From Burkholderiales bacterium (lineage in GTDB: Bacteria > Pseudomonadota > Gammaproteobacteria > Burkholderiales > SG8-41): DNA of 64,000 nucleotides. How positions within the stretch are numbered: the first letter of the stretch is position 1; each line of letters begins with the position of its first letter. Shown here piece by piece: positions 1 to 64,000 of the stretch. The notes beneath the pieces were generated by a model. The model did not search any database, had not been told where the DNA came from, and was given only the letters and a program-made list of their open reading frames with translations. The stretch covers positions 3,760 through 67,759 of the forward strand of contig JAURHM010000007.1 of assembly GCA_030833315.1 (NCBI GenBank), read 5' to 3'. The position numbers were made by a program, and so were the translations under genes.

Positions 1-1013
1 CCGATGGCAAACGCCCGCTGAACATCCGCGGCGGCGGCAGCAAAACGTTTTATGGTAATCCGACGATCGGTGAAACACTCGACGTCACCACTTACCGCGG
101 CATTATCGAATATGAGCCGACCGAGCTGGTGATCACCGCGCGCGCCGGCACGCCGCTGGCCGACATCGAAGCGGCGATGCGCGAACAGGGACAGATGCTC
201 GGTTTCGAACCGCCGCACTTCGGCGGTAACGCCACCCTCGGCGGCTGCATTGCGGCAGGTCTGTCAGGGCCTCGACGCCCTTACGCCGGCTCGGCGCGTG
301 ACTTCGTGCTGGGATTGCGCCTGCTCGATGGTCGCGGCAGCGATCTGCATTTCGGCGGCCAGGTAATGAAGAATGTCGCCGGTTACGATGTATCGCGACT
401 GATCACCGGTTCGCTGGGCACGCTGGGCGTGATCCTTGAAGTATCGCTCAAAGCCCTGCCGCTACCGCCCTCTGAATTGACGCTGTGCCGCGAACAGACC
501 CAGTGTGAAGCGCTGGCCCTGATGAATGAATGGGCCGGCAAGCCGCTGCCAATTACTGCGACCTGTCATGTTGACGGCAGGATGTATGTACGGCTTGCCG
601 GCGCAACCCCGGCTGTTCATTCCGCCTTGGCAAAACTCGGCGGTGAAACGCTCGCCGACGGCGCAACATTCTGGCGCGAACTGCGCGACCAGCGCCACGC
701 TTTTTTTGCCGGCGAATCACCGCTGTGGCGGGTGTCACTGCCCTCCATTGCACCCGAACTGCAACTGTCCGGCGCACAACTGATCGAATGGGGCGGCGCG
801 TTGCGCTGGCTGCGTTCCGACAGCGACGCGATGAGCATCCGCAAGGCAGCACGGAACGGCGACGGCCACGCCACGCGCTTCCGCGGTGGCGACCCGCGCA
901 GCGGTGCCTTCCACCCCTTACCTTCGCCGATGCTGAAACTGCATAAACGGGTCAAACAGGCGATGGACCCGGCGGGCATTTTCAATCCCGGCCGCCTGTA
1001 CACGGATTTCTGA
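1..1013 (+). CDS. glcE: glycolate oxidase FAD-binding subunit GlcE (5' partial)
   Basis: The reading frame runs in from the window edge (codons from nt 3: DGKRPLNIRGGGSKTFYG). The sequence is FAD/PCMH-type oxidase-like and is directly followed by glcF. Confidence 0.8.
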   Translation, partial: DGKRPLNIRGGGSKTFYGNPTIGETLDVTTYRGIIEYEPTELVITARAGTPLADIEAAMREQGQMLGFEPPHFGGNATLGGCIAAGLSGPRRPYAGSARDFVLGLRLLDGRGSDLHFGGQVMKNVAGYDVSRLITGSLGTLGVILEVSLKALPLPPSELTLCREQTQCEALALMNEWAGKPLPITATCHVDGRMYVRLAGATPAVHSALAKLGGETLADGATFWRELRDQRHAFFAGESPLWRVSLPSIAPELQLSGAQLIEWGGALRWLRSDSDAMSIRKAARNGDGHATRFRGGDPRSGAFHPLPSPMLKLHKRVKQAMDPAGIFNPGRLYTDF

Positions 1014-1018
1014 CCGTC

Positions 1019-2251
1019 ATGCAGACCACACTCGCCGGTTTCATCAAGGACACGCCCGAAGGCAAAGAAGCCGAGGCAATCCTGCGCAAATGCGTACACT
1101 GCGGCTTCTGCACGGCGACCTGCCCGACCTACCAGCTGCTCGGTGATGAACTCGACGGGCCACGCGGCCGCATCTACTTGATTAAGCAGGTGCTCGAAGG
1201 CACGCCGGCTACCGCAAAAACCCAGCTGCACCTCGACCGTTGCCTGACCTGCCGCTCCTGCGAAACCACCTGCCCTTCCGGCGTGCACTACAGCCGGTTG
1301 CTCGACATCGGCCGCGCGGTGGTGGCCAAACAGGTACCGCGCAGCGGTTTCGCGCAGTTGCAGCGTCAGGGTCTGGCGGCTGTGTTGCCTCGCCCCTCGT
1401 TATTCAATCCGCTGCTCGCGGCAGGACGTATCGCGCGCAATATGCTGCCGAAGGTACTTGACGATATTGTCCCCGATACCCCGGCACGCGCCCGGCCCTG
1501 GCCGATCGGCGGGCATGAACGGCGCATGCTGGTGCTTGAGGGCTGTGTGCAACCCGCACTGTCGCCGGCAACCAATGCCGCCGCTGCGCGTGTACTCGAC
1601 CACCTCGGTATCTCGCTGCTGCGCGCGCCGAATGCCGGCTGCTGTGGCGCGGTGACCTTCCATCTCGATCAGCAGGAACAGGCGCTCGCCGCGATGCGGC
1701 GGAATATCGATGCCTGGTGGCCTTACATTGAACAGGGTGTCGAAGCCATTGTGTTCACCGCCAGCGGCTGCGGCACGATGATTACCGACTATGGTCACGC
1801 GCTGGCTACCGACCCCGGTTATGCCGAACGCGCGAAACGCATCTCGGCGATGGCCTGCGATCTGAGCACCGTCATCGACAAAGAAAAAGTTAAATTAAAA
1901 CAATTACTTACGAATAATCTCCCGAAGGAGACGATCGCCTTTCATCCACCCTGCTCGCTACAGCACGGCCTCAAACTCAAAGGCCGTGTCGAAGCACTGC
2001 TCGCCGAACTCGGCTTCACACTGGCTCCCGTATCCGATGCGCATCTGTGCTGCGGCTCGGCCGGCACCTATTCGATCCTGCAGCCGGAAATTTCGGCGCA
2101 GCTGAAAGCCAACAAAGTACGCGCACTGACCGCGCATGCACCGGCGCAGATCCTCACCGCCAACATCGGCTGCCAGACCCATCTGCAATCCGCAACCAAT
2201 GTGCCGGTCAGGCACTGGATCGAAGCGGTCGACGATCTGCTGTCAGCGTAA
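1019..2251 (+). CDS. glcF: glycolate oxidase iron-sulfur subunit GlcF
   Basis: Two 4Fe-4S motifs (CVHCGFCTATCP, CLTCRSCETTCP) plus C-terminal CCG repeats (CCGAVTF, CCGSAGTY). Confidence 0.85.
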   Translation: MQTTLAGFIKDTPEGKEAEAILRKCVHCGFCTATCPTYQLLGDELDGPRGRIYLIKQVLEGTPATAKTQLHLDRCLTCRSCETTCPSGVHYSRLLDIGRAVVAKQVPRSGFAQLQRQGLAAVLPRPSLFNPLLAAGRIARNMLPKVLDDIVPDTPARARPWPIGGHERRMLVLEGCVQPALSPATNAAAARVLDHLGISLLRAPNAGCCGAVTFHLDQQEQALAAMRRNIDAWWPYIEQGVEAIVFTASGCGTMITDYGHALATDPGYAERAKRISAMACDLSTVIDKEKVKLKQLLTNNLPKETIAFHPPCSLQHGLKLKGRVEALLAELGFTLAPVSDAHLCCGSAGTYSILQPEISAQLKANKVRALTAHAPAQILTANIGCQTHLQSATNVPVRHWIEAVDDLLSA

Positions 2252-2276
2252 ACACAAATCCCTCGGATGACACCGG

Positions 2277-2302
2277 GCCCCGCATTGCGGGGCTTTGTTT
2301 TT
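2277..2302 (+). terminator. rho-independent terminator after glcF
   Basis: GCCCCGC/GCGGGGC stem (2277-2283/2287-2293) followed by TTTGTTTTT. Confidence 0.6.
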
Positions 2303-2327
2303 GTATTCAGTCTTTCGTGCCTTGACT

Positions 2328-2435
2328 CTTGTACTTTCCGTGACAAGGGCGTACCTTCCGAAGCCGGAAGCGGAGTGACCCTGCGCTGGAAGCATCAAGG
2401 TACTTGTACTTTTTGTGACAGGGGCGTACTCTCCG
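2328..2435 (+). repeat. two imperfect 33-bp direct repeats, 75-bp period, in the methyltransferase leader
   Basis: CTTGTACTTTCCGTGACAAGGGCGTACCTTCCG (from 2328) versus CTTGTACTTTTTGTGACAGGGGCGTACTCTCCG (from 2403), 28/33 identical. There are five GTAC sites between 2331 and 2429. Confidence 0.8.
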
Positions 2436-2464
2436 CTGCAATTCAACCTGCCGAGGAGTGCGCA

Positions 2465-3697
2465 ATGGCTGCAGTCGCGACCGTCACCGCCTATGATCTT
2501 GCAGTCACCGCACCAGCCGCACGACGCTCCCGCTCAGCCCCGCCGCCCCGCCGCATCAATGGAGTCCCGGTCTATGAACAGGAGTTCTGGACCAGCAAAC
2601 AGCGTCAGGCCAATCCGCTGCATGAAGTGTCCTACCGCGGCTGCTTCAAGCCGCAGCTGCCCGCCTACTTCATCGACCGCCTGAGCAAAGCCGGCGACTT
2701 CATCTATGACCCGTTCAGCGGCCGCGGCACCACCGCCGTTGAAGCCGCATTGATGGGTCGCAACGTCATCGCCAACGACATCAATCCGCTGTCGGCGATA
2801 CTGACGCTACCGCGGCTCGAAGCGCCGCTGATCGCCAACATCGATGTGCGCCTGCGCGCGATCAAGGTCAGCGCCAAACAGAAAAATGACATCGACCTGT
2901 CGATGTTCTACCACCCGGATACCGAGCGCGAACTGCTGAACCTGCGCGCCTACCTCGCCGAACGTCGCGACAGCGGCAAGGAAGACGATGCCGACCGCTG
3001 GATCCGCATGGTTGCCACCAACCGCCTGACCGGCCATTCGCCGGGATTCTTCTCGGCCTACACGCTGCCGCCGAATCAGGCGGTGTCGCCGGAGAGCCAG
3101 ATCCGCATCAATGAAAAAACCGGCAAAGATCCGGAATACCGCGATGTGCGCGCGCTGATCCTGCGCAAATCCATGCAGTTGCAGAGCGACATCAACGCCG
3201 CAGCGCGCTGGCGCCTGCAGCAGGCCGCAGCCAAGGCCATGTTCCTCCAGGGCCCGGCCGGAGAGACCACGGACATCCCCGAAAACAGCGTGCAACTCAC
3301 CGTGACCTCGCCGCCCTTCCTCAATGTCGTGCAGTACGCCAAGGACAACTGGCTGCGCTGCTGGTTCAACAGCCTCGATGCAGAGGAAATCGGCGCCGGT
3401 ATCACCATGGCCACCAGCGTCAATGAATGGTCTGCAGTGATGCTGCAAGCACTGTACGAACTGCATCGCATCACCCGACCCAAAGGCTGGGTAGCCTTCG
3501 AAGTCGGTGAAGTGCAGCGCGGCTCTGTCAACCTCGACGAAGCCGTAGTGCCGCTGGGCCTTCAAGCCGGTTTCCGCTGCGAAGCCATCCTGATCAACAC
3601 CCAGAAATTCACCAAGACATCGAACATCTGGGGCATCGGCAACAACGAACGCGGCACCAATAGCAACCGCATTGTCATGCTGCAGAAGCCGGCCTAG
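2465..3697 (+). CDS. site-specific DNA amino-methyltransferase (N4-C or N6-A type)
   Basis: ATG 2465 is preceded by GAGGAG. Motif I DPFSGRGTT lies about 190 aa upstream of motif IV TSPPF. The ORF-track start at 2267 lies inside the terminator/leader. Confidence 0.75.
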   Translation: MAAVATVTAYDLAVTAPAARRSRSAPPPRRINGVPVYEQEFWTSKQRQANPLHEVSYRGCFKPQLPAYFIDRLSKAGDFIYDPFSGRGTTAVEAALMGRNVIANDINPLSAILTLPRLEAPLIANIDVRLRAIKVSAKQKNDIDLSMFYHPDTERELLNLRAYLAERRDSGKEDDADRWIRMVATNRLTGHSPGFFSAYTLPPNQAVSPESQIRINEKTGKDPEYRDVRALILRKSMQLQSDINAAARWRLQQAAAKAMFLQGPAGETTDIPENSVQLTVTSPPFLNVVQYAKDNWLRCWFNSLDAEEIGAGITMATSVNEWSAVMLQALYELHRITRPKGWVAFEVGEVQRGSVNLDEAVVPLGLQAGFRCEAILINTQKFTKTSNIWGIGNNERGTNSNRIVMLQKPA

Positions 3698-4254
3698 TGC
3701 CCGGCCCTGGTGTTGTGCCGCGCAGGGCCTGCGTGGCCGCAGTGCTGGTGCTCGCCGCGCTGCTACCGCTGCGCGCCACGGCGCTGGAAGGCCAGGTCAT
3801 CCACATCGCCGATGGCGATACGCTGACCGTGCTCGATGACCAGCACCGTTCCCACAAAGTCCGCCTCGCCGGCATCGATGCACCGGAACGCAACCAACCC
3901 TTCGGTCGGCGCGCCGCCGAAGCCCTCGCCGAGCTCGCTAAAAACCAGCGGGTGATCGTCGACGGCGGAAAAACCGATCGTTACCTGCGCCGCATCGGCA
4001 TCGTTCGCGTCGCCCCGGCGGAATGCGCAAGCTGCACACCCAGCGTGGATGTCGGACTCTTGCTGATCAACACCGGTTTTGCCTGGCATTACCGTGCCTA
4101 TGAACGCGAGCAGAGCCGCAGCGACCGGGACCAATACCGCCAGGCCGAAGCCGGCGCCCGTGCGCGCCAGGACGGGCTGTGGGCGGATTCGATGCCGATG
4201 CCGCCCTGGGACTGGCGGCGCGCGCGCAGGGACGGCAACACCTCCCGTCACTGA
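3697..4254 (+). CDS. secreted thermonuclease (staphylococcal nuclease/SNase family)
   Basis: GTG 3697 overlaps the methyltransferase TAG by 1 nt (alternative GTG at 3715). Signal-peptide-like AAVLVLAALLPLRATA. SNase motifs DGDTLTV, VRLAGIDAPE, DRY, GLW. Confidence 0.8.
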   Translation: MPGPGVVPRRACVAAVLVLAALLPLRATALEGQVIHIADGDTLTVLDDQHRSHKVRLAGIDAPERNQPFGRRAAEALAELAKNQRVIVDGGKTDRYLRRIGIVRVAPAECASCTPSVDVGLLLINTGFAWHYRAYEREQSRSDRDQYRQAEAGARARQDGLWADSMPMPPWDWRRARRDGNTSRH

Positions 4255-4278
4255 TTACCGTATGGTAGCCGCAGCGTC

Positions 4279-5253
4279 TTAGTCGACAGTGATGCGCGCC
4301 GCCTTGACGACTTGGGTGTATTTGGCGATTTCAGACTTGATCAGCGCGCCGAATTCTTCCGGCGTGCCGCCCGCGGGTTCCAGGCCCTGCACCGCCAGCG
4401 CCTCGGTCATGCCCGGCAACTTCAGTGAAGCCAGGATGTCCGCATTCAGTTTTTTCACCAGCGCAGCTGGCGTTTTTGCGGGTGCGAGCACGCCCTGCCA
4501 GTTCGACACATTAAAACCCTTGACGCCGGATTCGGCGACGGTCGGTACATCCGGCGCCGCCGCCGCGCGTTTCAGCGTGGTCACGGCGATGGCGCGCAGC
4601 TTGCCCTGCTTTACCTGCGGCAATACCGGCGGCATGGTACTGAACACCAGCTGCACGCGACCGCTGATCAGATCGGTCATCGCCGGCCCCGACCCCTTGT
4701 ACGGCACATGCAGCAAATCAGTGCCGGTGGCGAACTTGAACAACTCACCCGCCATATGCAGCGACGAACCAGCACCCGCTGACGCATAGGTCAGCTTGCC
4801 GGGACTGGCTTTAGCCAGAGTCACCAGTTCCTGCACCGTTTTCGCGGGCACCGAAGGATTGGCCGCGAGCATGAACGACGAAGTGGCAACCAATGCCGCC
4901 GGCGCAAAATCCCGCACCGGGTTGTATGGCAGATCCGCCTTCAGCGCCGGCGTCTGCGCCAGATTACCGACGCTGCCGAGAAACAGCGTGTAGCCGTCGG
5001 GATTCGCTGTCGCCGCAATCGTTGCACCGAGCGCACCGCCGGCACCACCGCGGTTGTCGACCACTACCTGCTGGCCGGTGACTTCAGACAGGCGCTGTCC
5101 CAGCGTACGCGCCAGGATGTCATTGCCGCCGCCCGGAGGAAACGGCACCACCATGCGCAAGGCCTTGCTGGGATAATTACCGGCACCCTGCGCCTGCGCG
5201 GCAGGCACGACAAACGCGGCCAGCACGGCGGTGCTGATCAGGGTTCTGTACAT
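4279..5253 (-). CDS. Bug/TctC-family periplasmic solute receptor
   Basis: Signal peptide, then NYPSKALRMVVPFPPGGG, VDNRGGAGG, HVPYKGSGPA. GGAG RBS. Confidence 0.85.
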   Translation of the reverse strand: MYRTLISTAVLAAFVVPAAQAQGAGNYPSKALRMVVPFPPGGGNDILARTLGQRLSEVTGQQVVVDNRGGAGGALGATIAATANPDGYTLFLGSVGNLAQTPALKADLPYNPVRDFAPAALVATSSFMLAANPSVPAKTVQELVTLAKASPGKLTYASAGAGSSLHMAGELFKFATGTDLLHVPYKGSGPAMTDLISGRVQLVFSTMPPVLPQVKQGKLRAIAVTTLKRAAAAPDVPTVAESGVKGFNVSNWQGVLAPAKTPAALVKKLNADILASLKLPGMTEALAVQGLEPAGGTPEEFGALIKSEIAKYTQVVKAARITVD

Positions 5254-5326
5254 GGACTTCTCCTCGTTATCAGTGAACGCTCTGAGGGCGCAATACTGCC
5301 GATTGTAGCCGTCTCACCGCAGCAAG

Positions 5327-6658
5327 TCAGGCCGCCGCGGCGCGGGCAATTGCACCGGCATCCGGCAGTGTTTCCACCGTCCAGCACAGGCGGATCACTT
5401 CGTCCGCCTGTTTTTTCGTGAGGATGCCATCGGCAAGGCCTCGGAATTTGGCTTCCAGATCGGCGTCACTCATCGGCCGCTCCAGCGTACCCAGCGCATG
5501 AATGACATGACGTTCGAGGGTGCGCCCGTCCTTGAGTTTGATGGTGATGAGCGACTGCACGCGGCCGATGCTTTCATCACGCTCGATGCGGACGCGCTTG
5601 CGCAACGCCACCGTTACGGTATTGAGCACACTTTCATCGCTGAACTGCGCCTCGCCCGCCATTCCGGTATGCAAGGCTACTGCTGCCGCATGAAACACGC
5701 TGAACTTGCCCTCAAGACCGGTCTGCGGATTTTCCTTGGCGGTCAGTTCGAACACGATCGGGCTGACCTTGAGATCAACACTGTCAATCATTTCCGGCGT
5801 CAGCCCGTTCTCGTTACGCAGCTGGATACAGCCGTCGATCGTCCCCTGCACCACCAGACCGCAGGCAAAGGGCTTGTACATGTTGGAGGACAGCTCCCAC
5901 CGCTTACCCCAATCAGCGGTGATGATCGAAGGATCGAATTTGGTCGACATCACCCGACCGAAGCCGCGCTTGGCTTCAATGCCCTGCTCGGAACTGGTGA
6001 AATTCTGCGACGCCAGCATCGCCGCCATCAGGCCGTTCTGCGATGCCCGCCCCGGATGCAGGCTCTTGCACATCGAGCCGAACATTTCACGCAGTCCGGA
6101 CGATTGTGTCGCAGCAATGCCCAGCGCCCAGGCCATCTGTTGTTCATTGAGGCCCAGCAGCTTGCCGATGGCGGCTGCCGCCCCAAAGACACCAGCAGTG
6201 CCGGTGATATGCCAGCCGATGGCGTAATGCTCCGGAAATACCGACAGTCCGACGCGGCATTCGGTTTCAACGCCAACGACAAAGGCATGCACCAGGTCTG
6301 CACCGCTGATGCCCTTCCACTCCGAAAGGGCCAGCAGTGCGGGATAAACCGGCGCGCTGGGATGAATGGCTTTGGCATGGGTGTCATCAAAATCAAAGAC
6401 ATGCGAACTGACGCCGTTGACCAGCGCCGCATGCAGGCAGTCGGTGCGTTCGTTGCGGCCGAGGATCTGCGCCTGGGGCTGACCGGCAAAGGGCAGCACC
6501 GCGGCAAGCATGTTGTTGATGGTTTCGTGACGCGACGCACCGATGGCGCAGCCGCACCAGTTGAGCAGTGCACGCGCCGCTTCATGACGCACATCCGCAG
6601 GAACTTCTTCACGACGGGACTGCACGATGTAACGCGCCAGGGTTTTGGTGACTTCCAT
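5327..6658 (-). CDS. MmgE/PrpD family protein (2-methylcitrate dehydratase-like)
   Basis: N-terminus MEVTKTLARYIV..HEAARALLNWCGCAIGA is typical of PrpD/MmgE. Start refined to ATG 6658. Confidence 0.8.
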   Translation of the reverse strand: MEVTKTLARYIVQSRREEVPADVRHEAARALLNWCGCAIGASRHETINNMLAAVLPFAGQPQAQILGRNERTDCLHAALVNGVSSHVFDFDDTHAKAIHPSAPVYPALLALSEWKGISGADLVHAFVVGVETECRVGLSVFPEHYAIGWHITGTAGVFGAAAAIGKLLGLNEQQMAWALGIAATQSSGLREMFGSMCKSLHPGRASQNGLMAAMLASQNFTSSEQGIEAKRGFGRVMSTKFDPSIITADWGKRWELSSNMYKPFACGLVVQGTIDGCIQLRNENGLTPEMIDSVDLKVSPIVFELTAKENPQTGLEGKFSVFHAAAVALHTGMAGEAQFSDESVLNTVTVALRKRVRIERDESIGRVQSLITIKLKDGRTLERHVIHALGTLERPMSDADLEAKFRGLADGILTKKQADEVIRLCWTVETLPDAGAIARAAAA

Positions 6659-6678
6659 ATTCAGTTCCCGTAGCCGTA

Positions 6679-7653
6679 TTAATCGGCTTTGACGCCGGAA
6701 GCGGCGAGCACTTTCGACCATTTCGCGGATTCGGACTTGATGTAGGCGGCAAACTGCTCCGGCGTATTGCCGATGGTAGTCGCGCCCTGTCCGGCCAACT
6801 GCTTCTGCACATCGGGCTGGCGCACCGCCTTCGCCGTATCGGCATGCAGTCGGGTGATGATCTCGCGCGGCGTACCCGCCGGCACCAGCAGGCCGAACCA
6901 GGTGCCGGCCTCGAATCCCGGAAATCCCGATTCAATCATCGTCGGAATATCCTGCGCCACCGGCTGTCGCTGCAGGCTGGTCACCGCCAGCGCGCGCAAG
7001 CGCCCCGCACGCACCTGCTCGATCACCGAAAGCATATTGCCGAAAAACACCTGGACATTGCCGCCGAGCAGATCGGTGGTGGCTGGCGCGCTGCCCTTGT
7101 AGGCGATATGCACCATATTGACCTTCGCCTGTTGTTTGAAGAATTCCGCAGCGAGATGCGGCAGCGTGCCGTTGCCGGTGGACGCATAGTTGATCGCACC
7201 GGGCTTGGCTTTGGCCAGCGCGATCAGTTCCTTTACCGTTTTCACCGGCATCGATGGATGCACCACCAGCATGCTGGGCACGCTGGCGACCAGCGATACC
7301 GGCATGAAATCGCGCTCCACCGAATACGGTGCCTTGCTGTTCATGTGCGGAATCACGGTCAGGATGCCGGCGGTTGCCATGAACACGGTGTAACCGTCGG
7401 GCGCCGCCTTGGCAGCGACCTCGGCGCCGAGAATGCCGCCGGCCCCTGCACGATTGTCGACAATCACCTGCTGCCCCAGCGCTTCCGCCAGCCGTCCGCT
7501 GACCGCACGGGTGACGATGTCCACACCGGCGCCCGGCGGGAAGGGCACGACGATGCGCACCGCTTTCGCGGGATAACCCTGCGCGCCGGCAAGTCCTGCC
7601 GCACCGGCCAGCAGGCCGGCGGCGATGAACTGTTGAAGTGATTTCATTTTCAT
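6679..7653 (-). CDS. Bug/TctC-family periplasmic solute receptor
   Basis: MKMKSLQQFIAAGLLAGAAGLAGA signal, GYPAKAVRIVVPFPPGAG, VDNRAGAGG, YKGSAPA. Start at 7653 or 7647, not the track start 7890. Confidence 0.85.
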   Translation of the reverse strand: MKMKSLQQFIAAGLLAGAAGLAGAQGYPAKAVRIVVPFPPGAGVDIVTRAVSGRLAEALGQQVIVDNRAGAGGILGAEVAAKAAPDGYTVFMATAGILTVIPHMNSKAPYSVERDFMPVSLVASVPSMLVVHPSMPVKTVKELIALAKAKPGAINYASTGNGTLPHLAAEFFKQQAKVNMVHIAYKGSAPATTDLLGGNVQVFFGNMLSVIEQVRAGRLRALAVTSLQRQPVAQDIPTMIESGFPGFEAGTWFGLLVPAGTPREIITRLHADTAKAVRQPDVQKQLAGQGATTIGNTPEQFAAYIKSESAKWSKVLAASGVKAD

Positions 7654-7720
7654 TTCCTCAAAAATAAAACGGCAGCCGGCACAGTGCGAACCGGCTGCCG
7701 CCCGCGTAGAATTAATACCG

Positions 7721-8596
7721 TCAGTACACCATGCCCGCCGCCGCATCGCGCGGCAGGTCTTTCTCCGCCTCGCCGAGCTGTTCATAAAACGACTCGATAT
7801 AGGCCTTGAAGGTCGTGTCGTGACGGTGCATTTCGATGTCGCCAAAATCCACCTGCGGCCACGGCTGCAGGTCGAAGTGATTGTACTCATCCTTGCCGCG
7901 CACCAGGCTCGCCGGCATGCGGCGCTTGCCGATGTAACGCGTGCGGGTCGGAATATAACTCAGCGCGATACCGACACGGCGCTCGTCTGAGCGGTTGGGC
8001 TGCGACTGGTGCACAACGCAAGTGTGGTGCAGCGAAAACTGCCCGGGCTTGAGGATCACCCGGTCTATTTCGGTCTGATCAAACCACTCGACGATGATCT
8101 GTCCCGCGGTATTAACGCTGTTCTTGATCAGCCCGCTTTTCTGTTGCAACTGGCCGCGGATATGGCTGCCGACGGCAAACTCCACCGGCCCCGTCTCCGC
8201 CGTCACGTTGCACAGCGCGACCCAGGCGGTGACGTGATCGAAGGGCCGCAAACCAAAGTACGTGGAGTCCTGATGCCAGGCGGCTATGCCCTCGCTGTGC
8301 GGCTCCTTGATGAAAAAGCGCGTGGTGTAGAGCAGGATGTCGGGGCCGAGCAGGTCTTCGGCGGCATCGACGATCGCCGGCGTGCGGGCCAGCTCATCGA
8401 CCCACTTGCACATGAAATGCAGGTTGCCGCGGTATTTCTTGTCGATCGCCATCAGCGATCCGCCGAGATGTTCTTCGGTCTTGCGCAATTCTTCGCGATA
8501 ACGGGAAACATCCGACGCACTCAGCGCATCGAGCGGATAGACATAACCGTCGGCACGGTAATCACGCTGCTGTTTGACGCTCAGTTTTTTCGGCAT
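7721..8596 (-). CDS. phytanoyl-CoA dioxygenase (PhyH) family Fe(II)/2-oxoglutarate oxygenase
   Basis: YRADGYVYP, WHQDSTYF (HxD), and a distal His in SLHHTCVVHQS. AAGGAGG lies 5 nt before ATG 8596. Confidence 0.7.
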   Translation of the reverse strand: MPKKLSVKQQRDYRADGYVYPLDALSASDVSRYREELRKTEEHLGGSLMAIDKKYRGNLHFMCKWVDELARTPAIVDAAEDLLGPDILLYTTRFFIKEPHSEGIAAWHQDSTYFGLRPFDHVTAWVALCNVTAETGPVEFAVGSHIRGQLQQKSGLIKNSVNTAGQIIVEWFDQTEIDRVILKPGQFSLHHTCVVHQSQPNRSDERRVGIALSYIPTRTRYIGKRRMPASLVRGKDEYNHFDLQPWPQVDFGDIEMHRHDTTFKAYIESFYEQLGEAEKDLPRDAAAGMVY

Positions 8597-8796
8597 CCTC
8601 CCCTCCTTGAACACCATCGCTGATTCGCTGTGCGCACAGCCGTTTTTTGTTAACCCGCGACCAATATCACAATGCGGTCGTCATTCTGGGGCACGTCAGG
8701 GTCATGTTAGTATAGTTGCAAAAAAAAAATATGCACAATCCATCATGCGGCAAACCGCTCAAAGCAGCGTAACGCCCGCCTATCCTGAGAACGACC

Positions 8797-9654
8797 ATGA
8801 CCATCGATTACCAGAAGCTGCTGAATTGGGATATTCCACAAGTTGAACAACAGCTGACCAGGCGCGACACCATCATTTACGCACTGGGTGTCGGCCTCGG
8901 CGCTGACCCGATGGATGCGAACGAGTTGCAGTTCGTCTACGAAGAAAATCTCAAGGCGCTGCCGACGATGGCGATCATCCTCGGCTATCCCGGCCCCTGG
9001 CACGCATCCCCCGGGACCGGCGTCACGCGCAGCCACGTCGTACACGGCGAACAGGGCTTCACCATTCACAAGCCGCTGCCGGTGGAAGGCAGCATCATCG
9101 GCAAGACCCGCGTCACCGCGGTACTCGACAAAGGCAAGGACAAGGGCGCGCTACTGCTGACCGCCTGCGACGTGCGCGAAAAAGCCAGCAACGATCTGAT
9201 CTGCACGCTGACCTCGACCACCTTCTGCCGCGCTGACGGCGGCTTTGGCGGCCCTTCCGGCCCGACACCGGCACCACACCCGATTCCCGAAACAGCCGCG
9301 CAGCTCAGCTGCGATCTGCCGACGCTGCCGCAAGCCGCGCTGATCTACCGGCTTTCCGGCGATTACAACCCGCTGCATGCCGATCCGGCTTATGCGGCGA
9401 AGGCCGGCTTCAAGGCGCCGATCCTGCACGGCCGCGCGACCTTCAGTGTTGTCGGTCACGCGCTGGTGAAAAGCGTCTGCGGTTACGACCCGCTGAAACT
9501 GAAAAGCATGTCCGGTCGTTTTTCGTCACCGGTTTATCCCGGCGAAACCATCCGCACCGAAATGTGGGTGGACGGCAACGTGGTGGCCTTCCGTGCCACC
9601 GTGCCGTCGCGCGGCGTCACCGTGCTCAATAACGGCCGCGCCGAGATCGCATAA
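8797..9654 (+). CDS. MaoC-like (R)-specific enoyl-CoA hydratase/dehydratase, double hot-dog
   Basis: N-terminal MaoC_dehydrat_N-like half plus C-terminal YRLSGDYNPLHADP hydratase-2 motif. Confidence 0.75.
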   Translation: MTIDYQKLLNWDIPQVEQQLTRRDTIIYALGVGLGADPMDANELQFVYEENLKALPTMAIILGYPGPWHASPGTGVTRSHVVHGEQGFTIHKPLPVEGSIIGKTRVTAVLDKGKDKGALLLTACDVREKASNDLICTLTSTTFCRADGGFGGPSGPTPAPHPIPETAAQLSCDLPTLPQAALIYRLSGDYNPLHADPAYAAKAGFKAPILHGRATFSVVGHALVKSVCGYDPLKLKSMSGRFSSPVYPGETIRTEMWVDGNVVAFRATVPSRGVTVLNNGRAEIA

Positions 9655-9699
9655 ATTTAAATTTAAAAACAAATACTTATATATCACTTAGAGGACATC

Positions 9700-10623
9700 A
9701 TGGCAGAACCCAAAATGATGGAAGGCAAAGTCGTCGTTGTCACCGGCGCAGGCCGCGGCATCGGTGCCGCAATTGCGAAGCTGGCCGCGCAAAAAGGCGC
9801 AAAGGTCATCGTCAATGACATCGGCGTCGGACTCGACGGCGCCGGCGGTGACCAGACCCCGGCCCAGGAAGTCGTCAATGAAATCAAAAAGGCCGGCGGT
9901 GAAGCCGCGCCCAGTTACGACAGTGTCTCGGATTTCACCAGCGCCGGAAAAATCATCCAGTGCGCGATGGACAATTTCGGTCGCGTTGATGCCGTGGTCA
10001 ACAACGCCGGTATTTTGCGTGACGTAATTTTTCACAAGATGAGCGAAAGCGACTGGGATTCGGTGGTCAACGTCATGCTTAAAGGTGCCTTCAACACCGC
10101 ACGCCACGCCGCAGACCATTTCCGCAAGCAGGAATCCGGCGCATTCGTGCACATGACCTCCACTTCCGGACTGATCGGCGGCATGGGCCAGGCCAACTAC
10201 GGCGCGGCCAAACTGGGCATGGTGGCGCTGTCGAAAGCCATCGCCGTCGACATGTCACGCTTCAATGTGCGTTCGAACTGCATCGCACCGGTGGCCTGGA
10301 CGCGGATGACCGCGTCGATCCCGGCAAAAGACCCGGCCACTGCCGCACGCATCGAACAGCGCAAGCAGGTTACCCCCGAGCACAACGCACCGCTGGCCGT
10401 TTACCTGATCAGCGACGCCGCCAAGGGCGTCAATGCCCAGGTCTTCGCCACGCGCAAGAATGAAATCTTCCTGATGAGCCAGTCGCGCCCGCTGCGCAGC
10501 GTACACCGCGCCGACGGCTGGACGCCGGAGCGCTGCGCCGAACATATGTACCCGGCACTGAAAACCGGCTTTTACAATCCGGTCGAGCGTACCGCCGACG
10601 TGTTCTCCTGGGATTCGATCTAA
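9700..10623 (+). CDS. short-chain dehydrogenase/reductase (MFE-2-type hydroxyacyl-CoA dehydrogenase-like)
   Basis: TGAGRGIGAAIA cofactor motif, NNAG, YGAAK catalytic motif. Confidence 0.8.
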   Translation: MAEPKMMEGKVVVVTGAGRGIGAAIAKLAAQKGAKVIVNDIGVGLDGAGGDQTPAQEVVNEIKKAGGEAAPSYDSVSDFTSAGKIIQCAMDNFGRVDAVVNNAGILRDVIFHKMSESDWDSVVNVMLKGAFNTARHAADHFRKQESGAFVHMTSTSGLIGGMGQANYGAAKLGMVALSKAIAVDMSRFNVRSNCIAPVAWTRMTASIPAKDPATAARIEQRKQVTPEHNAPLAVYLISDAAKGVNAQVFATRKNEIFLMSQSRPLRSVHRADGWTPERCAEHMYPALKTGFYNPVERTADVFSWDSI

Positions 10624-10653
10624 GCCGCGGACTTTTGCCCTAACGCCACCGCC

Positions 10654-11922
10654 TTGAACGACACCCACCGCGGCAAAGACCTTCCCTGGCTGCTCTGGCT
10701 CTGCGCCAGCCGCGCCAGTTTCACCATCATTTTCACGGCGTACTCGGCGGTGATGCCGCTGATCACGCCGGAATGGGGTTTGAGCGCCAGCCAGGCCGGT
10801 TTGATTCAATCATCCTGGCATTTCGGTTATCTGTTTTCATTGTTCACCATCGGTTTTCTCGCCGACCGTTACGGCGCGCGTCGCATCTTTCTCGCCTCCA
10901 GCATTGCCGCCAGCATCACCGCGATGATTTTCGCGCTGTTCGCCAATGACTTTTATTCGGCTGCCATTCTCTACGGACTGACCGGACTGTTTTCCGGCGG
11001 CTCTTACACCCCCGGGCTGACGCTGATCTCCGAACGCTTTCATTCCTCCAGCCGCGGCCGCTCAATGGGCTTCTATCTCGCCGCCGCTTCCGCCGGTTAT
11101 GCCATTTCACTGATCATGACCGGCGCCGTGGCGCCTTTCATCGGCTGGCGCGGCGCGCTGATCCTCAACGCCGCCGGCCCGGTGCTGGGCGCGCTGATCG
11201 CCATCTATGCCTTGAGGCATACGCCCAACTTAATCCACCCCGACGGGGAAGGCGAGCCCAAAGCCAATCCGATCCCGGTGGTGCTGAAAAACAAACCGGC
11301 GATGCTGGTGACCTGGGCCTATTCCTTCCATTCCTGGGAACTGCTCGGACTCAAGGCCTGGCTGCCGGCGTTTTTTGCCGCATCCGCAGCGATCTCCGGC
11401 AGCACGCTGCTGCAGGCTGCCAGCCTCGGCGCCGGTCTGACCGCGATCACCTATATCACCAGCATGGGCGGCAGCATCGCCGGCGGCTGGCTGTCCGACC
11501 GCTACGGACGTACTGCCACCATCCTGATCATGTCGGTCAGCAGCATGTCCCTGTGTTTTGCGTTGGGCTGGATGGTGCAATTGCCGCTGTGGCTGCTGGT
11601 CATCATTGCGTCCATCCACAGTTTCCTCGCCATCGGCGACTCCTCGGTGTATTCCACGGCAGTCACCGAACTGGTGCCGCCGCGTTATCTCGGCGCCGCC
11701 TACTCGGTGCGCTCGGTGATCGGCTTCAGCGCCGGCGCTTTCTCACCCTGGGTGTTCGGCCTGGTGCTCGATGCCACCCGCGCCGCGAAACCCGATGCCG
11801 AGGTACTGGCCTGGGGACTCGCCTGGTGTTCGCTGGGTGCAGCCGCACTGTTCGGTCCGCTGGCAACGCTGCGCCTGCGCCAGATGCCCGAAAGCCGGCA
11901 ACTCGCCAACGGCAAACGCTGA
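10654..11922 (+). CDS. MFS transporter
   Basis: About 12 hydrophobic segments and a DRYGARR loop motif. The TTG start is uncertain. Confidence 0.7.
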   Translation: MNDTHRGKDLPWLLWLCASRASFTIIFTAYSAVMPLITPEWGLSASQAGLIQSSWHFGYLFSLFTIGFLADRYGARRIFLASSIAASITAMIFALFANDFYSAAILYGLTGLFSGGSYTPGLTLISERFHSSSRGRSMGFYLAAASAGYAISLIMTGAVAPFIGWRGALILNAAGPVLGALIAIYALRHTPNLIHPDGEGEPKANPIPVVLKNKPAMLVTWAYSFHSWELLGLKAWLPAFFAASAAISGSTLLQAASLGAGLTAITYITSMGGSIAGGWLSDRYGRTATILIMSVSSMSLCFALGWMVQLPLWLLVIIASIHSFLAIGDSSVYSTAVTELVPPRYLGAAYSVRSVIGFSAGAFSPWVFGLVLDATRAAKPDAEVLAWGLAWCSLGAAALFGPLATLRLRQMPESRQLANGKR

Positions 11923-11996
11923 GGCATTGGTTCCCGGTTTGTTTCCTGCGTTGCCCTGCTAAACTGCGCCACCCGGGTCCCATTGACGAGAACAAC

Positions 11997-13133
11997 ATGA
12001 AAATCACCAAGCTCGAAGTACACATCCTGCGCGCGCCGGATGAAGACCAGCGCCCGTTCTGGGTCAGCAATTTCATCGTGCCCAAGGCCAATGAAATCCT
12101 GGTGCGCCTGCATACCGACGAAGGCATCGAGGGTATCGGTATCGCTACCAGTTACACGCCGATTGAAGCCGCAATCAAGGCTTTCCGCAGCGGCATCGCC
12201 GACCAGATCATCGGCGAAGACCCTCTGGCGCCGGAAAAGCTGCATCACAAGGTGTTCTGGCTGACCGCGCAGAAAATCGCCTCCGAAAAAGGCTGGACGC
12301 GGGAAGCCGTCGTGCGCATCGCCGCGGCGGTGGACATCGCCTGCTGGGACATCATCGGCAAAGCGGCGAAGCTGCCGCTGTTTCGCCTGTTCGGCGGTTT
12401 CCGCAACGTCATCCCCTGCTACGTCACCTGCGCCTATTACCGCGACGGCAAGGACATGGCGGAACTGAAGGATGAAATCCATATGCTCAAGGCGCAAGGC
12501 CACCAGGGCTTCAAGGCCAAGGTTGGAGGCGTCCCGCTGAAAGAGGATCTGAAACGCCTGGAACTGATCCGCGACATCATCGGTCCCGACAAGGAAATGA
12601 TGGTCGACGTCAACCGCGCCTGGGACCTGCCGACCGCGATCACCGCGGCGCGGGAAATGCTGCCGCTCAACCCGCGCTGGCTGGAAGAACCAGTGCGCTG
12701 GGCCGATGACCACCGCGAACTGATCAAACTCGCGCAGCAGACCAATATCCCGCTGTCGGCCGGCGAAAGCGAACTCACCGCCTTCGGCTGCCGCGACCTC
12801 GTCGAAGACGGCGCCATCCAGATCCTGCAGTTCGACTGCACGATGATGGGTGGCTTCACCACCGGCCGCAAACTCGCGGCGCTGTGCGAACTGAACCAGG
12901 TGCAGGTCGCGCCGCACCACGACTGCTTCATCCACGCCCACATCGTCGCCGGCAGCCCCGCAGGCTGCATTGTTGAATCCTTTACCGATCCGGAACGCGA
13001 TCCGCTGCAGGCCGAACTCTTCCTCGATCCGCCGAAAATCGCCGACGGCATGCTGCACCTGAAGGAACAACCCGGTCTCGGCCTGACGCTGTCTCCCGCC
13101 GCGCTGAAAAAATTCGGCGAACAGATTCTTTAA
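11997..13133 (+). CDS. enolase-superfamily enzyme (mandelate racemase/muconate lactonizing family)
   Basis: MKITKLEVHILRAP.. capping domain and a KAKVG..MVDVN..WLEEP..AGE barrel pattern. Start refined to ATG 11997. Confidence 0.8.
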   Translation: MKITKLEVHILRAPDEDQRPFWVSNFIVPKANEILVRLHTDEGIEGIGIATSYTPIEAAIKAFRSGIADQIIGEDPLAPEKLHHKVFWLTAQKIASEKGWTREAVVRIAAAVDIACWDIIGKAAKLPLFRLFGGFRNVIPCYVTCAYYRDGKDMAELKDEIHMLKAQGHQGFKAKVGGVPLKEDLKRLELIRDIIGPDKEMMVDVNRAWDLPTAITAAREMLPLNPRWLEEPVRWADDHRELIKLAQQTNIPLSAGESELTAFGCRDLVEDGAIQILQFDCTMMGGFTTGRKLAALCELNQVQVAPHHDCFIHAHIVAGSPAGCIVESFTDPERDPLQAELFLDPPKIADGMLHLKEQPGLGLTLSPAALKKFGEQIL

Positions 13134-13163
13134 TTCATTCCAGCCTCTTTATCCGGAGATTCC

Positions 13164-13874
13164 ATGCACGTCCCAGACGCACTGATGGTCAAGCTGCTCA
13201 AGTCCTGGCACTTTCTCTACAAGCGCGGCTTCATTGAAGGCTTCGGTCATATCAGCGCCCGCCTGCCCGACGATCCCGAGCTGTTCCTGCTGGCACGTCA
13301 CTCGCTGGGCCCGCGAGCCAACCCAGAGGATTTCCTGATTGTCGACATGAAGGGCCGCATCGTTTCCGGCAAGGGTACGATCCCGGGCGAATATCCGATC
13401 CATCTCGAGATCCTGCGCGCACGTCCGGACATCGGCAGCATTTTTCACTATCACGGACTGCACTCGACCGCATTCAGCACCAGTGAACATCAACTGCGCG
13501 CCATTCACCTGATGGGCACGCTGTTCCATGACGGCATTCCGATTTACGAAGACCCGCGCCTGGTCAGCAACCCCGACCGCGGCCTAGCACTGGCCAAGGC
13601 GCTCGGCAGCCACCGCGCCGTGCTGCTGCGCGCCCACGGTGCAGCGATCACCGGTGCGGATGTCGAGGAATGCGTCGGCGGCACCTTCCTGTTCGAAGAA
13701 AACGCGCGACGCGCCCATGCCTCGGCGAGCATGGGCAAGCCGGTCTGGATCGATGAAAAACTGGCGGCCGATGCCGGTGGCGAACTGCTGAAAAGCCGCG
13801 GACCGTTCAAACGCGTCTGGGCTCTGGTCGAAAGCGATCACGAGCAGGAACAGGAACAGCAGCGGCAGCAGTAA
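13164..13874 (+). CDS. class II aldolase/adducin-family protein
   Basis: GHISARLP, HLEILRARPDIGSIFHYH, and LLRAHGAAITG metal-site pattern. Confidence 0.75.
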   Translation: MHVPDALMVKLLKSWHFLYKRGFIEGFGHISARLPDDPELFLLARHSLGPRANPEDFLIVDMKGRIVSGKGTIPGEYPIHLEILRARPDIGSIFHYHGLHSTAFSTSEHQLRAIHLMGTLFHDGIPIYEDPRLVSNPDRGLALAKALGSHRAVLLRAHGAAITGADVEECVGGTFLFEENARRAHASASMGKPVWIDEKLAADAGGELLKSRGPFKRVWALVESDHEQEQEQQRQQ

Positions 13875-13914
13875 AACCGCGCCTCAAGCCGTTTAATCGA
13901 AGGAGATCCAGATC

Positions 13915-14877
13915 ATGTTTTTTGCTTCAAGCCAAACCCTGCTGCCCGTCCTCGCAATGTTTATTGCGTTCAATGCAATGGCGCAGAACTATCCCAGCAA
14001 GCCGGTCCGCATGATCCTGCCCTTCGCCGGCGGCACTGAAACCGTTGGCCGTCTGGTGGCCGGCAAGCTGTCCCCGGCACTGGGACAGCAGGTTGTGCCT
14101 GAACCCCGGCTCGGCGCCACCGGCAATATCGGTTACGTCGCGGCAGCGAAATCACCGGCGGACGGCTATACGCTGCTCATCGGCGCGGTGCCGCTGCTGA
14201 CCAACCCGCACCTCAATCCCAAATCCGGCTTCGACCCGATCCGCGATTTCGCGCCGGTGGCGCTGCTGGCAACCATTCCCAATGTGGTGATCGTGCACCC
14301 TTCCGTACCGGCGAAAAACATGCGTGAGCTGATCGCCATCGCCCGCAGCAAACCGGGCAAGATCGCCTACGGCTCCGGCGGCTTCGGTTCGGCCAACCAT
14401 CTGGCCGCGGAACTGATGCAGTCGTTTTCCAAGATCAAGTTCACCCATGTGCCCTACAAGAGCGCGACACTGGGCATTGCCGGTGCGCTGAGCGGGGATG
14501 TCGACATGGTGATCGTGGTGATCTCCAGCGCCGTGCCTTTCGTAGAATCCGGCCGCATGCGCGCGCTGGCCATCCTCGACAACAAGCGCAACATTTCGAT
14601 TCCTGACGTTCAGACTTCGAAAGAAGCAGGATTGCCGGGGCTGGTCGCCATTAACTGGTACACCATCATGGCGCCAGCCGGCACACCGCGAGCCATCATT
14701 GACCGTCTGAATGCCGAATCGGTGAAAGCCATGTCTGCACCGGACATGCGTGAAAAATTTGTGGCGATGGGAGGCGACATTGCCACCGGCACGCCGGAGC
14801 AGACCGGCGAATTCCTGCGCGCGGAAAATGACCGCTGGGGCAAGGTCATCCGCGAAGCCAACATCAAGGCGGAGTAA
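13915..14877 (+). CDS. Bug/TctC-family periplasmic solute receptor
   Basis: Signal peptide, NYPSKPVRMILPFAGG, HVPYKSATLG. Confidence 0.8.
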   Translation: MFFASSQTLLPVLAMFIAFNAMAQNYPSKPVRMILPFAGGTETVGRLVAGKLSPALGQQVVPEPRLGATGNIGYVAAAKSPADGYTLLIGAVPLLTNPHLNPKSGFDPIRDFAPVALLATIPNVVIVHPSVPAKNMRELIAIARSKPGKIAYGSGGFGSANHLAAELMQSFSKIKFTHVPYKSATLGIAGALSGDVDMVIVVISSAVPFVESGRMRALAILDNKRNISIPDVQTSKEAGLPGLVAINWYTIMAPAGTPRAIIDRLNAESVKAMSAPDMREKFVAMGGDIATGTPEQTGEFLRAENDRWGKVIREANIKAE

Positions 14878-14923
14878 GGGAAGCAACACGCGCCGGGCAC
14901 GGGAACCGCGACCGGCGTCTTCC

Positions 14924-15934
14924 TCAGGGTTTGGGAAACGCCCTGCGGTAGATGTCGAGGTCGACGTATTTCTGCGGATCGGTCAGTTTTGTTGCCGGCT
15001 GACCGAAACGGTTGCGCAGATCCAGAACCGTGCGCATGCCGTCCATGCTGATCGCGACATCGCGGAACAGACCTTCCTTCGGATCGGTGAACACTTCCAG
15101 CGTGCGCCGCGCCAATGCCGGTGTCATTTCACGGTCATTCGCCACCAGCAGCGCTTCGGCGATCTCGCGGTTCTTCGGGTCGTAGATCCATTCCATCGCT
15201 TCACGGTAGGCGCGCATCACGCCGATCGCCGCGGCTTCATTCTGCGCCAGCCAGCCGCGCTGAGCGGCAGCGGCATGTCCCTGATAGCTGCCCAGCAGTT
15301 GGCCCGCCGACCCCAGCCGGACCATTCCGCGGTCCACCGCCTGCAGATCAAACGGCGTATTAAGCAAAGTCGCTGCATTTTTGCCGTCGACCACAGAACG
15401 GAAACGCGCCAGGCTGCCGCCGGTCGGCACATAGCTCACATCCGCATCCTTCAGGCCGGCCCGCGCCAGCATGTCACGCAGCACGAAGGCATAGCCGGTA
15501 GTCAGCGCATCCACTGAAATCGACTTGCCGCGCAAACCGGCAATCGTCTTGATATCAGGCGAGGCAATGAGATGCAGGAATCCACCATTGAGTCCCATGA
15601 ACGTCGCCAGATCGGGCTTGGCGGTGGTTTTACCCTCACCCGCACCTTCCTGATAGGCGACCAGGTTGTCGATACCGAAGATGCCGATATCAAATTTGCC
15701 GTCGATCAGGTTGGTCATAAGAAAGGTGGAATTCGGCGTGATCGTCAGCTTCACCGCAACGCCATGTTTGGCGAAAAAGCCCTGACGCTCTGCCGCCCAG
15801 GCCGGCAGATTAAAGCCGCCGCCGAAGGTGATGATGCTGACCGGGGTCAGCGGTTTGGCAACGCCGGGGGATTGCGCCAATACGGAAAACGGCAGCAACA
15901 ACGCGAGGAACATCAGCTTCGACAGCAGACTCAT
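14924..15934 (-). CDS. NMT1/THI5-like ABC-type periplasmic substrate-binding protein (orphan)
   Basis: Signal peptide MSLLSKLMFLALLLPFSVLA and a nitrate/sulfonate/bicarbonate-type SBP-like sequence. No permease or ATPase gene nearby. Confidence 0.6.
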   Translation of the reverse strand: MSLLSKLMFLALLLPFSVLAQSPGVAKPLTPVSIITFGGGFNLPAWAAERQGFFAKHGVAVKLTITPNSTFLMTNLIDGKFDIGIFGIDNLVAYQEGAGEGKTTAKPDLATFMGLNGGFLHLIASPDIKTIAGLRGKSISVDALTTGYAFVLRDMLARAGLKDADVSYVPTGGSLARFRSVVDGKNAATLLNTPFDLQAVDRGMVRLGSAGQLLGSYQGHAAAAQRGWLAQNEAAAIGVMRAYREAMEWIYDPKNREIAEALLVANDREMTPALARRTLEVFTDPKEGLFRDVAISMDGMRTVLDLRNRFGQPATKLTDPQKYVDLDIYRRAFPKP

Positions 15935-16007
15935 GACAATCTCCCCATCCGGTTATTGTTGCCGGCCAGTATAGTAAATACGCGGCCGGTTCAGGCGGAC
16001 AACGGAA

Positions 16008-16529
16008 TCAGTCAGCCTTCAGCTCAAATACCGCGCCCAGCGATGAGGCCAACTCCATAATGCCGACCAGCGCGGCGATTTCAACCATCTCGGCGGCATT
16101 GAAGTGCTGCTGCAACGCGCCAAAAACAGCATCACTGACCTTGCCCTGCCCCCTGACCATCGCCTCGGCAAACGTCAGTGCGGCCATTTCGCGCGGCTGC
16201 AGTCTGGCGTAATCCCCGCGGTCAATGATCGCGAGTTCCGCTTCGGTGACGCCGTGTTTCAGCGCATAGCTGCGATGTGATGCGCCGGAATAGTCGGAGC
16301 CCCTGAGACGGGCGACACGCCAGGCAATTTTTTCCTTGAACGGTCGCGACAATACGCCGGCATCCAGCGCCGCATGAAAATAGGCGCGGTGCGCCGCCAG
16401 CACCGCCGGCTGGTGGGCCAGAGTGCGGTACATGCCGGGAACACGGCCGCGCGTGGCGCGCAGCTGGTCGAACACCGGTTTCAGTTCCGCCGGTTCGTTA
16501 TCGGGCTCTACAGGGGGAATACGTGCCAT
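16008..16529 (-). CDS. carboxymuconolactone decarboxylase (AhpD-like) family protein
   Basis: MARIPPVEP N-terminus and a CMD helical core. The usual CxxC position reads SDYSGASH. Confidence 0.65.
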   Translation of the reverse strand: MARIPPVEPDNEPAELKPVFDQLRATRGRVPGMYRTLAHQPAVLAAHRAYFHAALDAGVLSRPFKEKIAWRVARLRGSDYSGASHRSYALKHGVTEAELAIIDRGDYARLQPREMAALTFAEAMVRGQGKVSDAVFGALQQHFNAAEMVEIAALVGIMELASSLGAVFELKAD

Positions 16530-16563
16530 GCAGATTCTTTCTGTCGGTTTCCCGTCGCGCACT

Positions 16564-17538
16564 TCAGCGGGTCAAATCGGGCAGCGTCATGCCGACGCCG
16601 AGCTTCAGCGCCTTTTCGTAGGCACGCGCAGCCAGCGCGACATCTTCGATCGCCACACCCAGCGATTTGAACAACGTCACCTCATCGCGCGCATTACGGC
16701 CTTTGATCTTGCCTGCCACGATATCACCAAGGCTGTGCACCTGATCCCATGACAGTTTGCCTTCGCTGACGGGCACCGCGAGATCCGTCGATTCATAACG
16801 CACCTGCTCGGTATCGTCGGTGGCGATGAATTTCGCAGCGGCGACTGTCGCGCTGTCGAGTTCGCGCCGGTGTTCGAAATTGGCGCCGATGGCATTGATA
16901 TGCACGCCGGGTTTCAGCCAGGCACCCTGCACCACCGGTGACGTCGAGGTCGTTGCGGTAATCAGCACATCCGCACCGCGAACCGCATCCTCTTCGGAGG
17001 ATACTGGTATCGCATTGATTTTATTAATTTTTTTGACATCAGCACAAAAGGCTTCACGACTCGCCGCACGCGGGCTCCAGACCCGGATCTCGCTGATGGG
17101 ACGCACTGCGCAGACCGCATCAACCTGGGTGCGTGCCTGTCGCCCCGAACCCAGCACACCGAGCACAGCCGCATCGGGATTGGCCAGGTATTTGGTGGCG
17201 ATGCCGCTGGCCGCACCTGTACGCAAAGCGCCCATTGCGAATACCTGCACCACCGCGCACAGTTCACCGCTCTCTTCGCGATACAGGCAGAACGTACGCC
17301 CGGCATTGCTGTGAAACACTGCCGTGCTCGAAACCTTGACGCCGTAATAGCCGCGGTAGGACAGCACCGCTGCGGTGATGCGTAGCGTGCCACCCTTCAC
17401 GGGCGCGCGCACGCGCGGCACGTTGAACACGCCGCCACGACCCTGTGCGCCGAAAACTTCCTCTACCGCCGCAAGGGCATCTTCCATCGTGACGAGCTGA
17501 CGGACACAGGCCTCGTCAAGAAACAGCGCATTGGACAT
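16564..17538 (-). CDS. ornithine cyclodeaminase/mu-crystallin family protein
   Basis: GVLGSGRQA Rossmann motif, ITATTS, and INAIGAN, all typical of OCD/mu-crystallin. Confidence 0.8.
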   Translation of the reverse strand: MSNALFLDEACVRQLVTMEDALAAVEEVFGAQGRGGVFNVPRVRAPVKGGTLRITAAVLSYRGYYGVKVSSTAVFHSNAGRTFCLYREESGELCAVVQVFAMGALRTGAASGIATKYLANPDAAVLGVLGSGRQARTQVDAVCAVRPISEIRVWSPRAASREAFCADVKKINKINAIPVSSEEDAVRGADVLITATTSTSPVVQGAWLKPGVHINAIGANFEHRRELDSATVAAAKFIATDDTEQVRYESTDLAVPVSEGKLSWDQVHSLGDIVAGKIKGRNARDEVTLFKSLGVAIEDVALAARAYEKALKLGVGMTLPDLTR

Positions 17539-17550
17539 CGGAGTTCCTGT

Positions 17551-18528
17551 TTATTGCGGGGTGATTCCGGCGCGACGCGCGATGGCGCCGATGTTGGCGA
17601 TCTCCGTGGCAATCCTGCGGTCATAGGCCTCGGGTGTAGTCGACACCGGCTCGGCACCCAGTGCGCGCATGCGTTGCTGGGTATCCGGCGCAGCGAGTGC
17701 CGTGGCGATTTCACGATTGAGCCGCGTAATGATCGGGCGCGGCGTTTTCACCGGCGCCACCATGCCGCCCCAGGATTCGAATTCAAAACCCGGCAGTCCT
17801 GATTCCGCCAGCGCCGGGATATCCGGATAGACGGTCGAACGCTTCAAAGAAGTCACGCCCAGGCTGACCAGTCGCCCGTCACGCACCAGGCTGGCCAGTG
17901 AGGCCACCGGCGCCATGAAAAACTGCACGCGATTGGTCATGGTGTCGTTCATCGCTTCGGGGATGCCTTTGTAAGGCACATGGACCACATCGATTTTCGC
18001 GGCATCCTTGAACACCTCGCTGGCGAAATGCGTACCGCTGCCAGTGCCGGCGGAGCTGAAATTCAGCGCGCCCGGTTTGGCTTTCGCCATCGCGATCAGA
18101 TCCCTGGCGGTTTTGACGCCAAGGCTTGGCGGTACCACCAGCAGGTAAGCCGAGCTGTACATCTGCGTGATACCTGCAAAATCCTTGACCGGATCGTAGT
18201 TGAGCTTGCGTACGGCCGGCGCAATCACGTGTGACGATGAAACGCCGAGCAAGGTATGGCCGTCGGGGGTGGAATCGGCGACGATCTTGGTACCGATGGC
18301 GCCACCGGCGCCGGGCCGGTTGTCCACCACGACGGGCTGGCCGAGCGCCTCGCCCAGCTTGCCGCCGATCAGCCGCGAAAAAATGTCCGGCTGGCCGCCA
18401 GGCGTGAAGCCGACGACGATGCGGATCGGTCGCGTCGGAAAATCACTGCCGCCTTTGGCCTGTGCGGCAAATACACCGCCGCTGACCAACAGCAGCGAAA
18501 CGGCAACTGCAGTTTTTTGCATGTTCAT
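17551..18528 (-). CDS. Bug/TctC-family periplasmic solute receptor
   Basis: MNMQKTAVAVSLLLVSGGVFA signal, FPTRPIRIVVGFTPGG, VDNRPGAGG, HVPYKG. GGAGGAA RBS before ATG 18528. Confidence 0.85.
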   Translation of the reverse strand: MNMQKTAVAVSLLLVSGGVFAAQAKGGSDFPTRPIRIVVGFTPGGQPDIFSRLIGGKLGEALGQPVVVDNRPGAGGAIGTKIVADSTPDGHTLLGVSSSHVIAPAVRKLNYDPVKDFAGITQMYSSAYLLVVPPSLGVKTARDLIAMAKAKPGALNFSSAGTGSGTHFASEVFKDAAKIDVVHVPYKGIPEAMNDTMTNRVQFFMAPVASLASLVRDGRLVSLGVTSLKRSTVYPDIPALAESGLPGFEFESWGGMVAPVKTPRPIITRLNREIATALAAPDTQQRMRALGAEPVSTTPEAYDRRIATEIANIGAIARRAGITPQ

Positions 18529-18551
18529 GTTTCCTCCGGTTATTGTTGTGT

Positions 18552-19412
18552 TTACAGTCCGAGCCTGAACTTGAATTTGAGAATCTGCTCCAGCGTGTTC
18601 TGGCCGTTCTGATGCGGCGGCAGCACATCCCACAACTCGGCGTTGGGCATCAGCTCCTTGGTCGCCCACGAAGCCGAATGCGCATGTGATGAATCATTGC
18701 CGGACAGGATGAGCGCAGGAATATCCATTTTCATCAGCGCGGCAGGGCCGGCGCCCGAAAACTGGGTGTCATTGAACAAGGCGTCCCGCGTCTGCTCGCA
18801 GATATTGAAATAGCGATCCATGTCCTGCCTGACGTAGGCGGCGGCAAATTCCGCGTCATGCACCGTGGGCGGCCCCCAGGGGCCGATCTCCGCATCCTCC
18901 CAGAAACTGCGTTTCTCCGGCGCACGCTTCACCACTGCAGCAAAACCGTTCGCACGCACGAAATCCATGTGGCGCTGGAAATAAGTCTGGCCCTTCAGCA
19001 GCCAGCGGTAACCGCCCACCGGCCAGTGCAGACAAAGCCCGAGGCACATTTCGGGGTGACGTTCCGCAAAAGCGGTGGCCAGTGCCGCGCCCATGCAGCT
19101 GCCGAGGATCAGCGCTTTTTTCTCGCCGGCGTGCTCCAGCATCGCCTTCGCTTCCAGCACGTAATGATCCCAGGTCAGCGGCTCAATGCGACCTCCGGAA
19201 AAACCGGCCTCACGGCGGTCATAGGCAATCGCCTTGAAATGTTTGCCCAGCGTGGCCAGACCGTCCATCTCCTTCCACTCGCGCTTGCCGCCGGCTGCGG
19301 TCCAGCGCGCGATGGTCGAGCCGAAACCACCCGGCGCGAACATCAGCAGCGGCGTGCCCTTGCCGACGATTTCGTAATTGATCTTGATGCCATTGATGGT
19401 GGTATTGGCCAT
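18552..19412 (-). CDS. alpha/beta-fold hydrolase
   Basis: GKGTPLLMFAPGG and the nucleophile elbow LGSCMGA (Gly-x-Cys/Ser-x-Gly). Confidence 0.65.
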   Translation of the reverse strand: MANTTINGIKINYEIVGKGTPLLMFAPGGFGSTIARWTAAGGKREWKEMDGLATLGKHFKAIAYDRREAGFSGGRIEPLTWDHYVLEAKAMLEHAGEKKALILGSCMGAALATAFAERHPEMCLGLCLHWPVGGYRWLLKGQTYFQRHMDFVRANGFAAVVKRAPEKRSFWEDAEIGPWGPPTVHDAEFAAAYVRQDMDRYFNICEQTRDALFNDTQFSGAGPAALMKMDIPALILSGNDSSHAHSASWATKELMPNAELWDVLPPHQNGQNTLEQILKFKFRLGL

Positions 19413-19460
19413 GCCCTGCAGACTCCGTAATTGCGATGAATGAAAAGGTTAACGCCTTTG

Positions 19461-21161
19461 TTATTTCGCCGAAATGATCGGCAGCAACAGGTACGAAGGC
19501 CTATCGCCACCCGAATAAATGGTGTTTTCCGCACCCAGGTTGTAGTCGGCATGATAGTGGCCATACATCTGGCTGCCCGCGCCGTCACGCGACTGGATGT
19601 CGATGCGGATCTTGTGACCCTTCTTGAACACCATGCAGGTCGGCCAGATCTCAACCTGACACTCGACGATCTCGCCGGGTGACAGCCACTGCCGCTCGTT
19701 GTGCGCGTGGAAGGGCCGGTACGGCAGCGAACGCGCCGGATCAAGCTTGCGATGCGAGGCGCGCAGCCAGCCCTTGGTCACTGCCGGTACCGACTGCCCC
19801 TGCTGGCCGACTTCGCAGACATCCTTGCCGTCGGCATCAATGTTGCGCAGCGTCACCATGATGTCCATGTCCTCAGTCGAGCTCGACACCCAGAGATTGA
19901 GCATCAGCGGACCGGTGACCTCGGTGTCTTCCTTCAGCGGCGGCGTTTCGAAGGCGACGCCCATCTTGTTCTGCGCGGCAAGCATCAGAGCGGTCGATGA
20001 AGAAGCGACACCGGCCTTGGTGACGCCGCTGGCGGAGTAACTGAGCTTCGATTCCTTCTCCGGCACCTGAGTCATCAGCGAACCTTCAACGCTGTCGATA
20101 TCCGTGCCCTGCGCACGCTCGATATTGAGATACATTTTCGTCCACTGCGTGCGTTTAAGCGGCCATTCGTTTTCAAAACGGAAGGCGTAGGGCTTGGTGC
20201 TGCCTCCGGTACGGATTTCGATTTTCACCGGCGGCTCATCCATGATGCCGGTGTCGATGCCCTTCAGCCAGTAATCGAACCAACGCAACTGGTCGATTCG
20301 CCCTTCTTCCGAATGGAAGGGATGAAAATGCGAGCCGGTGTGCACACGTAGCTTCTTGTGTTTGGAAGCGGCGTTGACGAAACCTTCGATATTGCCGCGC
20401 AGGTGCAGCGAGAATCCACCCCAGTTGCCGGCACTGAACACCGGTACAGTGATCTTTTCCCACTGCGCACTGCGAATGCGCCAGTAATCGGAGTCGAGGT
20501 TGTTGCTCATCCAGTTCCACAGCAGGTCGTTGCGGAAGGCATTGGGGTTGTATTCGCGCGGGCGGCCGAGCAGATGGTGCGCGGTCTGCGTGTTGTGCCA
20601 GCTCGAAATGAAACCCATCGCAAAAATGCCGCCGTGATAAGCCTGGTCGCGGTAGAGGTCGGCGCGGCCTTCCCAGGGCAGGATCGCCTTCAGCGACGGC
20701 GGCTGCAGATTGGCGGCACGCCACTGGCAGTTGGCGTGATAGGACACCCCCAGCGTGCCGATATTGCCCGAACACCAGGGTAGCTTCGCTGCCCACTCGA
20801 TGGCGTCGTAAAAATCAACGCCTTCCTGATAGGAATTCGGATCGGACTGGCCCGGCGATTTACCCGAACCGCGGGAATCCACACGGATCAGCGCATAACC
20901 TCGTGGGCACCACCACATCGGATTCGCGGTTTCCCAGTTCAGATAGGGATTCGCCGCCTCTTCCAGATCCGCCGGCGGCCGCCACAGCTTGTCCTTCTGA
21001 TAGGGGCCGATATTCATCAGCGCCGGCACCTTCTCCTTGCAATCGGGTCGCAGCACGTCACAGTAGATGATCGCGCCGTCACGCAGCTTGATCGGAACAT
21101 CCTTCTCGACAATCAGTTTCCAGTCCTGCGGCTGCGACATTTTTACGGCTTGTGCGGTCAT
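19461..21161 (-). CDS. CocE/NonD-family hydrolase (S15 X-Pro dipeptidyl-peptidase-like)
   Basis: YALIRVDSRGSGKSPG, GVSYHA nucleophile region, and a C-terminal jelly-roll-sized domain (566 aa). Confidence 0.75.
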   Translation of the reverse strand: MTAQAVKMSQPQDWKLIVEKDVPIKLRDGAIIYCDVLRPDCKEKVPALMNIGPYQKDKLWRPPADLEEAANPYLNWETANPMWWCPRGYALIRVDSRGSGKSPGQSDPNSYQEGVDFYDAIEWAAKLPWCSGNIGTLGVSYHANCQWRAANLQPPSLKAILPWEGRADLYRDQAYHGGIFAMGFISSWHNTQTAHHLLGRPREYNPNAFRNDLLWNWMSNNLDSDYWRIRSAQWEKITVPVFSAGNWGGFSLHLRGNIEGFVNAASKHKKLRVHTGSHFHPFHSEEGRIDQLRWFDYWLKGIDTGIMDEPPVKIEIRTGGSTKPYAFRFENEWPLKRTQWTKMYLNIERAQGTDIDSVEGSLMTQVPEKESKLSYSASGVTKAGVASSSTALMLAAQNKMGVAFETPPLKEDTEVTGPLMLNLWVSSSTEDMDIMVTLRNIDADGKDVCEVGQQGQSVPAVTKGWLRASHRKLDPARSLPYRPFHAHNERQWLSPGEIVECQVEIWPTCMVFKKGHKIRIDIQSRDGAGSQMYGHYHADYNLGAENTIYSGGDRPSYLLLPIISAK

Positions 21162-21203
21162 GCTGCGCTCCGTCCGGTAAGGTATTGTTTACAGCTCGAT
21201 TTT

Positions 21204-22226
21204 TTAACGTTTGATGATGCCGAGATCGGCCATCATTTTTTCCAGCAGGACATGCTCGGCCTCGAGGAACTTGCGGGTTTCCGCCGCGCCTTTGAAATCG
21301 CGGTCCCAGGCATTCTTCTCCAGCGCTTCTTTCCAGTCCGGATCATCGACCATGCGCGAAAACACGCGATCCCAGTAAGCGGTCTGGGCCGCAGTCAGGG
21401 CCTTGGGCGCGAGAAAACCGCGCCAGGCTGAATACACTGCATCAACGCCCTGCTCCTTGAGCGTCGGCACTGCGGCAAAAGCGCCGGGCTGGCGCTGCGG
21501 CGAACTGATGCCCAGCACGCGGATGCGGCCTTCCTGCAACAGCGGTAGCGCGTTGCCGATCGTGCCCGCCCAGACTTCAACGTGGCCGCCCAGCGTTGCC
21601 GTGGTACCGGCACCACCGGAAGAATAGACCACGATTTTCAATGCTTTCGGATCAATACCCGCGGCACGGGCAATCATGCCGAGCACGATATGGTTCTGAT
21701 TGCCGCGCGCCGGCGAAATACCGAAACTCACCGATCCGGGATCGGCCTTCAGCTTCGCCACAAGATCCTTGCCGCTCTGAATGCCCGAGGCCGTACGCAC
21801 CCACACCGCCACATATTCATGCATGACGATGTTCAGCGGCGTGATGTCCTGGTAACGCAGCGTACTTAAACCCATGATCTGGTTGGTCACCAGCGCGGTA
21901 TTCAGCGTTGAAATGTAATGGGCGTCGCCCGGATGCAGGTTCAGCGAACTCCAGGCCAGCGTGCCGCTGCCACCCGGCCTGTTGTTGACCGTAACGCTGG
22001 GCATGCCCGGCACCGACTGCAGGTATTTCTGGATCACCCGCGCCGACCGGTCCGCCGCACCACCCGCACCCGAAGACACAATGATTTCGACATTGCGTTC
22101 CGGTTTCCAGTCTTGTGCGTAAGCCGGCTGTGCGTACACCGAACATAAAACCATACCCGGCAGCAAGACGGCATGCTCCAGCGTACGCATGATCAACCCC
22201 GGAAACCGCTTGCCTTGATGAACCAT
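21204..22226 (-). CDS. Bug/TctC-family periplasmic solute receptor (divergent)
   Basis: VNNRPGGSG and a TctC-like C-terminal half. AGGAGG RBS before ATG 22226. Confidence 0.7.
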   Translation of the reverse strand: MVHQGKRFPGLIMRTLEHAVLLPGMVLCSVYAQPAYAQDWKPERNVEIIVSSGAGGAADRSARVIQKYLQSVPGMPSVTVNNRPGGSGTLAWSSLNLHPGDAHYISTLNTALVTNQIMGLSTLRYQDITPLNIVMHEYVAVWVRTASGIQSGKDLVAKLKADPGSVSFGISPARGNQNHIVLGMIARAAGIDPKALKIVVYSSGGAGTTATLGGHVEVWAGTIGNALPLLQEGRIRVLGISSPQRQPGAFAAVPTLKEQGVDAVYSAWRGFLAPKALTAAQTAYWDRVFSRMVDDPDWKEALEKNAWDRDFKGAAETRKFLEAEHVLLEKMMADLGIIKR

Positions 22227-22430
22227 GACTCCTCCTGTCAGTGGCATTTGAAACCCGGAGCATTATAGAGAGAAGCCGGTCACCTGAATGCATATTGCGG
22301 CAAGTCCAGACTACGGAAGGATGGGTCATCAGCGCCTGCTCACCGCCTCATTTGCACATCTCCATATGCTGGAAACATCAAAGAGACCGGACGGCCTGCG
22401 GAGTAGAATTCGATATCCCAAAATTCACTG

Positions 22431-23225
22431 ATGCCTGCCATGCACTTGTCCACTTTTACCGTCGAACGCGACGGCGTAAGAATTGTTGTCCACGCCTGCG
22501 GTCATGGCCCCCGCGTGGTGATGATGCCCTCGCTGGGACGCGGCGCCCCGGATTTTTTTGTCATTGCCGAGCGCCTTGCCACCGCTGGTTATCGCGTACT
22601 GTGTCCGGAACCGCGCGGACTCGGCGGCAGCCAGGGACCGCTGCACGGCATCACGCTGCATGATTTCGCCAGCGACATCGCCATGGTCATCGAACACGAT
22701 GGCGGCGGCCCCACTGTCGTAGCCGGTCATGCCTTCGGCAACTTTGTCGCCCGCACAATGGCCGCCGATCATCCGAAGCTGGTGCGTGCCGTGGTGTTAC
22801 TGGCGGCAACCCACACCTGGCCGCTCGCCCCCGAACTGCGCGATTCGATCAACAAATGCCATCAGATGGATCTGCCGGAAGCGACAAGGCTCAAGCATCT
22901 GCAGCATGTGTTTTTTGCACCCGGCAATGACGCCAGTGTCTGGCTCGGCGGCTGGGATGAAGAAGTGATGCATGCCGAGCGTGATGCCACCGAAGCCACA
23001 CCCAAACCGGAATGGTGGACTGCCGGCACGGCGCCAGTGCTTGATGTGCTGTCGCTGAGAGATCCGCTGTCGCCGCCGGACAGCATCTACAACTACCGTG
23101 ACCAGTGGGGCGCAGACCGCGTCACGATCGCCAAAATCGACAACGCCGCCCACGCGCTGCTGCCGGAACAACCAGTCGCCGTTGCCGATGCCATCATCGC
23201 TTACATGAAGCAGCTCGGCGCATGA
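22431..23225 (+). CDS. alpha/beta-fold hydrolase
   Basis: HGPRVVMMPSLGRG and the nucleophile elbow AGHAFGN. Confidence 0.65.
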   Translation: MPAMHLSTFTVERDGVRIVVHACGHGPRVVMMPSLGRGAPDFFVIAERLATAGYRVLCPEPRGLGGSQGPLHGITLHDFASDIAMVIEHDGGGPTVVAGHAFGNFVARTMAADHPKLVRAVVLLAATHTWPLAPELRDSINKCHQMDLPEATRLKHLQHVFFAPGNDASVWLGGWDEEVMHAERDATEATPKPEWWTAGTAPVLDVLSLRDPLSPPDSIYNYRDQWGADRVTIAKIDNAAHALLPEQPVAVADAIIAYMKQLGA

Positions 23226-23836
23226 AGCTGTTCTGGTCGTCACGCTCACCCTTCGTGCGCAAGGTCATGGTGTTCGCTCACGAGTGCGGGCTGGCCGGAC
23301 GCCTTGAATGCAAACGCACGCTGGTGGCAATGAACAAACCGAACACCGATCTGCTGAAAATCAATCCCACCGGCAAGATTCCGACGCTGCTGCTCGACGA
23401 TGGCAGCGCACTGTACGACTCGACGGTGATCTGCGAATATCTCGACAGCCTGCACGACCGCGCGAAGTTGTTCCCGCCGTCCGGACAGGCGCGCTGGACC
23501 GCACTGCGCCGCCATGCACTGGGCAACAACCTGCTCGACAACCTGATGCTGTGGCGCAATGAACTGCTGCGCCCGCAAACGCAGCAGTCGCCGGAAACCA
23601 TGGCGGCTTTTGAAACCAAGGTGCGTAACGCTGTCGCGGCACTGGATCAGGAAGCTGAAGCCCTGGGCACCGATCCGGTCAGCATCGGCCATGTCGCCAT
23701 CGCCTGCGCACTGTCTTACGCCGATTTCCGTTTTTCCAGTCTGGGCTGGCGCATCGGCAATGGACGCATCACCCGCTGGTTTGACGCCTTCGCGCAGCGC
23801 CCCTCGATGATCAACACCGCGCACGTCGACCAATAG
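23222..23836 (+). CDS. glutathione S-transferase family protein
   Basis: MKLFWSSRSPFVRKV, GKIPTLLLDDG, and LYDSTVICEYLD thioredoxin-like N-domain. ATGA overlap with the upstream stop. Confidence 0.75.
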   Translation: MKLFWSSRSPFVRKVMVFAHECGLAGRLECKRTLVAMNKPNTDLLKINPTGKIPTLLLDDGSALYDSTVICEYLDSLHDRAKLFPPSGQARWTALRRHALGNNLLDNLMLWRNELLRPQTQQSPETMAAFETKVRNAVAALDQEAEALGTDPVSIGHVAIACALSYADFRFSSLGWRIGNGRITRWFDAFAQRPSMINTAHVDQ

Positions 23837-23858
23837 CCCTGCATTGCGAGGAGATTGC

Positions 23859-24824
23859 ATGAAAAGAAAACTGGCCCTGTTGCCGCTGCTGCTGATCCCG
23901 ATCGCACTGCCGGCCGCTGCACAACAACAATACCCGGCGCGAGCCATTCGCATGGTCGTCGGTTTTCCCGCCGGCGGCCCCACCGACATCGTCGCAAGGC
24001 AGATGGCCCCAAAAATGTCGGAAGGCCTCGGCCAGCAGATCATCGTCGACAACCGCGGCGGCGCCGGTGGCATGATTGCCACCGAACAGGTCGCCAAGGC
24101 TGCACCCGACGGTTACACCATCCTGATGGGCACCATCGGCGGCGTTGCGGTGGCGATGAGCCTCAATCCCAATCGCGGTTACGACACACTGCGTGACCTG
24201 GCGCCGATCACCCAGAGCGTTGCCGTCACCAGCATTCTGGTCACCCACCCTTCGGTGCCGGCTAAAACGGTCAAGGAACTGCTGGCCTACGCACGCGCCA
24301 AACCTGGCAGCCTCAACTACGGCTCCTCGGGCAACGGCACCATCACCCATCTGGCCGGTGAACTGCTGAAATACATGGCCAAGGTCAACATCACCCACGT
24401 GCCCTACAAGGGCGGTTCGCCCGCGCTGACCGCGCTGGTTTCCGGCGAAGTCGATCTGACTTATGAAAACAGCCTGATCATCACGCCGCACATCAAGTCG
24501 GGCAAAGTCAAAGGCATCGCCGTCACCAGTGCCAAACGATCCGCACTGCTGCCGGAACTGCCGACCATCGCCGAAACCCTGCCCGGCTACAGTGCCAGCG
24601 GCTGGTACGGCCTGCTCGCGCCGGCGGCCACACAAAAGCCGGTGATCGCCCGCCTGCACGCTGAAGCCGTCAAGGCGCTACGCGCACCCGATGTCGTCGA
24701 ACGGCTGTCGAGCCAGGGCGCCGAACCGGTCGGCAACACGCCGGAGGAATTCACCGCCTTCGTGCGCAGCGAAATCAGCAAATGGGCGACGCTGGTGAAG
24801 GCCGCCAATATGCGCGCCGATTGA
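23859..24824 (+). CDS. Bug/TctC-family periplasmic solute receptor
   Basis: MKRKLALLPLLLIPIALPAAA signal, QYPARAIRMVVGFPAGG, VDNRGGAGG, HVPYKGGSPA. Confidence 0.85.
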   Translation: MKRKLALLPLLLIPIALPAAAQQQYPARAIRMVVGFPAGGPTDIVARQMAPKMSEGLGQQIIVDNRGGAGGMIATEQVAKAAPDGYTILMGTIGGVAVAMSLNPNRGYDTLRDLAPITQSVAVTSILVTHPSVPAKTVKELLAYARAKPGSLNYGSSGNGTITHLAGELLKYMAKVNITHVPYKGGSPALTALVSGEVDLTYENSLIITPHIKSGKVKGIAVTSAKRSALLPELPTIAETLPGYSASGWYGLLAPAATQKPVIARLHAEAVKALRAPDVVERLSSQGAEPVGNTPEEFTAFVRSEISKWATLVKAANMRAD

Positions 24825-24853
24825 ATAAACATCTTCAACAAAAAAACGAACTC

Positions 24854-26971
24854 ATGAATACGCTCCCGACCGCCCCCGACCTTTCCCGACTGCTCGATCC
24901 GCGCGGCGTTGCCGTTGTCGGCGCCTCCACCGATCTCACGCGCATCGGCGGCCAGCCGATCAAGCTGCTGACCGAATACGGCTACAAAGGCCAGGTCTAT
25001 CCGGTCAATCCCAAATACCCGGAGATCAAGGGACTGAAGTGTTATCCCGATGTGCTGTCGGTACCCAAGCCCTGCGACATCGCACTGATCGCCGTGTCCG
25101 GCGCGCTGGTGCCCGGGGCCGTCGAACAATGCGGCAAGGCCGGCATTCCGTTTGCGGTGATTCTGTCGGCCGGCTTCAGTGAAGCCGGCGAGGCCGGTAA
25201 GGAACTCAACGACAAGCTGCTCGCGGCCATCCAATCCAGCGGCGTTCGTGTCGTCGGCCCGAACTGCCTGGGTGTATTGAACCTCGACGCCAGTTTCCGC
25301 CTCGGATTCGGCGGCACGCTGCAACTCAAAACACTCAAGCCCGGACCGATCGCCATGGTGACGCAATCCGGCGGTTTCGGTTTCGGCGTGGTCGCCGTCG
25401 GCTGTTATTACGGCCTCGGTTTCAACCATGTGATCTCCACCGGCAATGAAGCCGACCTCACCGCGCTCGACTGGATGGAGTATCTGATTGAACGCCCGGA
25501 CGTCGAAATACTCACTGCCTTCCTTGAAGGCACTACCGAAGGCCTGCGCCTGCGCCGGCTCGGCGCACGCGCACTGGAACTCGGCAAACCGATCCTGATC
25601 TGGAAAGTCGGCAACACCGATGTCGGCAGCAAGGCCGCGACTTCCCACACCGCACGACTCACCGCCGGTTATGAACTGTTCCGCACCGCCTTTCGCGAAG
25701 GCGGCTTCATCGAAGTGCAGGACGTTGATGACTTGATCGACTACTGCAAGGCCTTCCGTGCCAAAAAACTGCCTCGCGGCAACGGCGTCGGCGTGATGAC
25801 ACTGTCAGGCGGCGCCGGCGTCCTGCTTGCCGACCGCTGCACCGCACGCGGCCTGACGTTGCCGCGCCTCACCGACAAGACCCGCGAAACGCTGCGCGGC
25901 ATCGTTGTCGCCTACGCCTCGATTGAAAACCCGATCGACACCACGGCCCAGGGCTACAACGACAACTTTGCGTCGTATACCAAAACCATGCGCGAGGTAC
26001 TGGCCGACCCAAATATCGACTCCATTGTCGCGCGCTCGCCGCGCGGAACCGTGGCCCAGGCCTGGGCCGAAGGCCTTGTTGAAATGCTCAAAGGCGTCGA
26101 CAAACCGCTGCTGCTGAACTGGCCGACTTCCCCCGACGACAACCGCGCCGCAATGGATTACCTGGAGCAAAACGGCGTGCCCTGCATGCTCGCGCCAGGC
26201 CGCACCGTTGACGCACTGGCCGCGCTCAATGATTTCGCCAGCAAGCGCCGCGTGTTTGAAGCCACACGCGCCCGCGGCGGCAAACGCGCCATTGCCAAAC
26301 AGAAACTCGAACTGTCCGGCTCAGGCACGCTGGGTGAACACGCTTCGAAAGCGCTACTGCAGGCTTACGGCATTCCGGTCACCGGCGAACAACTGCTGGC
26401 GCCTGATGTTGTGGAAAAACTCACTGCAACTCCGCTGCCCTTCCCCTTGGCGGTCAAGATCGAATCCGCCGACATCCCGCACAAGACCGAAGCCGGCGTG
26501 ATCCGCCTCAACATCAACAGCCTCGACGGACTGAAACAGGCCGCACGCGAAGTGCTGGCAGCCGCCAAACAATACAAAACGGATGCGCGCATTGCCGGCA
26601 TCCTCGTGCAGCAGATGGCCACAGGCGAGGAAGTCATCCTCGGCGTCGTCAACGATGCCCACTTCGGTCCGGTGGTGGCTTTCGGCCTCGGCGGCGTGTT
26701 CACTGAAATCATGCACGACGTCACCCACCGCTTTGCACCCTTTGATGCCGAAACCGCGAAATCCATGATCCACGAGATCAAGGGCGTCAAACTGCTGCAA
26801 GGTTATCGCGGCAAGCCGCCGTGCAATATTGATGCACTGGCCGATGCCATGGCGCGGCTTTCGCTGCTGGCGGCGGACCATGCCGACCGTATTGCCGAGA
26901 TCGACATCAATCCGCTGTTCGTCAATGCATCAGGCGTCATTGCAGCCGATGCGCTGGTCGTTTTGAAGTAA
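24854..26971 (+). CDS. NDP-forming acyl-CoA synthetase (acetate--CoA ligase family; CoA-binding + ATP-grasp)
   Basis: RGVAVVGAS CoA-binding start, GPNCLG, and a C-terminal ATP-grasp half (LAVKIESADIPHKTEAGVI). Confidence 0.75.
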   Translation: MNTLPTAPDLSRLLDPRGVAVVGASTDLTRIGGQPIKLLTEYGYKGQVYPVNPKYPEIKGLKCYPDVLSVPKPCDIALIAVSGALVPGAVEQCGKAGIPFAVILSAGFSEAGEAGKELNDKLLAAIQSSGVRVVGPNCLGVLNLDASFRLGFGGTLQLKTLKPGPIAMVTQSGGFGFGVVAVGCYYGLGFNHVISTGNEADLTALDWMEYLIERPDVEILTAFLEGTTEGLRLRRLGARALELGKPILIWKVGNTDVGSKAATSHTARLTAGYELFRTAFREGGFIEVQDVDDLIDYCKAFRAKKLPRGNGVGVMTLSGGAGVLLADRCTARGLTLPRLTDKTRETLRGIVVAYASIENPIDTTAQGYNDNFASYTKTMREVLADPNIDSIVARSPRGTVAQAWAEGLVEMLKGVDKPLLLNWPTSPDDNRAAMDYLEQNGVPCMLAPGRTVDALAALNDFASKRRVFEATRARGGKRAIAKQKLELSGSGTLGEHASKALLQAYGIPVTGEQLLAPDVVEKLTATPLPFPLAVKIESADIPHKTEAGVIRLNINSLDGLKQAAREVLAAAKQYKTDARIAGILVQQMATGEEVILGVVNDAHFGPVVAFGLGGVFTEIMHDVTHRFAPFDAETAKSMIHEIKGVKLLQGYRGKPPCNIDALADAMARLSLLAADHADRIAEIDINPLFVNASGVIAADALVVLK

Positions 26972-27969
26972 TGGATACGCCTTTCAAAACCCGCATCACC
27001 GATCTTTACGGCATTCGTTTGCCTATCATCGCCAGCGGCCTGATGTGGCTGGCCGATCCGGTGTATGTCGCAGCGGTGGCGCGCGCCGGATTGATCGGTT
27101 TCATGACGGCGGCGAGTTTCCCGGATGTGGCCGCCTTGCGCACCGGCATCCGCCGTTGCCGCGAGTTGAGCGAAGGCAAACCCTTCGGCGTCAACATCAT
27201 GATCCGCGCCAGCCGTGATGGCACAGACCGTGTCAATCCGCTGATCGACGCAGTGATCGAAGAGGGTGTTAAGTTCGTCGAAACCGCGGGCAACAATCCC
27301 GAGGCTTACATCAGACGACTGAAAGATGCCGGCATCAAGGTGCTGCACAAAGTGCCGGGCGTACTGCGCTATGTCAAAAAGGCAGAAGCGCTCGGCGCGG
27401 ATGCGGTGACGGTGATCGGTTATGAAGCCGGCGGCCATCCGGGCGTCGAACCGGTCGGGAGTATTGTCGCTGGCGTAGCCGCTGCGCGTGCCGTGAAAAT
27501 TCCGGTGATAGTTGCGGGCGGCCTGGGCACCGGCGAACAACTCGTCGCGGCACTGGCGCTGGGGGCTGAGGGCGTGGCCATGGGCACGCGCTTTCTGGTG
27601 TCCGAAGAAATCTGGGCGCATCGCCAATACAAGGAACGGCTGGTTGCGGCCGGTGAAACCGAAACCACGCTGCTGCTGCAGAGCATGCGTAATACCCAAC
27701 GTGCGCTGAAAACCGGCCATGTGGCGATGATCCAGCAGCTTGAACAGGCGCAACCCGTCGATACCCAAGCCATCCTGCCCCATATCATGGGCACTGTCGG
27801 CCGCAAGGCCTACGAGACCGGCGAGGTCGAGAAAGCCATGCTGTCCTGCGGCCAGGGCGTCGTATTCGCCGATAAAATCGAACCGCTGGCCGCCATCGTC
27901 GACCGTCTCGACAGCGAAGCCCGCACGGCAATGGCACGGTTACAGTCGCTGTATCGGCCAGGCACCTGA
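26971..27969 (+). CDS. nitronate monooxygenase / FMN-dependent NPD-family oxidoreductase
   Basis: GIRLPIIASGLMW, GYEAGGH, and GAEGVAMGTRF motifs. TAATG overlap with the upstream gene. Confidence 0.75.
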   Translation: MDTPFKTRITDLYGIRLPIIASGLMWLADPVYVAAVARAGLIGFMTAASFPDVAALRTGIRRCRELSEGKPFGVNIMIRASRDGTDRVNPLIDAVIEEGVKFVETAGNNPEAYIRRLKDAGIKVLHKVPGVLRYVKKAEALGADAVTVIGYEAGGHPGVEPVGSIVAGVAAARAVKIPVIVAGGLGTGEQLVAALALGAEGVAMGTRFLVSEEIWAHRQYKERLVAAGETETTLLLQSMRNTQRALKTGHVAMIQQLEQAQPVDTQAILPHIMGTVGRKAYETGEVEKAMLSCGQGVVFADKIEPLAAIVDRLDSEARTAMARLQSLYRPGT

Positions 27970-27988
27970 TCCCGTTCGGAGGAGCACC

Positions 27989-28951
27989 ATGAAAAAATAT
28001 AACTGTCTGTTTTTAATTGCATTTTCTGCAGCTGCTGTTTCGGCAGGCGCACAGAACTATCCCAGCAAGACCGTACGCCTGATCGTACCTTTCGCCGCGG
28101 GTGGCAGCACCGACGTGATCGCGCGGGTACTGGCGCCGAAACTCAGCGAAGCCTGGGGCCAGCAGGTCATCGTCGACAACCGCCCAGGCGGCAACACCAC
28201 CATTGGTACTGACATCGTCGCCAAGTCCGCGCCCGACGGCCACACACTGCTGGTCACGCCGGCGCCGTTCACCGTGGTGCCCAGCGTGATGACCAAGCTG
28301 CCTTACGAACCTGCGAAAGACTTTGAACCGATCACGCTGATCAACACCACGCCGATGGGTCTGGTAGTACATCCGGGTGTGCCGGCAAAAAATCTGAAGG
28401 AACTGATCGCGCTGGCAAAAACACGTCCCGGCCAGATGAATTTCGGCTCCTCCGGCAGCGGCGGCGTGCCGCATCTGTCGGGCGAACTGCTCAACACCAT
28501 GGCCGGCCTGAAAATCGTGCATGTGCCTTACAAGGGCAATGCACCGGCACTGGCCGATCTCGTCGGCGGCCATGTCGACATGGCCTTCAACGGCCTGACC
28601 TCGGTAATGCCCTTCATCAAATCCGGCCGCCTGCGCGTGCTGGGTGTCACCAGCATCGGCCGCACCGCCGCGTTGCCCGAAGTGCTGACCTTCGATGAGC
28701 AGGGACTCAAGGGTTTCCAGGCAGTGGCCTGGAACGGCCTGAGCGCTCCGGCACGCACGCCAAAAGAGGCCATTGCCCGCATCCAGGAAACAAGCTCGCG
28801 TATCGTCAAATCGCCGGAACTCGCGGAGCAACTGAAGCGCGACGGCTCCGACCCGGTCGGCAGCACCACCGCTGAATTCGTCGTCCATCTGCGCGATGAA
28901 GTGGTGAAGTGGAAAAAAGTCCTCGATCGCGCCGGCATCAAATCCTTCTGA
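27989..28951 (+). CDS. Bug/TctC-family periplasmic solute receptor
   Basis: MKKYNCLFLIAFSAAAVSAGA signal, NYPSKTVRLIVPFAAGG, VDNRPGGN, HVPYKGNAPA. GGAG RBS. Confidence 0.85.
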   Translation: MKKYNCLFLIAFSAAAVSAGAQNYPSKTVRLIVPFAAGGSTDVIARVLAPKLSEAWGQQVIVDNRPGGNTTIGTDIVAKSAPDGHTLLVTPAPFTVVPSVMTKLPYEPAKDFEPITLINTTPMGLVVHPGVPAKNLKELIALAKTRPGQMNFGSSGSGGVPHLSGELLNTMAGLKIVHVPYKGNAPALADLVGGHVDMAFNGLTSVMPFIKSGRLRVLGVTSIGRTAALPEVLTFDEQGLKGFQAVAWNGLSAPARTPKEAIARIQETSSRIVKSPELAEQLKRDGSDPVGSTTAEFVVHLRDEVVKWKKVLDRAGIKSF

Positions 28952-28962
28952 AAGAAAATCCG

Positions 28963-29733
28963 ATGAGCATCAAGGTCACCCACGATGAAGGCGTCGCCAC
29001 TGTCCTCCTCGACCGCGCCGACAAGCTGAACGCGCTGTCGGGCGAGATGTACCAGGAACTCGCCGACGCCTTCACCGCATTGAACAATGACGACAGCGTA
29101 CGCGTCGTGCTGTTGACCGGCGCCGGACGCGCGTTCTGCGCCGGCGGCGACGTCGGCTCGATGGGTAACTTCGATGTCGTCAGCGGCCGCAAACGCTCCA
29201 AGGGCCACCACCGCATGATCCTCGCGCTGCATCACCTCGAAAAACCGGTGATAGCCGCGGTGCGCGGACCGGCTGCCGGCATCGGCGCCAGCCTTGCACT
29301 GGCTTCCGACCTCATCGTTGCCAGTGAAAACGCCTATCTGCTGATGGCCTTCAAGAATGTCGGCATTCCGCCCGACGGCGGTGCGATCTTCTTCCTGACC
29401 CAGCATCTCGGTCTCGCCCGCGCCAAGGAAATCGTCTACAGCGCGCGCAAGCTGCCTGCAGCCGAAGCGAAGGACATGGGACTGATCAGCAAGGTCGTTC
29501 CCGATAACCAGCTTGAAGCTGCCTCACTGGCGCTGGCGCGCGAAATCGCCGGCTCTGCAACCTATGCACTGACGCTGGCCAAACGCATGTTCCAGTACAT
29601 GTATGTGCCGACATTGGAACAGCTGCTCGAAATGGAAGTGCTGGCGATCTGCGGTGCGCGTATGACCCACGACCACGTCGAAGGCGTCACCGCGTTCAAG
29701 GAAAAACGCAAACCGCAGTTCAAGGGTAAATAA
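28963..29733 (+). CDS. enoyl-CoA hydratase/isomerase (crotonase) family protein
   Basis: RADKLNAL, LTGAGRAFCAGGD oxyanion-hole motif, and KPVIAAVRGPAAGIG. Confidence 0.8.
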   Translation: MSIKVTHDEGVATVLLDRADKLNALSGEMYQELADAFTALNNDDSVRVVLLTGAGRAFCAGGDVGSMGNFDVVSGRKRSKGHHRMILALHHLEKPVIAAVRGPAAGIGASLALASDLIVASENAYLLMAFKNVGIPPDGGAIFFLTQHLGLARAKEIVYSARKLPAAEAKDMGLISKVVPDNQLEAASLALAREIAGSATYALTLAKRMFQYMYVPTLEQLLEMEVLAICGARMTHDHVEGVTAFKEKRKPQFKGK

Positions 29734-29744
29734 GCCGCATCGCA

Positions 29745-31364
29745 ATGACCGTCTGGAAAAAAAAGACCCTCGCTGAAGCGCTGGCCGCCGTCTCCACCGC
29801 ACATCCCCAGGATGAAGCGCTGGTGATTGCCGGCCATCGCCTGAGTTATGCCGAGCTGCGCGACAACGTACGCGAAGTAGCGCTGGGCCTGCGCGCGCTG
29901 GGCATCAACCGCGGCGATCATGTTGCGGTGTGCATGGGCAATTCGCTGGAATGGGTGGTGCTCTTTTACGCCGCAGCAAGCATCGGCGCAGTGACCGTGC
30001 CGGTGAACACCCGCTTCAAGGCAGATGAAATGCTCTATTGCCTTAAGCAGGCTGACGTGAAGCTGCTGTTCATCGCCGACCGCTTCCTCAAAATCGATTT
30101 CATCACGATGCTGCGCGGCATCTGCCCCGCTGTCGATCTGAAACTGCCGGATGCGGCGCTGCCGCTGCTGCAATCGGTGGTGGTGCTGGGCAAGGATGTG
30201 CCTGCCGGCGCCATCGGCTACGCAGACCTGCTCGCCCAAGGCGCGGTATTCGACGAACGCCAGCCGCCGGAAGTCCATCCGGATGACGTGCTGCTGATGC
30301 AGTTCACCTCGGGCACCACTTCATACCCCAAGGGCGTGATGCTGTCGCACGACAATATGCTGCGCAATGCCGCTTATATTGCCGCGCGATTCCATCTTTG
30401 CGCCAAAGACCGTTACTACAGCGCCCGCCCCTGGTATCACGTTGCCGGCACCACGCTGTCGCTGCTCGCCGCGCTGACTACCGGCGCCTGCCTGGTGTCA
30501 TCCCCGCATTTCGACGCCGGCGAAGCACTGGTGACGATGTGGAGTGAGGAATGCACGCACACCTCGGGTAACGACACCATGTTCCTGATGATGCTCAACC
30601 ACCCGGAATTCGCCAAATACCCGCTGAAGCTGCGCCACGGCTGGGTATCCTGCGGCCCCGAGGTTTCACGCAAGGTGGTTGACCTGATGGGCATGAAGGG
30701 TCTGGTACAGGCTTACGGCCTGTCGGAGGCCTCGCCCAACGTCTGCATGTCGCGTTACGACGATGATCTGGAAAAACGCATCAACGGCTGGGCGCACATC
30801 CTCGACGATGTCGAAGTTCGGCTGGTCGATACGGAAACCAATGCCGTGCAGCCCGCGGGCAAGACCGGCGAAATCCAGGTACGGGGCTGGAGCGTGATGA
30901 AGGGCTACTACAAGATGCCCGAGCAGACCGCGAAAACCATCGACGCAGACGGCTGGCTGCATACCGGTGACCTCGGCGTCATGGATGAAGACGGCCGCCT
31001 GCGTTTCATCACCCGCATCAAGGACGTGTTCCGTGTCGGCGGCGAAAACGTCGCGCCGGCGGAAGTCGAGGATGTGCTGCACAAACATCCGAAAATCAAA
31101 CAGGCCCAGGTCATCGGCGTACCCGACCCGCGATTGGTCGAAGTCCCCGCGGCTTACGTCATCCTGCGCGACGGTAAAACCGCGACGCCGGAAGAACTGA
31201 TGGCCTGGAGCAAGGAACGCCTCGCCAACTTCCGCGTGCCGCGTTACCTGAAGATTGTTGGAGACTTCGAAAAGATCGGCATGACCGGCAGTTCAAAAGT
31301 GCAGAAGAACAAACTGCGCGCGCAGGCGTTGATCGATTTCGGCCTTGAGAACAAAAAGGCCTGA
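29745..31364 (+). CDS. AMP-dependent acyl-CoA synthetase/ligase
   Basis: MQFTSGTTSYPKGV AMP-binding motif, GWLHTGDLG, and RIKDVFRVGGENV. Confidence 0.85.
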   Translation: MTVWKKKTLAEALAAVSTAHPQDEALVIAGHRLSYAELRDNVREVALGLRALGINRGDHVAVCMGNSLEWVVLFYAAASIGAVTVPVNTRFKADEMLYCLKQADVKLLFIADRFLKIDFITMLRGICPAVDLKLPDAALPLLQSVVVLGKDVPAGAIGYADLLAQGAVFDERQPPEVHPDDVLLMQFTSGTTSYPKGVMLSHDNMLRNAAYIAARFHLCAKDRYYSARPWYHVAGTTLSLLAALTTGACLVSSPHFDAGEALVTMWSEECTHTSGNDTMFLMMLNHPEFAKYPLKLRHGWVSCGPEVSRKVVDLMGMKGLVQAYGLSEASPNVCMSRYDDDLEKRINGWAHILDDVEVRLVDTETNAVQPAGKTGEIQVRGWSVMKGYYKMPEQTAKTIDADGWLHTGDLGVMDEDGRLRFITRIKDVFRVGGENVAPAEVEDVLHKHPKIKQAQVIGVPDPRLVEVPAAYVILRDGKTATPEELMAWSKERLANFRVPRYLKIVGDFEKIGMTGSSKVQKNKLRAQALIDFGLENKKA

Positions 31365-31465
31365 AACCGGAAATTCCATGATATTTATAAGTTTTTGATT
31401 TATTTATTATTTTTTGTAACGCGCTGACAGCGTATCAAGCCCTGTCGCAACGGAGAAACATCGCA

Positions 31466-32272
31466 ATGGAATACACGCTCAAACGCCCCGACGGCTGCAA
31501 CATTTTCTACACCATCGACGACTATACCGATCCCTGGCAAAAAGCCGAGACCGTACTTTTCGTGCATGGTCTCGCCGAATCGGGTGAAGCATGGCGCGCC
31601 TGGGTGCCGCATTTCGCGCGTCACTACCGCGTGGTGCGCCTCGACTTGCGCGGCTTCGGCCGTTCGACGGCAATGACTCCCGAACATGAATGGTCGATGA
31701 ATGAACTGCTCGACGACATCGAAGAGTTGATCCATCACATCGGCTGCAGCAAGGTGCACCTGATCGGCGCCAAGAGCGGCGGTTCGATGTCGCTGGCGCT
31801 GGCCGCCAACCGCCCGCAGCTGGTGAAAACACTGATCGGCGTCACACCACCAGTCCTTCCTGCTGCCGGCATCGACCAGTGGGTGGAGCACATGAACACC
31901 AAAGGCGTGGTCGACTGGGCCGCCCACACCATGCAGGGCCGCCTCGGCAGCAAAGCAACCAAAGCCGAAGTCGACTGGTGGATCCACCACCTGCAGGGCA
32001 AGACCGCACTGTCGACGCTGCAAAGTTATCTGCGCTGGGTGCCCAAACTCGACATCCGCGAAGATGTCAAACGCATCACCTGCCCGACGCTGATCATCAC
32101 CACCACCGGCAGCGGCTTGCGCTCGGTTGATGGCGTCAAAGCCTGGGTCTCGGGTGTGAAATCCGCACAACTGCTGGTGATGGAAGGCGATGCCTGGCAT
32201 GCCGCCGGCGCCTACCCGGACCGCTGTGCCGAGGCTTCGCTGAAATTCCTCGCTGAACAGGCGCAAGCATGA
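31466..32272 (+). CDS. alpha/beta-fold hydrolase
   Basis: VLFVHGLAESG and the nucleophile elbow IGAKSGGS. Confidence 0.7.
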   Translation: MEYTLKRPDGCNIFYTIDDYTDPWQKAETVLFVHGLAESGEAWRAWVPHFARHYRVVRLDLRGFGRSTAMTPEHEWSMNELLDDIEELIHHIGCSKVHLIGAKSGGSMSLALAANRPQLVKTLIGVTPPVLPAAGIDQWVEHMNTKGVVDWAAHTMQGRLGSKATKAEVDWWIHHLQGKTALSTLQSYLRWVPKLDIREDVKRITCPTLIITTTGSGLRSVDGVKAWVSGVKSAQLLVMEGDAWHAAGAYPDRCAEASLKFLAEQAQA

Positions 32273-33231
32273 AACGCCCACTGCAACTGATCGCCAGCCT
32301 CACCCTCGCCGCCTGCTGCGCGGCGGCGTCTGCGCAAAACTATCCGGCCAAAACCGTACGCATGATTGTCGGTTACCCGCCGGGCGGTCCGACCGATGTG
32401 CTGGCCCGTATCGTTTCGCAAAAACTCACCCAGGCCTGGGGTCAGCAGGTCATTGTCGACAACCGCCCCGGCGCCAGCGGCATGATCGGCGCCGAGTTCA
32501 CGGCACGCGCAGCGCCCGACGGCTACACCCTGCTGATGGTACCGGTGACCTATGCGGTCACACCCAGCCTGTTCAGCAAAATGACCTATGACGTCGAGAA
32601 AGATCTCGCGCCCGTCGCGCAGGTCGCTGCCGCCCCCTTCATTCTGGTCGTGCATCCGACGCTGCCGGTAAAAACCGTGAAAGACCTGATCACGCTGGCC
32701 CGCAGCCGTCCCGGTCAGCTGAACTTCGCTTCGGCGAGCACCGGCGGCATGCCCCACCTCGCCGGCGAATTGTTCAACAGCATGACCGGCGTAAAGATGG
32801 TGCACATCCCCTACAAAGGCGCAGCCCCTGCAACCACCGACCTGCTGTCGGGCCAGATCACGCTGATGTTCAACAATATGCTTTCGGCGATGCCGCAGGT
32901 CAAAGCGGGCCGCCTGCGCGCCGTGGCAGTCACCAGTCTCAAACGCTCTGCAGCCGCTCCTGAACTGCCGACCATATCTGAAACCGTGCCGGGTTATGAA
33001 GCCAATGGCTGGTATGGCTCGTTTGCACCGGCAGCGACGCCCAAAGACCTGATCAACCGCGTCAATGGCGAAATGAACCGCATTATGAAAATGCCGGACG
33101 TCACGCAGCGCCTCGCCGGCGATGGCGTCGAGGCAGTTGGCACCACACCCGAGCAGTTCGGCGTCTATCTGAAGCAGGAAATCGCCAAATGGGGCAAAGT
33201 GGTCAAAGCCTCCGGCGCCAAAGCCGACTGA
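32269..33231 (+). CDS. Bug/TctC-family periplasmic solute receptor
   Basis: Signal peptide, NYPAKTVRMIVGYPPGG, VDNRPGASG, HIPYKGAAPA. ATGA overlap with the upstream gene. Confidence 0.85.
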   Translation: MKRPLQLIASLTLAACCAAASAQNYPAKTVRMIVGYPPGGPTDVLARIVSQKLTQAWGQQVIVDNRPGASGMIGAEFTARAAPDGYTLLMVPVTYAVTPSLFSKMTYDVEKDLAPVAQVAAAPFILVVHPTLPVKTVKDLITLARSRPGQLNFASASTGGMPHLAGELFNSMTGVKMVHIPYKGAAPATTDLLSGQITLMFNNMLSAMPQVKAGRLRAVAVTSLKRSAAAPELPTISETVPGYEANGWYGSFAPAATPKDLINRVNGEMNRIMKMPDVTQRLAGDGVEAVGTTPEQFGVYLKQEIAKWGKVVKASGAKAD

Positions 33232-33250
33232 AACCGACCATCAAGGAATC

Positions 33251-34216
33251 ATGATGAACTTCCACACCCGCACGCTGATCGCGGCCTTGCTGTTGTGTAG
33301 CGGCACTGCCCTTGCCGCCGATTACCCGACCAAACCCATCCGACTGGTCGTGCCCTTCCCGGCCGGCGGCCCGGTCGATATAACCGCGCGCACACTGGCG
33401 CCGCGGCTCGGCGACACGCTGGGCCAGCGTATCCTGATCGACAACCGCGGTGGCGCCGGCGGTGTGCTTGGCTCAGATATTGTCGCCAAGTCCCCCGCCG
33501 ACGGCCACACGCTGCTGCTGTGCACGACCGGCAACGCCATCAACGTCAGTCTCGTACCGAACCTGCCCTACGACATACGCAAGGATTTCGCACCGGTATC
33601 GATGGTCGCGATCATCACCAGCATTCTCGTCGTTCACCCGTCGCTGCCGGTGAAATCGGTAAAAGACCTTATCACGCTGGCGAAAGCCAAACCCGATGCC
33701 CTGAGTTATGCCTCGACCGGCAATGGCGCACCGACACATCTCGCCGGCGAGCTTTTCAAGACCATGGCCGGCGTCAAGATCGTTCATGTGCCGTACAAGG
33801 GCGCCGCACCGGCAGTGATCGACCTGATCAGCGGCCACATACAGCTCTCGTTCATCAGCGCTCCCGGCGCGATGCCGCATGTCCAGGAAAAACGCCTGCG
33901 CGTACTCGCTGTCACCAACAACAAACGCTCGGCGCTGCTCCCGGATATCCCCACGATCAGCGAAGCGGGACTCAAGGGTTATGAATCGGAAGGCTGGCAT
34001 GGCCTGTTTACGCCGGCCGGCACGCCGCGCCCGGCGATCGACCGCCTGTTCAAGGAAATCTCCACGCTGCTGCGCGACCCCAAAATCAATACGCTGCTCG
34101 CGGCAGGCGGAGCGGAACCTGTCGGCATGCCTCCTGATGAATTCGGCAAGGCGCTGCACCGGGAGATCGAGAAGTGGGCCAAGGTCGTCAAGGCCTCAGG
34201 CATGAAGATGGATTGA
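33251..34216 (+). CDS. Bug/TctC-family periplasmic solute receptor
   Basis: Signal peptide, DYPTKPIRLVVPFPAGG, IDNRGGAGG, HVPYKGAAPA. Confidence 0.85.
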   Translation: MMNFHTRTLIAALLLCSGTALAADYPTKPIRLVVPFPAGGPVDITARTLAPRLGDTLGQRILIDNRGGAGGVLGSDIVAKSPADGHTLLLCTTGNAINVSLVPNLPYDIRKDFAPVSMVAIITSILVVHPSLPVKSVKDLITLAKAKPDALSYASTGNGAPTHLAGELFKTMAGVKIVHVPYKGAAPAVIDLISGHIQLSFISAPGAMPHVQEKRLRVLAVTNNKRSALLPDIPTISEAGLKGYESEGWHGLFTPAGTPRPAIDRLFKEISTLLRDPKINTLLAAGGAEPVGMPPDEFGKALHREIEKWAKVVKASGMKMD

Positions 34217-34286
34217 AGGCAGGTATCAACATTCAAGCAGTAATTTAAACGCAGCAGTTTGTTCCAATCGAAAAAGGGAGTATTCG

Positions 34287-34676
34287 ATGTCTGATTTGAT
34301 GAAACAGTCACCGCTCGGCACCTACGTCGAGCACCTGAAAAAAGGCGAGCTCGCCTACCAGGTCAACAAGGACACCAACAAGCCGTTCTTCTATCCGCGC
34401 GCAATCGCTCCGGAAACCGGCAGCGCGAACATTGAATGGCGTGTGTCCAAAGGCCTCGGCACCGTCTACACGACCACCGCCGTTCACTACAAAGGCGAGG
34501 CGCCGCTTAACGTCGCGATGATCGACATGGACGAAGGCTATCGCCTGATGAGCCGCGTCGAAGGCATCGACGCGATGGACGTCAAGATCGGCTTGCGCGT
34601 CAAGGTCAAGGTCATTCCCGGTGACGAGAAGACCCTGCCCTTCCCTGTATTCACCCCCGCGGGAGACGCCAAATGA
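34287..34676 (+). CDS. DUF35-type OB-fold protein (thiolase partner)
   Basis: A 129-aa OB-fold-like sequence (GTVYTTTAVH...MIDMDEGYRLMSRV) with an ATGA overlap onto the thiolase-like gene. Confidence 0.65.
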   Translation: MSDLMKQSPLGTYVEHLKKGELAYQVNKDTNKPFFYPRAIAPETGSANIEWRVSKGLGTVYTTTAVHYKGEAPLNVAMIDMDEGYRLMSRVEGIDAMDVKIGLRVKVKVIPGDEKTLPFPVFTPAGDAK

Positions 34677-35827
34677 GCCTGCTCAAACGCGGCAGTATCG
34701 CAGTCGTCGGCGCCGCCGAATCCGACCTCGGCCAGGTTGCCCCTCACACCACCCCCGTCGACCTGATGGCGCAGGCCACGATGCGCGCCCTCGACGATTG
34801 CGGCCTCACGCTGAAAGATGTTGACGGCCTGTTTGTCGCCGCCACCCAGGTGCGCATGGGGCCGATGGCACTGGCGGAATATCTGGGCATCAAGCCCAAG
34901 GTGTTCGACGGCACGCAGATCGGCGGTTCATCATTCATGTCCCACGTCGCTCACGCGCAGCTGGCCATCCAGATGGGCGCCTGCGAAGTCGCCGTCATCG
35001 CCTACGGCAGCACGCAGCGCTCGGTATCGCGCGCCGCCGCCAGCCCGCGTGAATTCAACCCCTATGAAACGCCATACCGGCCGATCCTGCCGATCAGCGC
35101 CTACGCGATGGCAGCCGCACGCCATTTCCACCAATACGGCACCACCCGCGAACATCTGGCTGAAGTGGCTGTCGCCGCCCGCAAATGGGCGCTGATGAAC
35201 CCCAAAGCCTGGGAAAAAGAACCGCTGACGATCGAGCAGGCACTCAATGCGCGCATGGTGTCCTATCCCTTCACCGTTCGCGACTGCTGTCTGGTCGTCG
35301 ACGGCGGCGGCGCCATCGTACTGACCTCGGCCGCACGCGCCAAGACACTGAAGAAAAAACCGGTCTATGTACTGGGCTTCGGCGAAACTCTGTCGCACGC
35401 CAACATCTCCAGCATGCCCGACTTCACCGTCACCGGCGCCGCGATCTCCGGCCCGCAGGCCTTCAAGATGGCTGGCGTGACCCAGAAGGACGTCAAGATG
35501 CTGTCGCTTTATGACGCCTTCACCATCACGCCGATCCTGTTCCTTGAAGACCTCGGTTTTGTGCCGAAAGGCGAAGGCGGCCGTTTTGTCGCCAATGGCG
35601 GCATCGCCCCCGGCGGCAAACTCGCGGTCAACACCTCCGGCGGCGGCTTGTCGTACTGCCACCCCGGCATGTATGGCCTGCTGGTGATGATCGAATCCAT
35701 CCGCCAGGTGCGCGGCGAATGCGGCGAACGCCAGGTCAAGGGCTGCGATGTCTCGCTCTCCCATGGCAACGGCGGTGTGATGTCCAGCCAGTGCACAGTG
35801 ATTTTCGGCTCCGAAAATACGCTGTGA
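34673..35827 (+). CDS. SCP-x/lipid-transfer-type thiolase-like protein
   Basis: Thiolase fold pattern (AVVGAAESD..., YDAFTITPI, NTSGGGLSYCHPG). Confidence 0.75.
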   Translation: MSLLKRGSIAVVGAAESDLGQVAPHTTPVDLMAQATMRALDDCGLTLKDVDGLFVAATQVRMGPMALAEYLGIKPKVFDGTQIGGSSFMSHVAHAQLAIQMGACEVAVIAYGSTQRSVSRAAASPREFNPYETPYRPILPISAYAMAAARHFHQYGTTREHLAEVAVAARKWALMNPKAWEKEPLTIEQALNARMVSYPFTVRDCCLVVDGGGAIVLTSAARAKTLKKKPVYVLGFGETLSHANISSMPDFTVTGAAISGPQAFKMAGVTQKDVKMLSLYDAFTITPILFLEDLGFVPKGEGGRFVANGGIAPGGKLAVNTSGGGLSYCHPGMYGLLVMIESIRQVRGECGERQVKGCDVSLSHGNGGVMSSQCTVIFGSENTL

Positions 35828-35873
35828 TAAGCACGCTGTAATGAGTAAGCTGTAATCTGCAGCAAGCGTCACA

Positions 35874-35906
35874 GACCGGATGCGGAATATTCCGTATCCG
35901 GTTTTT
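35874..35906 (+). terminator. rho-independent terminator after the thiolase gene
   Basis: 14-bp stem ACCGGATGCGGAAT/ATTCCGTATCCGGT (one G-U pair) followed by T6. Confidence 0.75.
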
Positions 35907-35928
35907 TCACTACCAGAGGAGCCTGTTT

Positions 35929-36585
35929 GTGAAACTCGAGCTGTACTACGCACCCAAGACCTGCGCACTGGTGCCCTATGCCACGCTCACCGAAGCCGGT
36001 GCGGATTTCACCGTGCACAACATGAATTCCCGTTCCGGTGCGCTGAAGACGCCGGAATACCTCAGGCTTAACCCCAAACACAAGGTTCCCGTGCTGGTCA
36101 TCGACGGCGAACCTTTGACTGAAAACGTCGCCATCCAGATTTTCATCCACCGCACGTTTCCACAAACGAAACTGCTGCCGCAGGACCCGAAGCAGGAGAT
36201 CAAGGCCATCTCGCTGATGGCCTGGTTTGCTTCCACCATCCACCCGCACCTGACGCCCAACGCGCGCCCCGAAAACTACTGCGACCTGCCGGGCTCTGCC
36301 GATGCCGTCAAACGCGCCGGCAACAAACTGTTGTTTGAGGATTTCCGGATTGCCGAAGATCTGCTCTCCGGCCGTGAATTCTTTTTTGACCACTTCACCG
36401 CTCCCGACGCCTATTTCTTCTGGTGTTTCCGCCGCGCGATCACTTTCAAGCTCGATTTGTCACAGTTCCCGAACTGCAGGGCATTTGTCGAACGCCTGCA
36501 GCAACGCCCCAGCCTGCAGAAAGTGCTGGCCCACGAACAAGCGGTTGAAGCCGAATTCACCCGCACTGCCCAACCCCTGAACTGA
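35929..36585 (+). CDS. glutathione S-transferase family protein
   Basis: KLELYYAPKTCALVP, NPKHKVPVLVIDGEPLTEN, and a C-terminal helical domain. GTG start. Confidence 0.75.
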   Translation: MKLELYYAPKTCALVPYATLTEAGADFTVHNMNSRSGALKTPEYLRLNPKHKVPVLVIDGEPLTENVAIQIFIHRTFPQTKLLPQDPKQEIKAISLMAWFASTIHPHLTPNARPENYCDLPGSADAVKRAGNKLLFEDFRIAEDLLSGREFFFDHFTAPDAYFFWCFRRAITFKLDLSQFPNCRAFVERLQQRPSLQKVLAHEQAVEAEFTRTAQPLN

Positions 36586-36593
36586 AAACCATC

Positions 36594-37283
36594 ATGCAGA
36601 TTAAGATCCTGACATCCAACAGCACGCTGCCGGTGCTCAATGCACTGATACCTGCCTATGAAAAAAACAGCGGCAACACCGTGTCGATCAGCGCAGATTC
36701 CGCCAAAGCCATGGTCGCCCGCATCCGCGGCGGCGAGACCGGCGACATACTGGTGCTCGGCAACGGTGCGGTAAAGGAACTCACTGAAGCCGGCTACATC
36801 AACGGCACCACCCGCCGCGGCTTTGCCCGCGCCATCGTCGGCGTCGGCGTGCGCAGCGGCACGCCGCACCCGGACATCAGCTCGGTCGATGCCTTTCGCA
36901 AGTCCCTGCTCGCCGCCCGCGCCATCGCCCACACCGTCCACGGCGCCAGCGGCATGTACATCCCGACGCTGATCGAGAAGCTCGGCATCACTGCCGAGAT
37001 GAAACCGAAAACGGTGACCCGCCCCGGCGGTTATATCGGCACGGTGGTTGTCGCCGGTGAAGCCGACATCGCCCTGCAGCAGATTCCGGAACTGCTGGCA
37101 GTGCCCGGACTGGATTGCGTCGGCCCGGTGCCCGACGCGGTGCAGAAATCCTTCGAGACCTCGATAGCGCTGTTCAGAAACAGTACACAAGCTGCAGCCG
37201 CGCAGGCCATGGCGGACTTTTTCGCCAATCCGGTCAACACGCCGCTGTTTCGCGAAAAAGGTCTGGAGCACGTTACAAAATAA
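36594..37283 (+). CDS. ModA-like (PBP type 2) substrate-binding-domain protein lacking a signal peptide
   Basis: MQIKILTSNSTLPVLNALIPAYEKNSG..., molybdate/tungstate-SBP-like. No N-terminal hydrophobic signal. Confidence 0.55.
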   Translation: MQIKILTSNSTLPVLNALIPAYEKNSGNTVSISADSAKAMVARIRGGETGDILVLGNGAVKELTEAGYINGTTRRGFARAIVGVGVRSGTPHPDISSVDAFRKSLLAARAIAHTVHGASGMYIPTLIEKLGITAEMKPKTVTRPGGYIGTVVVAGEADIALQQIPELLAVPGLDCVGPVPDAVQKSFETSIALFRNSTQAAAAQAMADFFANPVNTPLFREKGLEHVTK

Positions 37284-37312
37284 TCCGGTCACGAAACCAC
37301 GAGGAGCCCGCA

Positions 37313-38293
37313 ATGACGCTGAAAACCCTGCACATGGTTGCTGCACTGGCCGCAGCATCCGGAGTGATTGCACTGCCGGCAATGGCTACCGGGAGTTATC
37401 CGACCAAACCGATCCGCTTCATCGTGCCCTATCCGCCCGGGGGCACCACCGACCTCGTTGCGCGCGGCATTGCCGGCAAGCTCGCCGAAAAATACGGACA
37501 GCAGGTGGTCATCGACAACCGCGGCGGCGCCAGCACCATCATCGGCACTGACCTGATGGCGAAGTCCGCACCGGACGGCTACACCTTCGGCCTGATCACC
37601 CAGACCTCGATGTCGATCAATCCCAACGTCGTTCCGAAACTGCCTTACAACACTGAACGCGACCTGGCACCGATCACCCAGGTCGTTTATTTCCCCTATG
37701 TGATTGCCGCGCACCCCTCAACACCGTTCAGCACTATGAAGGAAATGATCACACTGGCCAAAGCCAGACCGGGAACGATCACCTACGGCACACCGGGAAC
37801 AGCATCCACCAACCACCTTGGTGGTGCGCAACTGGAACAACTGATCGGCGCGAAACTTCTGCATGTGCCGTTCAAGGGCGCGGGCCCCGCAATCACCGCC
37901 GCACTCGGTGGCCAGGTGCAGACCGTGATCACCGGTGCGGCCACGGTGATTCCCCAAGCGAAGACCGGTAAACTCAAGGTCATTGCCTTCGCCGCCGAAA
38001 AACGCCACCCGAACTGGCCGGACATTCCGTCCACCGGTGAAGCCGGTCTCAAAGGTTATGAAGCCGGCACCTGGTTCGGCACCGTTACCCGTACCGGCGT
38101 GGCCAAATCCATCATCCTCAATCTCAACAGGGAAATTGTCGCGGCACTGAATACCGCTGAACTCAAAACCAGCCTGACCGGCGCCGGCTTCGACATTCGC
38201 ACCCAATCACCGGAAGAATTCGGTCAATACATGGCCGCAGACCGCGCCCTGATCGGCAAAATCATCAAAACCGCGAACATTACCCTCGATTGA
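37313..38293 (+). CDS. Bug/TctC-family periplasmic solute receptor
   Basis: MTLKTLHMVAALAAASGVIALPAMA signal, SYPTKPIRFIVPYPPGG, IDNRGGAS, HVPFKGAGPA. GAGGAG RBS. Confidence 0.85.
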   Translation: MTLKTLHMVAALAAASGVIALPAMATGSYPTKPIRFIVPYPPGGTTDLVARGIAGKLAEKYGQQVVIDNRGGASTIIGTDLMAKSAPDGYTFGLITQTSMSINPNVVPKLPYNTERDLAPITQVVYFPYVIAAHPSTPFSTMKEMITLAKARPGTITYGTPGTASTNHLGGAQLEQLIGAKLLHVPFKGAGPAITAALGGQVQTVITGAATVIPQAKTGKLKVIAFAAEKRHPNWPDIPSTGEAGLKGYEAGTWFGTVTRTGVAKSIILNLNREIVAALNTAELKTSLTGAGFDIRTQSPEEFGQYMAADRALIGKIIKTANITLD

Positions 38294-38307
38294 TTTTGAT
38301 CTCCCGC

Positions 38308-38500
38308 GATGGATGAATCCGCAAAAACAACGGTCACCAATCCCGCGATCCCCGCTTCCAGGGACGTGCTGGAGAAGATCGTCGAAAACATTTCCATCCA
38401 CGTGTTCTGGATGGACGCGGATTCGCGTTACCTCGGCTGCAACACCGCGTTTGCCCGTGACGCACGGCTTGTCCCATCCCCATGAACTGATCGGCAAAAG
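38308..38500 (+). pseudogene. frameshifted N-terminal remnant of a PAS-domain signalling protein
   Basis: The ATG 38308 frame gives ...LEKIVENISIHVFWMDADSRYLGCNTAFARDA, then a stop. The PAS continuation GLSHPHELIGKSNFD is in the +1 frame, and no output domain follows. Confidence 0.5.
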
Positions 38501-38811
38501 CAACTTCGATTCAGACAAAACAGCCGCGAACGGCTGGATGCAATGGAACTGCACCTGCTTGCACAGGCCTACTATGCAGCCTGGTGGCGGGTACACAACA
38601 GCGAGCCCATCCTTGAGCATGCGGTGCCCAGTCTGGATCTGCTGATTGATTTTGAAACGGTCAAACCCCGAGCCGTACTGATACGTGCCACGCCGGGCAA
38701 AAACAGGCCGTCGTAATCCGCCAACAGCTGCGGGCAGCACCGCCCCGTGCCGGCACAACAGTCCGGCATGGGCGCGGTAGAATTCCTCCCGCCCCTGTCA
38801 CCCCGAAAACC

Positions 38812-39636
38812 ATGGCCCCGTTATACAAACTGATCACCGTAGTCCTGACTGTAGCCACGCTGGGTGTTACCGCAAGCTGCCAGTCCACCACCTCGGGTGG
38901 CGCAGTCGGCGCCAACCGCCAGCAATTCCTGCTGGTATCATCGGGGCAACTGAACCAGATGGCAGCCAGAGCCTATAACCAGCTGCTGGCCGAGTCTGCG
39001 AAAAAAGGCGCTCTCAATACCGACGCTGCACTGACCAAGCGCGTACGCGCCATCGCCACACGTATCACGCCGCAGACCCGAGTGTTCCGCGCCGATGCGC
39101 CAGGCTGGAAATGGGAGGTCAATACCATTACCAGCAAGGAGCTCAACGCCTTCTGCATGCCCGGCGGCAAAATCATGTTTTATTCCGGGCTGATCCAGAC
39201 CCTGAAGCTGAGCGACGACGAAATCGCTGTGGTCATGGGCCACGAAATCGCCCACGCGCTGCGTGAACACTCGCGCGAACAGGTCTCACAGGCAATGGCG
39301 GCTCAGGCCACCATCGGCATCGGCGCCGCCCTGCTCGGCTTGGGTGATCTCACCGCCAATCTCGCCAGCACCGTCTATGAGGCCCTGATCGCCACGCGCT
39401 TCAGCCGCAGCGATGAATCAGAAGCCGACCGCATCGGCCTTGAGCTTTCCGCCCGCGCCGGTTACGACCCGCGTGCCGGCATCATGCTGTGGAAAAAAAT
39501 GCTCAGCGTCAGCCAGGGTGGCAGCCCGCCGGAACTGCTCAGCACCCACCCCGCGGAAGGCCGTCGCATCGAACAGATCGAATCACTGCTGCCGACGGTG
39601 ATGCCGCTGTACGAAGCCGCCAAACAGGGAAGATGA
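38812..39636 (+). CDS. M48-family zinc metallopeptidase lipoprotein
   Basis: Lipobox-like LGVTASC, HEIAHALREH (HExxH), and a downstream E..AD motif. Confidence 0.8.
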   Translation: MAPLYKLITVVLTVATLGVTASCQSTTSGGAVGANRQQFLLVSSGQLNQMAARAYNQLLAESAKKGALNTDAALTKRVRAIATRITPQTRVFRADAPGWKWEVNTITSKELNAFCMPGGKIMFYSGLIQTLKLSDDEIAVVMGHEIAHALREHSREQVSQAMAAQATIGIGAALLGLGDLTANLASTVYEALIATRFSRSDESEADRIGLELSARAGYDPRAGIMLWKKMLSVSQGGSPPELLSTHPAEGRRIEQIESLLPTVMPLYEAAKQGR

Positions 39637-39637
39637 C

Positions 39638-40144
39638 ATGCGCAAACCCCTGTTCTGCATGATCGCCATGCTGCCCGGCCTCGCCATCGAGCAAATCCCT
39701 CCCAGTGCCGCCGAAGTCGCGTGCTTCAGCGGTCTGCATGCCACCGCGTACAAAGGCGATATGACCGAAATCGAACGCCTGATCGCCACGAAGGCCAACC
39801 TCAATGCTCGCGACCCCTACGGCCGCACACCGCAGCATGTTGCCACCCATGCCGGCAAGTTCAATGCAATTCGCGCCCTGGCCATCTCGGGGTCGTCAAA
39901 CAGCTGATTGCTGCCGGTGCACCGATGGGATCATGTCAACAACCTGCACTGGACCGCACTGATCGAATCCATCGTGCTTGGCGACGGCGGTGCAAACCAC
40001 ACCGAAACGCTGCGCGCACTGGTCAGCGCAGGTGCCAACCTGCAACTCGCCGACCGCAACGGCAACAAGCCGCTCAGGCTGGCGCAGGAGCGCGCATACA
40101 AGGCGATGTTGGAGATACTGGAAAAAGCCGGCGCTAAGCCGTAG
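39638..40144 (+). pseudogene. ankyrin-repeat protein, disrupted (two frame changes, in-frame TGA 39905-39907)
   Basis: ANK consensus reads in frame 2 up to ...GKFNAIRAL. It continues in frame 1 as GHLGVVKQLIAAGAP (39880-39924), then returns to frame 2 as DHVNNLHWTALIESIVLGDGG... Confidence 0.55.
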
Positions 40145-41753
40145 CAGCGGCTTCCCGCTCCGCCGCAAGCTTGGTCTTGAACAACCAGTCGCGGTAGTCA
40201 TCCATATCGCCGTCAAAGGGCTGCAGCTGCCCTTCGGAAACGATCAGGAATTCATCGGTGGTCGCACGCAGAAGATGGCGATCATGCGAGACCAGCACCA
40301 GCGTGCCCTCGAACTGCGCAAGCGCCACGGTCAGCGCCTCGCGGGTTTCGAGATCCAGATGGTTGGTCGGTTCGTCGAGCAGCAGCAGATTGGGCCGCTG
40401 CCAGACGATCATCGCCAGTGCGAGCCGCGCCTTTTCGCCGCCGGAGAAATGAGTAATCGGGTTCAACGCCATCTCGCCGGGGAAATTGAAACCGCCGAGA
40501 AAGCCACGCAGCTCCTGCTCGCGCACACGCGGTGCAATCTTGGCGAGGTTCCACAGCGGTGATTCGTCATTGCGCAGCATTTCGACCTGGTGCTGGGCGA
40601 AATAACCGATCGCCAGTCCCTTGTTGAAATTGGCGCTGCCCGACAGCGGCGCCAATTCGCCGGCGATGGTTTTGATCAGCGTCGATTTGCCCGCACCGTT
40701 GATGCCGAGCAGGCCGTAGCGCTGGCCGCTCTGCAGCGAGAATTTGATGTCGCTAAGCACTTTCTTTTCCGTGCCGTCCTCCAGTTTGTAGCCTGCAGAC
40801 ACATTGTCCATCACCAGCAGCGGATCGGGCGCTCGCAGCGGCTCGCGGAATTCAAACTGGAACGGCGCCGAGACGTGCAAGGGTGCCAGGTCTTCCATCT
40901 TCGCCAGCATTTTCATGCGGCTCTGCGCCTGGCGCGCCTTGCTTGCCTGCGCCTTGAAGCGGTTGATGAAGGACTCGAGGTGGGCGCGTTCGCGCTGCTG
41001 CTTCTCGATCATGCCGGCCGCCAGTACCACGGCCGCGGCGCGCTGGCGCTCGAAGTCGGAGTAGTGGCCGGCGTAGCGCTTGAGTTTCTGATTGTCGATA
41101 TGGACGATGACGTTGACCACGCCGTCGAGAAAATCTCGGTCATGCGAAACGATAACCAGCGTCCCCTGATACTTTTTCAGCCACTCTTCCACCCAGAGTA
41201 TGGCATCGAGGTCCAGGTGATTGGTCGGTTCGTCGAGCAGCAGCAGGTCTGAAGGACACATCAACGCCTGCGCGAGATTGAGCCGCATGCGCCAGCCGCC
41301 GGAGAAGCTGGAAACCGAATTTTCCATCTGGTCATGGCTGAAGCCGAGGCCGTGCAGCAGGCGCTCGGCACGCGAGCGCACGGTCCAGGCATCGGCGTCC
41401 GTGAGGTCGGCGTAAATCGAACCGATGCGTTCGCCGTCATCGGCGGCTTCCGCTTCGGCAAGATCGGCTTCGAGTTTGCGCAGCGTGGTGTCGCCGTCGA
41501 TGGCGTAATCGATGGCGGAGCGTTCCAGCGGCGGCGTTTCCTGCGCGACATGCGCGACGCGCCAGCGCTGCGGGAAATCCACTTCGCCCTGGTCGGCATG
41601 CAGTTCGCCGCGCAGCATCGCGAACACGCTGGATTTGCCGGTGCCGTTGGCGCCGATCAGGCCGATCTTGTCACCGGGGTTCAGCGAGACATCGGCATTT
41701 TCCAGGAGGACCTTGACGCCGCGGCGTAGCGTGATTTGGGTGAAACGAATCAT
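40134..41753 (-). CDS. ABC-F family ATPase (YheS-like), possibly 3'-truncated
   Basis: Two ABC cassettes (GANGTGKSS and GINGAGKST Walker A; two LSGG signatures). Collinear with E. coli YheS as I recall it, but it ends right after FDGDMDDYRDWL. Confidence 0.8.
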   Translation of the reverse strand: MIRFTQITLRRGVKVLLENADVSLNPGDKIGLIGANGTGKSSVFAMLRGELHADQGEVDFPQRWRVAHVAQETPPLERSAIDYAIDGDTTLRKLEADLAEAEAADDGERIGSIYADLTDADAWTVRSRAERLLHGLGFSHDQMENSVSSFSGGWRMRLNLAQALMCPSDLLLLDEPTNHLDLDAILWVEEWLKKYQGTLVIVSHDRDFLDGVVNVIVHIDNQKLKRYAGHYSDFERQRAAAVVLAAGMIEKQQRERAHLESFINRFKAQASKARQAQSRMKMLAKMEDLAPLHVSAPFQFEFREPLRAPDPLLVMDNVSAGYKLEDGTEKKVLSDIKFSLQSGQRYGLLGINGAGKSTLIKTIAGELAPLSGSANFNKGLAIGYFAQHQVEMLRNDESPLWNLAKIAPRVREQELRGFLGGFNFPGEMALNPITHFSGGEKARLALAMIVWQRPNLLLLDEPTNHLDLETREALTVALAQFEGTLVLVSHDRHLLRATTDEFLIVSEGQLQPFDGDMDDYRDWLFKTKLAAEREAAATA

Positions 41754-41969
41754 GGGGTTATGCGGTGTGCACTGCGAAACAAACGAAGGGGCGCATTCTA
41801 CGCAGATTGTCCTTCCGGCGCCCGTAATTCGACGGCGGCAGGCATCGCCCAGAAAATTTATAAATACTTGTTTTTATTTATATTTTTTGACAGCGTAGTT
41901 GCTTTTATGCTGCAAGCGCCTATTTTGTCGCCACGCCCCGTCTCGCCGGGATTCGGAAGGACCACGATC

Positions 41970-42416
41970 ATGCCCACAGGTACCGTCCGGCTGCACCGCA
42001 TACTGCGCGCCCAACCCGAAATGATTTATCGCGCTTTCATCACCGCCGATGCCATCGCCAAATGGATTCCAGCCCACGGCTTCACCTGCACGGCGCATCA
42101 CGTGGAGGTCAAGGTCGGGGGCACGTTCAGGATATCTTTCACCAACTTCAGCAGCGGCAACAGCAACTCATTCGGCGGCAAATATCCGGAACTGGTACCC
42201 GGCGAAAAATTGCGCTACACCGATGTCTTTGACGATCCGTACCTGCCCTGTGAAATGCAAACCATGATTACACTGAAACCGGTGCTGTGCGGCGCCGAGA
42301 TAAACGTCGTACAGTAAGCCCCCCCGAAGTCATCCCGATGGAAATGTGTTATCTCGGCTGGCAGGAATCACTGGAGCAGATGGCGAAACTGGTGGAACCG
42401 GAAATTCCCGGTTTAG
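41970..42416 (+). pseudogene. SRPBCC/AHSA1-like protein, frameshifted
   Basis: The frame from ATG 41970 stops at TAA 42315-42317 after ...AEINVVQ. The conserved C-terminal helix PPEVIPMEMCYLGWQESLEQMAKLVEPEIPG is in another frame. A TAG in the original frame lies at 42414-42416. Confidence 0.55.
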
Positions 42417-42432
42417 CGGATCAGGATCTGCG

Positions 42433-43569
42433 TCAGCGCAAACCGAGCCGCCACAAGGTTGTCATCTCCGCCGAACGCGCCGCATGCAAAGGGTCGCCAG
42501 GGTCGCGCGCTTTCGGATGCTGCGGGCGCGAATTCTTGCTGTCGATCACCTGCAGGCCGGCGCCTTCAATCATTGCCATCAGTTCCGCGCGCGTGCGCAG
42601 GCCGAGATGTTCGGCAATATCCGACAGCAGCAGCCAGCCCTCGCCGCCCGGCTCCAGATGCGCGGCGAGACCGTTGATGAAACCCTTCAGCATGCGGCTG
42701 CCCTGATCGTAGACCGCGCGTTCGATCGGCGCGCTGGGCGTTGACGGAATCCACGGCGGATTGCAGACAATCAGCGGTGCGCGGCCTTCGGGAAACAGAT
42801 CAGCCTCGACCACTTCAACCTTGTCGGCATAACCGAGGCGTTCGATGTTGTCGCGCGCGCATTCGATGGCGCGCGCATCGTTTTCGGTGGCAATGACCCT
42901 GGCGACGCCGCGCTTGGCAAGAATCGCCGCGAGCACACCGGTACCGGTGCCGATGTCAAAAGCCAGCGTTTCCGCCGGCAGCGGTGAGCCGGCTACCAAA
43001 CCGACGTATTCACTGCGGATCGGCGCAAACACGCCGTAATGCGGATGAATACGCGCTGTCAGCGCTTTGACTTCCACACCCTTCTTGCGCCATTCATGCG
43101 CGCCGATCAGACCCAGCAATTCGCGCAATGACGCGACACAAGGCTCCATCCCCGGCCCCCAGGCCTCGGTACAGGCTTCGCGCGCATCGGGCGCGCGGCC
43201 CAGCGGAATCGTGTAATCGGCATCAAACGGGATCAGCAGCATCGACAGCGTATGCGCGCGCTGCGCCTGGATCTGGCGATGGCGATGAAAAGCGGCGCCG
43301 GGCGTGGTATCGGGTTCGGCCTGTTTGCGTTTGGGCTTTCGCGGCTTATCGACGCGGCGCATCAGCGCCTGCAGCAGCTGGCGCGCGTTCTGGAAGTCGC
43401 TGCGCCACAACAGGCCGACACCTTCGGAGGCCAGCCGGTAAGCGGTGTCAGCCGTCATGGTGTCGTCGGCAATGACAACGCGTTTGGGGGCGGCAGCGCC
43501 GTTTTCGGCATGCCAGCGCGCCGAAGGCGGTTCCTGGCCTTCGGGCAAAAATATGCGGGGGTGTTCCAT
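42433..43569 (-). CDS. class I SAM-dependent methyltransferase (NPPW motif; HemK/RsmC-like small-domain family)
   Basis: DIGTGTGVLA SAM motif and LIVCNPPWIP catalytic motif. Start refined to ATG 43569. Confidence 0.7.
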   Translation of the reverse strand: MEHPRIFLPEGQEPPSARWHAENGAAAPKRVVIADDTMTADTAYRLASEGVGLLWRSDFQNARQLLQALMRRVDKPRKPKRKQAEPDTTPGAAFHRHRQIQAQRAHTLSMLLIPFDADYTIPLGRAPDAREACTEAWGPGMEPCVASLRELLGLIGAHEWRKKGVEVKALTARIHPHYGVFAPIRSEYVGLVAGSPLPAETLAFDIGTGTGVLAAILAKRGVARVIATENDARAIECARDNIERLGYADKVEVVEADLFPEGRAPLIVCNPPWIPSTPSAPIERAVYDQGSRMLKGFINGLAAHLEPGGEGWLLLSDIAEHLGLRTRAELMAMIEGAGLQVIDSKNSRPQHPKARDPGDPLHAARSAEMTTLWRLGLR

Positions 43570-43662
43570 CGATTCACTGCTTTCGCCGGTCAACGCCGGT
43601 CCGGCGCAGGCGCAGGGTCGCGCCGCGGGGCGAAGCATAACAGGCCGCCGTGGTCCTCCACC

Positions 43663-43691
43663 AAAAAAACGGGGCCGCGAGGCCCCGTTTT
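43663..43691 (-). terminator. rho-independent terminator (bidirectional geometry)
   Basis: A7-CGGGGCC-GCGA-GGCCCCG-T4, directly downstream of the minus-strand gene ending at 43708. Confidence 0.75.
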
Positions 43692-43707
43692 CATTGGTCA
43701 CAACAGC

Positions 43708-44200
43708 CTAGGCGTCGTTGGCTGGCCAGGCGCTGGCATCAATGGTGTCGCGGCAGGCATGCCTTGTCGCATGACCAAGCACCGGTATCGTCACCGCAAG
43801 TCCGATCGGCGCGGTGACAAAACCGATCGCCGTCATGCCGACGATCAGCAGCGCCAGCGCAAACACCATGAAATTGCCAAAGACTTTACGTTTCTCGACC
43901 AGACAACGTGCGATGGAAGGTTGCCGCCCCCTCTCCAGCTGGCGGCTGATTGAACACAGGCCCATCGCCAGCACTGGCGCCACAAACATAAAACCGGAGA
44001 GCAGGATCACTGCCGACCTTGAGGCCGATGCCGGTAACGATCCATGACAGCACGGCGATGACGATCCCATATCCCAGGCTTTGCCGGGGTGCGCTTGGTA
44101 AATATGTCCAGCCCTTGCGCAGCCAGTTGAAGGGCATATCCGTGGTGAGCTGACGAAACGGCGCCGCAAAAGGCAGCGGCGCCTTTTCATTGGGCTGCAA
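43708..44200 (-). pseudogene. DUF2189-like integral membrane protein, frameshifted
   Basis: ORF 43886..44200 carries PFNWLRKGW..SLGYGIVIAVLSWIVTGIGL. The continuation AVILLSGFMFVAPVLAMGLCSISRQLERGRQPS...LGHATRHA is in the overlapping frame 43708..44190. The shift is near 44011-44016. Confidence 0.5.
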
Positions 44201-44255
44201 CTAAGCCTGTGCCTGACTGTCGGTCATCTCACACCCCCCGCACACTGCCAAACCG

Positions 44256-44792
44256 TTACTGCTGACCTTTCAGCAACAGCTCGACCACCTGTGGGGTAAT
44301 GTCGGCTGCGCGCTGATCCATCTGCTCCGGCGTCAGGTTGGCAATCGGATGCGGCATCACCAGAAACTTCAGATCCGGAACACCCCAGGTTTTTGCCATC
44401 GCCTTGCCGGTCACCGTGAACACGTGGGTCACTATGGACGCCGACGGAACACCATTCTGTTCAAACACTATGCTGTCGAGCACACTGCCCGAGCTGCATG
44501 ACCCTCAATCCCCGACACCGGCAACGATGATGTCGCAATTGGCCTTGTAATCGGCAACCATCTCCGGGCCGGGCGCGGAGCCGGCGCTTTTTTTCCGGCG
44601 GATCACATGCGACTTGGCGCCGTGTTCCTTCTCGAGGATCGCAGCGATGCGCATCAGCAACTGGTCCGAGTTGTGTTTGGTGTTGTCGACGAGGCCAATG
44701 CGCAGGCCTTTGAGTGACTTCGGCCGCGGCACAAAATTGATCGTGCGCGACTTCACTTCGGTGGTGGGATCGTAGATCTGGATGCTCATCAC
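44256..44792 (-). CDS. UGSC-motif selenoprotein (UxxC), function unknown; TGA 44505-44507 read as Sec
   Basis: Track ORFs 44505..44792 and 44256..44483 share one frame, interrupted by a single TGA. Read-through gives ...DIIVAGVGD-U-GSCSSGSVLDSIVFEQ... There is one RBS (AAGGAG before ATG 44789) and a SECIS-like hairpin just downstream of the TGA. Confidence 0.75.
44470..44499 (-). promoter_or_regulatory. candidate bacterial SECIS hairpin
   Basis: In the mRNA, 6-35 nt after the UGA: lower stem AUGC/GCAU, an internal loop, upper stem UCGGGC/GCUCGA (one G-U pair), and apical loop AGUGU. Confidence 0.55.
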
Positions 44793-44840
44793 ACTCTCCT
44801 TGTGTTATCAAATAAGTTATTGATTATTAATTAAAAATTA

Positions 44841-45878
44841 CTATGGCGTCTTGATTTCGTAAGTCACGCTCTGCGAACCGTTCTTGCCGCCCCAGCCGGG
44901 GATGTAGCAGGACTGCACCCCCGCCTTGCCGCCGGCGGCGATGACCAGCAAATCCTGCGGCGTGTGCACCAGCGTCTGCATGGTCGCTTCGGTTTCCGGG
45001 GTCACCGGACCGGGACGGATGTTGGCGCGCTGCATTTCAGCCTGCGACATCTTGCTGTGTTCAAACACATAGTTCTGCACATCTTCGCGCGACCAGCCCG
45101 CCTTCTGCATGATCAGCTGGTGCTCGCCGGCAAAGACCATCGCGTACTGCGGCTGACGGTTGGTGCCGGCCGAAAAACGCATCTGCGCGCAGGCCGTGGT
45201 CAGCACGCCTTCGGGTGTGGCACTGAGGCCGTTCGAATACTGGTGCACGCCGAGCGCCGCGAAAATCGTCACTGCGTTCTGATCGGGTTTGAATCCGCGC
45301 GTGGTGTGGAATGCCGGCCACGGGCTGTCTTCCTCGTTCTCGGCAATGCAGAAGGTGTATTTGCCGGGGTGGCCGAGGCTCGAGCGGTCGAGCACACCGG
45401 GTGTGGTGCCGATAACGTTCTGCATCACCAGGCGGATGGCTCGGCCGATGGTGGCATTGGCGCGCCAGCCCTGGCCGAATACATTGTCGCCGCTGTTGAT
45501 GTTGAGCTGTTTGGCAATCGGGCCGTTGACCAGCATGAACACGGCCGAGCCGCCGGTGCTGGTGGCCGGCCCGTGATAACCGTATTTCGGATCGGCCAGC
45601 GCCCGGATCGTCGCGGTGATCACCGGCATGTATTCCGGTTTGCAGCCGGCCATCACGGCATTGATCGCCACCTTCTCCGCGGTCACCGAGACCTGACGGT
45701 TCTCGATGAAGGACAGCTGCTCGTCGGGCTTGAAACCGCCGGCATCCAGCATCGCGGCGATACGTTCCGCAGTCGGCGGAATCACCGGCAGGCCGTCGGT
45801 CCAGCCGTTGGCGTAACAAAGCTCGATGGCACTGCCCAGATCGTCGACGGTGTGTCGGCGTGATTTCAGTTCGATCAT
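44841..45878 (-). CDS. conserved-looking hypothetical protein (345 aa), family not recognised
   Basis: GGAGG RBS 5 nt before ATG 45878. No signal peptide or TM segments. Motif-like stretches GWTDGLPVIPPT and NAVMAGCKPEYMP. Lies 48 nt upstream of the UGSC gene on the same strand. Confidence 0.6.
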   Translation of the reverse strand: MIELKSRRHTVDDLGSAIELCYANGWTDGLPVIPPTAERIAAMLDAGGFKPDEQLSFIENRQVSVTAEKVAINAVMAGCKPEYMPVITATIRALADPKYGYHGPATSTGGSAVFMLVNGPIAKQLNINSGDNVFGQGWRANATIGRAIRLVMQNVIGTTPGVLDRSSLGHPGKYTFCIAENEEDSPWPAFHTTRGFKPDQNAVTIFAALGVHQYSNGLSATPEGVLTTACAQMRFSAGTNRQPQYAMVFAGEHQLIMQKAGWSREDVQNYVFEHSKMSQAEMQRANIRPGPVTPETEATMQTLVHTPQDLLVIAAGGKAGVQSCYIPGWGGKNGSQSVTYEIKTP

Positions 45879-46096
45879 GCTGCCTCCGGATGACCCGCTC
45901 TTTGGCGGGAAGATTGGCAATCAGTCTACCCCAGTTCCCGCGCCGTTCTGCGACCGTCCACATCGCGAAAACGCCGTAGCCACCTGCTCTTGATGCACCG
46001 CCAATAAGCCCTACTCCGGGCACCAGCCCAACTCTGGTAACGTGGCGGATAAAACACTACAAAAACAACGAAAATCGCCATACCAAGGAGAACATC

Positions 46097-46918
46097 ATGC
46101 TGAATTCCATCCGCCGCACCGGCGCCGTACTGGCCATAGCGGCGCTGATATGCACCACGGCTGCGACCGCCCAGACCGCGCCGAAAATCAAGAATACCGG
46201 TTATGAACAAACCAAAACCGTGATGTATGTCGGCAACAGTTTCTACTACTACAACGACAGCATGCATTCAAAGGTGATCGGTCTGAACAGCGCTGCCGAT
46301 CCGCAGAACCGCAACCATTACCGCAGCACCTCGATCACCATCAGCGGATCGGGTTTCAACTGGCATGACATGGAATCGTATTTCCGCCCGAACGCCATCG
46401 CCTCCTACTCCTTTGTCGGCGACAACGAGATCCGCTTCAACAAATTCGACAAACCATTCGACGCGGTGATCATGAATGACTGCAGCCAGTGTCCGGTGCA
46501 TCCGCAGTTGAAGGGCATGTTCCATGAATATGCCGCGAAACACAGCGCAACAGTGCGCAAGCACGGCGCAAAGCCCATACTGTTCATGACTTGGGCCTAT
46601 GCCGACAAGCCGGAGATGACACAGCAGCTCGCCGAGGAATACACCATTGCCGGCAACAACAACGATGCGCTGGTGATTCCGGCCGGCCTCGCCTTTGCCA
46701 AAGCCATAGCCAAAAAACCGGGCATTTTGCTGTACGTGGCGGACAAACGGCATCCGAGCAAGCTCGGCACCTATCTTTCGGCGTGCACCATCTACGCCTC
46801 GCTTTACAACAAATCGCCGGCCGGCCTGAGCTACACCTTCGGCATTGATCCCGAAACCGCCAGGTTCCTGCAGGAAATCGCCTGGGAAACCGTGCAGGAA
46901 TATTACGGACGCTCATGA
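46097..46918 (+). CDS. secreted SGNH/GDSL-like hydrolase family protein (tentative)
   Basis: Signal peptide (AVLAIAALICTTAATAQT), a GNSF block, and a distal RHPS block. Confidence 0.45.
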   Translation: MLNSIRRTGAVLAIAALICTTAATAQTAPKIKNTGYEQTKTVMYVGNSFYYYNDSMHSKVIGLNSAADPQNRNHYRSTSITISGSGFNWHDMESYFRPNAIASYSFVGDNEIRFNKFDKPFDAVIMNDCSQCPVHPQLKGMFHEYAAKHSATVRKHGAKPILFMTWAYADKPEMTQQLAEEYTIAGNNNDALVIPAGLAFAKAIAKKPGILLYVADKRHPSKLGTYLSACTIYASLYNKSPAGLSYTFGIDPETARFLQEIAWETVQEYYGRS

Positions 46919-47256
46919 CTGAACTGATTCTGCTCGCGGTTCTTGCGGCACTCGGCTGGTTGTGGTGGGACAGCATGCAGGCGCGCGAAGCGGCGATCGC
47001 GGCGGCGCGTGCCGCCTGCAACGCCGAGGGCCTGCAGTTTCTGGACGACACCGTCGGCATCGCCAGCGTCAAACCGGCGCGCAATACCGACGGCCGGCTG
47101 CTGCTGCAACGGGCCTATGATTTTGAATTCAGTGACAACGGCGACAACCGTATCCGCGGCAGTGTGATCACGCTGGGTCGCCGTGTGATTTTGCTCAATG
47201 TCATGGCGCCCCGCCCCGCCGAGGCCAGCGCCTCCAACGTCATTCCCCTGCACTGA
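46915..47256 (+). CDS. DUF3301-family small membrane-anchored protein
   Basis: N-terminal TM segment MTELILLAVLAALGWLWW, then REAAIAAARAACNAEGLQFLDDTV. ATGA overlap with the upstream gene. Confidence 0.6.
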   Translation: MTELILLAVLAALGWLWWDSMQAREAAIAAARAACNAEGLQFLDDTVGIASVKPARNTDGRLLLQRAYDFEFSDNGDNRIRGSVITLGRRVILLNVMAPRPAEASASNVIPLH

Positions 47257-47440
47257 ATTGCTGACCATCGAAGGCGAGCGTGACGATATATGCGCGTTGG
47301 GCCAGACATTGGCGGCGCAGGATTTATACGAAATGCTGCCGCAATACCTGCGCACGAATTATGTGCAGGCAGGGGTCTGCTATTACGGCGTGTTCAGCGG
47401 CAAGCACCGGGAGAATCTGGTGCATCCGGCGGCACGGGAA
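47257..47440 (+). pseudogene. 3' remnant of an intracellular PHB depolymerase (PhaZ-type) gene
   Basis: The frame of ORF 47198..47515 encodes LLTIEGERDDICALGQTLAAQDLYEMLP...AGVCYYGVFSGKHRENL, which resembles the PhaZ C-terminus. There is no N-terminal 300+ aa, no start codon, and the GHYG His position reads CYYG. Confidence 0.5.
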
Positions 47441-47481
47441 GTCACGCCGCAGACTGAACGCCGGTCCTGCGCCGATCGAGC

Positions 47482-48270
47482 TTACTGCGCAGTCCAGCCA
47501 CCGTCGATGGATTGAATGGTGCCGGTGATAGAAGCCGCATCATCACCCACGAGAAAACAGACCAGCGCCGCGACCTGCTCCACGGTGACGAACTGCTTGG
47601 TCGGTTGCGCAGCAAGCAGCACATCACTCACCACCTGCGCTTCAGTGATGCCGCGCGCCTTTGCCGTATCCGGAATCTGTTTTTCGACCAACGGCGTCAG
47701 CACATAGCCGGGGCAGATCGCGTTGCAGGTAATTCCGGCAGTCGCGGTTTCGAGGGCAACAGTCTTGGTCAGTCCGGCGACGCCGTGTTTGGCGGCGACA
47801 TAGGCCGACTTGAACGGCGAAGCCACCAGCGCATGCGCCGATGCGATATTGATGATGCGACCCCATCTTCGCTTTTTCATGCCGGGCACGGTGTGGCGGA
47901 TGGTGTGGAATAGCGCCACCAGATTGATGGCGATGATGGCGTCCCATTTCTCCGGCGGAAAATCCTCGATCGGCGATACAAACTGGATGCCGGCATTGTT
48001 GACCAGGATATCGACAGTACCGAAGGAAGATTCCGCCTGCCTCATCATCGCGCCGATATCCGCAGGCTTGCTCATGTCGGCGCCGTGGTGCTCGACACGG
48101 ACGCCATGTTCTTTCGCCAGTCGCGCGCACAGCGCCTTGATGGCCGCCGGTTCACCGAAGCCGTTAAGCATGACGTTGACGCCGCGGGTGGCCAGTGCCG
48201 TGGCGACGCCGAGGCCGATGCCGCCGGTGGAACCGGTAACAACCGCGTTTTTGCCTTTGAGCATGAGCAA
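47482..48270 (-). CDS. bdhA: 3-hydroxybutyrate dehydrogenase
   Basis: MLKGKNAVVTGSTGGIGLG, NNAG, and YVAAKHG. SDR of BdhA type. Confidence 0.8.
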   Translation of the reverse strand: MLMLKGKNAVVTGSTGGIGLGVATALATRGVNVMLNGFGEPAAIKALCARLAKEHGVRVEHHGADMSKPADIGAMMRQAESSFGTVDILVNNAGIQFVSPIEDFPPEKWDAIIAINLVALFHTIRHTVPGMKKRRWGRIINIASAHALVASPFKSAYVAAKHGVAGLTKTVALETATAGITCNAICPGYVLTPLVEKQIPDTAKARGITEAQVVSDVLLAAQPTKQFVTVEQVAALVCFLVGDDAASITGTIQSIDGGWTAQ

Positions 48271-48340
48271 GACTCCAAAACGAATTCAATCGATGATGGA
48301 ACAATTAATGATGCCAAATGCGGGCCAGCATCACTTCATG

Positions 48341-48376
48341 AAAAGAGCCGGCAGCCCTGAACAAGGATCTGCCGGC
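48341..48376 (-). terminator. rho-independent terminator after the peroxiredoxin gene
   Basis: GCCGGCAG/CTGCCGGC stem followed on the minus strand by UCUUUU. Confidence 0.55.
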
Positions 48377-48398
48377 CCGCTACCAACACCAGAGGAAA

Positions 48399-48860
48399 TT
48401 ACAGCTTTTTCAGCTGGGCGAGCAGTTCTTCGCTGGTCGGGATCGTGCCTTGCGGATAGACCTTGGCGTAACGGATGATGCCTTTGGCATCAATCACGTA
48501 GGCCGCGCGCTTGTCGATGCCTCGCTCCTCGTTGAAGATGCCGTAGGCCTTGCCCACCGCACCATGCGGCCAGAAGTCCGACAGCAGCGGAAACGGCACA
48601 CCGCCAAGAAAGTCAGCCCATCCCTTCAAACTCGGCACCGGATCGATGCTCAGCTGGAGGATCTCGACATTCAGCTTCTTGAATTCTTCGTAGTTCTCAC
48701 GGAACCCACGGACTTGATTAGTTCATCCGCCGGTAAACGCAAAAGGCATGAATGCCACCACGACCGCACGCCCCTTGAAGCCGGACAGCGTGATTTTCTG
48801 GTCGGAATTGTGCGCGGCCAATGTGAAATCGGGTGCGGCACTGCCTGCTTGAATTTCCAT
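48399..48860 (-). CDS. selenocysteine-containing 1-Sec peroxiredoxin (AhpC/TSA-BCP-like); TGA 48723-48725 read as Sec
   Basis: The last 45 codons of track ORF 48723..49073 (MEIQ...PFAFTGG) and ORF 48399..48638 share one frame, interrupted by a single TGA. Read-through gives PFAFTGG-U-TNQVRGF, i.e. the peroxidatic position. AGGAGA RBS before ATG 48860. Confidence 0.75.
48689..48710 (-). promoter_or_regulatory. candidate bacterial SECIS hairpin
   Basis: In the mRNA, 13-34 nt after the UGA: CGU(G)GGUUC / GAACUACG stem with one bulged G and apical loop CGUGA. Confidence 0.5.
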
Positions 48861-48952
48861 GCAAGTTCTCCTGATTATGTTGAAAACTGAATTGCCGGCA
48901 CAGAATAACCTCGTGCGGAAGCCGCCGCAATCAAAGCCGGACAAAAGCGGTA

Positions 48953-49804
48953 TCAGGCCCTGCGCTCGGCGCGGATCATGTACAAACTGCTGCCGACGAT
49001 CACTGCGGCCCCCGCCAGCAGCCACAGATCGGGCACATCGCCCCAAACCGCATAACCGAGCAGCGCCGCCCATAACAGCGCGGTATATCGGACCGGCGCC
49101 AACGCCGAAGCCTCGCCGGTGCGCAGCGCATCGATGATGCAGAAGTGCGCTGTACCGTTAAAAATGCCTGCGGCCAGAAACCAAAACGCATCCTGCGTGC
49201 TGACCGGGGCCCAACCCATCGGCAGGGTTATGATTCCGCCTGTCATCAGCACGATGTTCGACCAGAACAGGATGGAAATCGAGGTTTCGGTGCGCGCCAG
49301 GCGGCGCGTCATCACGTCGCGCATTGCATTGACCATCGCTGCCATCAGCGGCAACAGCAAGGCCCACTGAAAACCCGCGCTGCCCGGACGCATAATGATC
49401 AGCACACCGACAAATCCGCCGATCACCGCGATCCAGCGGTGCCAGCTGATGCGCTCGCCGAGCAGCGGCACCGACAGGATCACCATGAAAATCGGACTCA
49501 TGTAGAGCATGGTGATCGCCGTCGCCAGCGGCAGCTCGGAAAAGCTCCACACGATCAGCACCGAACCGACAATGAACAGCGTACCGCGCAGCAATTGACC
49601 GCGCCCGTCGACGACACGTAGCAAGGGCCAACTACTGAAAAACAGCACATAGGGAATCAACACCAGCAGCGTGCCCGCCTGGCGCAACCCGATCACCTGC
49701 CCTACGGGGTAATGCTGCACGAGGTGTTTGCTGACGGCATCGTTCGCGGTCAGCAGCATGATGCCCAGGGCCATCAGGCCGAGGCTGCGCAATATAGGGG
49801 ACAT
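48953..49804 (-). CDS. EamA/DMT-family transporter
   Basis: Ten hydrophobic segments in a two-EamA-repeat pattern. The start ATG 49804 overlaps the upstream TGA (TGATG). Confidence 0.75.
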   Translation of the reverse strand: MSPILRSLGLMALGIMLLTANDAVSKHLVQHYPVGQVIGLRQAGTLLVLIPYVLFFSSWPLLRVVDGRGQLLRGTLFIVGSVLIVWSFSELPLATAITMLYMSPIFMVILSVPLLGERISWHRWIAVIGGFVGVLIIMRPGSAGFQWALLLPLMAAMVNAMRDVMTRRLARTETSISILFWSNIVLMTGGIITLPMGWAPVSTQDAFWFLAAGIFNGTAHFCIIDALRTGEASALAPVRYTALLWAALLGYAVWGDVPDLWLLAGAAVIVGSSLYMIRAERRA

Positions 49805-50958
49805 CAGTTCGTATTTCCCGGCGCAGCGCGCCATAACAATATGGCCGACAGCAGCAGCAACATACCCGCGAGTACCAGCCCGCCGGAGAAGCCGTAACCG
49901 GCATCAAAAAGCAGGCCCGCCACCACCGGACCGATGATCTGCCCCAGCGCGAACGCCGCGGTCATCGCCGCCACCAACCGTGCCGCATGGCCGCGCGAGA
50001 CTTCCTGCGCCACCTGCAGGCTGGTCATAGTGGTCACCACAAAGGTGCCGCCAACCAGCAGCGCCGAACCGATGACCGCCGCCAACCCCGGCAACCAGAC
50101 CGGCAACAGCACACCGATCGCCATCAACACATGGCTGGCAATCCAGACACTGCGATGACCGATCGCCGCCGCACGGGAAGCAGCAATGAATGTGGATACC
50201 ACCGCTGCCGCACCGAATACCGGCCACGACCAGCCGAACATCGCAGCATCCGACACCACGGCTTTCGCCATCACCGGCAAAAACGTGGCGGGAATGATAT
50301 AGCCAAAACCGGAAATACCGTAACAGAGCACCAGCAGACCAGCATGACGGCCGATGCCGGCGCGCGAATCGCGGGAAACTGCCGGTGCCAGCGGCAATAC
50401 GATGGCACCCAGCACCGGCAGCACAATCACTGCCGCGGACAAAGCCACCAGCCCGGCGATCCGCCAGGCCCATGCCGAACCGGCATCGTACTGCATCAAC
50501 AGCAGGCACAACAGGCCGGCGGCAGCGACACCGCTGCCAACGCCGGCATACACCACACCGGTGAGTTTCGGACGACCGCGTTCCGCCAGTGCGGTCATGC
50601 AGCGCGTCGACACGGCGATGAACATCAATGCGCTGGCCACGCCGGCAGCAAAACGCAGTACCGCCCACAACATGAAGTTTTCGGTGAGGCCCATCGTCGC
50701 CGTCGTCGCTGCGACCGCGAGCAGGGAACCCGACAACACGCCGCGACTGCGAAGTGGCCATGCTGTTGCCACAAGCGCGCCGGCCAGATAACCGAGATAG
50801 TTGCTGGAAGCCAGCCAACTGCCACCGATGATGGAGAGGCCGAAATCATCCTGCATCATCGGCAGGATGGGAGTGAAGGCAAAACGGCCGATGCCCATGG
50901 CCACCGCCAGCGCGGCCATTCCGGCTACTGCGATGCGGAGCACAGAAACAGTCATCAT
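49804..50958 (-). CDS. YbfB/YjiJ-family MFS transporter
   Basis: AALAVAMGIGRFAFTPILPMM N-terminal motif and 12 TM-like segments. Confidence 0.7.
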   Translation of the reverse strand: MMTVSVLRIAVAGMAALAVAMGIGRFAFTPILPMMQDDFGLSIIGGSWLASSNYLGYLAGALVATAWPLRSRGVLSGSLLAVAATTATMGLTENFMLWAVLRFAAGVASALMFIAVSTRCMTALAERGRPKLTGVVYAGVGSGVAAAGLLCLLLMQYDAGSAWAWRIAGLVALSAAVIVLPVLGAIVLPLAPAVSRDSRAGIGRHAGLLVLCYGISGFGYIIPATFLPVMAKAVVSDAAMFGWSWPVFGAAAVVSTFIAASRAAAIGHRSVWIASHVLMAIGVLLPVWLPGLAAVIGSALLVGGTFVVTTMTSLQVAQEVSRGHAARLVAAMTAAFALGQIIGPVVAGLLFDAGYGFSGGLVLAGMLLLLSAILLWRAAPGNTN

Positions 50959-51063
50959 GGACTGCCGACTATAACCGATCAGAGCACTGATAATTTTTCA
51001 ATATAAACAATGGTTTATAATGTGGTCTTGAGCGCAGCAAAACCGCGCCGCACCAGGACTCCC

Positions 51064-51285
51064 ATGACGCCCACCGCAGTGAATATCCCGCCCGGCCGCT
51101 ACCGCCATTACAAGGGCAATGAATACGAAGTGATCGGCATCGCCAAACATTCGGAAACGCTGGAGCCGATGGTGGTTTATCGCCCGCTGTATGGCGAAGG
51201 CGGTCTGTGGGTGCGCCCCGCAGGCATGTTCGCCGAAAACATCACCATCGACGGCAAGACTCAACCGCGTTTCGCACGGATCTGA
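51064..51285 (+). CDS. DUF1653-family protein
   Basis: GRYRHYKGNEYEVIGIAKHSETLEPMVVYRPLY core. Confidence 0.7.
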   Translation: MTPTAVNIPPGRYRHYKGNEYEVIGIAKHSETLEPMVVYRPLYGEGGLWVRPAGMFAENITIDGKTQPRFARI

Positions 51286-51286
51286 C

Positions 51287-52207
51287 GTGAGCATCAACTG
51301 GTTCCCCGGCCACATGGCCGTCGCTGTCGAGAAAATCAAAAAGGCGATGGCCGATCACGATGTCGTGGTTGAAATCCTTGATGCGCGCTGCCCGATGGCC
51401 AGCGCCAATCCGCTGATCGAATCACTGCGCCTGCACCGTCAGCGCCCCTGCCTCAAGGTGCTGAACAAGGTGGATGCGGCGGACCCCAATATCACGCCGC
51501 AATGGGTAGCGCATTTCAATGCCCAGAAAAACACCCACGCCATCGCGCTGTCAGCCAAAAAGCCGGGCGATGCCAACAAAATCATCGCCGCCGCCAAAAA
51601 ACTCGCGCCGCATCGCAATGAAAACCTCAAGCCGCTGCGCATGCTGATCATGGGCGTGCCCAACGTCGGCAAATCGACCTTGATCAATGCGCTGCTCAAA
51701 CAGCGCACTGCGAAAGTCGGCGATGAACCCGCCGTCACCAAATCTCTGGCGCGTTACGAACTGTCGCCGACGGTGAGCATGACCGATACGCCGGGCCTGA
51801 TGTGGCCGAAGATCGGCCATCCCGATGACGGCTGTATGCTCGCCGCCAGCCATATCATCGGCACCAACGCCTATATCGAATCCGAAGTCGCGACTTTTCT
51901 TGCAGCAACACTGGTCGCGCAATATCCGAAAGCGCTGCACGCGCGTTACGCCACGCCGGCCGACGTTCAGAAAATGGACGGCACTGACCTCATTGAAGCC
52001 GTGGCTGCACGGCGCGGCTTCCGCATCAAGGGCGGTGAATTCGATCTCGAAAAAGCGGCGATCACGCTGCTCAATGATTACCGCAGCGGCGCGCTGGGAC
52101 GGATCAGCCTCGAGACCCCCGCATCGCGCGCAGCGCGTCCTCAGGCAGCCGGCAACAATGATGCGCTGCCGGAGACTGCTGAAGATCAGGATCCCGCAGA
52201 AACCTGA
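51287..52207 (+). CDS. rbgA: ribosome biogenesis GTPase A (YlqF/RbgA)
   Basis: INWFPGHM start (GTG 51287) and circularly permuted GTPase motif order: NKVD, then GVPNVGKST, then DTPG. Confidence 0.8.
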   Translation: MSINWFPGHMAVAVEKIKKAMADHDVVVEILDARCPMASANPLIESLRLHRQRPCLKVLNKVDAADPNITPQWVAHFNAQKNTHAIALSAKKPGDANKIIAAAKKLAPHRNENLKPLRMLIMGVPNVGKSTLINALLKQRTAKVGDEPAVTKSLARYELSPTVSMTDTPGLMWPKIGHPDDGCMLAASHIIGTNAYIESEVATFLAATLVAQYPKALHARYATPADVQKMDGTDLIEAVAARRGFRIKGGEFDLEKAAITLLNDYRSGALGRISLETPASRAARPQAAGNNDALPETAEDQDPAET

Positions 52208-52330
52208 TCGAGCCACTAAACAGCTGCCGCCGGATCAGCACACCGCAACACGAATCAGTCGTGCGCGGCCTCAGCGGGAGGGCGTATAGTGAAGTCACAC
52301 TATCGCGGAAACAGTAAGCGCCCCGGCATC

Positions 52331-53341
52331 TCAAATGACAATATCCAGCACCGGCTTTCCGACCATTCGCCGTTCTTCGTAAGCTGCGTGCGCTTCCTCA
52401 ACATTGTCCAGCGTGTACCGGCCGGCAATTCCGATTCTCAGTGAACCATTGATCAGCGCGCTGAAAATATCATCTGCGCGGCGCTGGATTTCATCCGCAC
52501 TGCGCAGATGATCCGCCAGCCGCGGTCGCGTCAGAAACAGCGAACCGGATTCACCGAGTTCCAGTGGATCGAGATCCTTCACCGACCCCGACACATTGCC
52601 GTAGTTGATGATCAGGCCGCGGGTGCGCGCCGCACGGAAACTGTCACGCAGCGATGTTTTGCCGATCGAGTCGTACACCACATCCACGCCGAGGCCGCCC
52701 GTTGCCTCAAGCACCGCCTCGACAAAACGTCCGCCGTCATACAGAACGGCGAGGTCGGCACCGCGTTCGCGCGCCACCGCCGCCTTTTCCGCGGAACTCG
52801 TCGTCGCGATTACCCGCGCGCCGCTGCGCTTCGCCAGCTGGATCAGCACCTGGCCGATGCCGCCGGATGCGGCATGCACCAGGCAGGTTTTGCCGGCGCC
52901 GAGCTGGCCGACGTCATGTGCCAGATAGTGTGCGGTGTAGCCCTGAAACACCGAGGCGGCCGCCAGATCCAGAGGCAGCGCATCCGGCACCTTCACCGCC
53001 TGCCAGGCCGGCACCACGGCATATTCCGCATAACTGCCCCAGACAATGCACCAGGCGACCCGATCGCCGACACGATGCGTCGTCACGCCATCACCCAGCG
53101 CCATCACCTCGCCCGCGCCCTCCATTCCCAGCGTACAGGGCAGCCTGACCGGATAGGTGCGCGATTTTTCGTATTTGCCCTGGCGGGTATGGATATCCAT
53201 GAAGTTGATGCCGGCATGATGAACGCGGACCAGCACAGTGCCGGGCGCCGCCCGGGGAATCGGCGCATCAATGCGCTGCAGGACTTCGGGACCGCCGTAC
53301 TGATGAATCTGGATGGTTTTCATGGCTTCGGATGTTTGCAT
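52331..53341 (-). CDS. NADPH:quinone oxidoreductase (zeta-crystallin-type MDR)
   Basis: MDR fold (GINFMDI, AASGGIGQ). The start may be ATG 53323. Confidence 0.75.
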   Translation of the reverse strand: MQTSEAMKTIQIHQYGGPEVLQRIDAPIPRAAPGTVLVRVHHAGINFMDIHTRQGKYEKSRTYPVRLPCTLGMEGAGEVMALGDGVTTHRVGDRVAWCIVWGSYAEYAVVPAWQAVKVPDALPLDLAAASVFQGYTAHYLAHDVGQLGAGKTCLVHAASGGIGQVLIQLAKRSGARVIATTSSAEKAAVARERGADLAVLYDGGRFVEAVLEATGGLGVDVVYDSIGKTSLRDSFRAARTRGLIINYGNVSGSVKDLDPLELGESGSLFLTRPRLADHLRSADEIQRRADDIFSALINGSLRIGIAGRYTLDNVEEAHAAYEERRMVGKPVLDIVI

Positions 53342-53485
53342 GACACAAGGCGAGAATTATCCCGCATCTGATACCACTTTATGGCGCGGTGTAAGGACTG
53401 CTACATTGTCACGACCAAACCGTAACCGTCGGCGCCGGGGAATTTTCCACCACAGGCGCGGTCAGACCGCCACACAGGAGAAATC

Positions 53486-54043
53486 ATGAAACGACGCGGA
53501 TTTTTGCAGGGACTGACGCTGGCGGCGTTCGGCAGCACATTCCACCATACGGCTGCCGCCGCCCCGGTCGGCACGATGAAGGAAATCCAGGCCATGCAGA
53601 ACAACTGGAAGACCCTGCTGGCCGCCGGCTTCAAGGCCCCGGCACCCACTGACGCACTCAAGCTGTCCAATGATGAATGGCGCAAACGCCTCGACAAGGC
53701 GCAGTTCAACGTGCTGCGCGAAGAGGGCACAGAGCGCGCCGGCAGCAGCCCGCTCAACGGCGAAAAACGCCCCGGCGTATTCGCCTGCGCCGGCTGCGAC
53801 CTGCCGCTGTTCACCTCCGAAATGAAATACGAATCGGGAACCGGCTGGCCGAGCTTTTTCACCACCATACCCGGCGTCTTCGCGACCAAGAAGGATTACC
53901 TGCTGTTCACACCACGGACCGAATACCACTGCGTACGCTGCGGCGGCCACCACGGTCATGTTTTTGACGACGGCCCGGCGCCGACCGGCCAGCGCTGGTG
54001 CAATAACGGCGTGGCGTTGAAGTTCATTCCCAAAACCGCCTGA
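53486..54043 (+). CDS. msrB: peptide-methionine (R)-S-oxide reductase MsrB with export signal
   Basis: Tat-like MKRRGFLQGLTLAAFG. Zn CxxC pairs (CAGCD, CVRCGGHHGHVFDDGP). Catalytic RWCNN. Confidence 0.8.
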   Translation: MKRRGFLQGLTLAAFGSTFHHTAAAAPVGTMKEIQAMQNNWKTLLAAGFKAPAPTDALKLSNDEWRKRLDKAQFNVLREEGTERAGSSPLNGEKRPGVFACAGCDLPLFTSEMKYESGTGWPSFFTTIPGVFATKKDYLLFTPRTEYHCVRCGGHHGHVFDDGPAPTGQRWCNNGVALKFIPKTA

Positions 54044-54081
54044 ACCACCGCCGGGCACCCGGCCGGCCCCACCGCAGGCAT

Positions 54082-54627
54082 GTGCTGATCGCGCAATTAT
54101 CCGCAATTACGATACACTGCGACGCAGGAGCCGGCTCCTTGTCCAAAACGCCCTGCACATTACGTCTTGCCCGCGACAGCGATATCCAGCCGATCGCCGT
54201 GATGTCGCGCTGCCTGATTGAAGTCGGTCTACGCGGCTGGACCTGGCATCCCACCCGTATCGCCCGTGCGCTGCGCAGCCGTGACACCTGCGTGCTGGTC
54301 GCCGAAGTCGAAAACGGCTTTGCGGGTTTTGCCATCGCCGAATTCGGCGACACTCGCGCCCATCTTTCCTTGTTCGCCGTGCAACCGGCCTGTCAGCGTC
54401 GCGGCATCGGCCTGGCGATGATCGAATGGCTCATGGAATCGGCGCTGACCGCCGGCATCACGCAGATTGATGTCGAAATGCGCTCCAATAATTTTGCCGC
54501 ACACAGTTTCTACGAGGCCCTGGGCTTTGTGTGCACCGGACAGGTCGCCGGTTATTACCAGAACATCGAGACCGCGGTGCGCATGCAGCGCCGGATCGGC
54601 GCCATGGCCGCTACACCACAGCAGTAA
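54082..54627 (+). CDS. GNAT-family N-acetyltransferase (RimI-like)
   Basis: QRRGIGLAMIEWL acetyl-CoA motif and FYEALGF. The GTG start is uncertain. Confidence 0.7.
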   Translation: MLIAQLSAITIHCDAGAGSLSKTPCTLRLARDSDIQPIAVMSRCLIEVGLRGWTWHPTRIARALRSRDTCVLVAEVENGFAGFAIAEFGDTRAHLSLFAVQPACQRRGIGLAMIEWLMESALTAGITQIDVEMRSNNFAAHSFYEALGFVCTGQVAGYYQNIETAVRMQRRIGAMAATPQQ

Positions 54628-54647
54628 AGATCCCGCAGCGGCATTCA

Positions 54648-54680
54648 TCAAAAACGCCGGCAACATGCCGGCGTTTTTGA
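54648..54680. terminator. bidirectional rho-independent terminator
   Basis: A5-CGCCGGC-AACAT-GCCGGCG-T5, between convergent genes. Confidence 0.75.
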
Positions 54681-54706
54681 TGGGACATCCCGTCCGTACA
54701 GCACCC

Positions 54707-55795
54707 TCAGGTCGCGCCGTGACAGGCCAGCGCCCAGCCGACATGTTCGCGCACGAGCGGCGACGGATCATCCGCACGTGCGCGCAGTGCGGCAATTACC
54801 GCTGCCGAGGTTGGCGCATTGCCGAGACCGACGGCGATATTGCGCAACCAGCGTTCGTGTCCGATGCGATGGATAGCGCTGCCGGCCAGCCGGACTGCAA
54901 ATGTTTCGGCATTCCATGAAAAGAGCTCCACCAGCGTCACGTCATCGAGGCCGTTACGCACCGCAAAATCAGGCTCGGCGCTGACTTCGGCGTAGCGGTT
55001 CCACGGACACACCAGCTGGCAGTCGTCGCAGCCGTAAACGCGGTTACCGATCAGCGGTCGCAGCGGCTCCGGGATACTGCCTTTGAGTTCGATGGTCAGA
55101 TAGGAGATGCAGCGCCGCGCCTCCAGTTGATAAGGGGCGACGATCGCCTGCGTCGGGCAGACATCCATGCATCGCCTGCAGGTTCCGCAGTGCTCGGATT
55201 GCGGCTGGTCCACCGGCAGCGGCAGATCGGTGTAAATCTCGCCGAGAAAAAATGCCGACCCGCCCTCGCGGTTGAGCAGCAGCGTGTGTTTGCCGCGCCA
55301 ACCCAGTCCGGCCTTTTCAGCGAGCGCCACCTCCATCACCGGCGCGCTGTCGGTAAACACGCGATAGCGGTATTCACCGACCGCAAGCTGGATGCGTTCG
55401 GCCAGCTGCTGCAGCCGGTGGCGCAGCACCTTGTGATAATCCCGTCCGGTCGCATAACGCGAGATGAAGGCCTGCGCACCGTCATGGATGACGGACCAGC
55501 TGTCGCGGGCGACGGGTGGCGTGTAGTTCATGCGCACGGCGATCACCCGCAAGGTTCCGGGCACCAGTTCCGCAGGACGGGAACGTTTGACGCCATGCCG
55601 TGCCATATAATCCATGTCGCCATGCCAGCCCCGCGCCAGCCACTCCGCGAGACGCGGTTCGGCATGCGACAGATCGCAGTCGGCGACCGCGAGTTGCTGG
55701 AAACCAAGTTCGGCGCCCCAGCCGCCGATGTCGCGACGAAGCTTCGACCAATCGACGATTTTCTGGACTGCACTGTTTTGCATAGCCCGCATCAT
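54707..55795 (-). CDS. queG: epoxyqueuosine reductase
   Basis: 4Fe-4S motifs CGTCRRCMDVCP and CDDCQLVCPWN, and a cobalamin-domain-like N-terminal part. Start at 55795 or 55783. Confidence 0.8.
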   Translation of the reverse strand: MMRAMQNSAVQKIVDWSKLRRDIGGWGAELGFQQLAVADCDLSHAEPRLAEWLARGWHGDMDYMARHGVKRSRPAELVPGTLRVIAVRMNYTPPVARDSWSVIHDGAQAFISRYATGRDYHKVLRHRLQQLAERIQLAVGEYRYRVFTDSAPVMEVALAEKAGLGWRGKHTLLLNREGGSAFFLGEIYTDLPLPVDQPQSEHCGTCRRCMDVCPTQAIVAPYQLEARRCISYLTIELKGSIPEPLRPLIGNRVYGCDDCQLVCPWNRYAEVSAEPDFAVRNGLDDVTLVELFSWNAETFAVRLAGSAIHRIGHERWLRNIAVGLGNAPTSAAVIAALRARADDPSPLVREHVGWALACHGAT

Positions 55796-56248
55796 AAACG
55801 CACGCTGCAACTGGCCTCGGAAGAAGAGACGCTGGCGCTCGGCCGCTCGATCGCGCCGCTGCTCGAGCCCGGCATGACAGTGCACCTGCGCGGCGACCTC
55901 GGCGCCGGCAAAACCACGCTGGTCCGGGGCGTCCTGCGTGGCCTGGGATACGAAGGCCGGGTCAAAAGTCCGACCTTCACCTTGCTTGAACCTTACAATT
56001 TTTCTAGGTTATACTTGTATCACTTTGATTTTTATCGATTCCTTGATCCACAGGAACTGGAGCAAACGGGTTTCCGGGAATACTTCAACCCGCAGTCCGT
56101 ATGCCTGATCGAGTGGCCGGAAAAAGCACCCGACCTGCCACCTGCGGATCTGGACATTGAACTTCATGCCATTGATCAAGGGCGATCAATGGCGATCACG
56201 GCGCACACGGAGGCTGGCAGGCGTTGTCTCGACAAGCTGAAAAACTGA
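55778..56248 (+). CDS. tsaE: tRNA t6A37 biosynthesis ATPase TsaE
   Basis: GDLGAGKTT P-loop, SPTFTL, and LYHFDFYR. The only in-frame start I can find near the domain N-terminus is TTG 55778. Confidence 0.7.
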   Translation: MHSPHHKRTLQLASEEETLALGRSIAPLLEPGMTVHLRGDLGAGKTTLVRGVLRGLGYEGRVKSPTFTLLEPYNFSRLYLYHFDFYRFLDPQELEQTGFREYFNPQSVCLIEWPEKAPDLPPADLDIELHAIDQGRSMAITAHTEAGRRCLDKLKN

Positions 56249-57639
56249 GACCCGTCCCCCCCATTGCGGCAAACCCGCCGCCGGCCCGTCGCTTTTTCCC
56301 CGCAATGCTGCAATCGCTGCTCGGCGTTATCGTGCTGCTGCTGACCGGCCTTTCGGTCTGGGCTGCGGATACGGTGGTCAGTTCAACCCGCGTCTGGCCC
56401 GCACCGGATTACACCCGCGTCACCATCGAGTCCCAGCAGCCGATCCGCCACAAGCTGTTCAACCTCGAAAACCCTGACCGGCTGGTGCTGGATCTGGAGG
56501 ATGTCGCGCTCAACACGGCGCTCACCGACATCGCCGGCAAGATCGGCGCCGAAGACCCCTATATCAAGGGCGTGCGCGCCGGCCGCTTCAAGCCGGGCAC
56601 CATCCGCCTGGTGTTCGACCTCAAGGCCAAGGTCAAACCCGAAGCCTTTGCGCTGGCGCCGATCGCCGGCTACGGTCACCGGCTGGTCCTCGACATCTAC
56701 CCGCTGACGCCCCCCGATCCGCTATTGGCCTTCCTCAAACGCCACGAGTCCGGGCAGCCGGAAACCCCGGCTGGCGCGACTGCCGTGGCCCCGGCACCGG
56801 GCCCGGCATTGACCCCGACGCCGGAACTTTCAGCGCCTGAGGTCACCCCCCCGCAAGTCGCCGCCAAAAGCGAAACACCCGCCGGCAAACCTGCAGCTCG
56901 CCCCGCGCGCACGGCTTCGGAACGGCTGATCACCATCGCCATTGACGCCGGTCACGGCGGCGAGGATCCGGGCGCACGCGGACGCGCCGGCACGCTGGAA
57001 AAAAACATCACCCTGTCGATCGCACAAAAGCTGAAAGAACGCATCGAAACCGAACCGAATATGCGCGCCGTGTTGACCCGCGACGGCGACTTTTTCATTC
57101 CGCTGCACATGCGCGTGGATAAAGCGCGCCGCGTGCGTGCCGACCTGTTTGTCTCGATACACGCCGACGCCTTCGTCAAACCCTCAGCCAACGGCTCGTC
57201 GGTATTTGCGCTGTCGGAACGCGGCGCCACCTCGGTCGCGGCACGTTGGCTGGCGAAACAGGAAAACGACGCCGACCTGATCGGCGGCGTCAACCTCGGC
57301 ATCAAGGATCCTTACCTGAAACAAACCCTGCTCGACCTCTCGCAGACTGCGTCGATCAATGACAGCCTGAAACTGGGCAAGGCCGTGCTGCAGGAAATGG
57401 GCGGCATCAACCGCCTGCACAAAAACTATGTCGAGCAGGCCGGTTTCGCGGTATTGAAGGCGCCGGATATCCCGTCGATCCTGATCGAGACCGCATTCAT
57501 CAGCAATCCCGACGAGGAACGCAAACTGCGCGACCCCTCCTACCAGAACAAAATGGCCGATGCGATTTTCACCGGGATCAAACGTTATTTCTCGAAAAAC
57601 CCGCCGCTCGCCCCTGCCCAGGTCGCCAACAACCCCTGA
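56224..57639 (+). CDS. amiC: N-acetylmuramoyl-L-alanine amidase (AMIN domain + Amidase_3)
   Basis: RRFF twin-arginine-like N-terminus, AMIN-type RVWPAPDYTRVTIE, and catalytic IDAGHGGEDPGA ... SIHADA. Confidence 0.75.
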   Translation: MSRQAEKLRPVPPIAANPPPARRFFPAMLQSLLGVIVLLLTGLSVWAADTVVSSTRVWPAPDYTRVTIESQQPIRHKLFNLENPDRLVLDLEDVALNTALTDIAGKIGAEDPYIKGVRAGRFKPGTIRLVFDLKAKVKPEAFALAPIAGYGHRLVLDIYPLTPPDPLLAFLKRHESGQPETPAGATAVAPAPGPALTPTPELSAPEVTPPQVAAKSETPAGKPAARPARTASERLITIAIDAGHGGEDPGARGRAGTLEKNITLSIAQKLKERIETEPNMRAVLTRDGDFFIPLHMRVDKARRVRADLFVSIHADAFVKPSANGSSVFALSERGATSVAARWLAKQENDADLIGGVNLGIKDPYLKQTLLDLSQTASINDSLKLGKAVLQEMGGINRLHKNYVEQAGFAVLKAPDIPSILIETAFISNPDEERKLRDPSYQNKMADAIFTGIKRYFSKNPPLAPAQVANNP

Positions 57640-57725
57640 TGCCGCGGCAACAGGTTTAATTTAAGATACGGCATCAAGGGCACCAGACCCAGATGCGCAT
57701 CGATGCGCACAACCGGAGGAGGAAG

Positions 57726-58505
57726 ATGAACAGGATACGAAACGCAGCAATTGCGGCTGCGTTGTTGCTCAGCGCCGGTTGCGCATCGGTGCAGGAAACG
57801 CCGGAAACCGTGGCGCTGCCGAAGGTACGCAGTTTCTCCGGCCATCCGGAAGGCGAAACCCTGCCGCCGGGCTGGCAACCCTGGGTTCTGTCTCGTTTCA
57901 AGCGCTCCACCGCCTATAAGCTGGTCAACGAACAGGGGCGCACCGTGGTGCGCGCCCGCGCGGAGTCATCCGCCTCGGGACTGATCCACCCGCTCAAGCT
58001 CGACCCGAAAAGTTATCCGGTCCTGCACTGGCACTGGAAAGTCGATGAACTGATCCAGAAAGCCGACAACACGCAAAAACACCTCGAGGATTCACCGGTG
58101 CGGCTGGTCGTCAGCTTCGGCGGAGACATCGATAAACTGGATATCCGCGACCGCATGTTCTTCGACAACGTGCGCCTGCTCACCGGTCAGCAGATGCCCT
58201 ATGCCACGCTGATGTACATCTGGGAAAACCGTGCACCCCGGGAAACCGTGATCGACAACCGCCACACTTCGCGCATCAAGATGATCGTCGCCGAATCGGG
58301 GCGCGACCGTCTGGGCCGCTGGCAGGAGGTCACCCGCAACATCGTCGAGGATTACAAACGCGCGTTCGGCGAATATCCAGGACCGATCACCGCGATCGGC
58401 ATCATGACCGACACCGACAACACCGGTGACAATGCCCACGCCTGGTACGGCGACATCGCCTTTCACAGACAAACGATATCCCCGCCGCAGCTCGCCGAAA
58501 AATAA
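57726..58505 (+). CDS. DUF3047-family lipoprotein
   Basis: Lipobox LLSAGC, GGAGGAGGAAG RBS, and the YPVLHWHWKV / VRLVVSFGGD blocks I associate with DUF3047. Confidence 0.55.
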   Translation: MNRIRNAAIAAALLLSAGCASVQETPETVALPKVRSFSGHPEGETLPPGWQPWVLSRFKRSTAYKLVNEQGRTVVRARAESSASGLIHPLKLDPKSYPVLHWHWKVDELIQKADNTQKHLEDSPVRLVVSFGGDIDKLDIRDRMFFDNVRLLTGQQMPYATLMYIWENRAPRETVIDNRHTSRIKMIVAESGRDRLGRWQEVTRNIVEDYKRAFGEYPGPITAIGIMTDTDNTGDNAHAWYGDIAFHRQTISPPQLAEK

Positions 58506-58516
58506 GTCCGCAGCGG

Positions 58517-59674
58517 TCAGGCCGCCAGTTCCTGCCTGATGGCAGCCACAGCGCGCTCCAGATCTTCCTCGTTATTCGCAAAACCCATCGAGATACGCAG
58601 CGCACCGTCTTTGACGTTGACGATGACGCGGTGCTTTTCGCGCAGGCGATCCATCATGGCGCCCGCATCAGGCACTGGAACGCTGACGATCTGCGCGCGC
58701 TCTGCCCAGGGCTCCGGGGTCAGCGTGGTTAATCCGGCAGAGCGGATCATCGCCATGCATTGCGTCGTCAAATCCCGGACGCGCGCCTCGATCGCCGGCA
58801 GGCCGATTCCGGCAATGAACTGCGCACTGCGCCGCAGGACATGCAGGCCGAGGAAGTTTGGGTTGCCACCCTCGAAGCGGTGCGCCGTGCGCACATAGTC
58901 GAACTGGCTTCTCAGGTGGGCGCTGGCCTTCGCCGATCCGGGCGCCACCGGCGCTTTAAGGAACGGCGTCTTCAGTTCATCGATCAGTTCCTCACGGCAA
59001 TACAGCAGGCCCGTGCCGGTGAGGCCGAACAGGTTCTTGTGCCCGCCGATGGCCACCAGATCGGCGCCCAGGCCCGCCAGCGGCGCAGCCAGTATGCCGG
59101 CCGCCTGCACACCATCAACCACCAGCCGTGCACCATGCTCGCGACATGCCGCACCGAGAGCCGGTATATCAACACGATAGCCGTTGCCATAAGTGATGTA
59201 GGCGGTGGAAACCACTCGCGTACGTTTATCCATCTGCTCGAGAAAAGCCGCCACCGGCAGACATCCATCGCGGTTTTTTGCGAAACGGATCTCGACCCCC
59301 TTCGCAGCCCAGTGCTGCCACACCCAGACGTTGGCGACATGCTCCATGTCGGTGAGCACGACGTTGTCTCCGGGACGCAGATCGAAGGCATGTGCCGCGA
59401 TATTGAGCCCCTCGGTGGTATTTTTGGTGAAAGCGATTTCGGCCGGCTTCGCACCGAGCAATGCCGCCATCGCGGCACGGGTTTCGGCGACGCTCACCGC
59501 CGACCAGGCATCGGCACCCGCCGTCTCGGCGATGTCATTCCAGTAATCCCGCATTGCCGCTTCCTGACAGCGCGGCGGCACCGTCTTGCGTGCCGTATCC
59601 AGATAGGTCCAGTTGGCCAGCGCAGGAAATTCCCCGCGCAGTTTCGCCCAGTTCACTTCGGTTGCCGCAGCCAT
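58517..59674 (-). CDS. class V aminotransferase / cysteine desulfurase-like PLP enzyme
   Basis: Fold-type I pattern with GGHKNLFG (PLP Lys). Start refined to ATG 59674. Confidence 0.7.
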   Translation of the reverse strand: MAAATEVNWAKLRGEFPALANWTYLDTARKTVPPRCQEAAMRDYWNDIAETAGADAWSAVSVAETRAAMAALLGAKPAEIAFTKNTTEGLNIAAHAFDLRPGDNVVLTDMEHVANVWVWQHWAAKGVEIRFAKNRDGCLPVAAFLEQMDKRTRVVSTAYITYGNGYRVDIPALGAACREHGARLVVDGVQAAGILAAPLAGLGADLVAIGGHKNLFGLTGTGLLYCREELIDELKTPFLKAPVAPGSAKASAHLRSQFDYVRTAHRFEGGNPNFLGLHVLRRSAQFIAGIGLPAIEARVRDLTTQCMAMIRSAGLTTLTPEPWAERAQIVSVPVPDAGAMMDRLREKHRVIVNVKDGALRISMGFANNEEDLERAVAAIRQELAA

Positions 59675-59806
59675 CGATGTCCTTTCCAGTCCGGTCGCTT
59701 CCGCAGGCCGGTGCTTGCTGATACTCTGCATTCAATGTCCGTTGTGATAGGCCACCACCTTGCGTGACATCACACGCAGCAGTTTACCGTTAAAGGAGCA
59801 TCCGCC

Positions 59807-60775
59807 ATGCGTCGCCTGATGTCCCTGTTTGCCGCAACGCTCGCCGCAATGCCGCTGACGCTGCAAGCCGCCGACAATGTTTATCCTTCGCGCCCGGTGC
59901 GCATGATCGTGCCCTATCCGCCGGGTGGCGGCTCCGACATCACCGGTCGCGCCATCGGCGCCAAACTGGGTGAATACCTGGGCCAGACTTTTGTCATCGA
60001 CAACCGTCCCGGCGCCACCGGACTGATCGGCACTCTGCTCGCAGCCCGCGCCCCTGCCGACGGCTACACCATCCTCCTGGCCGATGCTCCCCACACCATC
60101 AATTCACTGGTCTATTCAAAACAGCAATACGATGCGATCAAGGATTTCACACCGCTGAATCTTGTCGCAACCTCGCCGCAGGCCCTGCTCGCCCACCCCA
60201 AGTTCAGCGCCAACACCTTCAAGGAATTGCTGGCGATACCGCGTGCGCAAACAGAAAAACTGGCGATGGGGTCGAGCGGCCTGGCCAGCGGCCCGCACCT
60301 GGTCTACGAATGGCTGCGCCTGAAAACCGGATTGAATCTGAACCACGTGCCGTACAAAGGCGGCGGTCCTTCGCTCGCCGATGCCGCTGCCGGCCAGATT
60401 CCGCTGGTGATGAATGCGGTCCCGGCAGCACTGCCGCATGTACGCGCCGGCCGGTTGAAAGTATTGGCCATCACCAGCGCACAGCGCCACCCGCTGTTAC
60501 CCGGTTCGCCGACCTTCGTCGAATCCGGCGTCAAGGACTTTCTGTCCTTCCAGTGGTACGGCATGCTCGGCCCTGCCGGCCTGCCGAAGAACGTCACTGC
60601 CGCGCTGAACAGTTCGATCAACAAGGCCCTCGGATCCACTGACGTCAAGGAACGCTTTACCTCGATGACCTTCGACATCACCACCGGCAGCCCCGAGGAT
60701 TTCAGCAAGCTGCTGGTATCCGAAGACCTCCGGTGGAAAGATGTGCTGCGGCAGGTGAAAGTACAGCTCGACTGA
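59807..60775 (+). CDS. Bug/TctC-family periplasmic solute receptor
   Basis: Signal peptide, VYPSRPVRMIVPYPPGGG, IDNRPGATG, HVPYKGGGPS. Confidence 0.85.
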   Translation: MRRLMSLFAATLAAMPLTLQAADNVYPSRPVRMIVPYPPGGGSDITGRAIGAKLGEYLGQTFVIDNRPGATGLIGTLLAARAPADGYTILLADAPHTINSLVYSKQQYDAIKDFTPLNLVATSPQALLAHPKFSANTFKELLAIPRAQTEKLAMGSSGLASGPHLVYEWLRLKTGLNLNHVPYKGGGPSLADAAAGQIPLVMNAVPAALPHVRAGRLKVLAITSAQRHPLLPGSPTFVESGVKDFLSFQWYGMLGPAGLPKNVTAALNSSINKALGSTDVKERFTSMTFDITTGSPEDFSKLLVSEDLRWKDVLRQVKVQLD

Positions 60776-60788
60776 CTGCAGGCACGAT

Positions 60789-60817
60789 AAAAAAGGGCCG
60801 CAGCTGCGGCCCTTTTT
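60789..60817. terminator. bidirectional rho-independent terminator
   Basis: A6-GGGCCGC-AGCT-GCGGCCC-T5, between convergent genes. Confidence 0.8.
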
Positions 60818-60838
60818 ATTGGCAACTCCGACTGATCG

Positions 60839-62260
60839 TCAGGTTTTCAGCACCACCAGCACTTCATCCAGCATCTTCTTGGCGTCGCCGAAGAGCATGC
60901 GGTTATTTTCTTTATAAAACAATGGGTTATCAACCCCCGCGTAACCGGAAGCCATGCTGCGCTTCATCACGATCGAGTTCTTCGCCTTCCATACCTCCAG
61001 CACCGGCATGCCGGCAATCGGGCTGGCCGGATCATCCTGAGCCGCCGGATTGACGATGTCGTTGGCACCGATAACCATGGCGACATCGGTATCAGGGAAG
61101 TCTTCATTGAGTTCATCCATCTCGAGCACGATGTCGTAAGGCACCTTGGCTTCCGCCAGCAGCACGTTCATATGACCCGGCATGCGCCCCGCCACCGGGT
61201 GAATGCCGAAACGCACGTTGACGCCCTTCTCGCGCAGCAATTTGGTGATTTCGTACACCGTGTGCTGAGCCTGCGCCACCGCCATGCCGTAGCCGGGAAC
61301 AATGATCACATTTTTCGAGTCGCGCAGCAGTTCCGCGGTTTCGGCAGCATTCACCGATACCACCTCGCCTGCCGGTTGTGCGCCCTCGCCACTGGGTTTG
61401 GCCGGTGCACCGCTGCCGGTGCCGAAACCGCCGGCAATGACACTGACGAAATGGCGGTTCATCGCCTTGCACATGATGTACGACAGGATCGCGCCGCTGG
61501 AGCCGACCAGCGCGCCGGTTACGATCAGCAGGTCGTTCGACAGCATGAAACCTGTCGCCGCCGCCGCCCAGCCCGAGTAGCTGTTGAGCATCGACACCAC
61601 CACCGGCATGTCGGCGCCGCCGATGGCCATCACCATGTGAATGCCGAACAGCAGCGAAATCACCGTCATGATGATCAGCGGCATCATGCCGGCGCTGATC
61701 GTTTCCGCATGAATGAACTCGCGGCCGAAATAAATGATCACCAGCAGACCGGCCAGGTTCATCCAGTGGCGTCCGGGAAGCAGCAGCGGACTGCCGCCGA
61801 TTTTTCCCGAGAGTTTGCCGAAGGCGATGATCGACCCGGAGAAGGTCACCGCACCGATCAGGATGCCGACATAGATTTCGACCTCATGAATGACTTTTTC
61901 AGCGCCGCTGAGGTGGCTTGAGGCCGCCGGATCAATGTAATTGGCGAAACCGACCAGCGCCGCGGCAAGACCGACCAAGCTGTGCATCAGCGCAACCAGT
62001 TCGGGCATCTGCGTCATTTTCACGGTACGCGCCGCATAAAGACCGATCGAGGCGCCGACCACCATGGCGCCGATGATCCAGGCATAACCGCCGGCAGTGA
62101 CCTGCGGGCCGAACACCGTCGCCAGAACGGCAACGGTCATGCCGATCATGCCGTAGAGATTGCCGCGCCGCGAAGATTCCGGATGCGACAGCCCGCCGAG
62201 GCTGAGAATGAACAGAATGGTCGCTCCGATGTAGGAGACAGTAGCGAGACCTGAGGACAT
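60839..62260 (-). CDS. pntB: NAD(P) transhydrogenase subunit beta
   Basis: N-terminal multi-TM domain plus the C-terminal NADP(H) domain ([27 protein letters not shown]). Confidence 0.9.
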
Positions 62261-62271
62261 GGATATCTCTC

Positions 62272-63858
62272 CTATTTGCGGAACATTTCAAGCATGCGGC
62301 GGGTCACTGCGAATCCGCCGAACATGTTGATGGTCGTCAAAACGATGCTGAACACGGCAAGGCCGAGTATCCAGCCGCCTGGACGGCCCGCCACGCTCTC
62401 CAGCGGCGGCGCCACCTGCACCAGCGCGCCGATGGCGATAATGCTGCTGATCGCGTTGGTCACGCTCATCAGCGGCGTATGCAGGGCCGGTGTCACGTTC
62501 CAGACCACCATGTAACCGACAAAACAGGCCAGCACGAAAACCGTAAAGTGGCCAAGGAAGGCCGGGGGCGCATAAGCCCCGACAAACCAGAACAGGATCG
62601 CGGCAATCAGGAAAGTGATCGCAGTCGCCTTGCCCGAAGCCGGCGCACCACCGCCGCCATGGCCATGCGACTTCGGCGGGGCCACCGCCGGCTTGGCGGC
62701 TGCCGCCGGCGGCGCAGCAGCCGGCTTCAGTGCAGGCGGCGGCCAGGTGATGCCGCCCTCCTTGACCACCGTCAAACCGCGGATCGCATCATCTTCCATA
62801 TTGACGTTGATGACACCGTCCTTGGTCTTGCACAGTTCTTCGGTCAGACGGAACAGGTTGGTCGCGTACAACGTTGACGACTGCTTGGCGAGCCGTGAAT
62901 TCAGATCGGTGTAGCCGACGATAGTAACGCCGTGCTTCACCACTGTTTTGCCGGCCTCCGTCAGTTCGCAGTTGCCGCCGCGTTCGGCTGCCATGTCGAC
63001 AATGACGCTGCCCGGCTTCATGCTCTGCACCATCTCGGCGGTGATCAGCCGGGGCGCGGGTTTGCCGGGTATCAGCGCGGTGGTAATGATAATGTCCACT
63101 TCCTTCGCCTGTTTGGCGTACATCTCACGCTGGGCTTTCTGGAAACCCTCGCTCATCACCTTGGCATAACCGCCGCCGCCGGAACCTTCTTCCTCGTAAT
63201 CGACTTTGACGAACTCACCGCCCAGGGACACCACCTGATCAGCGACTTCGGCACGCGTGTCGTTGGCGCGCACGATAGCGCCAAGACCGGCTGCGGTGCC
63301 GATGGCAGCGAGGCCGGCAACACCGGCGCCGGCGATGAACACCTTGGCCGGCGGCACTTTCCCTGCAGCAGTAATCTGACCGTTGAAAAAACGGCCGAAA
63401 GCGTTGGCGGCCTCAATCACCGCACGATAACCGGCCACGCCGGCCTGCGAGGTCAGCGCATCCATTTTCTGCGCACGGGACAGCGTACGCGGCAGCGAAT
63501 CGATGGCCAGCACGGTGGCCTTCTTGGCCGCCAGCTGCTGCATCAGCTCCGGATTCTGTGCCGGCCAGATGAAGCCGATCAGCGTACCGCCTTCGCGCAG
63601 CAGGCCAACTTCCTCTGCCGTCGGTACGCCGACCTTGAACAAGATGTCGGAACCGGACCACAGCTGGGCGGCAGTCGCCGCGATTTCCGCACCTGCAGCA
63701 CGATAAGTGTCGTCACTGCAGTTCGCCGCATCACCGGCGCCAGACTGCACCATGACCTTGAAGCCGAGCTTGATCAGTTTTTCAACGACTTCGGGCACGG
63801 TCGCGACACGTTTTTCGCCGACCGCCGTTTCTTTCGGCACACCAATGATCTGAGGCAT
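62272..63858 (-). CDS. pntA: NAD(P) transhydrogenase subunit alpha
   Basis: AlaDH/PNT N-domain, [14 protein letters not shown] motif, and C-terminal TM helices. Confidence 0.9.
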
Positions 63859-64000
63859 GGATTCCCCTTTGTTTATTTCTTCGTTGGCACTGGAACAGGA
63901 TATTGAAAGATTCTGGATGCTGAATATTGAGATAGATCAGTTCAGGCTGATGCACGCCACGGGCGCGGCGCCGCCCCGATGAATACTGCGTTTTATCTTG

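What the first reader, a model, noticed from the sequence alone, without database searches (positions are those of the whole stretch)
44256..44792. Split ORF pair is one UGSC-motif selenoprotein (in-frame UGA plus SECIS-like hairpin)
Seen: minus-strand track ORFs 44505..44792 and 44256..44483 are in the same frame and separated by one TGA only (44505-44507). Reading through gives 178 codons: ...ANCDIIVAGVGD-U-GSCSSGSVLDSIVFEQNG... There is a single good RBS (AAGGAG 6 nt before ATG 44789). The distal half has no RBS, and its track 'M' is a GTG valine codon. The UGA sits in a UxxC arrangement right after a hydrophobic strand-like run, which is the classic place for a redox Cys. Six to 35 nt downstream, the mRNA can form AUGC/GCAU plus UCGGGC/GCUCGA stems with apical loop AGUGU, which matches bacterial SECIS geometry. 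Knowledge: as far as I recall, a 'UGSC-containing' selenoprotein family of unknown function was defined from marine metagenome mining, and no biochemical role has been assigned. Automatic annotation would report two fragments or a pseudogene here.
Basis: partly seen in the sequence, partly recalled or inferred. Interest (0 to 1): 0.8.

Follow-up and report, generated by a model that had tools for sequence, protein, structure and literature searches.

The report
Known UGSC-family selenoprotein gene
The two "split" ORFs are one gene for a selenocysteine-containing protein of the already-described UGSC family; the call is correct but not new, and what the family does is still unknown.

Summary
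On the minus strand, ATG 44789 to TAA 44256 is one 177-codon frame broken only by TGA 44507-44505. Read through, it matches Pfam PF24696 "UGSC family" end to end (E 4e-58) and passes NCBIfam NF041046 "UGSC family (seleno)protein".

- **TGA is translated.** 120 metagenomic relatives carry TGA at the same codon, each followed by a conserved ~80-codon continuation. More distant homologues carry Cys there.
- **The hairpin is a real SECIS.** A 7-bp hairpin at nt 16-32 after the U of UGA has loop G23-U24. It is fully paired in 88 of 119 Sec forms and 0 of 82 Cys forms, with compensatory synonymous changes.
- **TGA is otherwise the commonest stop in the window.**

Additional points from this analysis:
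- The upstream 345-aa gene, which matches no Pfam or NCBIfam model, is an almost obligatory partner and is fused to UGSC in some lineages.
- A confident AlphaFold model is flavodoxin/Rossmann-like. It is not thioredoxin-like, as the literature had guessed.
- Weak, recurrent sub-threshold hits point to GrdB/PrdB selenoproteins.
- A second selenoprotein gene, Prx-type, lies at 48860-48399.

The function remains inferred.

The parts
44256..44789 (-). Single UGSC-family selenoprotein gene: 177 residues, Sec at residue 95, stop TAA 44258-44256
   Evidence: Translation. PF24696 match at E 4e-58 covering profile positions 1-171 of 172. NF041046 at 149 bits against a cut-off of 125.
44796..44801 (-). 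Shine-Dalgarno AAGGAG, 6 nt upstream of ATG 44789
   Evidence: Read directly from the sequence. There is no comparable site ahead of the distal half.
44505..44507 (-). In-frame UGA decoded as selenocysteine (the U of U-G-S-C)
   Evidence: TGA sits at the same codon in 120 of 120 pattern-selected metagenomic relatives, each with a conserved continuation. Full-length homologues have Cys there.
44476..44492 (-). SECIS core hairpin, nt 16-32 counted from the U of UGA: 5' arm 44492-44486, loop GUG 44485-44483 (G23, U24), 3' arm 44482-44476
   Evidence: Pair counts and the Cys-form control. Covariation statistics. RNAalifold. Same register as the E. coli minimal SECIS.
44470..44499 (-). Extended hairpin including the lower stem AUGC (44499-44496) / GCAU (44473-44470). 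This stem is lineage-specific.
   Evidence: Folds in the window. Family-wide pairing of these columns is only 29-90% and shows no covariation.
44841..45878 (-). Co-transcribed 345-aa partner gene (ATG 45878, stop TAG 44843-44841), 51 nt upstream of the UGSC start. It matches no Pfam or NCBIfam family.
   Evidence: A homologue is present in 96 of 120 Sec loci and 80 of 80 Cys loci. It is fused to the UGSC domain in 13 loci. There are at least 8000 homologues without any Pfam domain. Conserved W26-x-D-G-L-P, A-G-C79-x-P, R139, R146 and E180.

Best explanation
Window 44789-44256 (minus strand) is one gene for a 177-residue UGSC-family selenoprotein.

Shown:
- UGA 44507-44505 is not a stop here. 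The reading frame, the protein family and the UGA are conserved together in more than 120 relatives, and Cys replaces U in others.
- A 17-nt stem-loop at nt 16-32 downstream has G23 and U24 in its loop. In UGA-bearing members it is held by selection on synonymous sites and by compensatory changes. In Cys members it is not.

Inferred from established knowledge of bacterial Sec decoding: this hairpin recruits SelB-GTP-Sec-tRNASec to the ribosome paused at the UGA.

Inferred from a confident AlphaFold model of a 59%-identical Cys homologue: the protein is a (beta-alpha)5 flavodoxin/Rossmann-like domain. The U-G-S-C pair sits at the N-terminal cap of helix 3, which is typical geometry for a redox-active selenol/thiol pair.

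Inferred from near-obligatory adjacency, overlapping stop/start codons and natural fusions: it works as the redox subunit of a two-protein enzyme with the upstream 345-aa protein (conserved Cys79, D28, R139, R146, E180). Sec95 would attack a substrate or an oxidised Cys on the partner, Cys98 would resolve the selenenyl-sulfide, and a cellular dithiol system (thioredoxin in some lineages) would recycle it. The variable catabolic neighbourhoods suggest a role in metabolism of small organic acids.

Approximate confidence: identity as a UGSC selenoprotein with a working SECIS 0.95; two-subunit redox enzyme 0.5; any specific chemistry 0.2 or less.
For: - **Family.** PF24696 E 4e-58; NF041046 above its cut-off.
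- **U column.** Close relatives (63-76% identity) are all called as ending at G(V/I)GD. Full-length relatives (50-59%) read GVGDCGSCSS. Cys95 and Cys98 are invariant among 27 full-length sequences.
- **TGA conservation.** 120 loci carry TGA plus a conserved continuation.
- **SECIS.** The stem is fully paired in 88 of 119 Sec forms and has at least 6 pairs in 108 of 119. No Cys form of 82 is fully paired. G23 occurs in 114 of 119 and U24 in 106 of 119.
- **Same-peptide control.** With the identical peptide GSCSSGSVLD, 32 of 32 Sec forms freeze TCG-GG(C/G)-AGT-GT(G/C)-CTC-GA. L084 and L091 carry the double synonymous compensatory change. The Cys forms L001 and L002 use other codons.
- **Covariation.** 98 double-change cells against 36 in shuffles, 0 of 500 shuffles reaching it. 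RNAalifold finds the same helix.
- **TGA is a normal stop here.** 10 of 19 Pfam-supported genes end in it.
- **Register.** It matches the E. coli minimal SECIS at nt 15-31 with G23/U24.
- **Fold.** pLDDT 91.5, pTM 0.88.
- **Partner.**
- **Thioredoxin system in some operons.**
- **Literature.**
- **Independent second Sec gene in the window.**
Against: - No selA, selB, selD or tRNA-Sec in the 64-kb window. This is uninformative for a multi-megabase genome.
- The hairpin alone is not more stable than shuffled sequence, and Rfam is silent.
- There is no bulged U17, which E. coli SelB requires.
- The functional part is inference only. The partner model is mediocre (pLDDT 69.8) and has no structural match.
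- Thioredoxin genes are near UGSC in only 2 of 80 Cys loci and 0 of 120 Sec loci.
- Neighbourhoods are heterogeneous.
Confidence: 0.9

Rival explanations
1. It is a pseudogene or an assembly or sequencing error. On this view a nonsense TGA broke a former Cys-type UGSC gene, and the two ORFs are dead fragments.
For: Gene callers report two fragments in every public copy. Full-length Cys homologues exist.
Against: The identical N-terminal piece occurs on 20 independent contigs. TGA sits at the same codon in 120 diverse loci, always followed by ~80 conserved in-frame codons. The stem codons are under synonymous constraint with compensatory changes. GOS counted 255 Sec forms against 21 Cys forms of this family.
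Confidence: 0.01
2. There are two separate polypeptides. Translation would end at UGA, giving a 94-aa product, and the distal 75-82 residues would be made independently and assemble as a split protein.
For: A GTG lies 24 nt after the TGA.
Against: There is no RBS before the distal part, and that GTG is the Val codon inside conserved G-S-V-L-D. The break would fall between strand 3 and helix 3 of a single compact domain and would separate U from its CxxC-type partner Cys. Cys homologues are continuous. The conserved hairpin has SECIS geometry.
Confidence: 0.02
3. UGA is read as a standard amino acid (Trp, Gly or Cys) through genome-wide reassignment or leaky suppression, not as Sec.
For: Some database entries show W in this column (P0003; P0201, P0203 and P0204 for the Prx gene).
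Against: Those W residues come from gene callers using an alternative code on a TGA; L218 does not translate to P0204 under table 11. TGA closes 10 of 19 Pfam-supported genes and 36 of 60 long frames in the window. The homologous residue is an invariant redox Cys. A SECIS-type hairpin is selected only in TGA forms.
Confidence: 0.03
4. This is a rival at the level of function. UGSC would be a stand-alone thioredoxin-fold thiol-disulfide oxidoreductase, as the literature guessed, and its neighbour would be incidental.
For: [quoted passage not shown] A selenoprotein Prx lies 4 kb away.
Against: The confident model is (beta-alpha)5. Its best PDB matches are flavodoxin, B12-binding, DHH, PurE and lumazine-synthase-type domains, and no Trx-fold protein is in the top 50. 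The partner is adjacent in 176 of 200 loci and is fused to UGSC in 13.
Confidence: 0.1

Closest known systems
UGSC-containing selenoprotein family (Pfam PF24696; NCBIfam NF041046; Zhang and Gladyshev, Olavius symbiont 2007 and GOS 2008)
   Same: Full-length HMM match above the curated thresholds. U-G-S-C motif at the family's conserved column. Sec forms outnumber Cys forms. The source looks non-marine or soil-like. The fusion to a second conserved domain ('Unknown_1' in the GOS paper) is probably the 345-aa partner described here; I could not view Figure S1A of the GOS paper to confirm this.
   Different: Nothing essential. This is one more member, from an uncultured Burkholderiales-like bacterium (the partner is 82-83% identical to Burkholderiales MAG proteins). 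The predicted fold disagrees with the published 'Trx-like' guess.
E. coli fdhF-type bacterial SECIS (SelB-binding minimal hairpin, nt 15-31 after UGA)
   Same: A hairpin immediately downstream inside the ORF. The upper stem-loop occupies nt 16-32. G23 and U24 are in the apical loop at the same distance from UGA.
   Different: There is no bulged U17; position 17 is a paired C. The loop is 3 nt (or 5 if the A22-U26 pair is open). No Rfam model matches.
Selenoprotein B subunits of Stickland reductases (GrdB/PrdB/GrdF; PF07355, TIGR01918)
   Same: A UxxC selenocysteine motif. Recurrent weak HMM similarity around the motif: PrdB in 4 of 26 members (best E 7e-4), GrdB in 4, GrdF in 2, TIGR01918 in 2. 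Works with a second protein. The thioredoxin system is encoded in some operons, as I recall for grd operons (not checked here).
   Different: All hits are far below the curated cut-offs. UGSC is half the size or less. The partner shows no similarity to the pyruvoyl proproteins PrdA or GrdE. The hosts are aerobic soil and freshwater bacteria. Thioredoxin linkage is rare.
Sec-containing peroxiredoxin ('Prx, TxxU' class), the neighbouring gene at 48860-48399
   Same: It is another known redox selenoprotein class, split by gene callers in the same way.
   Different: It is an unrelated fold and family (AhpC-TSA). It is not part of the UGSC operon.

Membership tests
UGSC family (PF24696 / NF041046) | Full-length match to the curated HMMs above their cut-offs | tested here: met
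   PF24696: 196.8 bits against a cut-off of 25, profile positions 1-171 of 172. NF041046: 149 bits against a cut-off of 125.
UGSC family (PF24696 / NF041046) | (U/C)-G-S-C motif at the conserved column after G-(V/I)-G-D | tested here: met
   The window reads GVGD-U-GSCSS. G91, G93, D94, C95, G96, S97, C98 and S99 are invariant in 27 full-length sequences.
Bacterial selenoprotein gene | In-frame UGA conserved in orthologues, aligned with Cys in other homologues, with coding conservation downstream | tested here: met
   120 TGA loci, with Cys in the 50-59%-identity homologues.
Bacterial selenoprotein gene | SECIS hairpin just downstream of UGA, with a G in the apical loop and evolutionary support | tested here: met
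   Cys-form control: 0 of 82 fully paired.
Bacterial selenoprotein gene | Host encodes selA, selB, selC (tRNA-Sec) and selD | not testable with these tools
   Only 64 kb is available. No tRNA was found, and none of the 10 larger ORFs tested is SelA, SelB or SelD. Indirect support comes from a second conserved TGA-containing Prx gene in the window.
Bacterial selenoprotein gene | Selenium actually incorporated (75Se labelling or MS) | not testable with these tools
   This needs an experiment.
E. coli-type SECIS | Upper stem-loop about 11 nt after UGA, with G23/U24 in the loop | tested here: met
   Stem at nt 16-22 / 26-32. G23 in 114 of 119 and U24 in 106 of 119. Definition taken from PMC8659212.
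E. coli-type SECIS | Bulged U17 | tested here: not met
   Position 17 is C, paired with G31, in 104 of 119 sequences.
Thioredoxin fold (literature guess for UGSC) | Trx-type topology or structural matches to Trx-fold proteins | tested here: not met
   The AF2 model of homologue P0001 (pLDDT 91.5) is (beta-alpha)5. The Foldseek PDB top 50 contains no Trx-fold protein, and the best hits are generic three-layer alpha/beta domains with TM <= 0.50. This rests on a predicted model of a homologue, not an experimental structure.
GrdB/PrdB selenoprotein B superfamily (PF07355 / TIGR01918) | HMM match above the curated cut-off | tested here: not met
   Best E 7e-4, with scores far below the cut-offs (12.7 bits against 300 for the window protein). 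No PF07355 hit at E<=1.
GrdB/PrdB selenoprotein B superfamily (PF07355 / TIGR01918) | Remote homology shown by profile-profile or structural comparison | tested here: inconclusive
   Four related models are hit sub-threshold, each by 2-4 of the 26 members. No GrdB or PrdB sequences or structures were available for hhalign or Foldseek.
GrdB/PrdB selenoprotein B superfamily (PF07355 / TIGR01918) | Pyruvoyl-forming partner proprotein (PrdA/GrdE) | tested here: not met
   The partner has no Pfam or NCBIfam match, even at E<=1.

The most novel reading that the evidence does not exclude
UGSC and its 345-aa partner would form a previously unrecognised two-subunit selenoenzyme, fused into one chain in some lineages. 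It would be widespread in aerobic soil and freshwater bacteria and distantly related in its selenium subunit to the GrdB/PrdB 'protein B' reductases of anaerobic Stickland fermenters. It would carry out a thiol/selenol-driven reductive step on a small organic acid or amine taken up by the neighbouring TctC, TRAP or ABC systems. The partner family, with at least 8000 members and no Pfam or NCBIfam model, would then be a new catalytic domain.
Probability: 0.2. Interest if true: 0.6.

Novelty: already known. Interest (0 to 1): 0.25.

Why it matters
For this window, the result is mainly a correct re-annotation. One selenoprotein gene, and a second Prx-type one nearby, replace four fragment calls, and the organism is flagged as a selenocysteine user.

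More broadly, UGSC is among the most abundant prokaryotic selenoprotein families, yet no function has been assigned. Three results here give concrete starting points for assigning one:
- the near-obligatory, sometimes fused, 345-aa partner that has no family model;
- the non-thioredoxin fold;
- the clean SECIS covariation data set.

None of this changes the fact that the finding as stated is an instance of a known family.

Tried and rejected
- **Rfam.** A gathering-threshold search of the whole window and an E<=10 search of 44200-44850 both found nothing.
- **Single-sequence folding.** The z-scores are not significant, so thermodynamic stability alone cannot support the hairpin.
- **Genome-contig scan.** The tool chose the Cys pattern GVGDCGSCS, so it returned only Cys forms. 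I reused them as the negative control.
- **Structure of the window protein.** I used P0001 instead.
- **PDB searches.** Sequence searches for both proteins found nothing below E 0.4. Foldseek on the partner gave only meaningless matches with TM ~0.2.
- **Thioredoxin-system hypothesis.** It was suggested by two plasmid records, but the systematic test found it in only 2 of 80 Cys loci and 0 of 120 Sec loci. I rejected it as a general feature.
- **Unbiased neighbour clustering.** All-vs-all ORF clustering collapsed into one giant cluster because of spurious high-GC ORFs. I replaced it with Pfam-annotated gene calls.
- **Sec machinery.** Not found among the 10 larger ORFs of the window.
- **Downstream genes.** The DUF2189 membrane protein and the methyltransferase downstream are not conserved neighbours (0 loci).

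Full report
**1. Observation**

On the minus strand, AAGGAG (44801-44796) is followed after 6 nt by ATG 44789. The frame then runs to TAA 44258-44256 and is interrupted only by TGA 44507-44505. The two mechanical ORFs 44505..44792 and 44256..44483 share this frame. The 'start' of the distal ORF is GTG 44483-44481, which is the Val of G-S-V-L-D. Read through, the product has 177 residues...ANCDIIVAGVGD-U-GSCSSGSVLDSIVFEQNG...

On its own it is no more stable than dinucleotide shuffles (z -0.2 and -0.6), and Rfam reports nothing even at E<=10.

**2. Identity**

With U replaced by C for the search tools, the protein matches Pfam PF24696 'UGSC family' over the whole profile (E 4e-58). It also exceeds the curated cut-off of NCBIfam NF041046 'UGSC family (seleno)protein' (149 against 125 bits).

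The literature describes this family:
- In 2008 it was one of the major families in the GOS data, with 255 Sec forms against 21 Cys forms. It was commoner in non-marine samples, was thought 'likely' to be Trx-like, and was sometimes fused to a domain called 'Unknown_1' (PMC2398784).
- A 2026 review still lists it, with NF041046, among functionally uncharacterised selenoproteins (PMC13188914).

RefSeq plasmid records already carry the product name 'UGSC family (seleno)protein' in 6 of 8 hits. By contrast, all six public copies of this very locus, in ENA, JGI and Logan assemblies, are split into 94-aa and 75-aa calls.

**3. Is the UGA translated?**

A protein search gave two classes of relatives:
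- Full-length proteins at 50-59% identity that read GVGD-C-GSCSS.
- Closer relatives at 63-76% identity, all called as ending exactly at G(V/I)GD.

In 27 full-length sequences, G91, G93, D94, C95, G96, S97, C98 and S99 are invariant.

I then scanned metagenomes with a DNA pattern that requires the in-frame TGA. In every one the frame continues past the TGA into the conserved C-terminal half, about 80 codons in most loci.

TGA is otherwise the commonest stop in the window. It closes 10 of 19 Pfam-supported genes and 36 of 60 long open frames. This excludes genome-wide reassignment. Together these results exclude a pseudogene, a sequencing error, a natural end at this position and a split protein.

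**4. The SECIS element**

Positions are numbered from the U of UGA.

- The helix at 16-22 / 26-32 is fully paired in 88 of 119 distinct Sec-form sequences and has at least 6 pairs in 108.
- G23 is present in 114 of 119 and U24 in 106 of 119.
- None of 82 Cys-form sequences is fully paired, and these have C at position 23.

The Cys set differs in peptide context and GC content, so I compared sequences with identical peptides. For GSCSSGSVLD, all 32 Sec forms use TCG-GG(C/G)-AGT-GT(G/C)-CTC-GA, while codons outside the stem vary freely. The only two stem variants, L084 and L091, carry the double synonymous change GGC>GGG together with GTG>GTC, which swaps a C-G pair for G-C. The two Cys forms with the same peptide, L001 and L002, use other Ser and Gly codons and pair at only 5 of 7 positions. 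Across subfamilies, amino-acid changes co-vary so that pairing is kept (G..VL becomes C..LH, and so on).

The formal test on 108 sequences gave:

| Measure | Observed | Control |
|---|---|---|
| Cells paired | 93.8% | 78.5% in shuffles (0/500 reach it) |
| Double-change cells | 98 | 36 in shuffles (0/500 reach it) |
| Cells paired, slid registers | - | 18-53% |

RNAalifold predicts the same helix independently.

The register matches the E. coli minimal SECIS (nt 15-31, G23/U24 in the loop; PMC8659212). The bulged U17 is absent. In window coordinates, the 5' arm is 44492-44486, the loop 44485-44483 and the 3' arm 44482-44476.

**5. Sec machinery**

No tRNA and no SelA, SelB or SelD among ten larger ORFs are present in the 64 kb. 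This says little for a genome of several megabases.

There is independent support. A second gene about 4 kb away (ATG 48860, TGA 48725-48723, TAA 48401-48399) is a peroxiredoxin with U at the peroxidatic-Cys position (F-T-G-G-U, the known 'Prx TxxU' class). Cys homologues carry C at that column. Three relatives keep TGA at the same codon with the frame conserved.

**6. Function: what the evidence adds**

(a) *Partner.* The gene immediately upstream (45878-44841, 345 aa, 51 nt from the UGSC start) has no Pfam or NCBIfam match, even at E<=1.
- A homologue lies next to UGSC in 96 of 120 Sec loci and 80 of 80 Cys loci. Many of the Sec loci are short contigs.
- The two genes often overlap at their stop and start codons, and the order is sometimes reversed.
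- In 13 loci the two are fused into one chain. Residues 265-610 of the L101 long form align to the partner at 30% identity, E 4e-48. This is probably the 'Unknown_1' fusion of the GOS paper.
- The partner family has at least 8000 members.
- Its conserved core, seen over 106 sequences down to 30% identity, is W26-x-D28-G-L-P31, A-G-C79-x-P, R139, R146 and E180, with Cys79 in 92%.

(b) *Fold.* AlphaFold2 on the 59%-identical Cys homologue P0001 gives a confident model (pLDDT 91.5, pTM 0.88). It has five beta-alpha units, with Cys95 at the N-cap of helix 3 directly after strand 3. Foldseek against the PDB finds nothing below E 1e-3. The best matches are generic three-layer alpha/beta domains (flavodoxin, B12-binding, DHH, PurE, lumazine synthase) with TM <= 0.50. 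No Trx-fold protein is in the top 50. The published Trx-like guess is therefore not supported. The partner model is mediocre (pLDDT 69.8) and has no credible match.

(c) *Remote similarity.* The window protein and several relatives give sub-threshold hits to four related models of the UxxC selenoprotein-B subunits of Stickland reductases: PrdB (4 of 26 members, best E 7e-4), GrdB (4), GrdF (2) and TIGR01918 (2). This is a lead and does not establish membership.

(d) *Context.* Two plasmid records place trxB, with or without trxA, in the same gene string. One metagenomic operon has a TrxB-sized flavoprotein. Systematically, however, the thioredoxin system is near UGSC in only 2 of 80 Cys loci and 0 of 120 Sec loci. 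The remaining neighbours are variable catabolic genes: SDRs, TctC/TRAP/ABC uptake systems, CoA-transferases, acyl-CoA dehydrogenases, FAA hydrolase and LigB. The window's own downstream genes, a DUF2189 membrane protein and a methyltransferase, are not conserved neighbours.

**7. Mechanism proposed**

*Shown:* one ORF, a conserved UGA, a selected hairpin, an invariant U/C-x-x-C pair, and an obligatory partner.

*Inferred:*
- SelB-dependent Sec insertion.
- A selenol/thiol redox couple at a helix N-cap on a flavodoxin-like scaffold.
- UGSC acting as the redox subunit of a two-protein enzyme. Sec95 would attack a substrate or an oxidised partner Cys79, Cys98 would resolve the selenenyl-sulfide, and a cellular dithiol would recycle it.

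The specific chemistry is unknown. A GrdB/PrdB-like reductive cleavage is the most interesting possibility, and I put it at about 0.2.

**8. Verdict**

It concerns a family that has been described since 2007-2008 and is handled by NCBI's annotation models, so novelty is 'already known' and interest is low. The remaining value lies in correcting the annotation of two selenoprotein genes, and in the family-level leads: the partner family with no model, the non-Trx fold, and the possible link to selenoprotein B.

Noticed in passing
window 48399-48860, minus strand (TGA 48725-48723): A second split ORF pair is one Prx-type selenoprotein of 153 residues, with U at the peroxidatic-Cys position (FMPFAFTGG-U-TNQV, the known 'Prx TxxU' class). 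Public gene calls split it into 45-aa and 79-aa pieces. Cys homologues have C in that column. Three relatives (L216-L218) keep TGA at the same codon. A small GUUC/GAAC hairpin with a CGUG(A/C) loop follows, but it shows no covariation in the few sequences examined.
   Followed up: partly
L100, L101, L106, L115, L123, L152, L167, L169, L175, L182, L185, L187, L191: These are long-form UGSC proteins. They have an N-terminal UGSC domain with motifs GVGD-U-GSCTWWGSHD or GSCTW(A/T)GVSGY, fused to a C-terminal domain homologous to the 345-aa partner. L101 seems to carry an N-terminal signal-like hydrophobic segment. The SECIS hairpin is shifted or different in the GSCTWAGVSGY subgroup (CCGGCGUGUCCGG).
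   Followed up: partly
L207 (Roseovarius pTHAF8_b), L208 (Arthrobacter plasmid), L213: In some distant Cys-form members the pair sits in one gene string with thioredoxin reductase, with or without thioredoxin (trxB-trxA-partner-UGSC, or partner-UGSC-trxB), or with a 316-aa Pyr_redox_2 protein. The association is rare overall: 2 of 80 Cys loci and 0 of 120 Sec loci.
   Followed up: yes
window 44160-44183: A perfect 8-bp GC hairpin (GGCGCCGC...GCGGCGCC) lies 73 nt downstream of the UGSC stop. The scan flags it as terminator-like only for the + strand (tail TTTTCATT). On the minus strand the tail is GTTTCGTC. It may end the partner-UGSC transcript. It also overlaps the longest possible start of the DUF2189 ORF (43708-44190), which public calls begin later, giving 100 aa.
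   Followed up: no
window 53486-54043 (+), from L201 747-1304: A SelR/MsrB methionine-sulfoxide reductase gene of 185 aa lies in the same region as the two selenoprotein genes. It appears to be an ordinary, uninterrupted ORF.
   Followed up: no
window 21204-22247 (-); also the TctC calls in L201, L209, L211, L213 and L216: Several TctC/Bug-family periplasmic receptors occur in the window and in relatives' loci. The closest named homologues of the partner and the Prx gene are from Burkholderiales MAGs. The window is therefore probably from an uncultured betaproteobacterium with about 61% GC.
   Followed up: partly
protein database entries P0003, P0201, P0203, P0204: Some public gene calls show W at the Sec column because the contig was translated with a UGA=Trp code. 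Such 'full-length W' entries are hidden Sec forms and can mislead Sec/Cys counts.
   Followed up: partly
window 46097-46918 (+) and 46903-47355 (-): Between the UGSC operon and the SDR and Prx genes lie a 273-aa protein with a weak DUF4886 match and a DUF3301 protein. Both are conserved in the same-species contigs and neither is characterised.
   Followed up: no

Follow-up and report, generated by a model that had tools for sequence, protein, structure and literature searches.

A predicted selenocysteine peroxiredoxin of the AhpE type, read across an in-frame UGA in Burkholderiales

An interrupted peroxiredoxin frame

The gene described here lies on the minus strand of the window, the whole 64-kb stretch of DNA that was analyzed. 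From 48860 to 48399 runs a 153-codon AhpC/TSA frame that ends in TAA and has a single internal stop, the TGA at 48725..48723. Its translation is MEIQAGSAAPDFTLAAHNSDQKITLSGFKGRAVVVAFMPFAFTGG*TNQVRGFRENYEEF...LKKL*, with asterisks for the stops, and the same frame can be written MEIQAGSAAPDFTLAAHNSDQKITLSGFKGRAVVVAFMPFAFTGG-[UGA]-TNQVRGFRENYEEFKKLNVEILQLSIDPVPSLKGWADFLGGVPFPLLSDFWPHGAVGKAYGIFNEERGIDKRAAYVIDAKGIIRYAKVYPQGTIPTSEELLAQLKKL. The original prediction, made from the letters alone, held that two open reading frames, 48723..49073 and 48399..48638, share one frame broken only by this TGA, and translation confirms it. The other structural claims of that prediction stand as well: reading through the stop gives P39-F-A-F-T43-G-G-U46, which places the UGA at the peroxidatic Cys of the PxxxTxxC motif; the 153-residue read-through product contains no Cys at all; and an AGGAGA ribosome-binding site, at 48872..48867, precedes the ATG at 48860. 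The parts of the gene are as follows.

48867..48872, minus strand: Shine-Dalgarno-like AGGAGA, read from the sequence, 6 nt 5' of the ATG at 48860
48726..48860, minus strand: N-terminal 45 codons, M1 to G45, with P39 and T43 of PxxxTxxU, from the translation; the Pfam AhpC-TSA match covers residues 6 to 131; dN/dS 0.26
48723..48725, minus strand: in-frame UGA, putative Sec46 at the peroxidatic position; TGA in 76/76 distinct sequences and 78/78 TGA-form loci
48402..48722, minus strand: C-terminal 107 codons, T47 to L153, with the catalytic R118; dN/dS 0.15 at a dS of ~1.0; the AhpE alignment runs across the UGA
48399..48401, minus strand: true stop TAA, from the translation
48339..48378, minus strand: probable intrinsic terminator, a GC-rich hairpin followed by CUUUUC, ~21 nt past the stop (-25 kcal/mol, z = -3.4)

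With a strong hairpin and U-tract 3' of its stop, the prx gene looks like a self-contained unit. A consensus scan missed this terminator, probably because the loop of the simple stem-loop is longer than the 3 to 8 nt that the scan allows.

To which peroxiredoxins does the product belong? With the UGA read as Cys, it matches Pfam AhpC/TSA (PF00578) at E = 1.1e-33 (116 bits against a cutoff of 26) and Pfam Redoxin at E = 7.5e-22. The top seven PDB sequences are AhpE of the Rv2238c type (1xxu, 1xvw, 4x0x, and others) or a close AhpC/TSA homologue, with E values from 3e-35 to 2e-34; the AhpE matches have the same length, and the alignment spans residues 4 to 140. The next-best PDB class is that of the 2-Cys peroxiredoxins, at E = 7e-20. 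In the alignments to 1xxu and 4x0x, the UGA column is occupied by the Cys of the AhpE active site, PLAFTGIC. Relatives carry the JGI name "mycoredoxin-dependent peroxiredoxin." Among NCBIfam models the best is that of the selenoprotein PrxU (NF040737), which scores 95.6 bits, below its cutoff of 270, and covers positions 35 to 175 of a 233-position profile. A score so far under the cutoff indicates that the gene product is not a PrxU orthologue.

The set of catalytic residues is complete: P39, T43, the UGA (U46), and R118, which together make up the peroxiredoxin catalytic set, are invariant in the 76 family sequences. Elsewhere in the protein, 35 of the 76 have no Cys and 40 have one, at nonconserved sites that are mostly residue 65. 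No second Cys is therefore conserved in the family, which fits a "1-Sec" enzyme. From its sequence, the predicted product is an AhpE-type, 1-Cys-style peroxiredoxin whose peroxidatic position is encoded by UGA.

Relatives in genomes and in public records

A scan with one genome per species yielded 80 loci, all but one of them from metagenome-assembled genomes (MAGs) and mostly from Burkholderiales or "Betaproteobacteria." Judging by record names, the MAGs with the gene come mostly from freshwater, groundwater, and soil samples. TGA stands at exactly the same column in 78 of the 80 loci, over protein identities from 97% down to 59%, and codon and residue conservation were assessed over 76 distinct family sequences. 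Two of the 78 are labeled Chloroflexota. Two distant low-GC relatives likewise have TGA at this column.

What do the remaining relatives carry at this position? P0006, a close Cys orthologue with 67% identity, reads FTGGCTNQV with the codon TGC and has a similar TctC-rich context. The actinobacterial homologue L079 also has TGC at the UGA column, and Cys is found there in approximately 20 representatives of more distant relatives. As the original prediction supposed, the Cys homologues (M. tuberculosis AhpE, P0006, and these ~20) thus have their Cys at exactly the UGA column. A published criterion for selenoproteins asks for at least two Cys homologues and a TGA conserved in more than one sequence (PMC1088965); in this family the pairing consists of 78 TGA loci on one side and P0006, L079, and the ~20 representatives on the other.

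How does such a gene appear in public records? Database matches are overwhelmingly C-terminal fragments of 84, 91, or 104 residues. On four independent contigs, the gene callers had divided the frame into pieces of 45 and 91 aa, and fragments of 84 to 104 aa are labeled "redoxin domain-containing protein." A few seemingly full-length entries carry W at the UGA column; these entries (P0001, P0005, and P0009) also run past their own natural stop into unrelated tails, which means that a calling table with TGA as Trp was used and not that Trp is really encoded. The AhpE-type sub-family with predicted Sec is uniformly misannotated and is without a curated model, so that metabolic reconstructions of a widespread Burkholderiales group miss the peroxidase function.

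The expectation that Sec-containing proteins of this kind are known, rare, and misannotated was therefore only partly borne out. That they are known and that they are misannotated, as split or Trp-containing gene calls, holds good. "Rare" is an overstatement at the family level, since among selenoproteins of bacteria, the TxxU peroxiredoxins rank with the more common ones (PMC2398784, PMC5029168).

The downstream element and the meaning of the UGA

Just past the UGA, the gene is constrained at the level of its codons. For residues G52 to Y57 (alignment columns 53 to 58), the codon entropy over the 76 distinct sequences is 0, the codons being GGG TTC CGT GAG/GCG AAC TAC. The Arg within this invariant block is CGT in 76/76 sequences, despite the 6-fold degeneracy of Arg codons. 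The next five codons (GAA GAA TTC AAG AAG) have entropies of 0.10 to 0.58 bit, and the rest of the gene has ~1 bit. Three features were mapped here, two of them alternative folds of the same RNA.

48675..48707, minus strand: suppressed synonymous variation, residues G52 to K62, +16 to +48 after the UGA, from codon entropy; altered in the Cys orthologue
48689..48710, minus strand: SECIS-like hairpin, model A, CGUGGGUUC-CGUGA-GAACUACG with one bulged G, +13 to +34, loop at 48701..48697; minimum-energy fold of the window sequence
48699..48709, minus strand: model B, another possible register for the SECIS, with a stem of 4 bp and a GUU triloop on the GGGUUCCGU segment; 90% of cells paired

A hairpin with a CGUGA loop at +13 to +34 had been predicted, and model A, at 48710..48689, is that hairpin. 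From the 72-nt alignment, RNAalifold derived a single consensus structure, a hairpin of 5 bp, GGUUC-CGUGN-GAACU, which is the core of model A. Adding G25-C42 (paired in 70/70 sequences) and N24-G43 (59/70), with a bulged A, extends it to a 7-bp stem. This family stem pairs in nearly all sequences, against 17 to 49% pairing in slid controls, and G32, U33, and G34 of the loop never vary. Where the stem does vary, only one side changes and pairing is retained: four sequences have G-C in place of G-U, and one has A-U. Compensatory changes on both sides of core pairs are absent; the sole candidate, pair 23-44, is unpaired in 62/70 sequences. This absence follows from an element that is nearly invariant, so that support for the structure comes from invariance and the one-sided changes.

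The Cys orthologue is informative in this respect. Its block reads GGA TTC CGC GAT AAC TAC, which differs at three of the six third positions that are otherwise invariant; one of the differences replaces the loop U, and the other two break stem pairs. That the block is altered where UGA is replaced by a Cys codon ties the RNA constraint to the presence of the UGA.

Which of the two registers is the functional one? Both fit the data, model B nearly as well as model A, and the precise fold of the SECIS is ambiguous. Model A alone accounts for the invariance at G36, C39, and C42. The register of model B corresponds to a strong 8-bp hairpin in the homologous segment of the distant low-GC Sec relative L090 (-12.7 kcal/mol, z = -4.2). 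Neither model explains the synonymous constraint out to +48, which reaches ~15 nt past either hairpin. In the family itself the hairpin is weak, at -3.5 to -8.7 kcal/mol with z from -0.7 to +0.7, and is no more stable than shuffled sequence. In folds of the entire +1 to +45 stretch, GAACC (columns 12 to 16) competes for GGUUC and wins in most sequences; in a local context of 30 nt, the hairpin forms in 68/70. With the UGA in the A site, the upstream GAACC arm would probably lie within the ribosome. Rfam gave no match across the whole window at the gathering threshold, and around the hairpin at E <=10, only a spurious snoRNA match.

In short, a SECIS-like stem-loop with a small apical loop containing G lies just 3' of the UGA, its register and stability being uncertain. 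In the E. coli fdhF SECIS, the loop G-U is a determinant for SelB. The G-U in the present loop and its distance from the UGA agree with the features of bacterial SECIS elements (PMC1088965). Taken at the sequence level, the UGA and the downstream block are the signature of a selenoprotein directed by a bacterial SECIS, with the SECIS itself a predicted one.

Insertion of Sec would of course require the corresponding machinery. ARAGORN found no tRNA, and hence no tRNA-Sec, in the 64-kb window or in the related loci L001 to L060, and SelA, SelB, and SelD are absent among the ~40 window open reading frames scanned with Pfam or NCBIfam. A tblastn search with E. coli SelA, SelB, and SelD gave no match in 574 kb (the 64-kb window plus 510 kb of related loci), which indicates that the machinery is not linked to the prx gene. 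In Betaproteobacteria, Sec decoding is a common trait, and its genes usually form a selA-selB-selC cluster adjoining fdhA (PMC1794560); this makes Sec machinery plausible in the source genome. The neighborhood of prx is itself little conserved, with EamA-prx-SDR synteny restricted to ~25 close relatives and no recurrent redox partner gene beside prx among the related loci. A split-ORF/GC3 scan of the window for a second selenoprotein gene gave shadow-frame artifacts only; the same scan also missed the prx gene and is thus insensitive.

How, then, is the UGA read? One answer is that it is a real stop and that the gene is decayed or split, leaving a 45-aa peptide and perhaps also a C-terminal fragment with a start of its own. 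Standard gene callers do report exactly such pieces, of 45 aa and 84 to 104 aa, but a stop kept at one column in 78 species between halves that are in frame and free of indels is hard to reconcile with decay. Both halves are under purifying selection: by pairwise Nei-Gojobori estimates, dN/dS is 0.26 over the N-terminal 45 codons and 0.15 over the 107 codons that follow the UGA, at a dS of ~1. Purifying selection 3' of the UGA means that the downstream part is translated in this frame. The residues directly after the UGA (T/K-N-Q-V-x-G-F-R) are also conserved, though they lie 5' of every start chosen by the gene callers, and an enzyme of the thioredoxin fold that was cut at its active-site helix would fail to form a peroxiredoxin. 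We therefore hold a genuine stop to be very improbable. Scarcely credible is a genetic code in which UGA has become a sense codon for Trp or Gly. It would account for the W in some database entries of relatives, but those entries are the gene-calling artifacts with unrelated tails described above, and the corresponding DNA loci carry TGA. Moreover, 11 of the window's 17 family-validated genes end in TGA, among them the EamA gene immediately upstream of prx, so the code is the standard one and the recoding is site specific. Pseudogene, split gene, and reassigned code were accordingly rejected on the conservation of the UGA, on selection, and on stop usage in the window.

The UGA might also be read through without Sec, either by a near-cognate tRNA that inserts Trp or Cys or by general read-through stimulated by the hairpin, with a nonselenoprotein as the result. 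Structures 3' of a stop codon are able to promote its read-through in general, and this reading draws on the failure to find Sec machinery in the window or related loci (574 kb) and on a hairpin that is weak and not backed by covariation. What makes it unlikely is the position of the UGA, exactly on the redox-active Cys column, a classic site of Sec/Cys pairs. Insertion of Trp would inactivate an enzyme that still has its full catalytic set of P, T, and R. Inefficient misincorporation of Cys would hardly have been favored over TGC throughout the history of at least 78 species, given that Cys is one base change away, as P0006 shows. The match of the loop G-U and the UGA distance to bacterial SECIS elements points the same way. 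We thus put the probability at roughly 0.9 that the UGA encodes selenocysteine in a functional 1-Sec peroxiredoxin, and we regard the locus as, very probably, the genuine gene of a small selenocysteine enzyme that destroys peroxides.

Catalysis, known systems, and significance

If this prediction is right, how would the enzyme be made and how would it work? The hairpin 13 to 34 nt past the UGA, with its invariant loop G-U, would act as a bacterial SECIS. It would recruit SelB-GTP-Sec-tRNASec as the UGA enters the A site, allowing Sec46 to be inserted and translation to continue. By analogy with the peroxiredoxin family, the selenolate, activated by P39, T43, and R118, would attack the hydroperoxide and be converted to the selenenic acid. 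As no second Cys is conserved (and the window protein has none at all), an external thiol partner would have to regenerate the enzyme, most likely a protein of the glutaredoxin or thioredoxin fold, possibly with glutathione.

What could this partner be? M. tuberculosis AhpE is recycled by mycothiol and the glutaredoxin-like mycoredoxin-1. Proteobacteria are not known to have either, so that recycling in the manner of AhpE is unlikely here and the reductant would have to differ. The nearest Cys relatives include natural fusions of the peroxiredoxin to glutaredoxin (P0121 and P0125) and to DsbA-like thioredoxin-fold domains (P0130, P0132, and P0148). Together with the use of mycoredoxin-1 by AhpE, these fusions suggest a reductant of the glutaredoxin/glutathione type or another thioredoxin-fold partner, which is our best guess.

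Selenoproteins of the broader family are not new. PrxU of Eubacterium acidaminophilum is the experimental founder of the TxxU peroxiredoxins (Sohling 2001, as cited in PMC13188914). A 2006 survey listed 12 Prx (TxxU) genes and five independent Cys-to-Sec conversions, and it gave FdhA as the sole selenoprotein family in Betaproteobacteria (PMC1794560). The GOS data held 253 Prx (TxxU) sequences (PMC2398784), and by 2016, there were 91 genes in 78 organisms (PMC5029168). Under its broad definition, which comprises PF00578, TxxU, Cys homologues, and a SECIS-like element, the predicted gene belongs to the Prx (TxxU) family. It shares with this family the AhpC/TSA fold and, as predicted features here, Sec in place of the peroxidatic Cys and a SECIS within the coding region after the UGA, and in both cases Cys homologues are widespread and the genes are routinely misannotated. 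In contrast to PrxU, the present protein is short (153 aa), belongs to the AhpE subfamily, and occurs in a large clade of Burkholderiales MAGs.

The closest solved relative is M. tuberculosis AhpE (Rv2238c), the 1-Cys peroxiredoxin that defines this subfamily, which matches at E = 3e-35 over the same length. The two share P-x-A-F-T-G-x-C/U, SDFWPHG, and the catalytic Arg, and neither has a resolving Cys. They differ in that AhpE has a Cys codon where UGA stands here, and identity is only ~45%. Compared with the E. coli fdhF SECIS, the present element is much shorter and weaker (5 to 8 bp, ~-5 kcal/mol), its UGA lies outside the stem, its loop G-U is offset by 2 to 3 nt depending on the model, and its constraint continues past the hairpin. 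Sec-containing glutathione peroxidases (GPx) offer a further parallel if the proposed mechanism is right, as they too are selenol peroxidases of the thioredoxin fold that have no resolving Cys and are recycled by an external thiol. They are a different family, with a Gln/Trp/Asn tetrad where the present enzyme has a P/T/R active site, and the resemblance is one of mechanism and not of membership.

A literature search found no paper describing a natural Sec-containing AhpE. What is new at the level of prediction is an AhpE-type Sec sub-family distinct from the PrxU type, as well as its host range, with the TGA form in at least 78 species-level genomes of mostly uncultured Burkholderiales. One may go further and picture a distinct sub-family of AhpE-type 1-Sec peroxidases without a resolving Cys that has long been kept in a large, probably aerobic radiation of Burkholderiales, where selenoproteins are considered rare, is shared, recoding block intact, with Chloroflexota-labeled genomes, and serves as a bacterial analogue of GPx recycled by glutaredoxin or glutathione. 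We offer this fuller picture tentatively and consider that, as a whole, it is rather unlikely to hold. The recoding signal could be unusual in its own right, being minimal and near invariant, and the constraint out to +48 hints at contacts besides the classical interaction of SelB with the loop.

Several uses would follow. A curated protein-family model flagged for Sec would mend the annotation of the sub-family. The invariant block of ~20 nt is a compact natural SECIS, albeit a predicted one, that may serve in engineering or as a search query. Being naturally free of Cys, the enzyme of 153 residues would allow a clean comparison of selenol with thiol peroxidatic chemistry on the well-studied AhpE scaffold. 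For the biology of the group, the predicted gene would extend the betaproteobacterial selenoproteome beyond formate dehydrogenase. According to a 2026 review, aerobic bacteria rarely retain selenoproteins (PMC13188914), and to this rule the peroxiredoxin of these Burkholderiales would be a counterexample.

Gene content of the window and constraint within prx

Expansion of the TctC ("Bug") family of tripartite tricarboxylate receptors is typical of Burkholderiales, and the 64-kb window around the AhpE-type peroxiredoxin gene (prx) holds at least seven such genes. The family also adjoins the selenocysteine (Sec) gene of one relative (locus L081) and the Cys-form gene of another (L085). The product of another gene belongs to the class-V aminotransferases (Aminotran_5, E = 5e-52) and is of the cysteine desulfurase/selenocysteine lyase type; it might, speculatively, be linked to selenium or sulfur mobilisation. 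Three further ORFs matched nothing in NCBIfam or Pfam at E values up to 1e-5. Several relatives (L019, L020, L030, and L031) keep the longest of these, of 359 aa, beside their prx region at 74-93% identity.

Features in the window
4279..5253, 6679..7890, 13915..14877, 17551..18669, 27740..28951, 32269..33231, 37115..38293: TctC genes
21204..22247, (-): ORF, 347 aa, no NCBIfam/Pfam match
44841..45920, (-): ORF, 359 aa, no NCBIfam/Pfam match
48339..48378, (-): probable intrinsic terminator, a strong GC-rich hairpin followed by CUUUUC
53462..54106, (-): ORF, 214 aa, no NCBIfam/Pfam match
58517..59731, (-): class-V aminotransferase

The hairpin of the probable terminator lies about 21 nt 3' of the prx stop codon (-25 kcal/mol, z = -3.4). 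The consensus scan passed over it, probably because the loop, if the structure is read as a simple stem-loop, is longer than the scan allows. Within prx, synonymous variation is still strongly suppressed at codons E58-K62 (GAA GAA TTC AAG AAG; 48675..48688), so that the suppression runs on for some 15 nt past either of the two alternative SECIS-like hairpin models, a constraint for which none of the tested structures or functions accounts.

Anomalous database entries

In public protein entries P0001, P0003, P0004, P0005, P0007, P0008, and P0009 the Sec position is filled by Trp, and some of these proteins run on beyond their natural stop with tails unrelated to the family. Such entries are gene-calling artefacts of a table reading TGA as Trp, applied to short metagenome contigs. 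One further entry, P0002, has Leu in this column (FTGGLKNQV); either a sequencing error or a change of TGA to TTA could account for it. P0011 and P0016 join a Cys-type, Actinobacteria-like N-terminal half (FYPFAFSG.CTGEL) to a C-terminal half nearly identical to that of the Sec clade, and may be assembly chimeras or recombinants.

Possible reductant and range of the Sec form

What might reduce these enzymes in the cell? Among the nearest Cys-type relatives are natural fusions of the peroxiredoxin to glutaredoxin (P0121 and P0125) and to DsbA-like thioredoxin-fold domains (P0130, P0132, and P0148), which give a Rosetta-stone hint of the physiological reductant.

The same Sec gene occurs in two Chloroflexota-labelled loci, L076 (3001-3450; "Thermoflexus") and L077 (3001-3444; Dehalococcoidia Baikal-deep-G103), at 59-60% protein identity. 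Their hairpin block is nearly identical too, with one pair-preserving G-to-A change in L077. This could reflect cross-phylum transfer or misbinning; the taxon labels of several listed "MAG TPA_asm" records, such as "Streptomycetaceae" and "Bordetella," look unreliable.

Two more distant relatives (about 42% identity), at L090 (254-715) and L091 (61-519), come from low-GC organisms (31% and 39% GC). Their DNA too reads TGA at the peroxidatic column, and their database proteins, P0122 and P0126, show W in this place. In L090 the homologous segment forms an 8-bp hairpin that is strong (z = -4.2) and closes on a GUU triloop. Sec use in AhpE-like peroxiredoxins therefore reaches well past the Burkholderiales clade.
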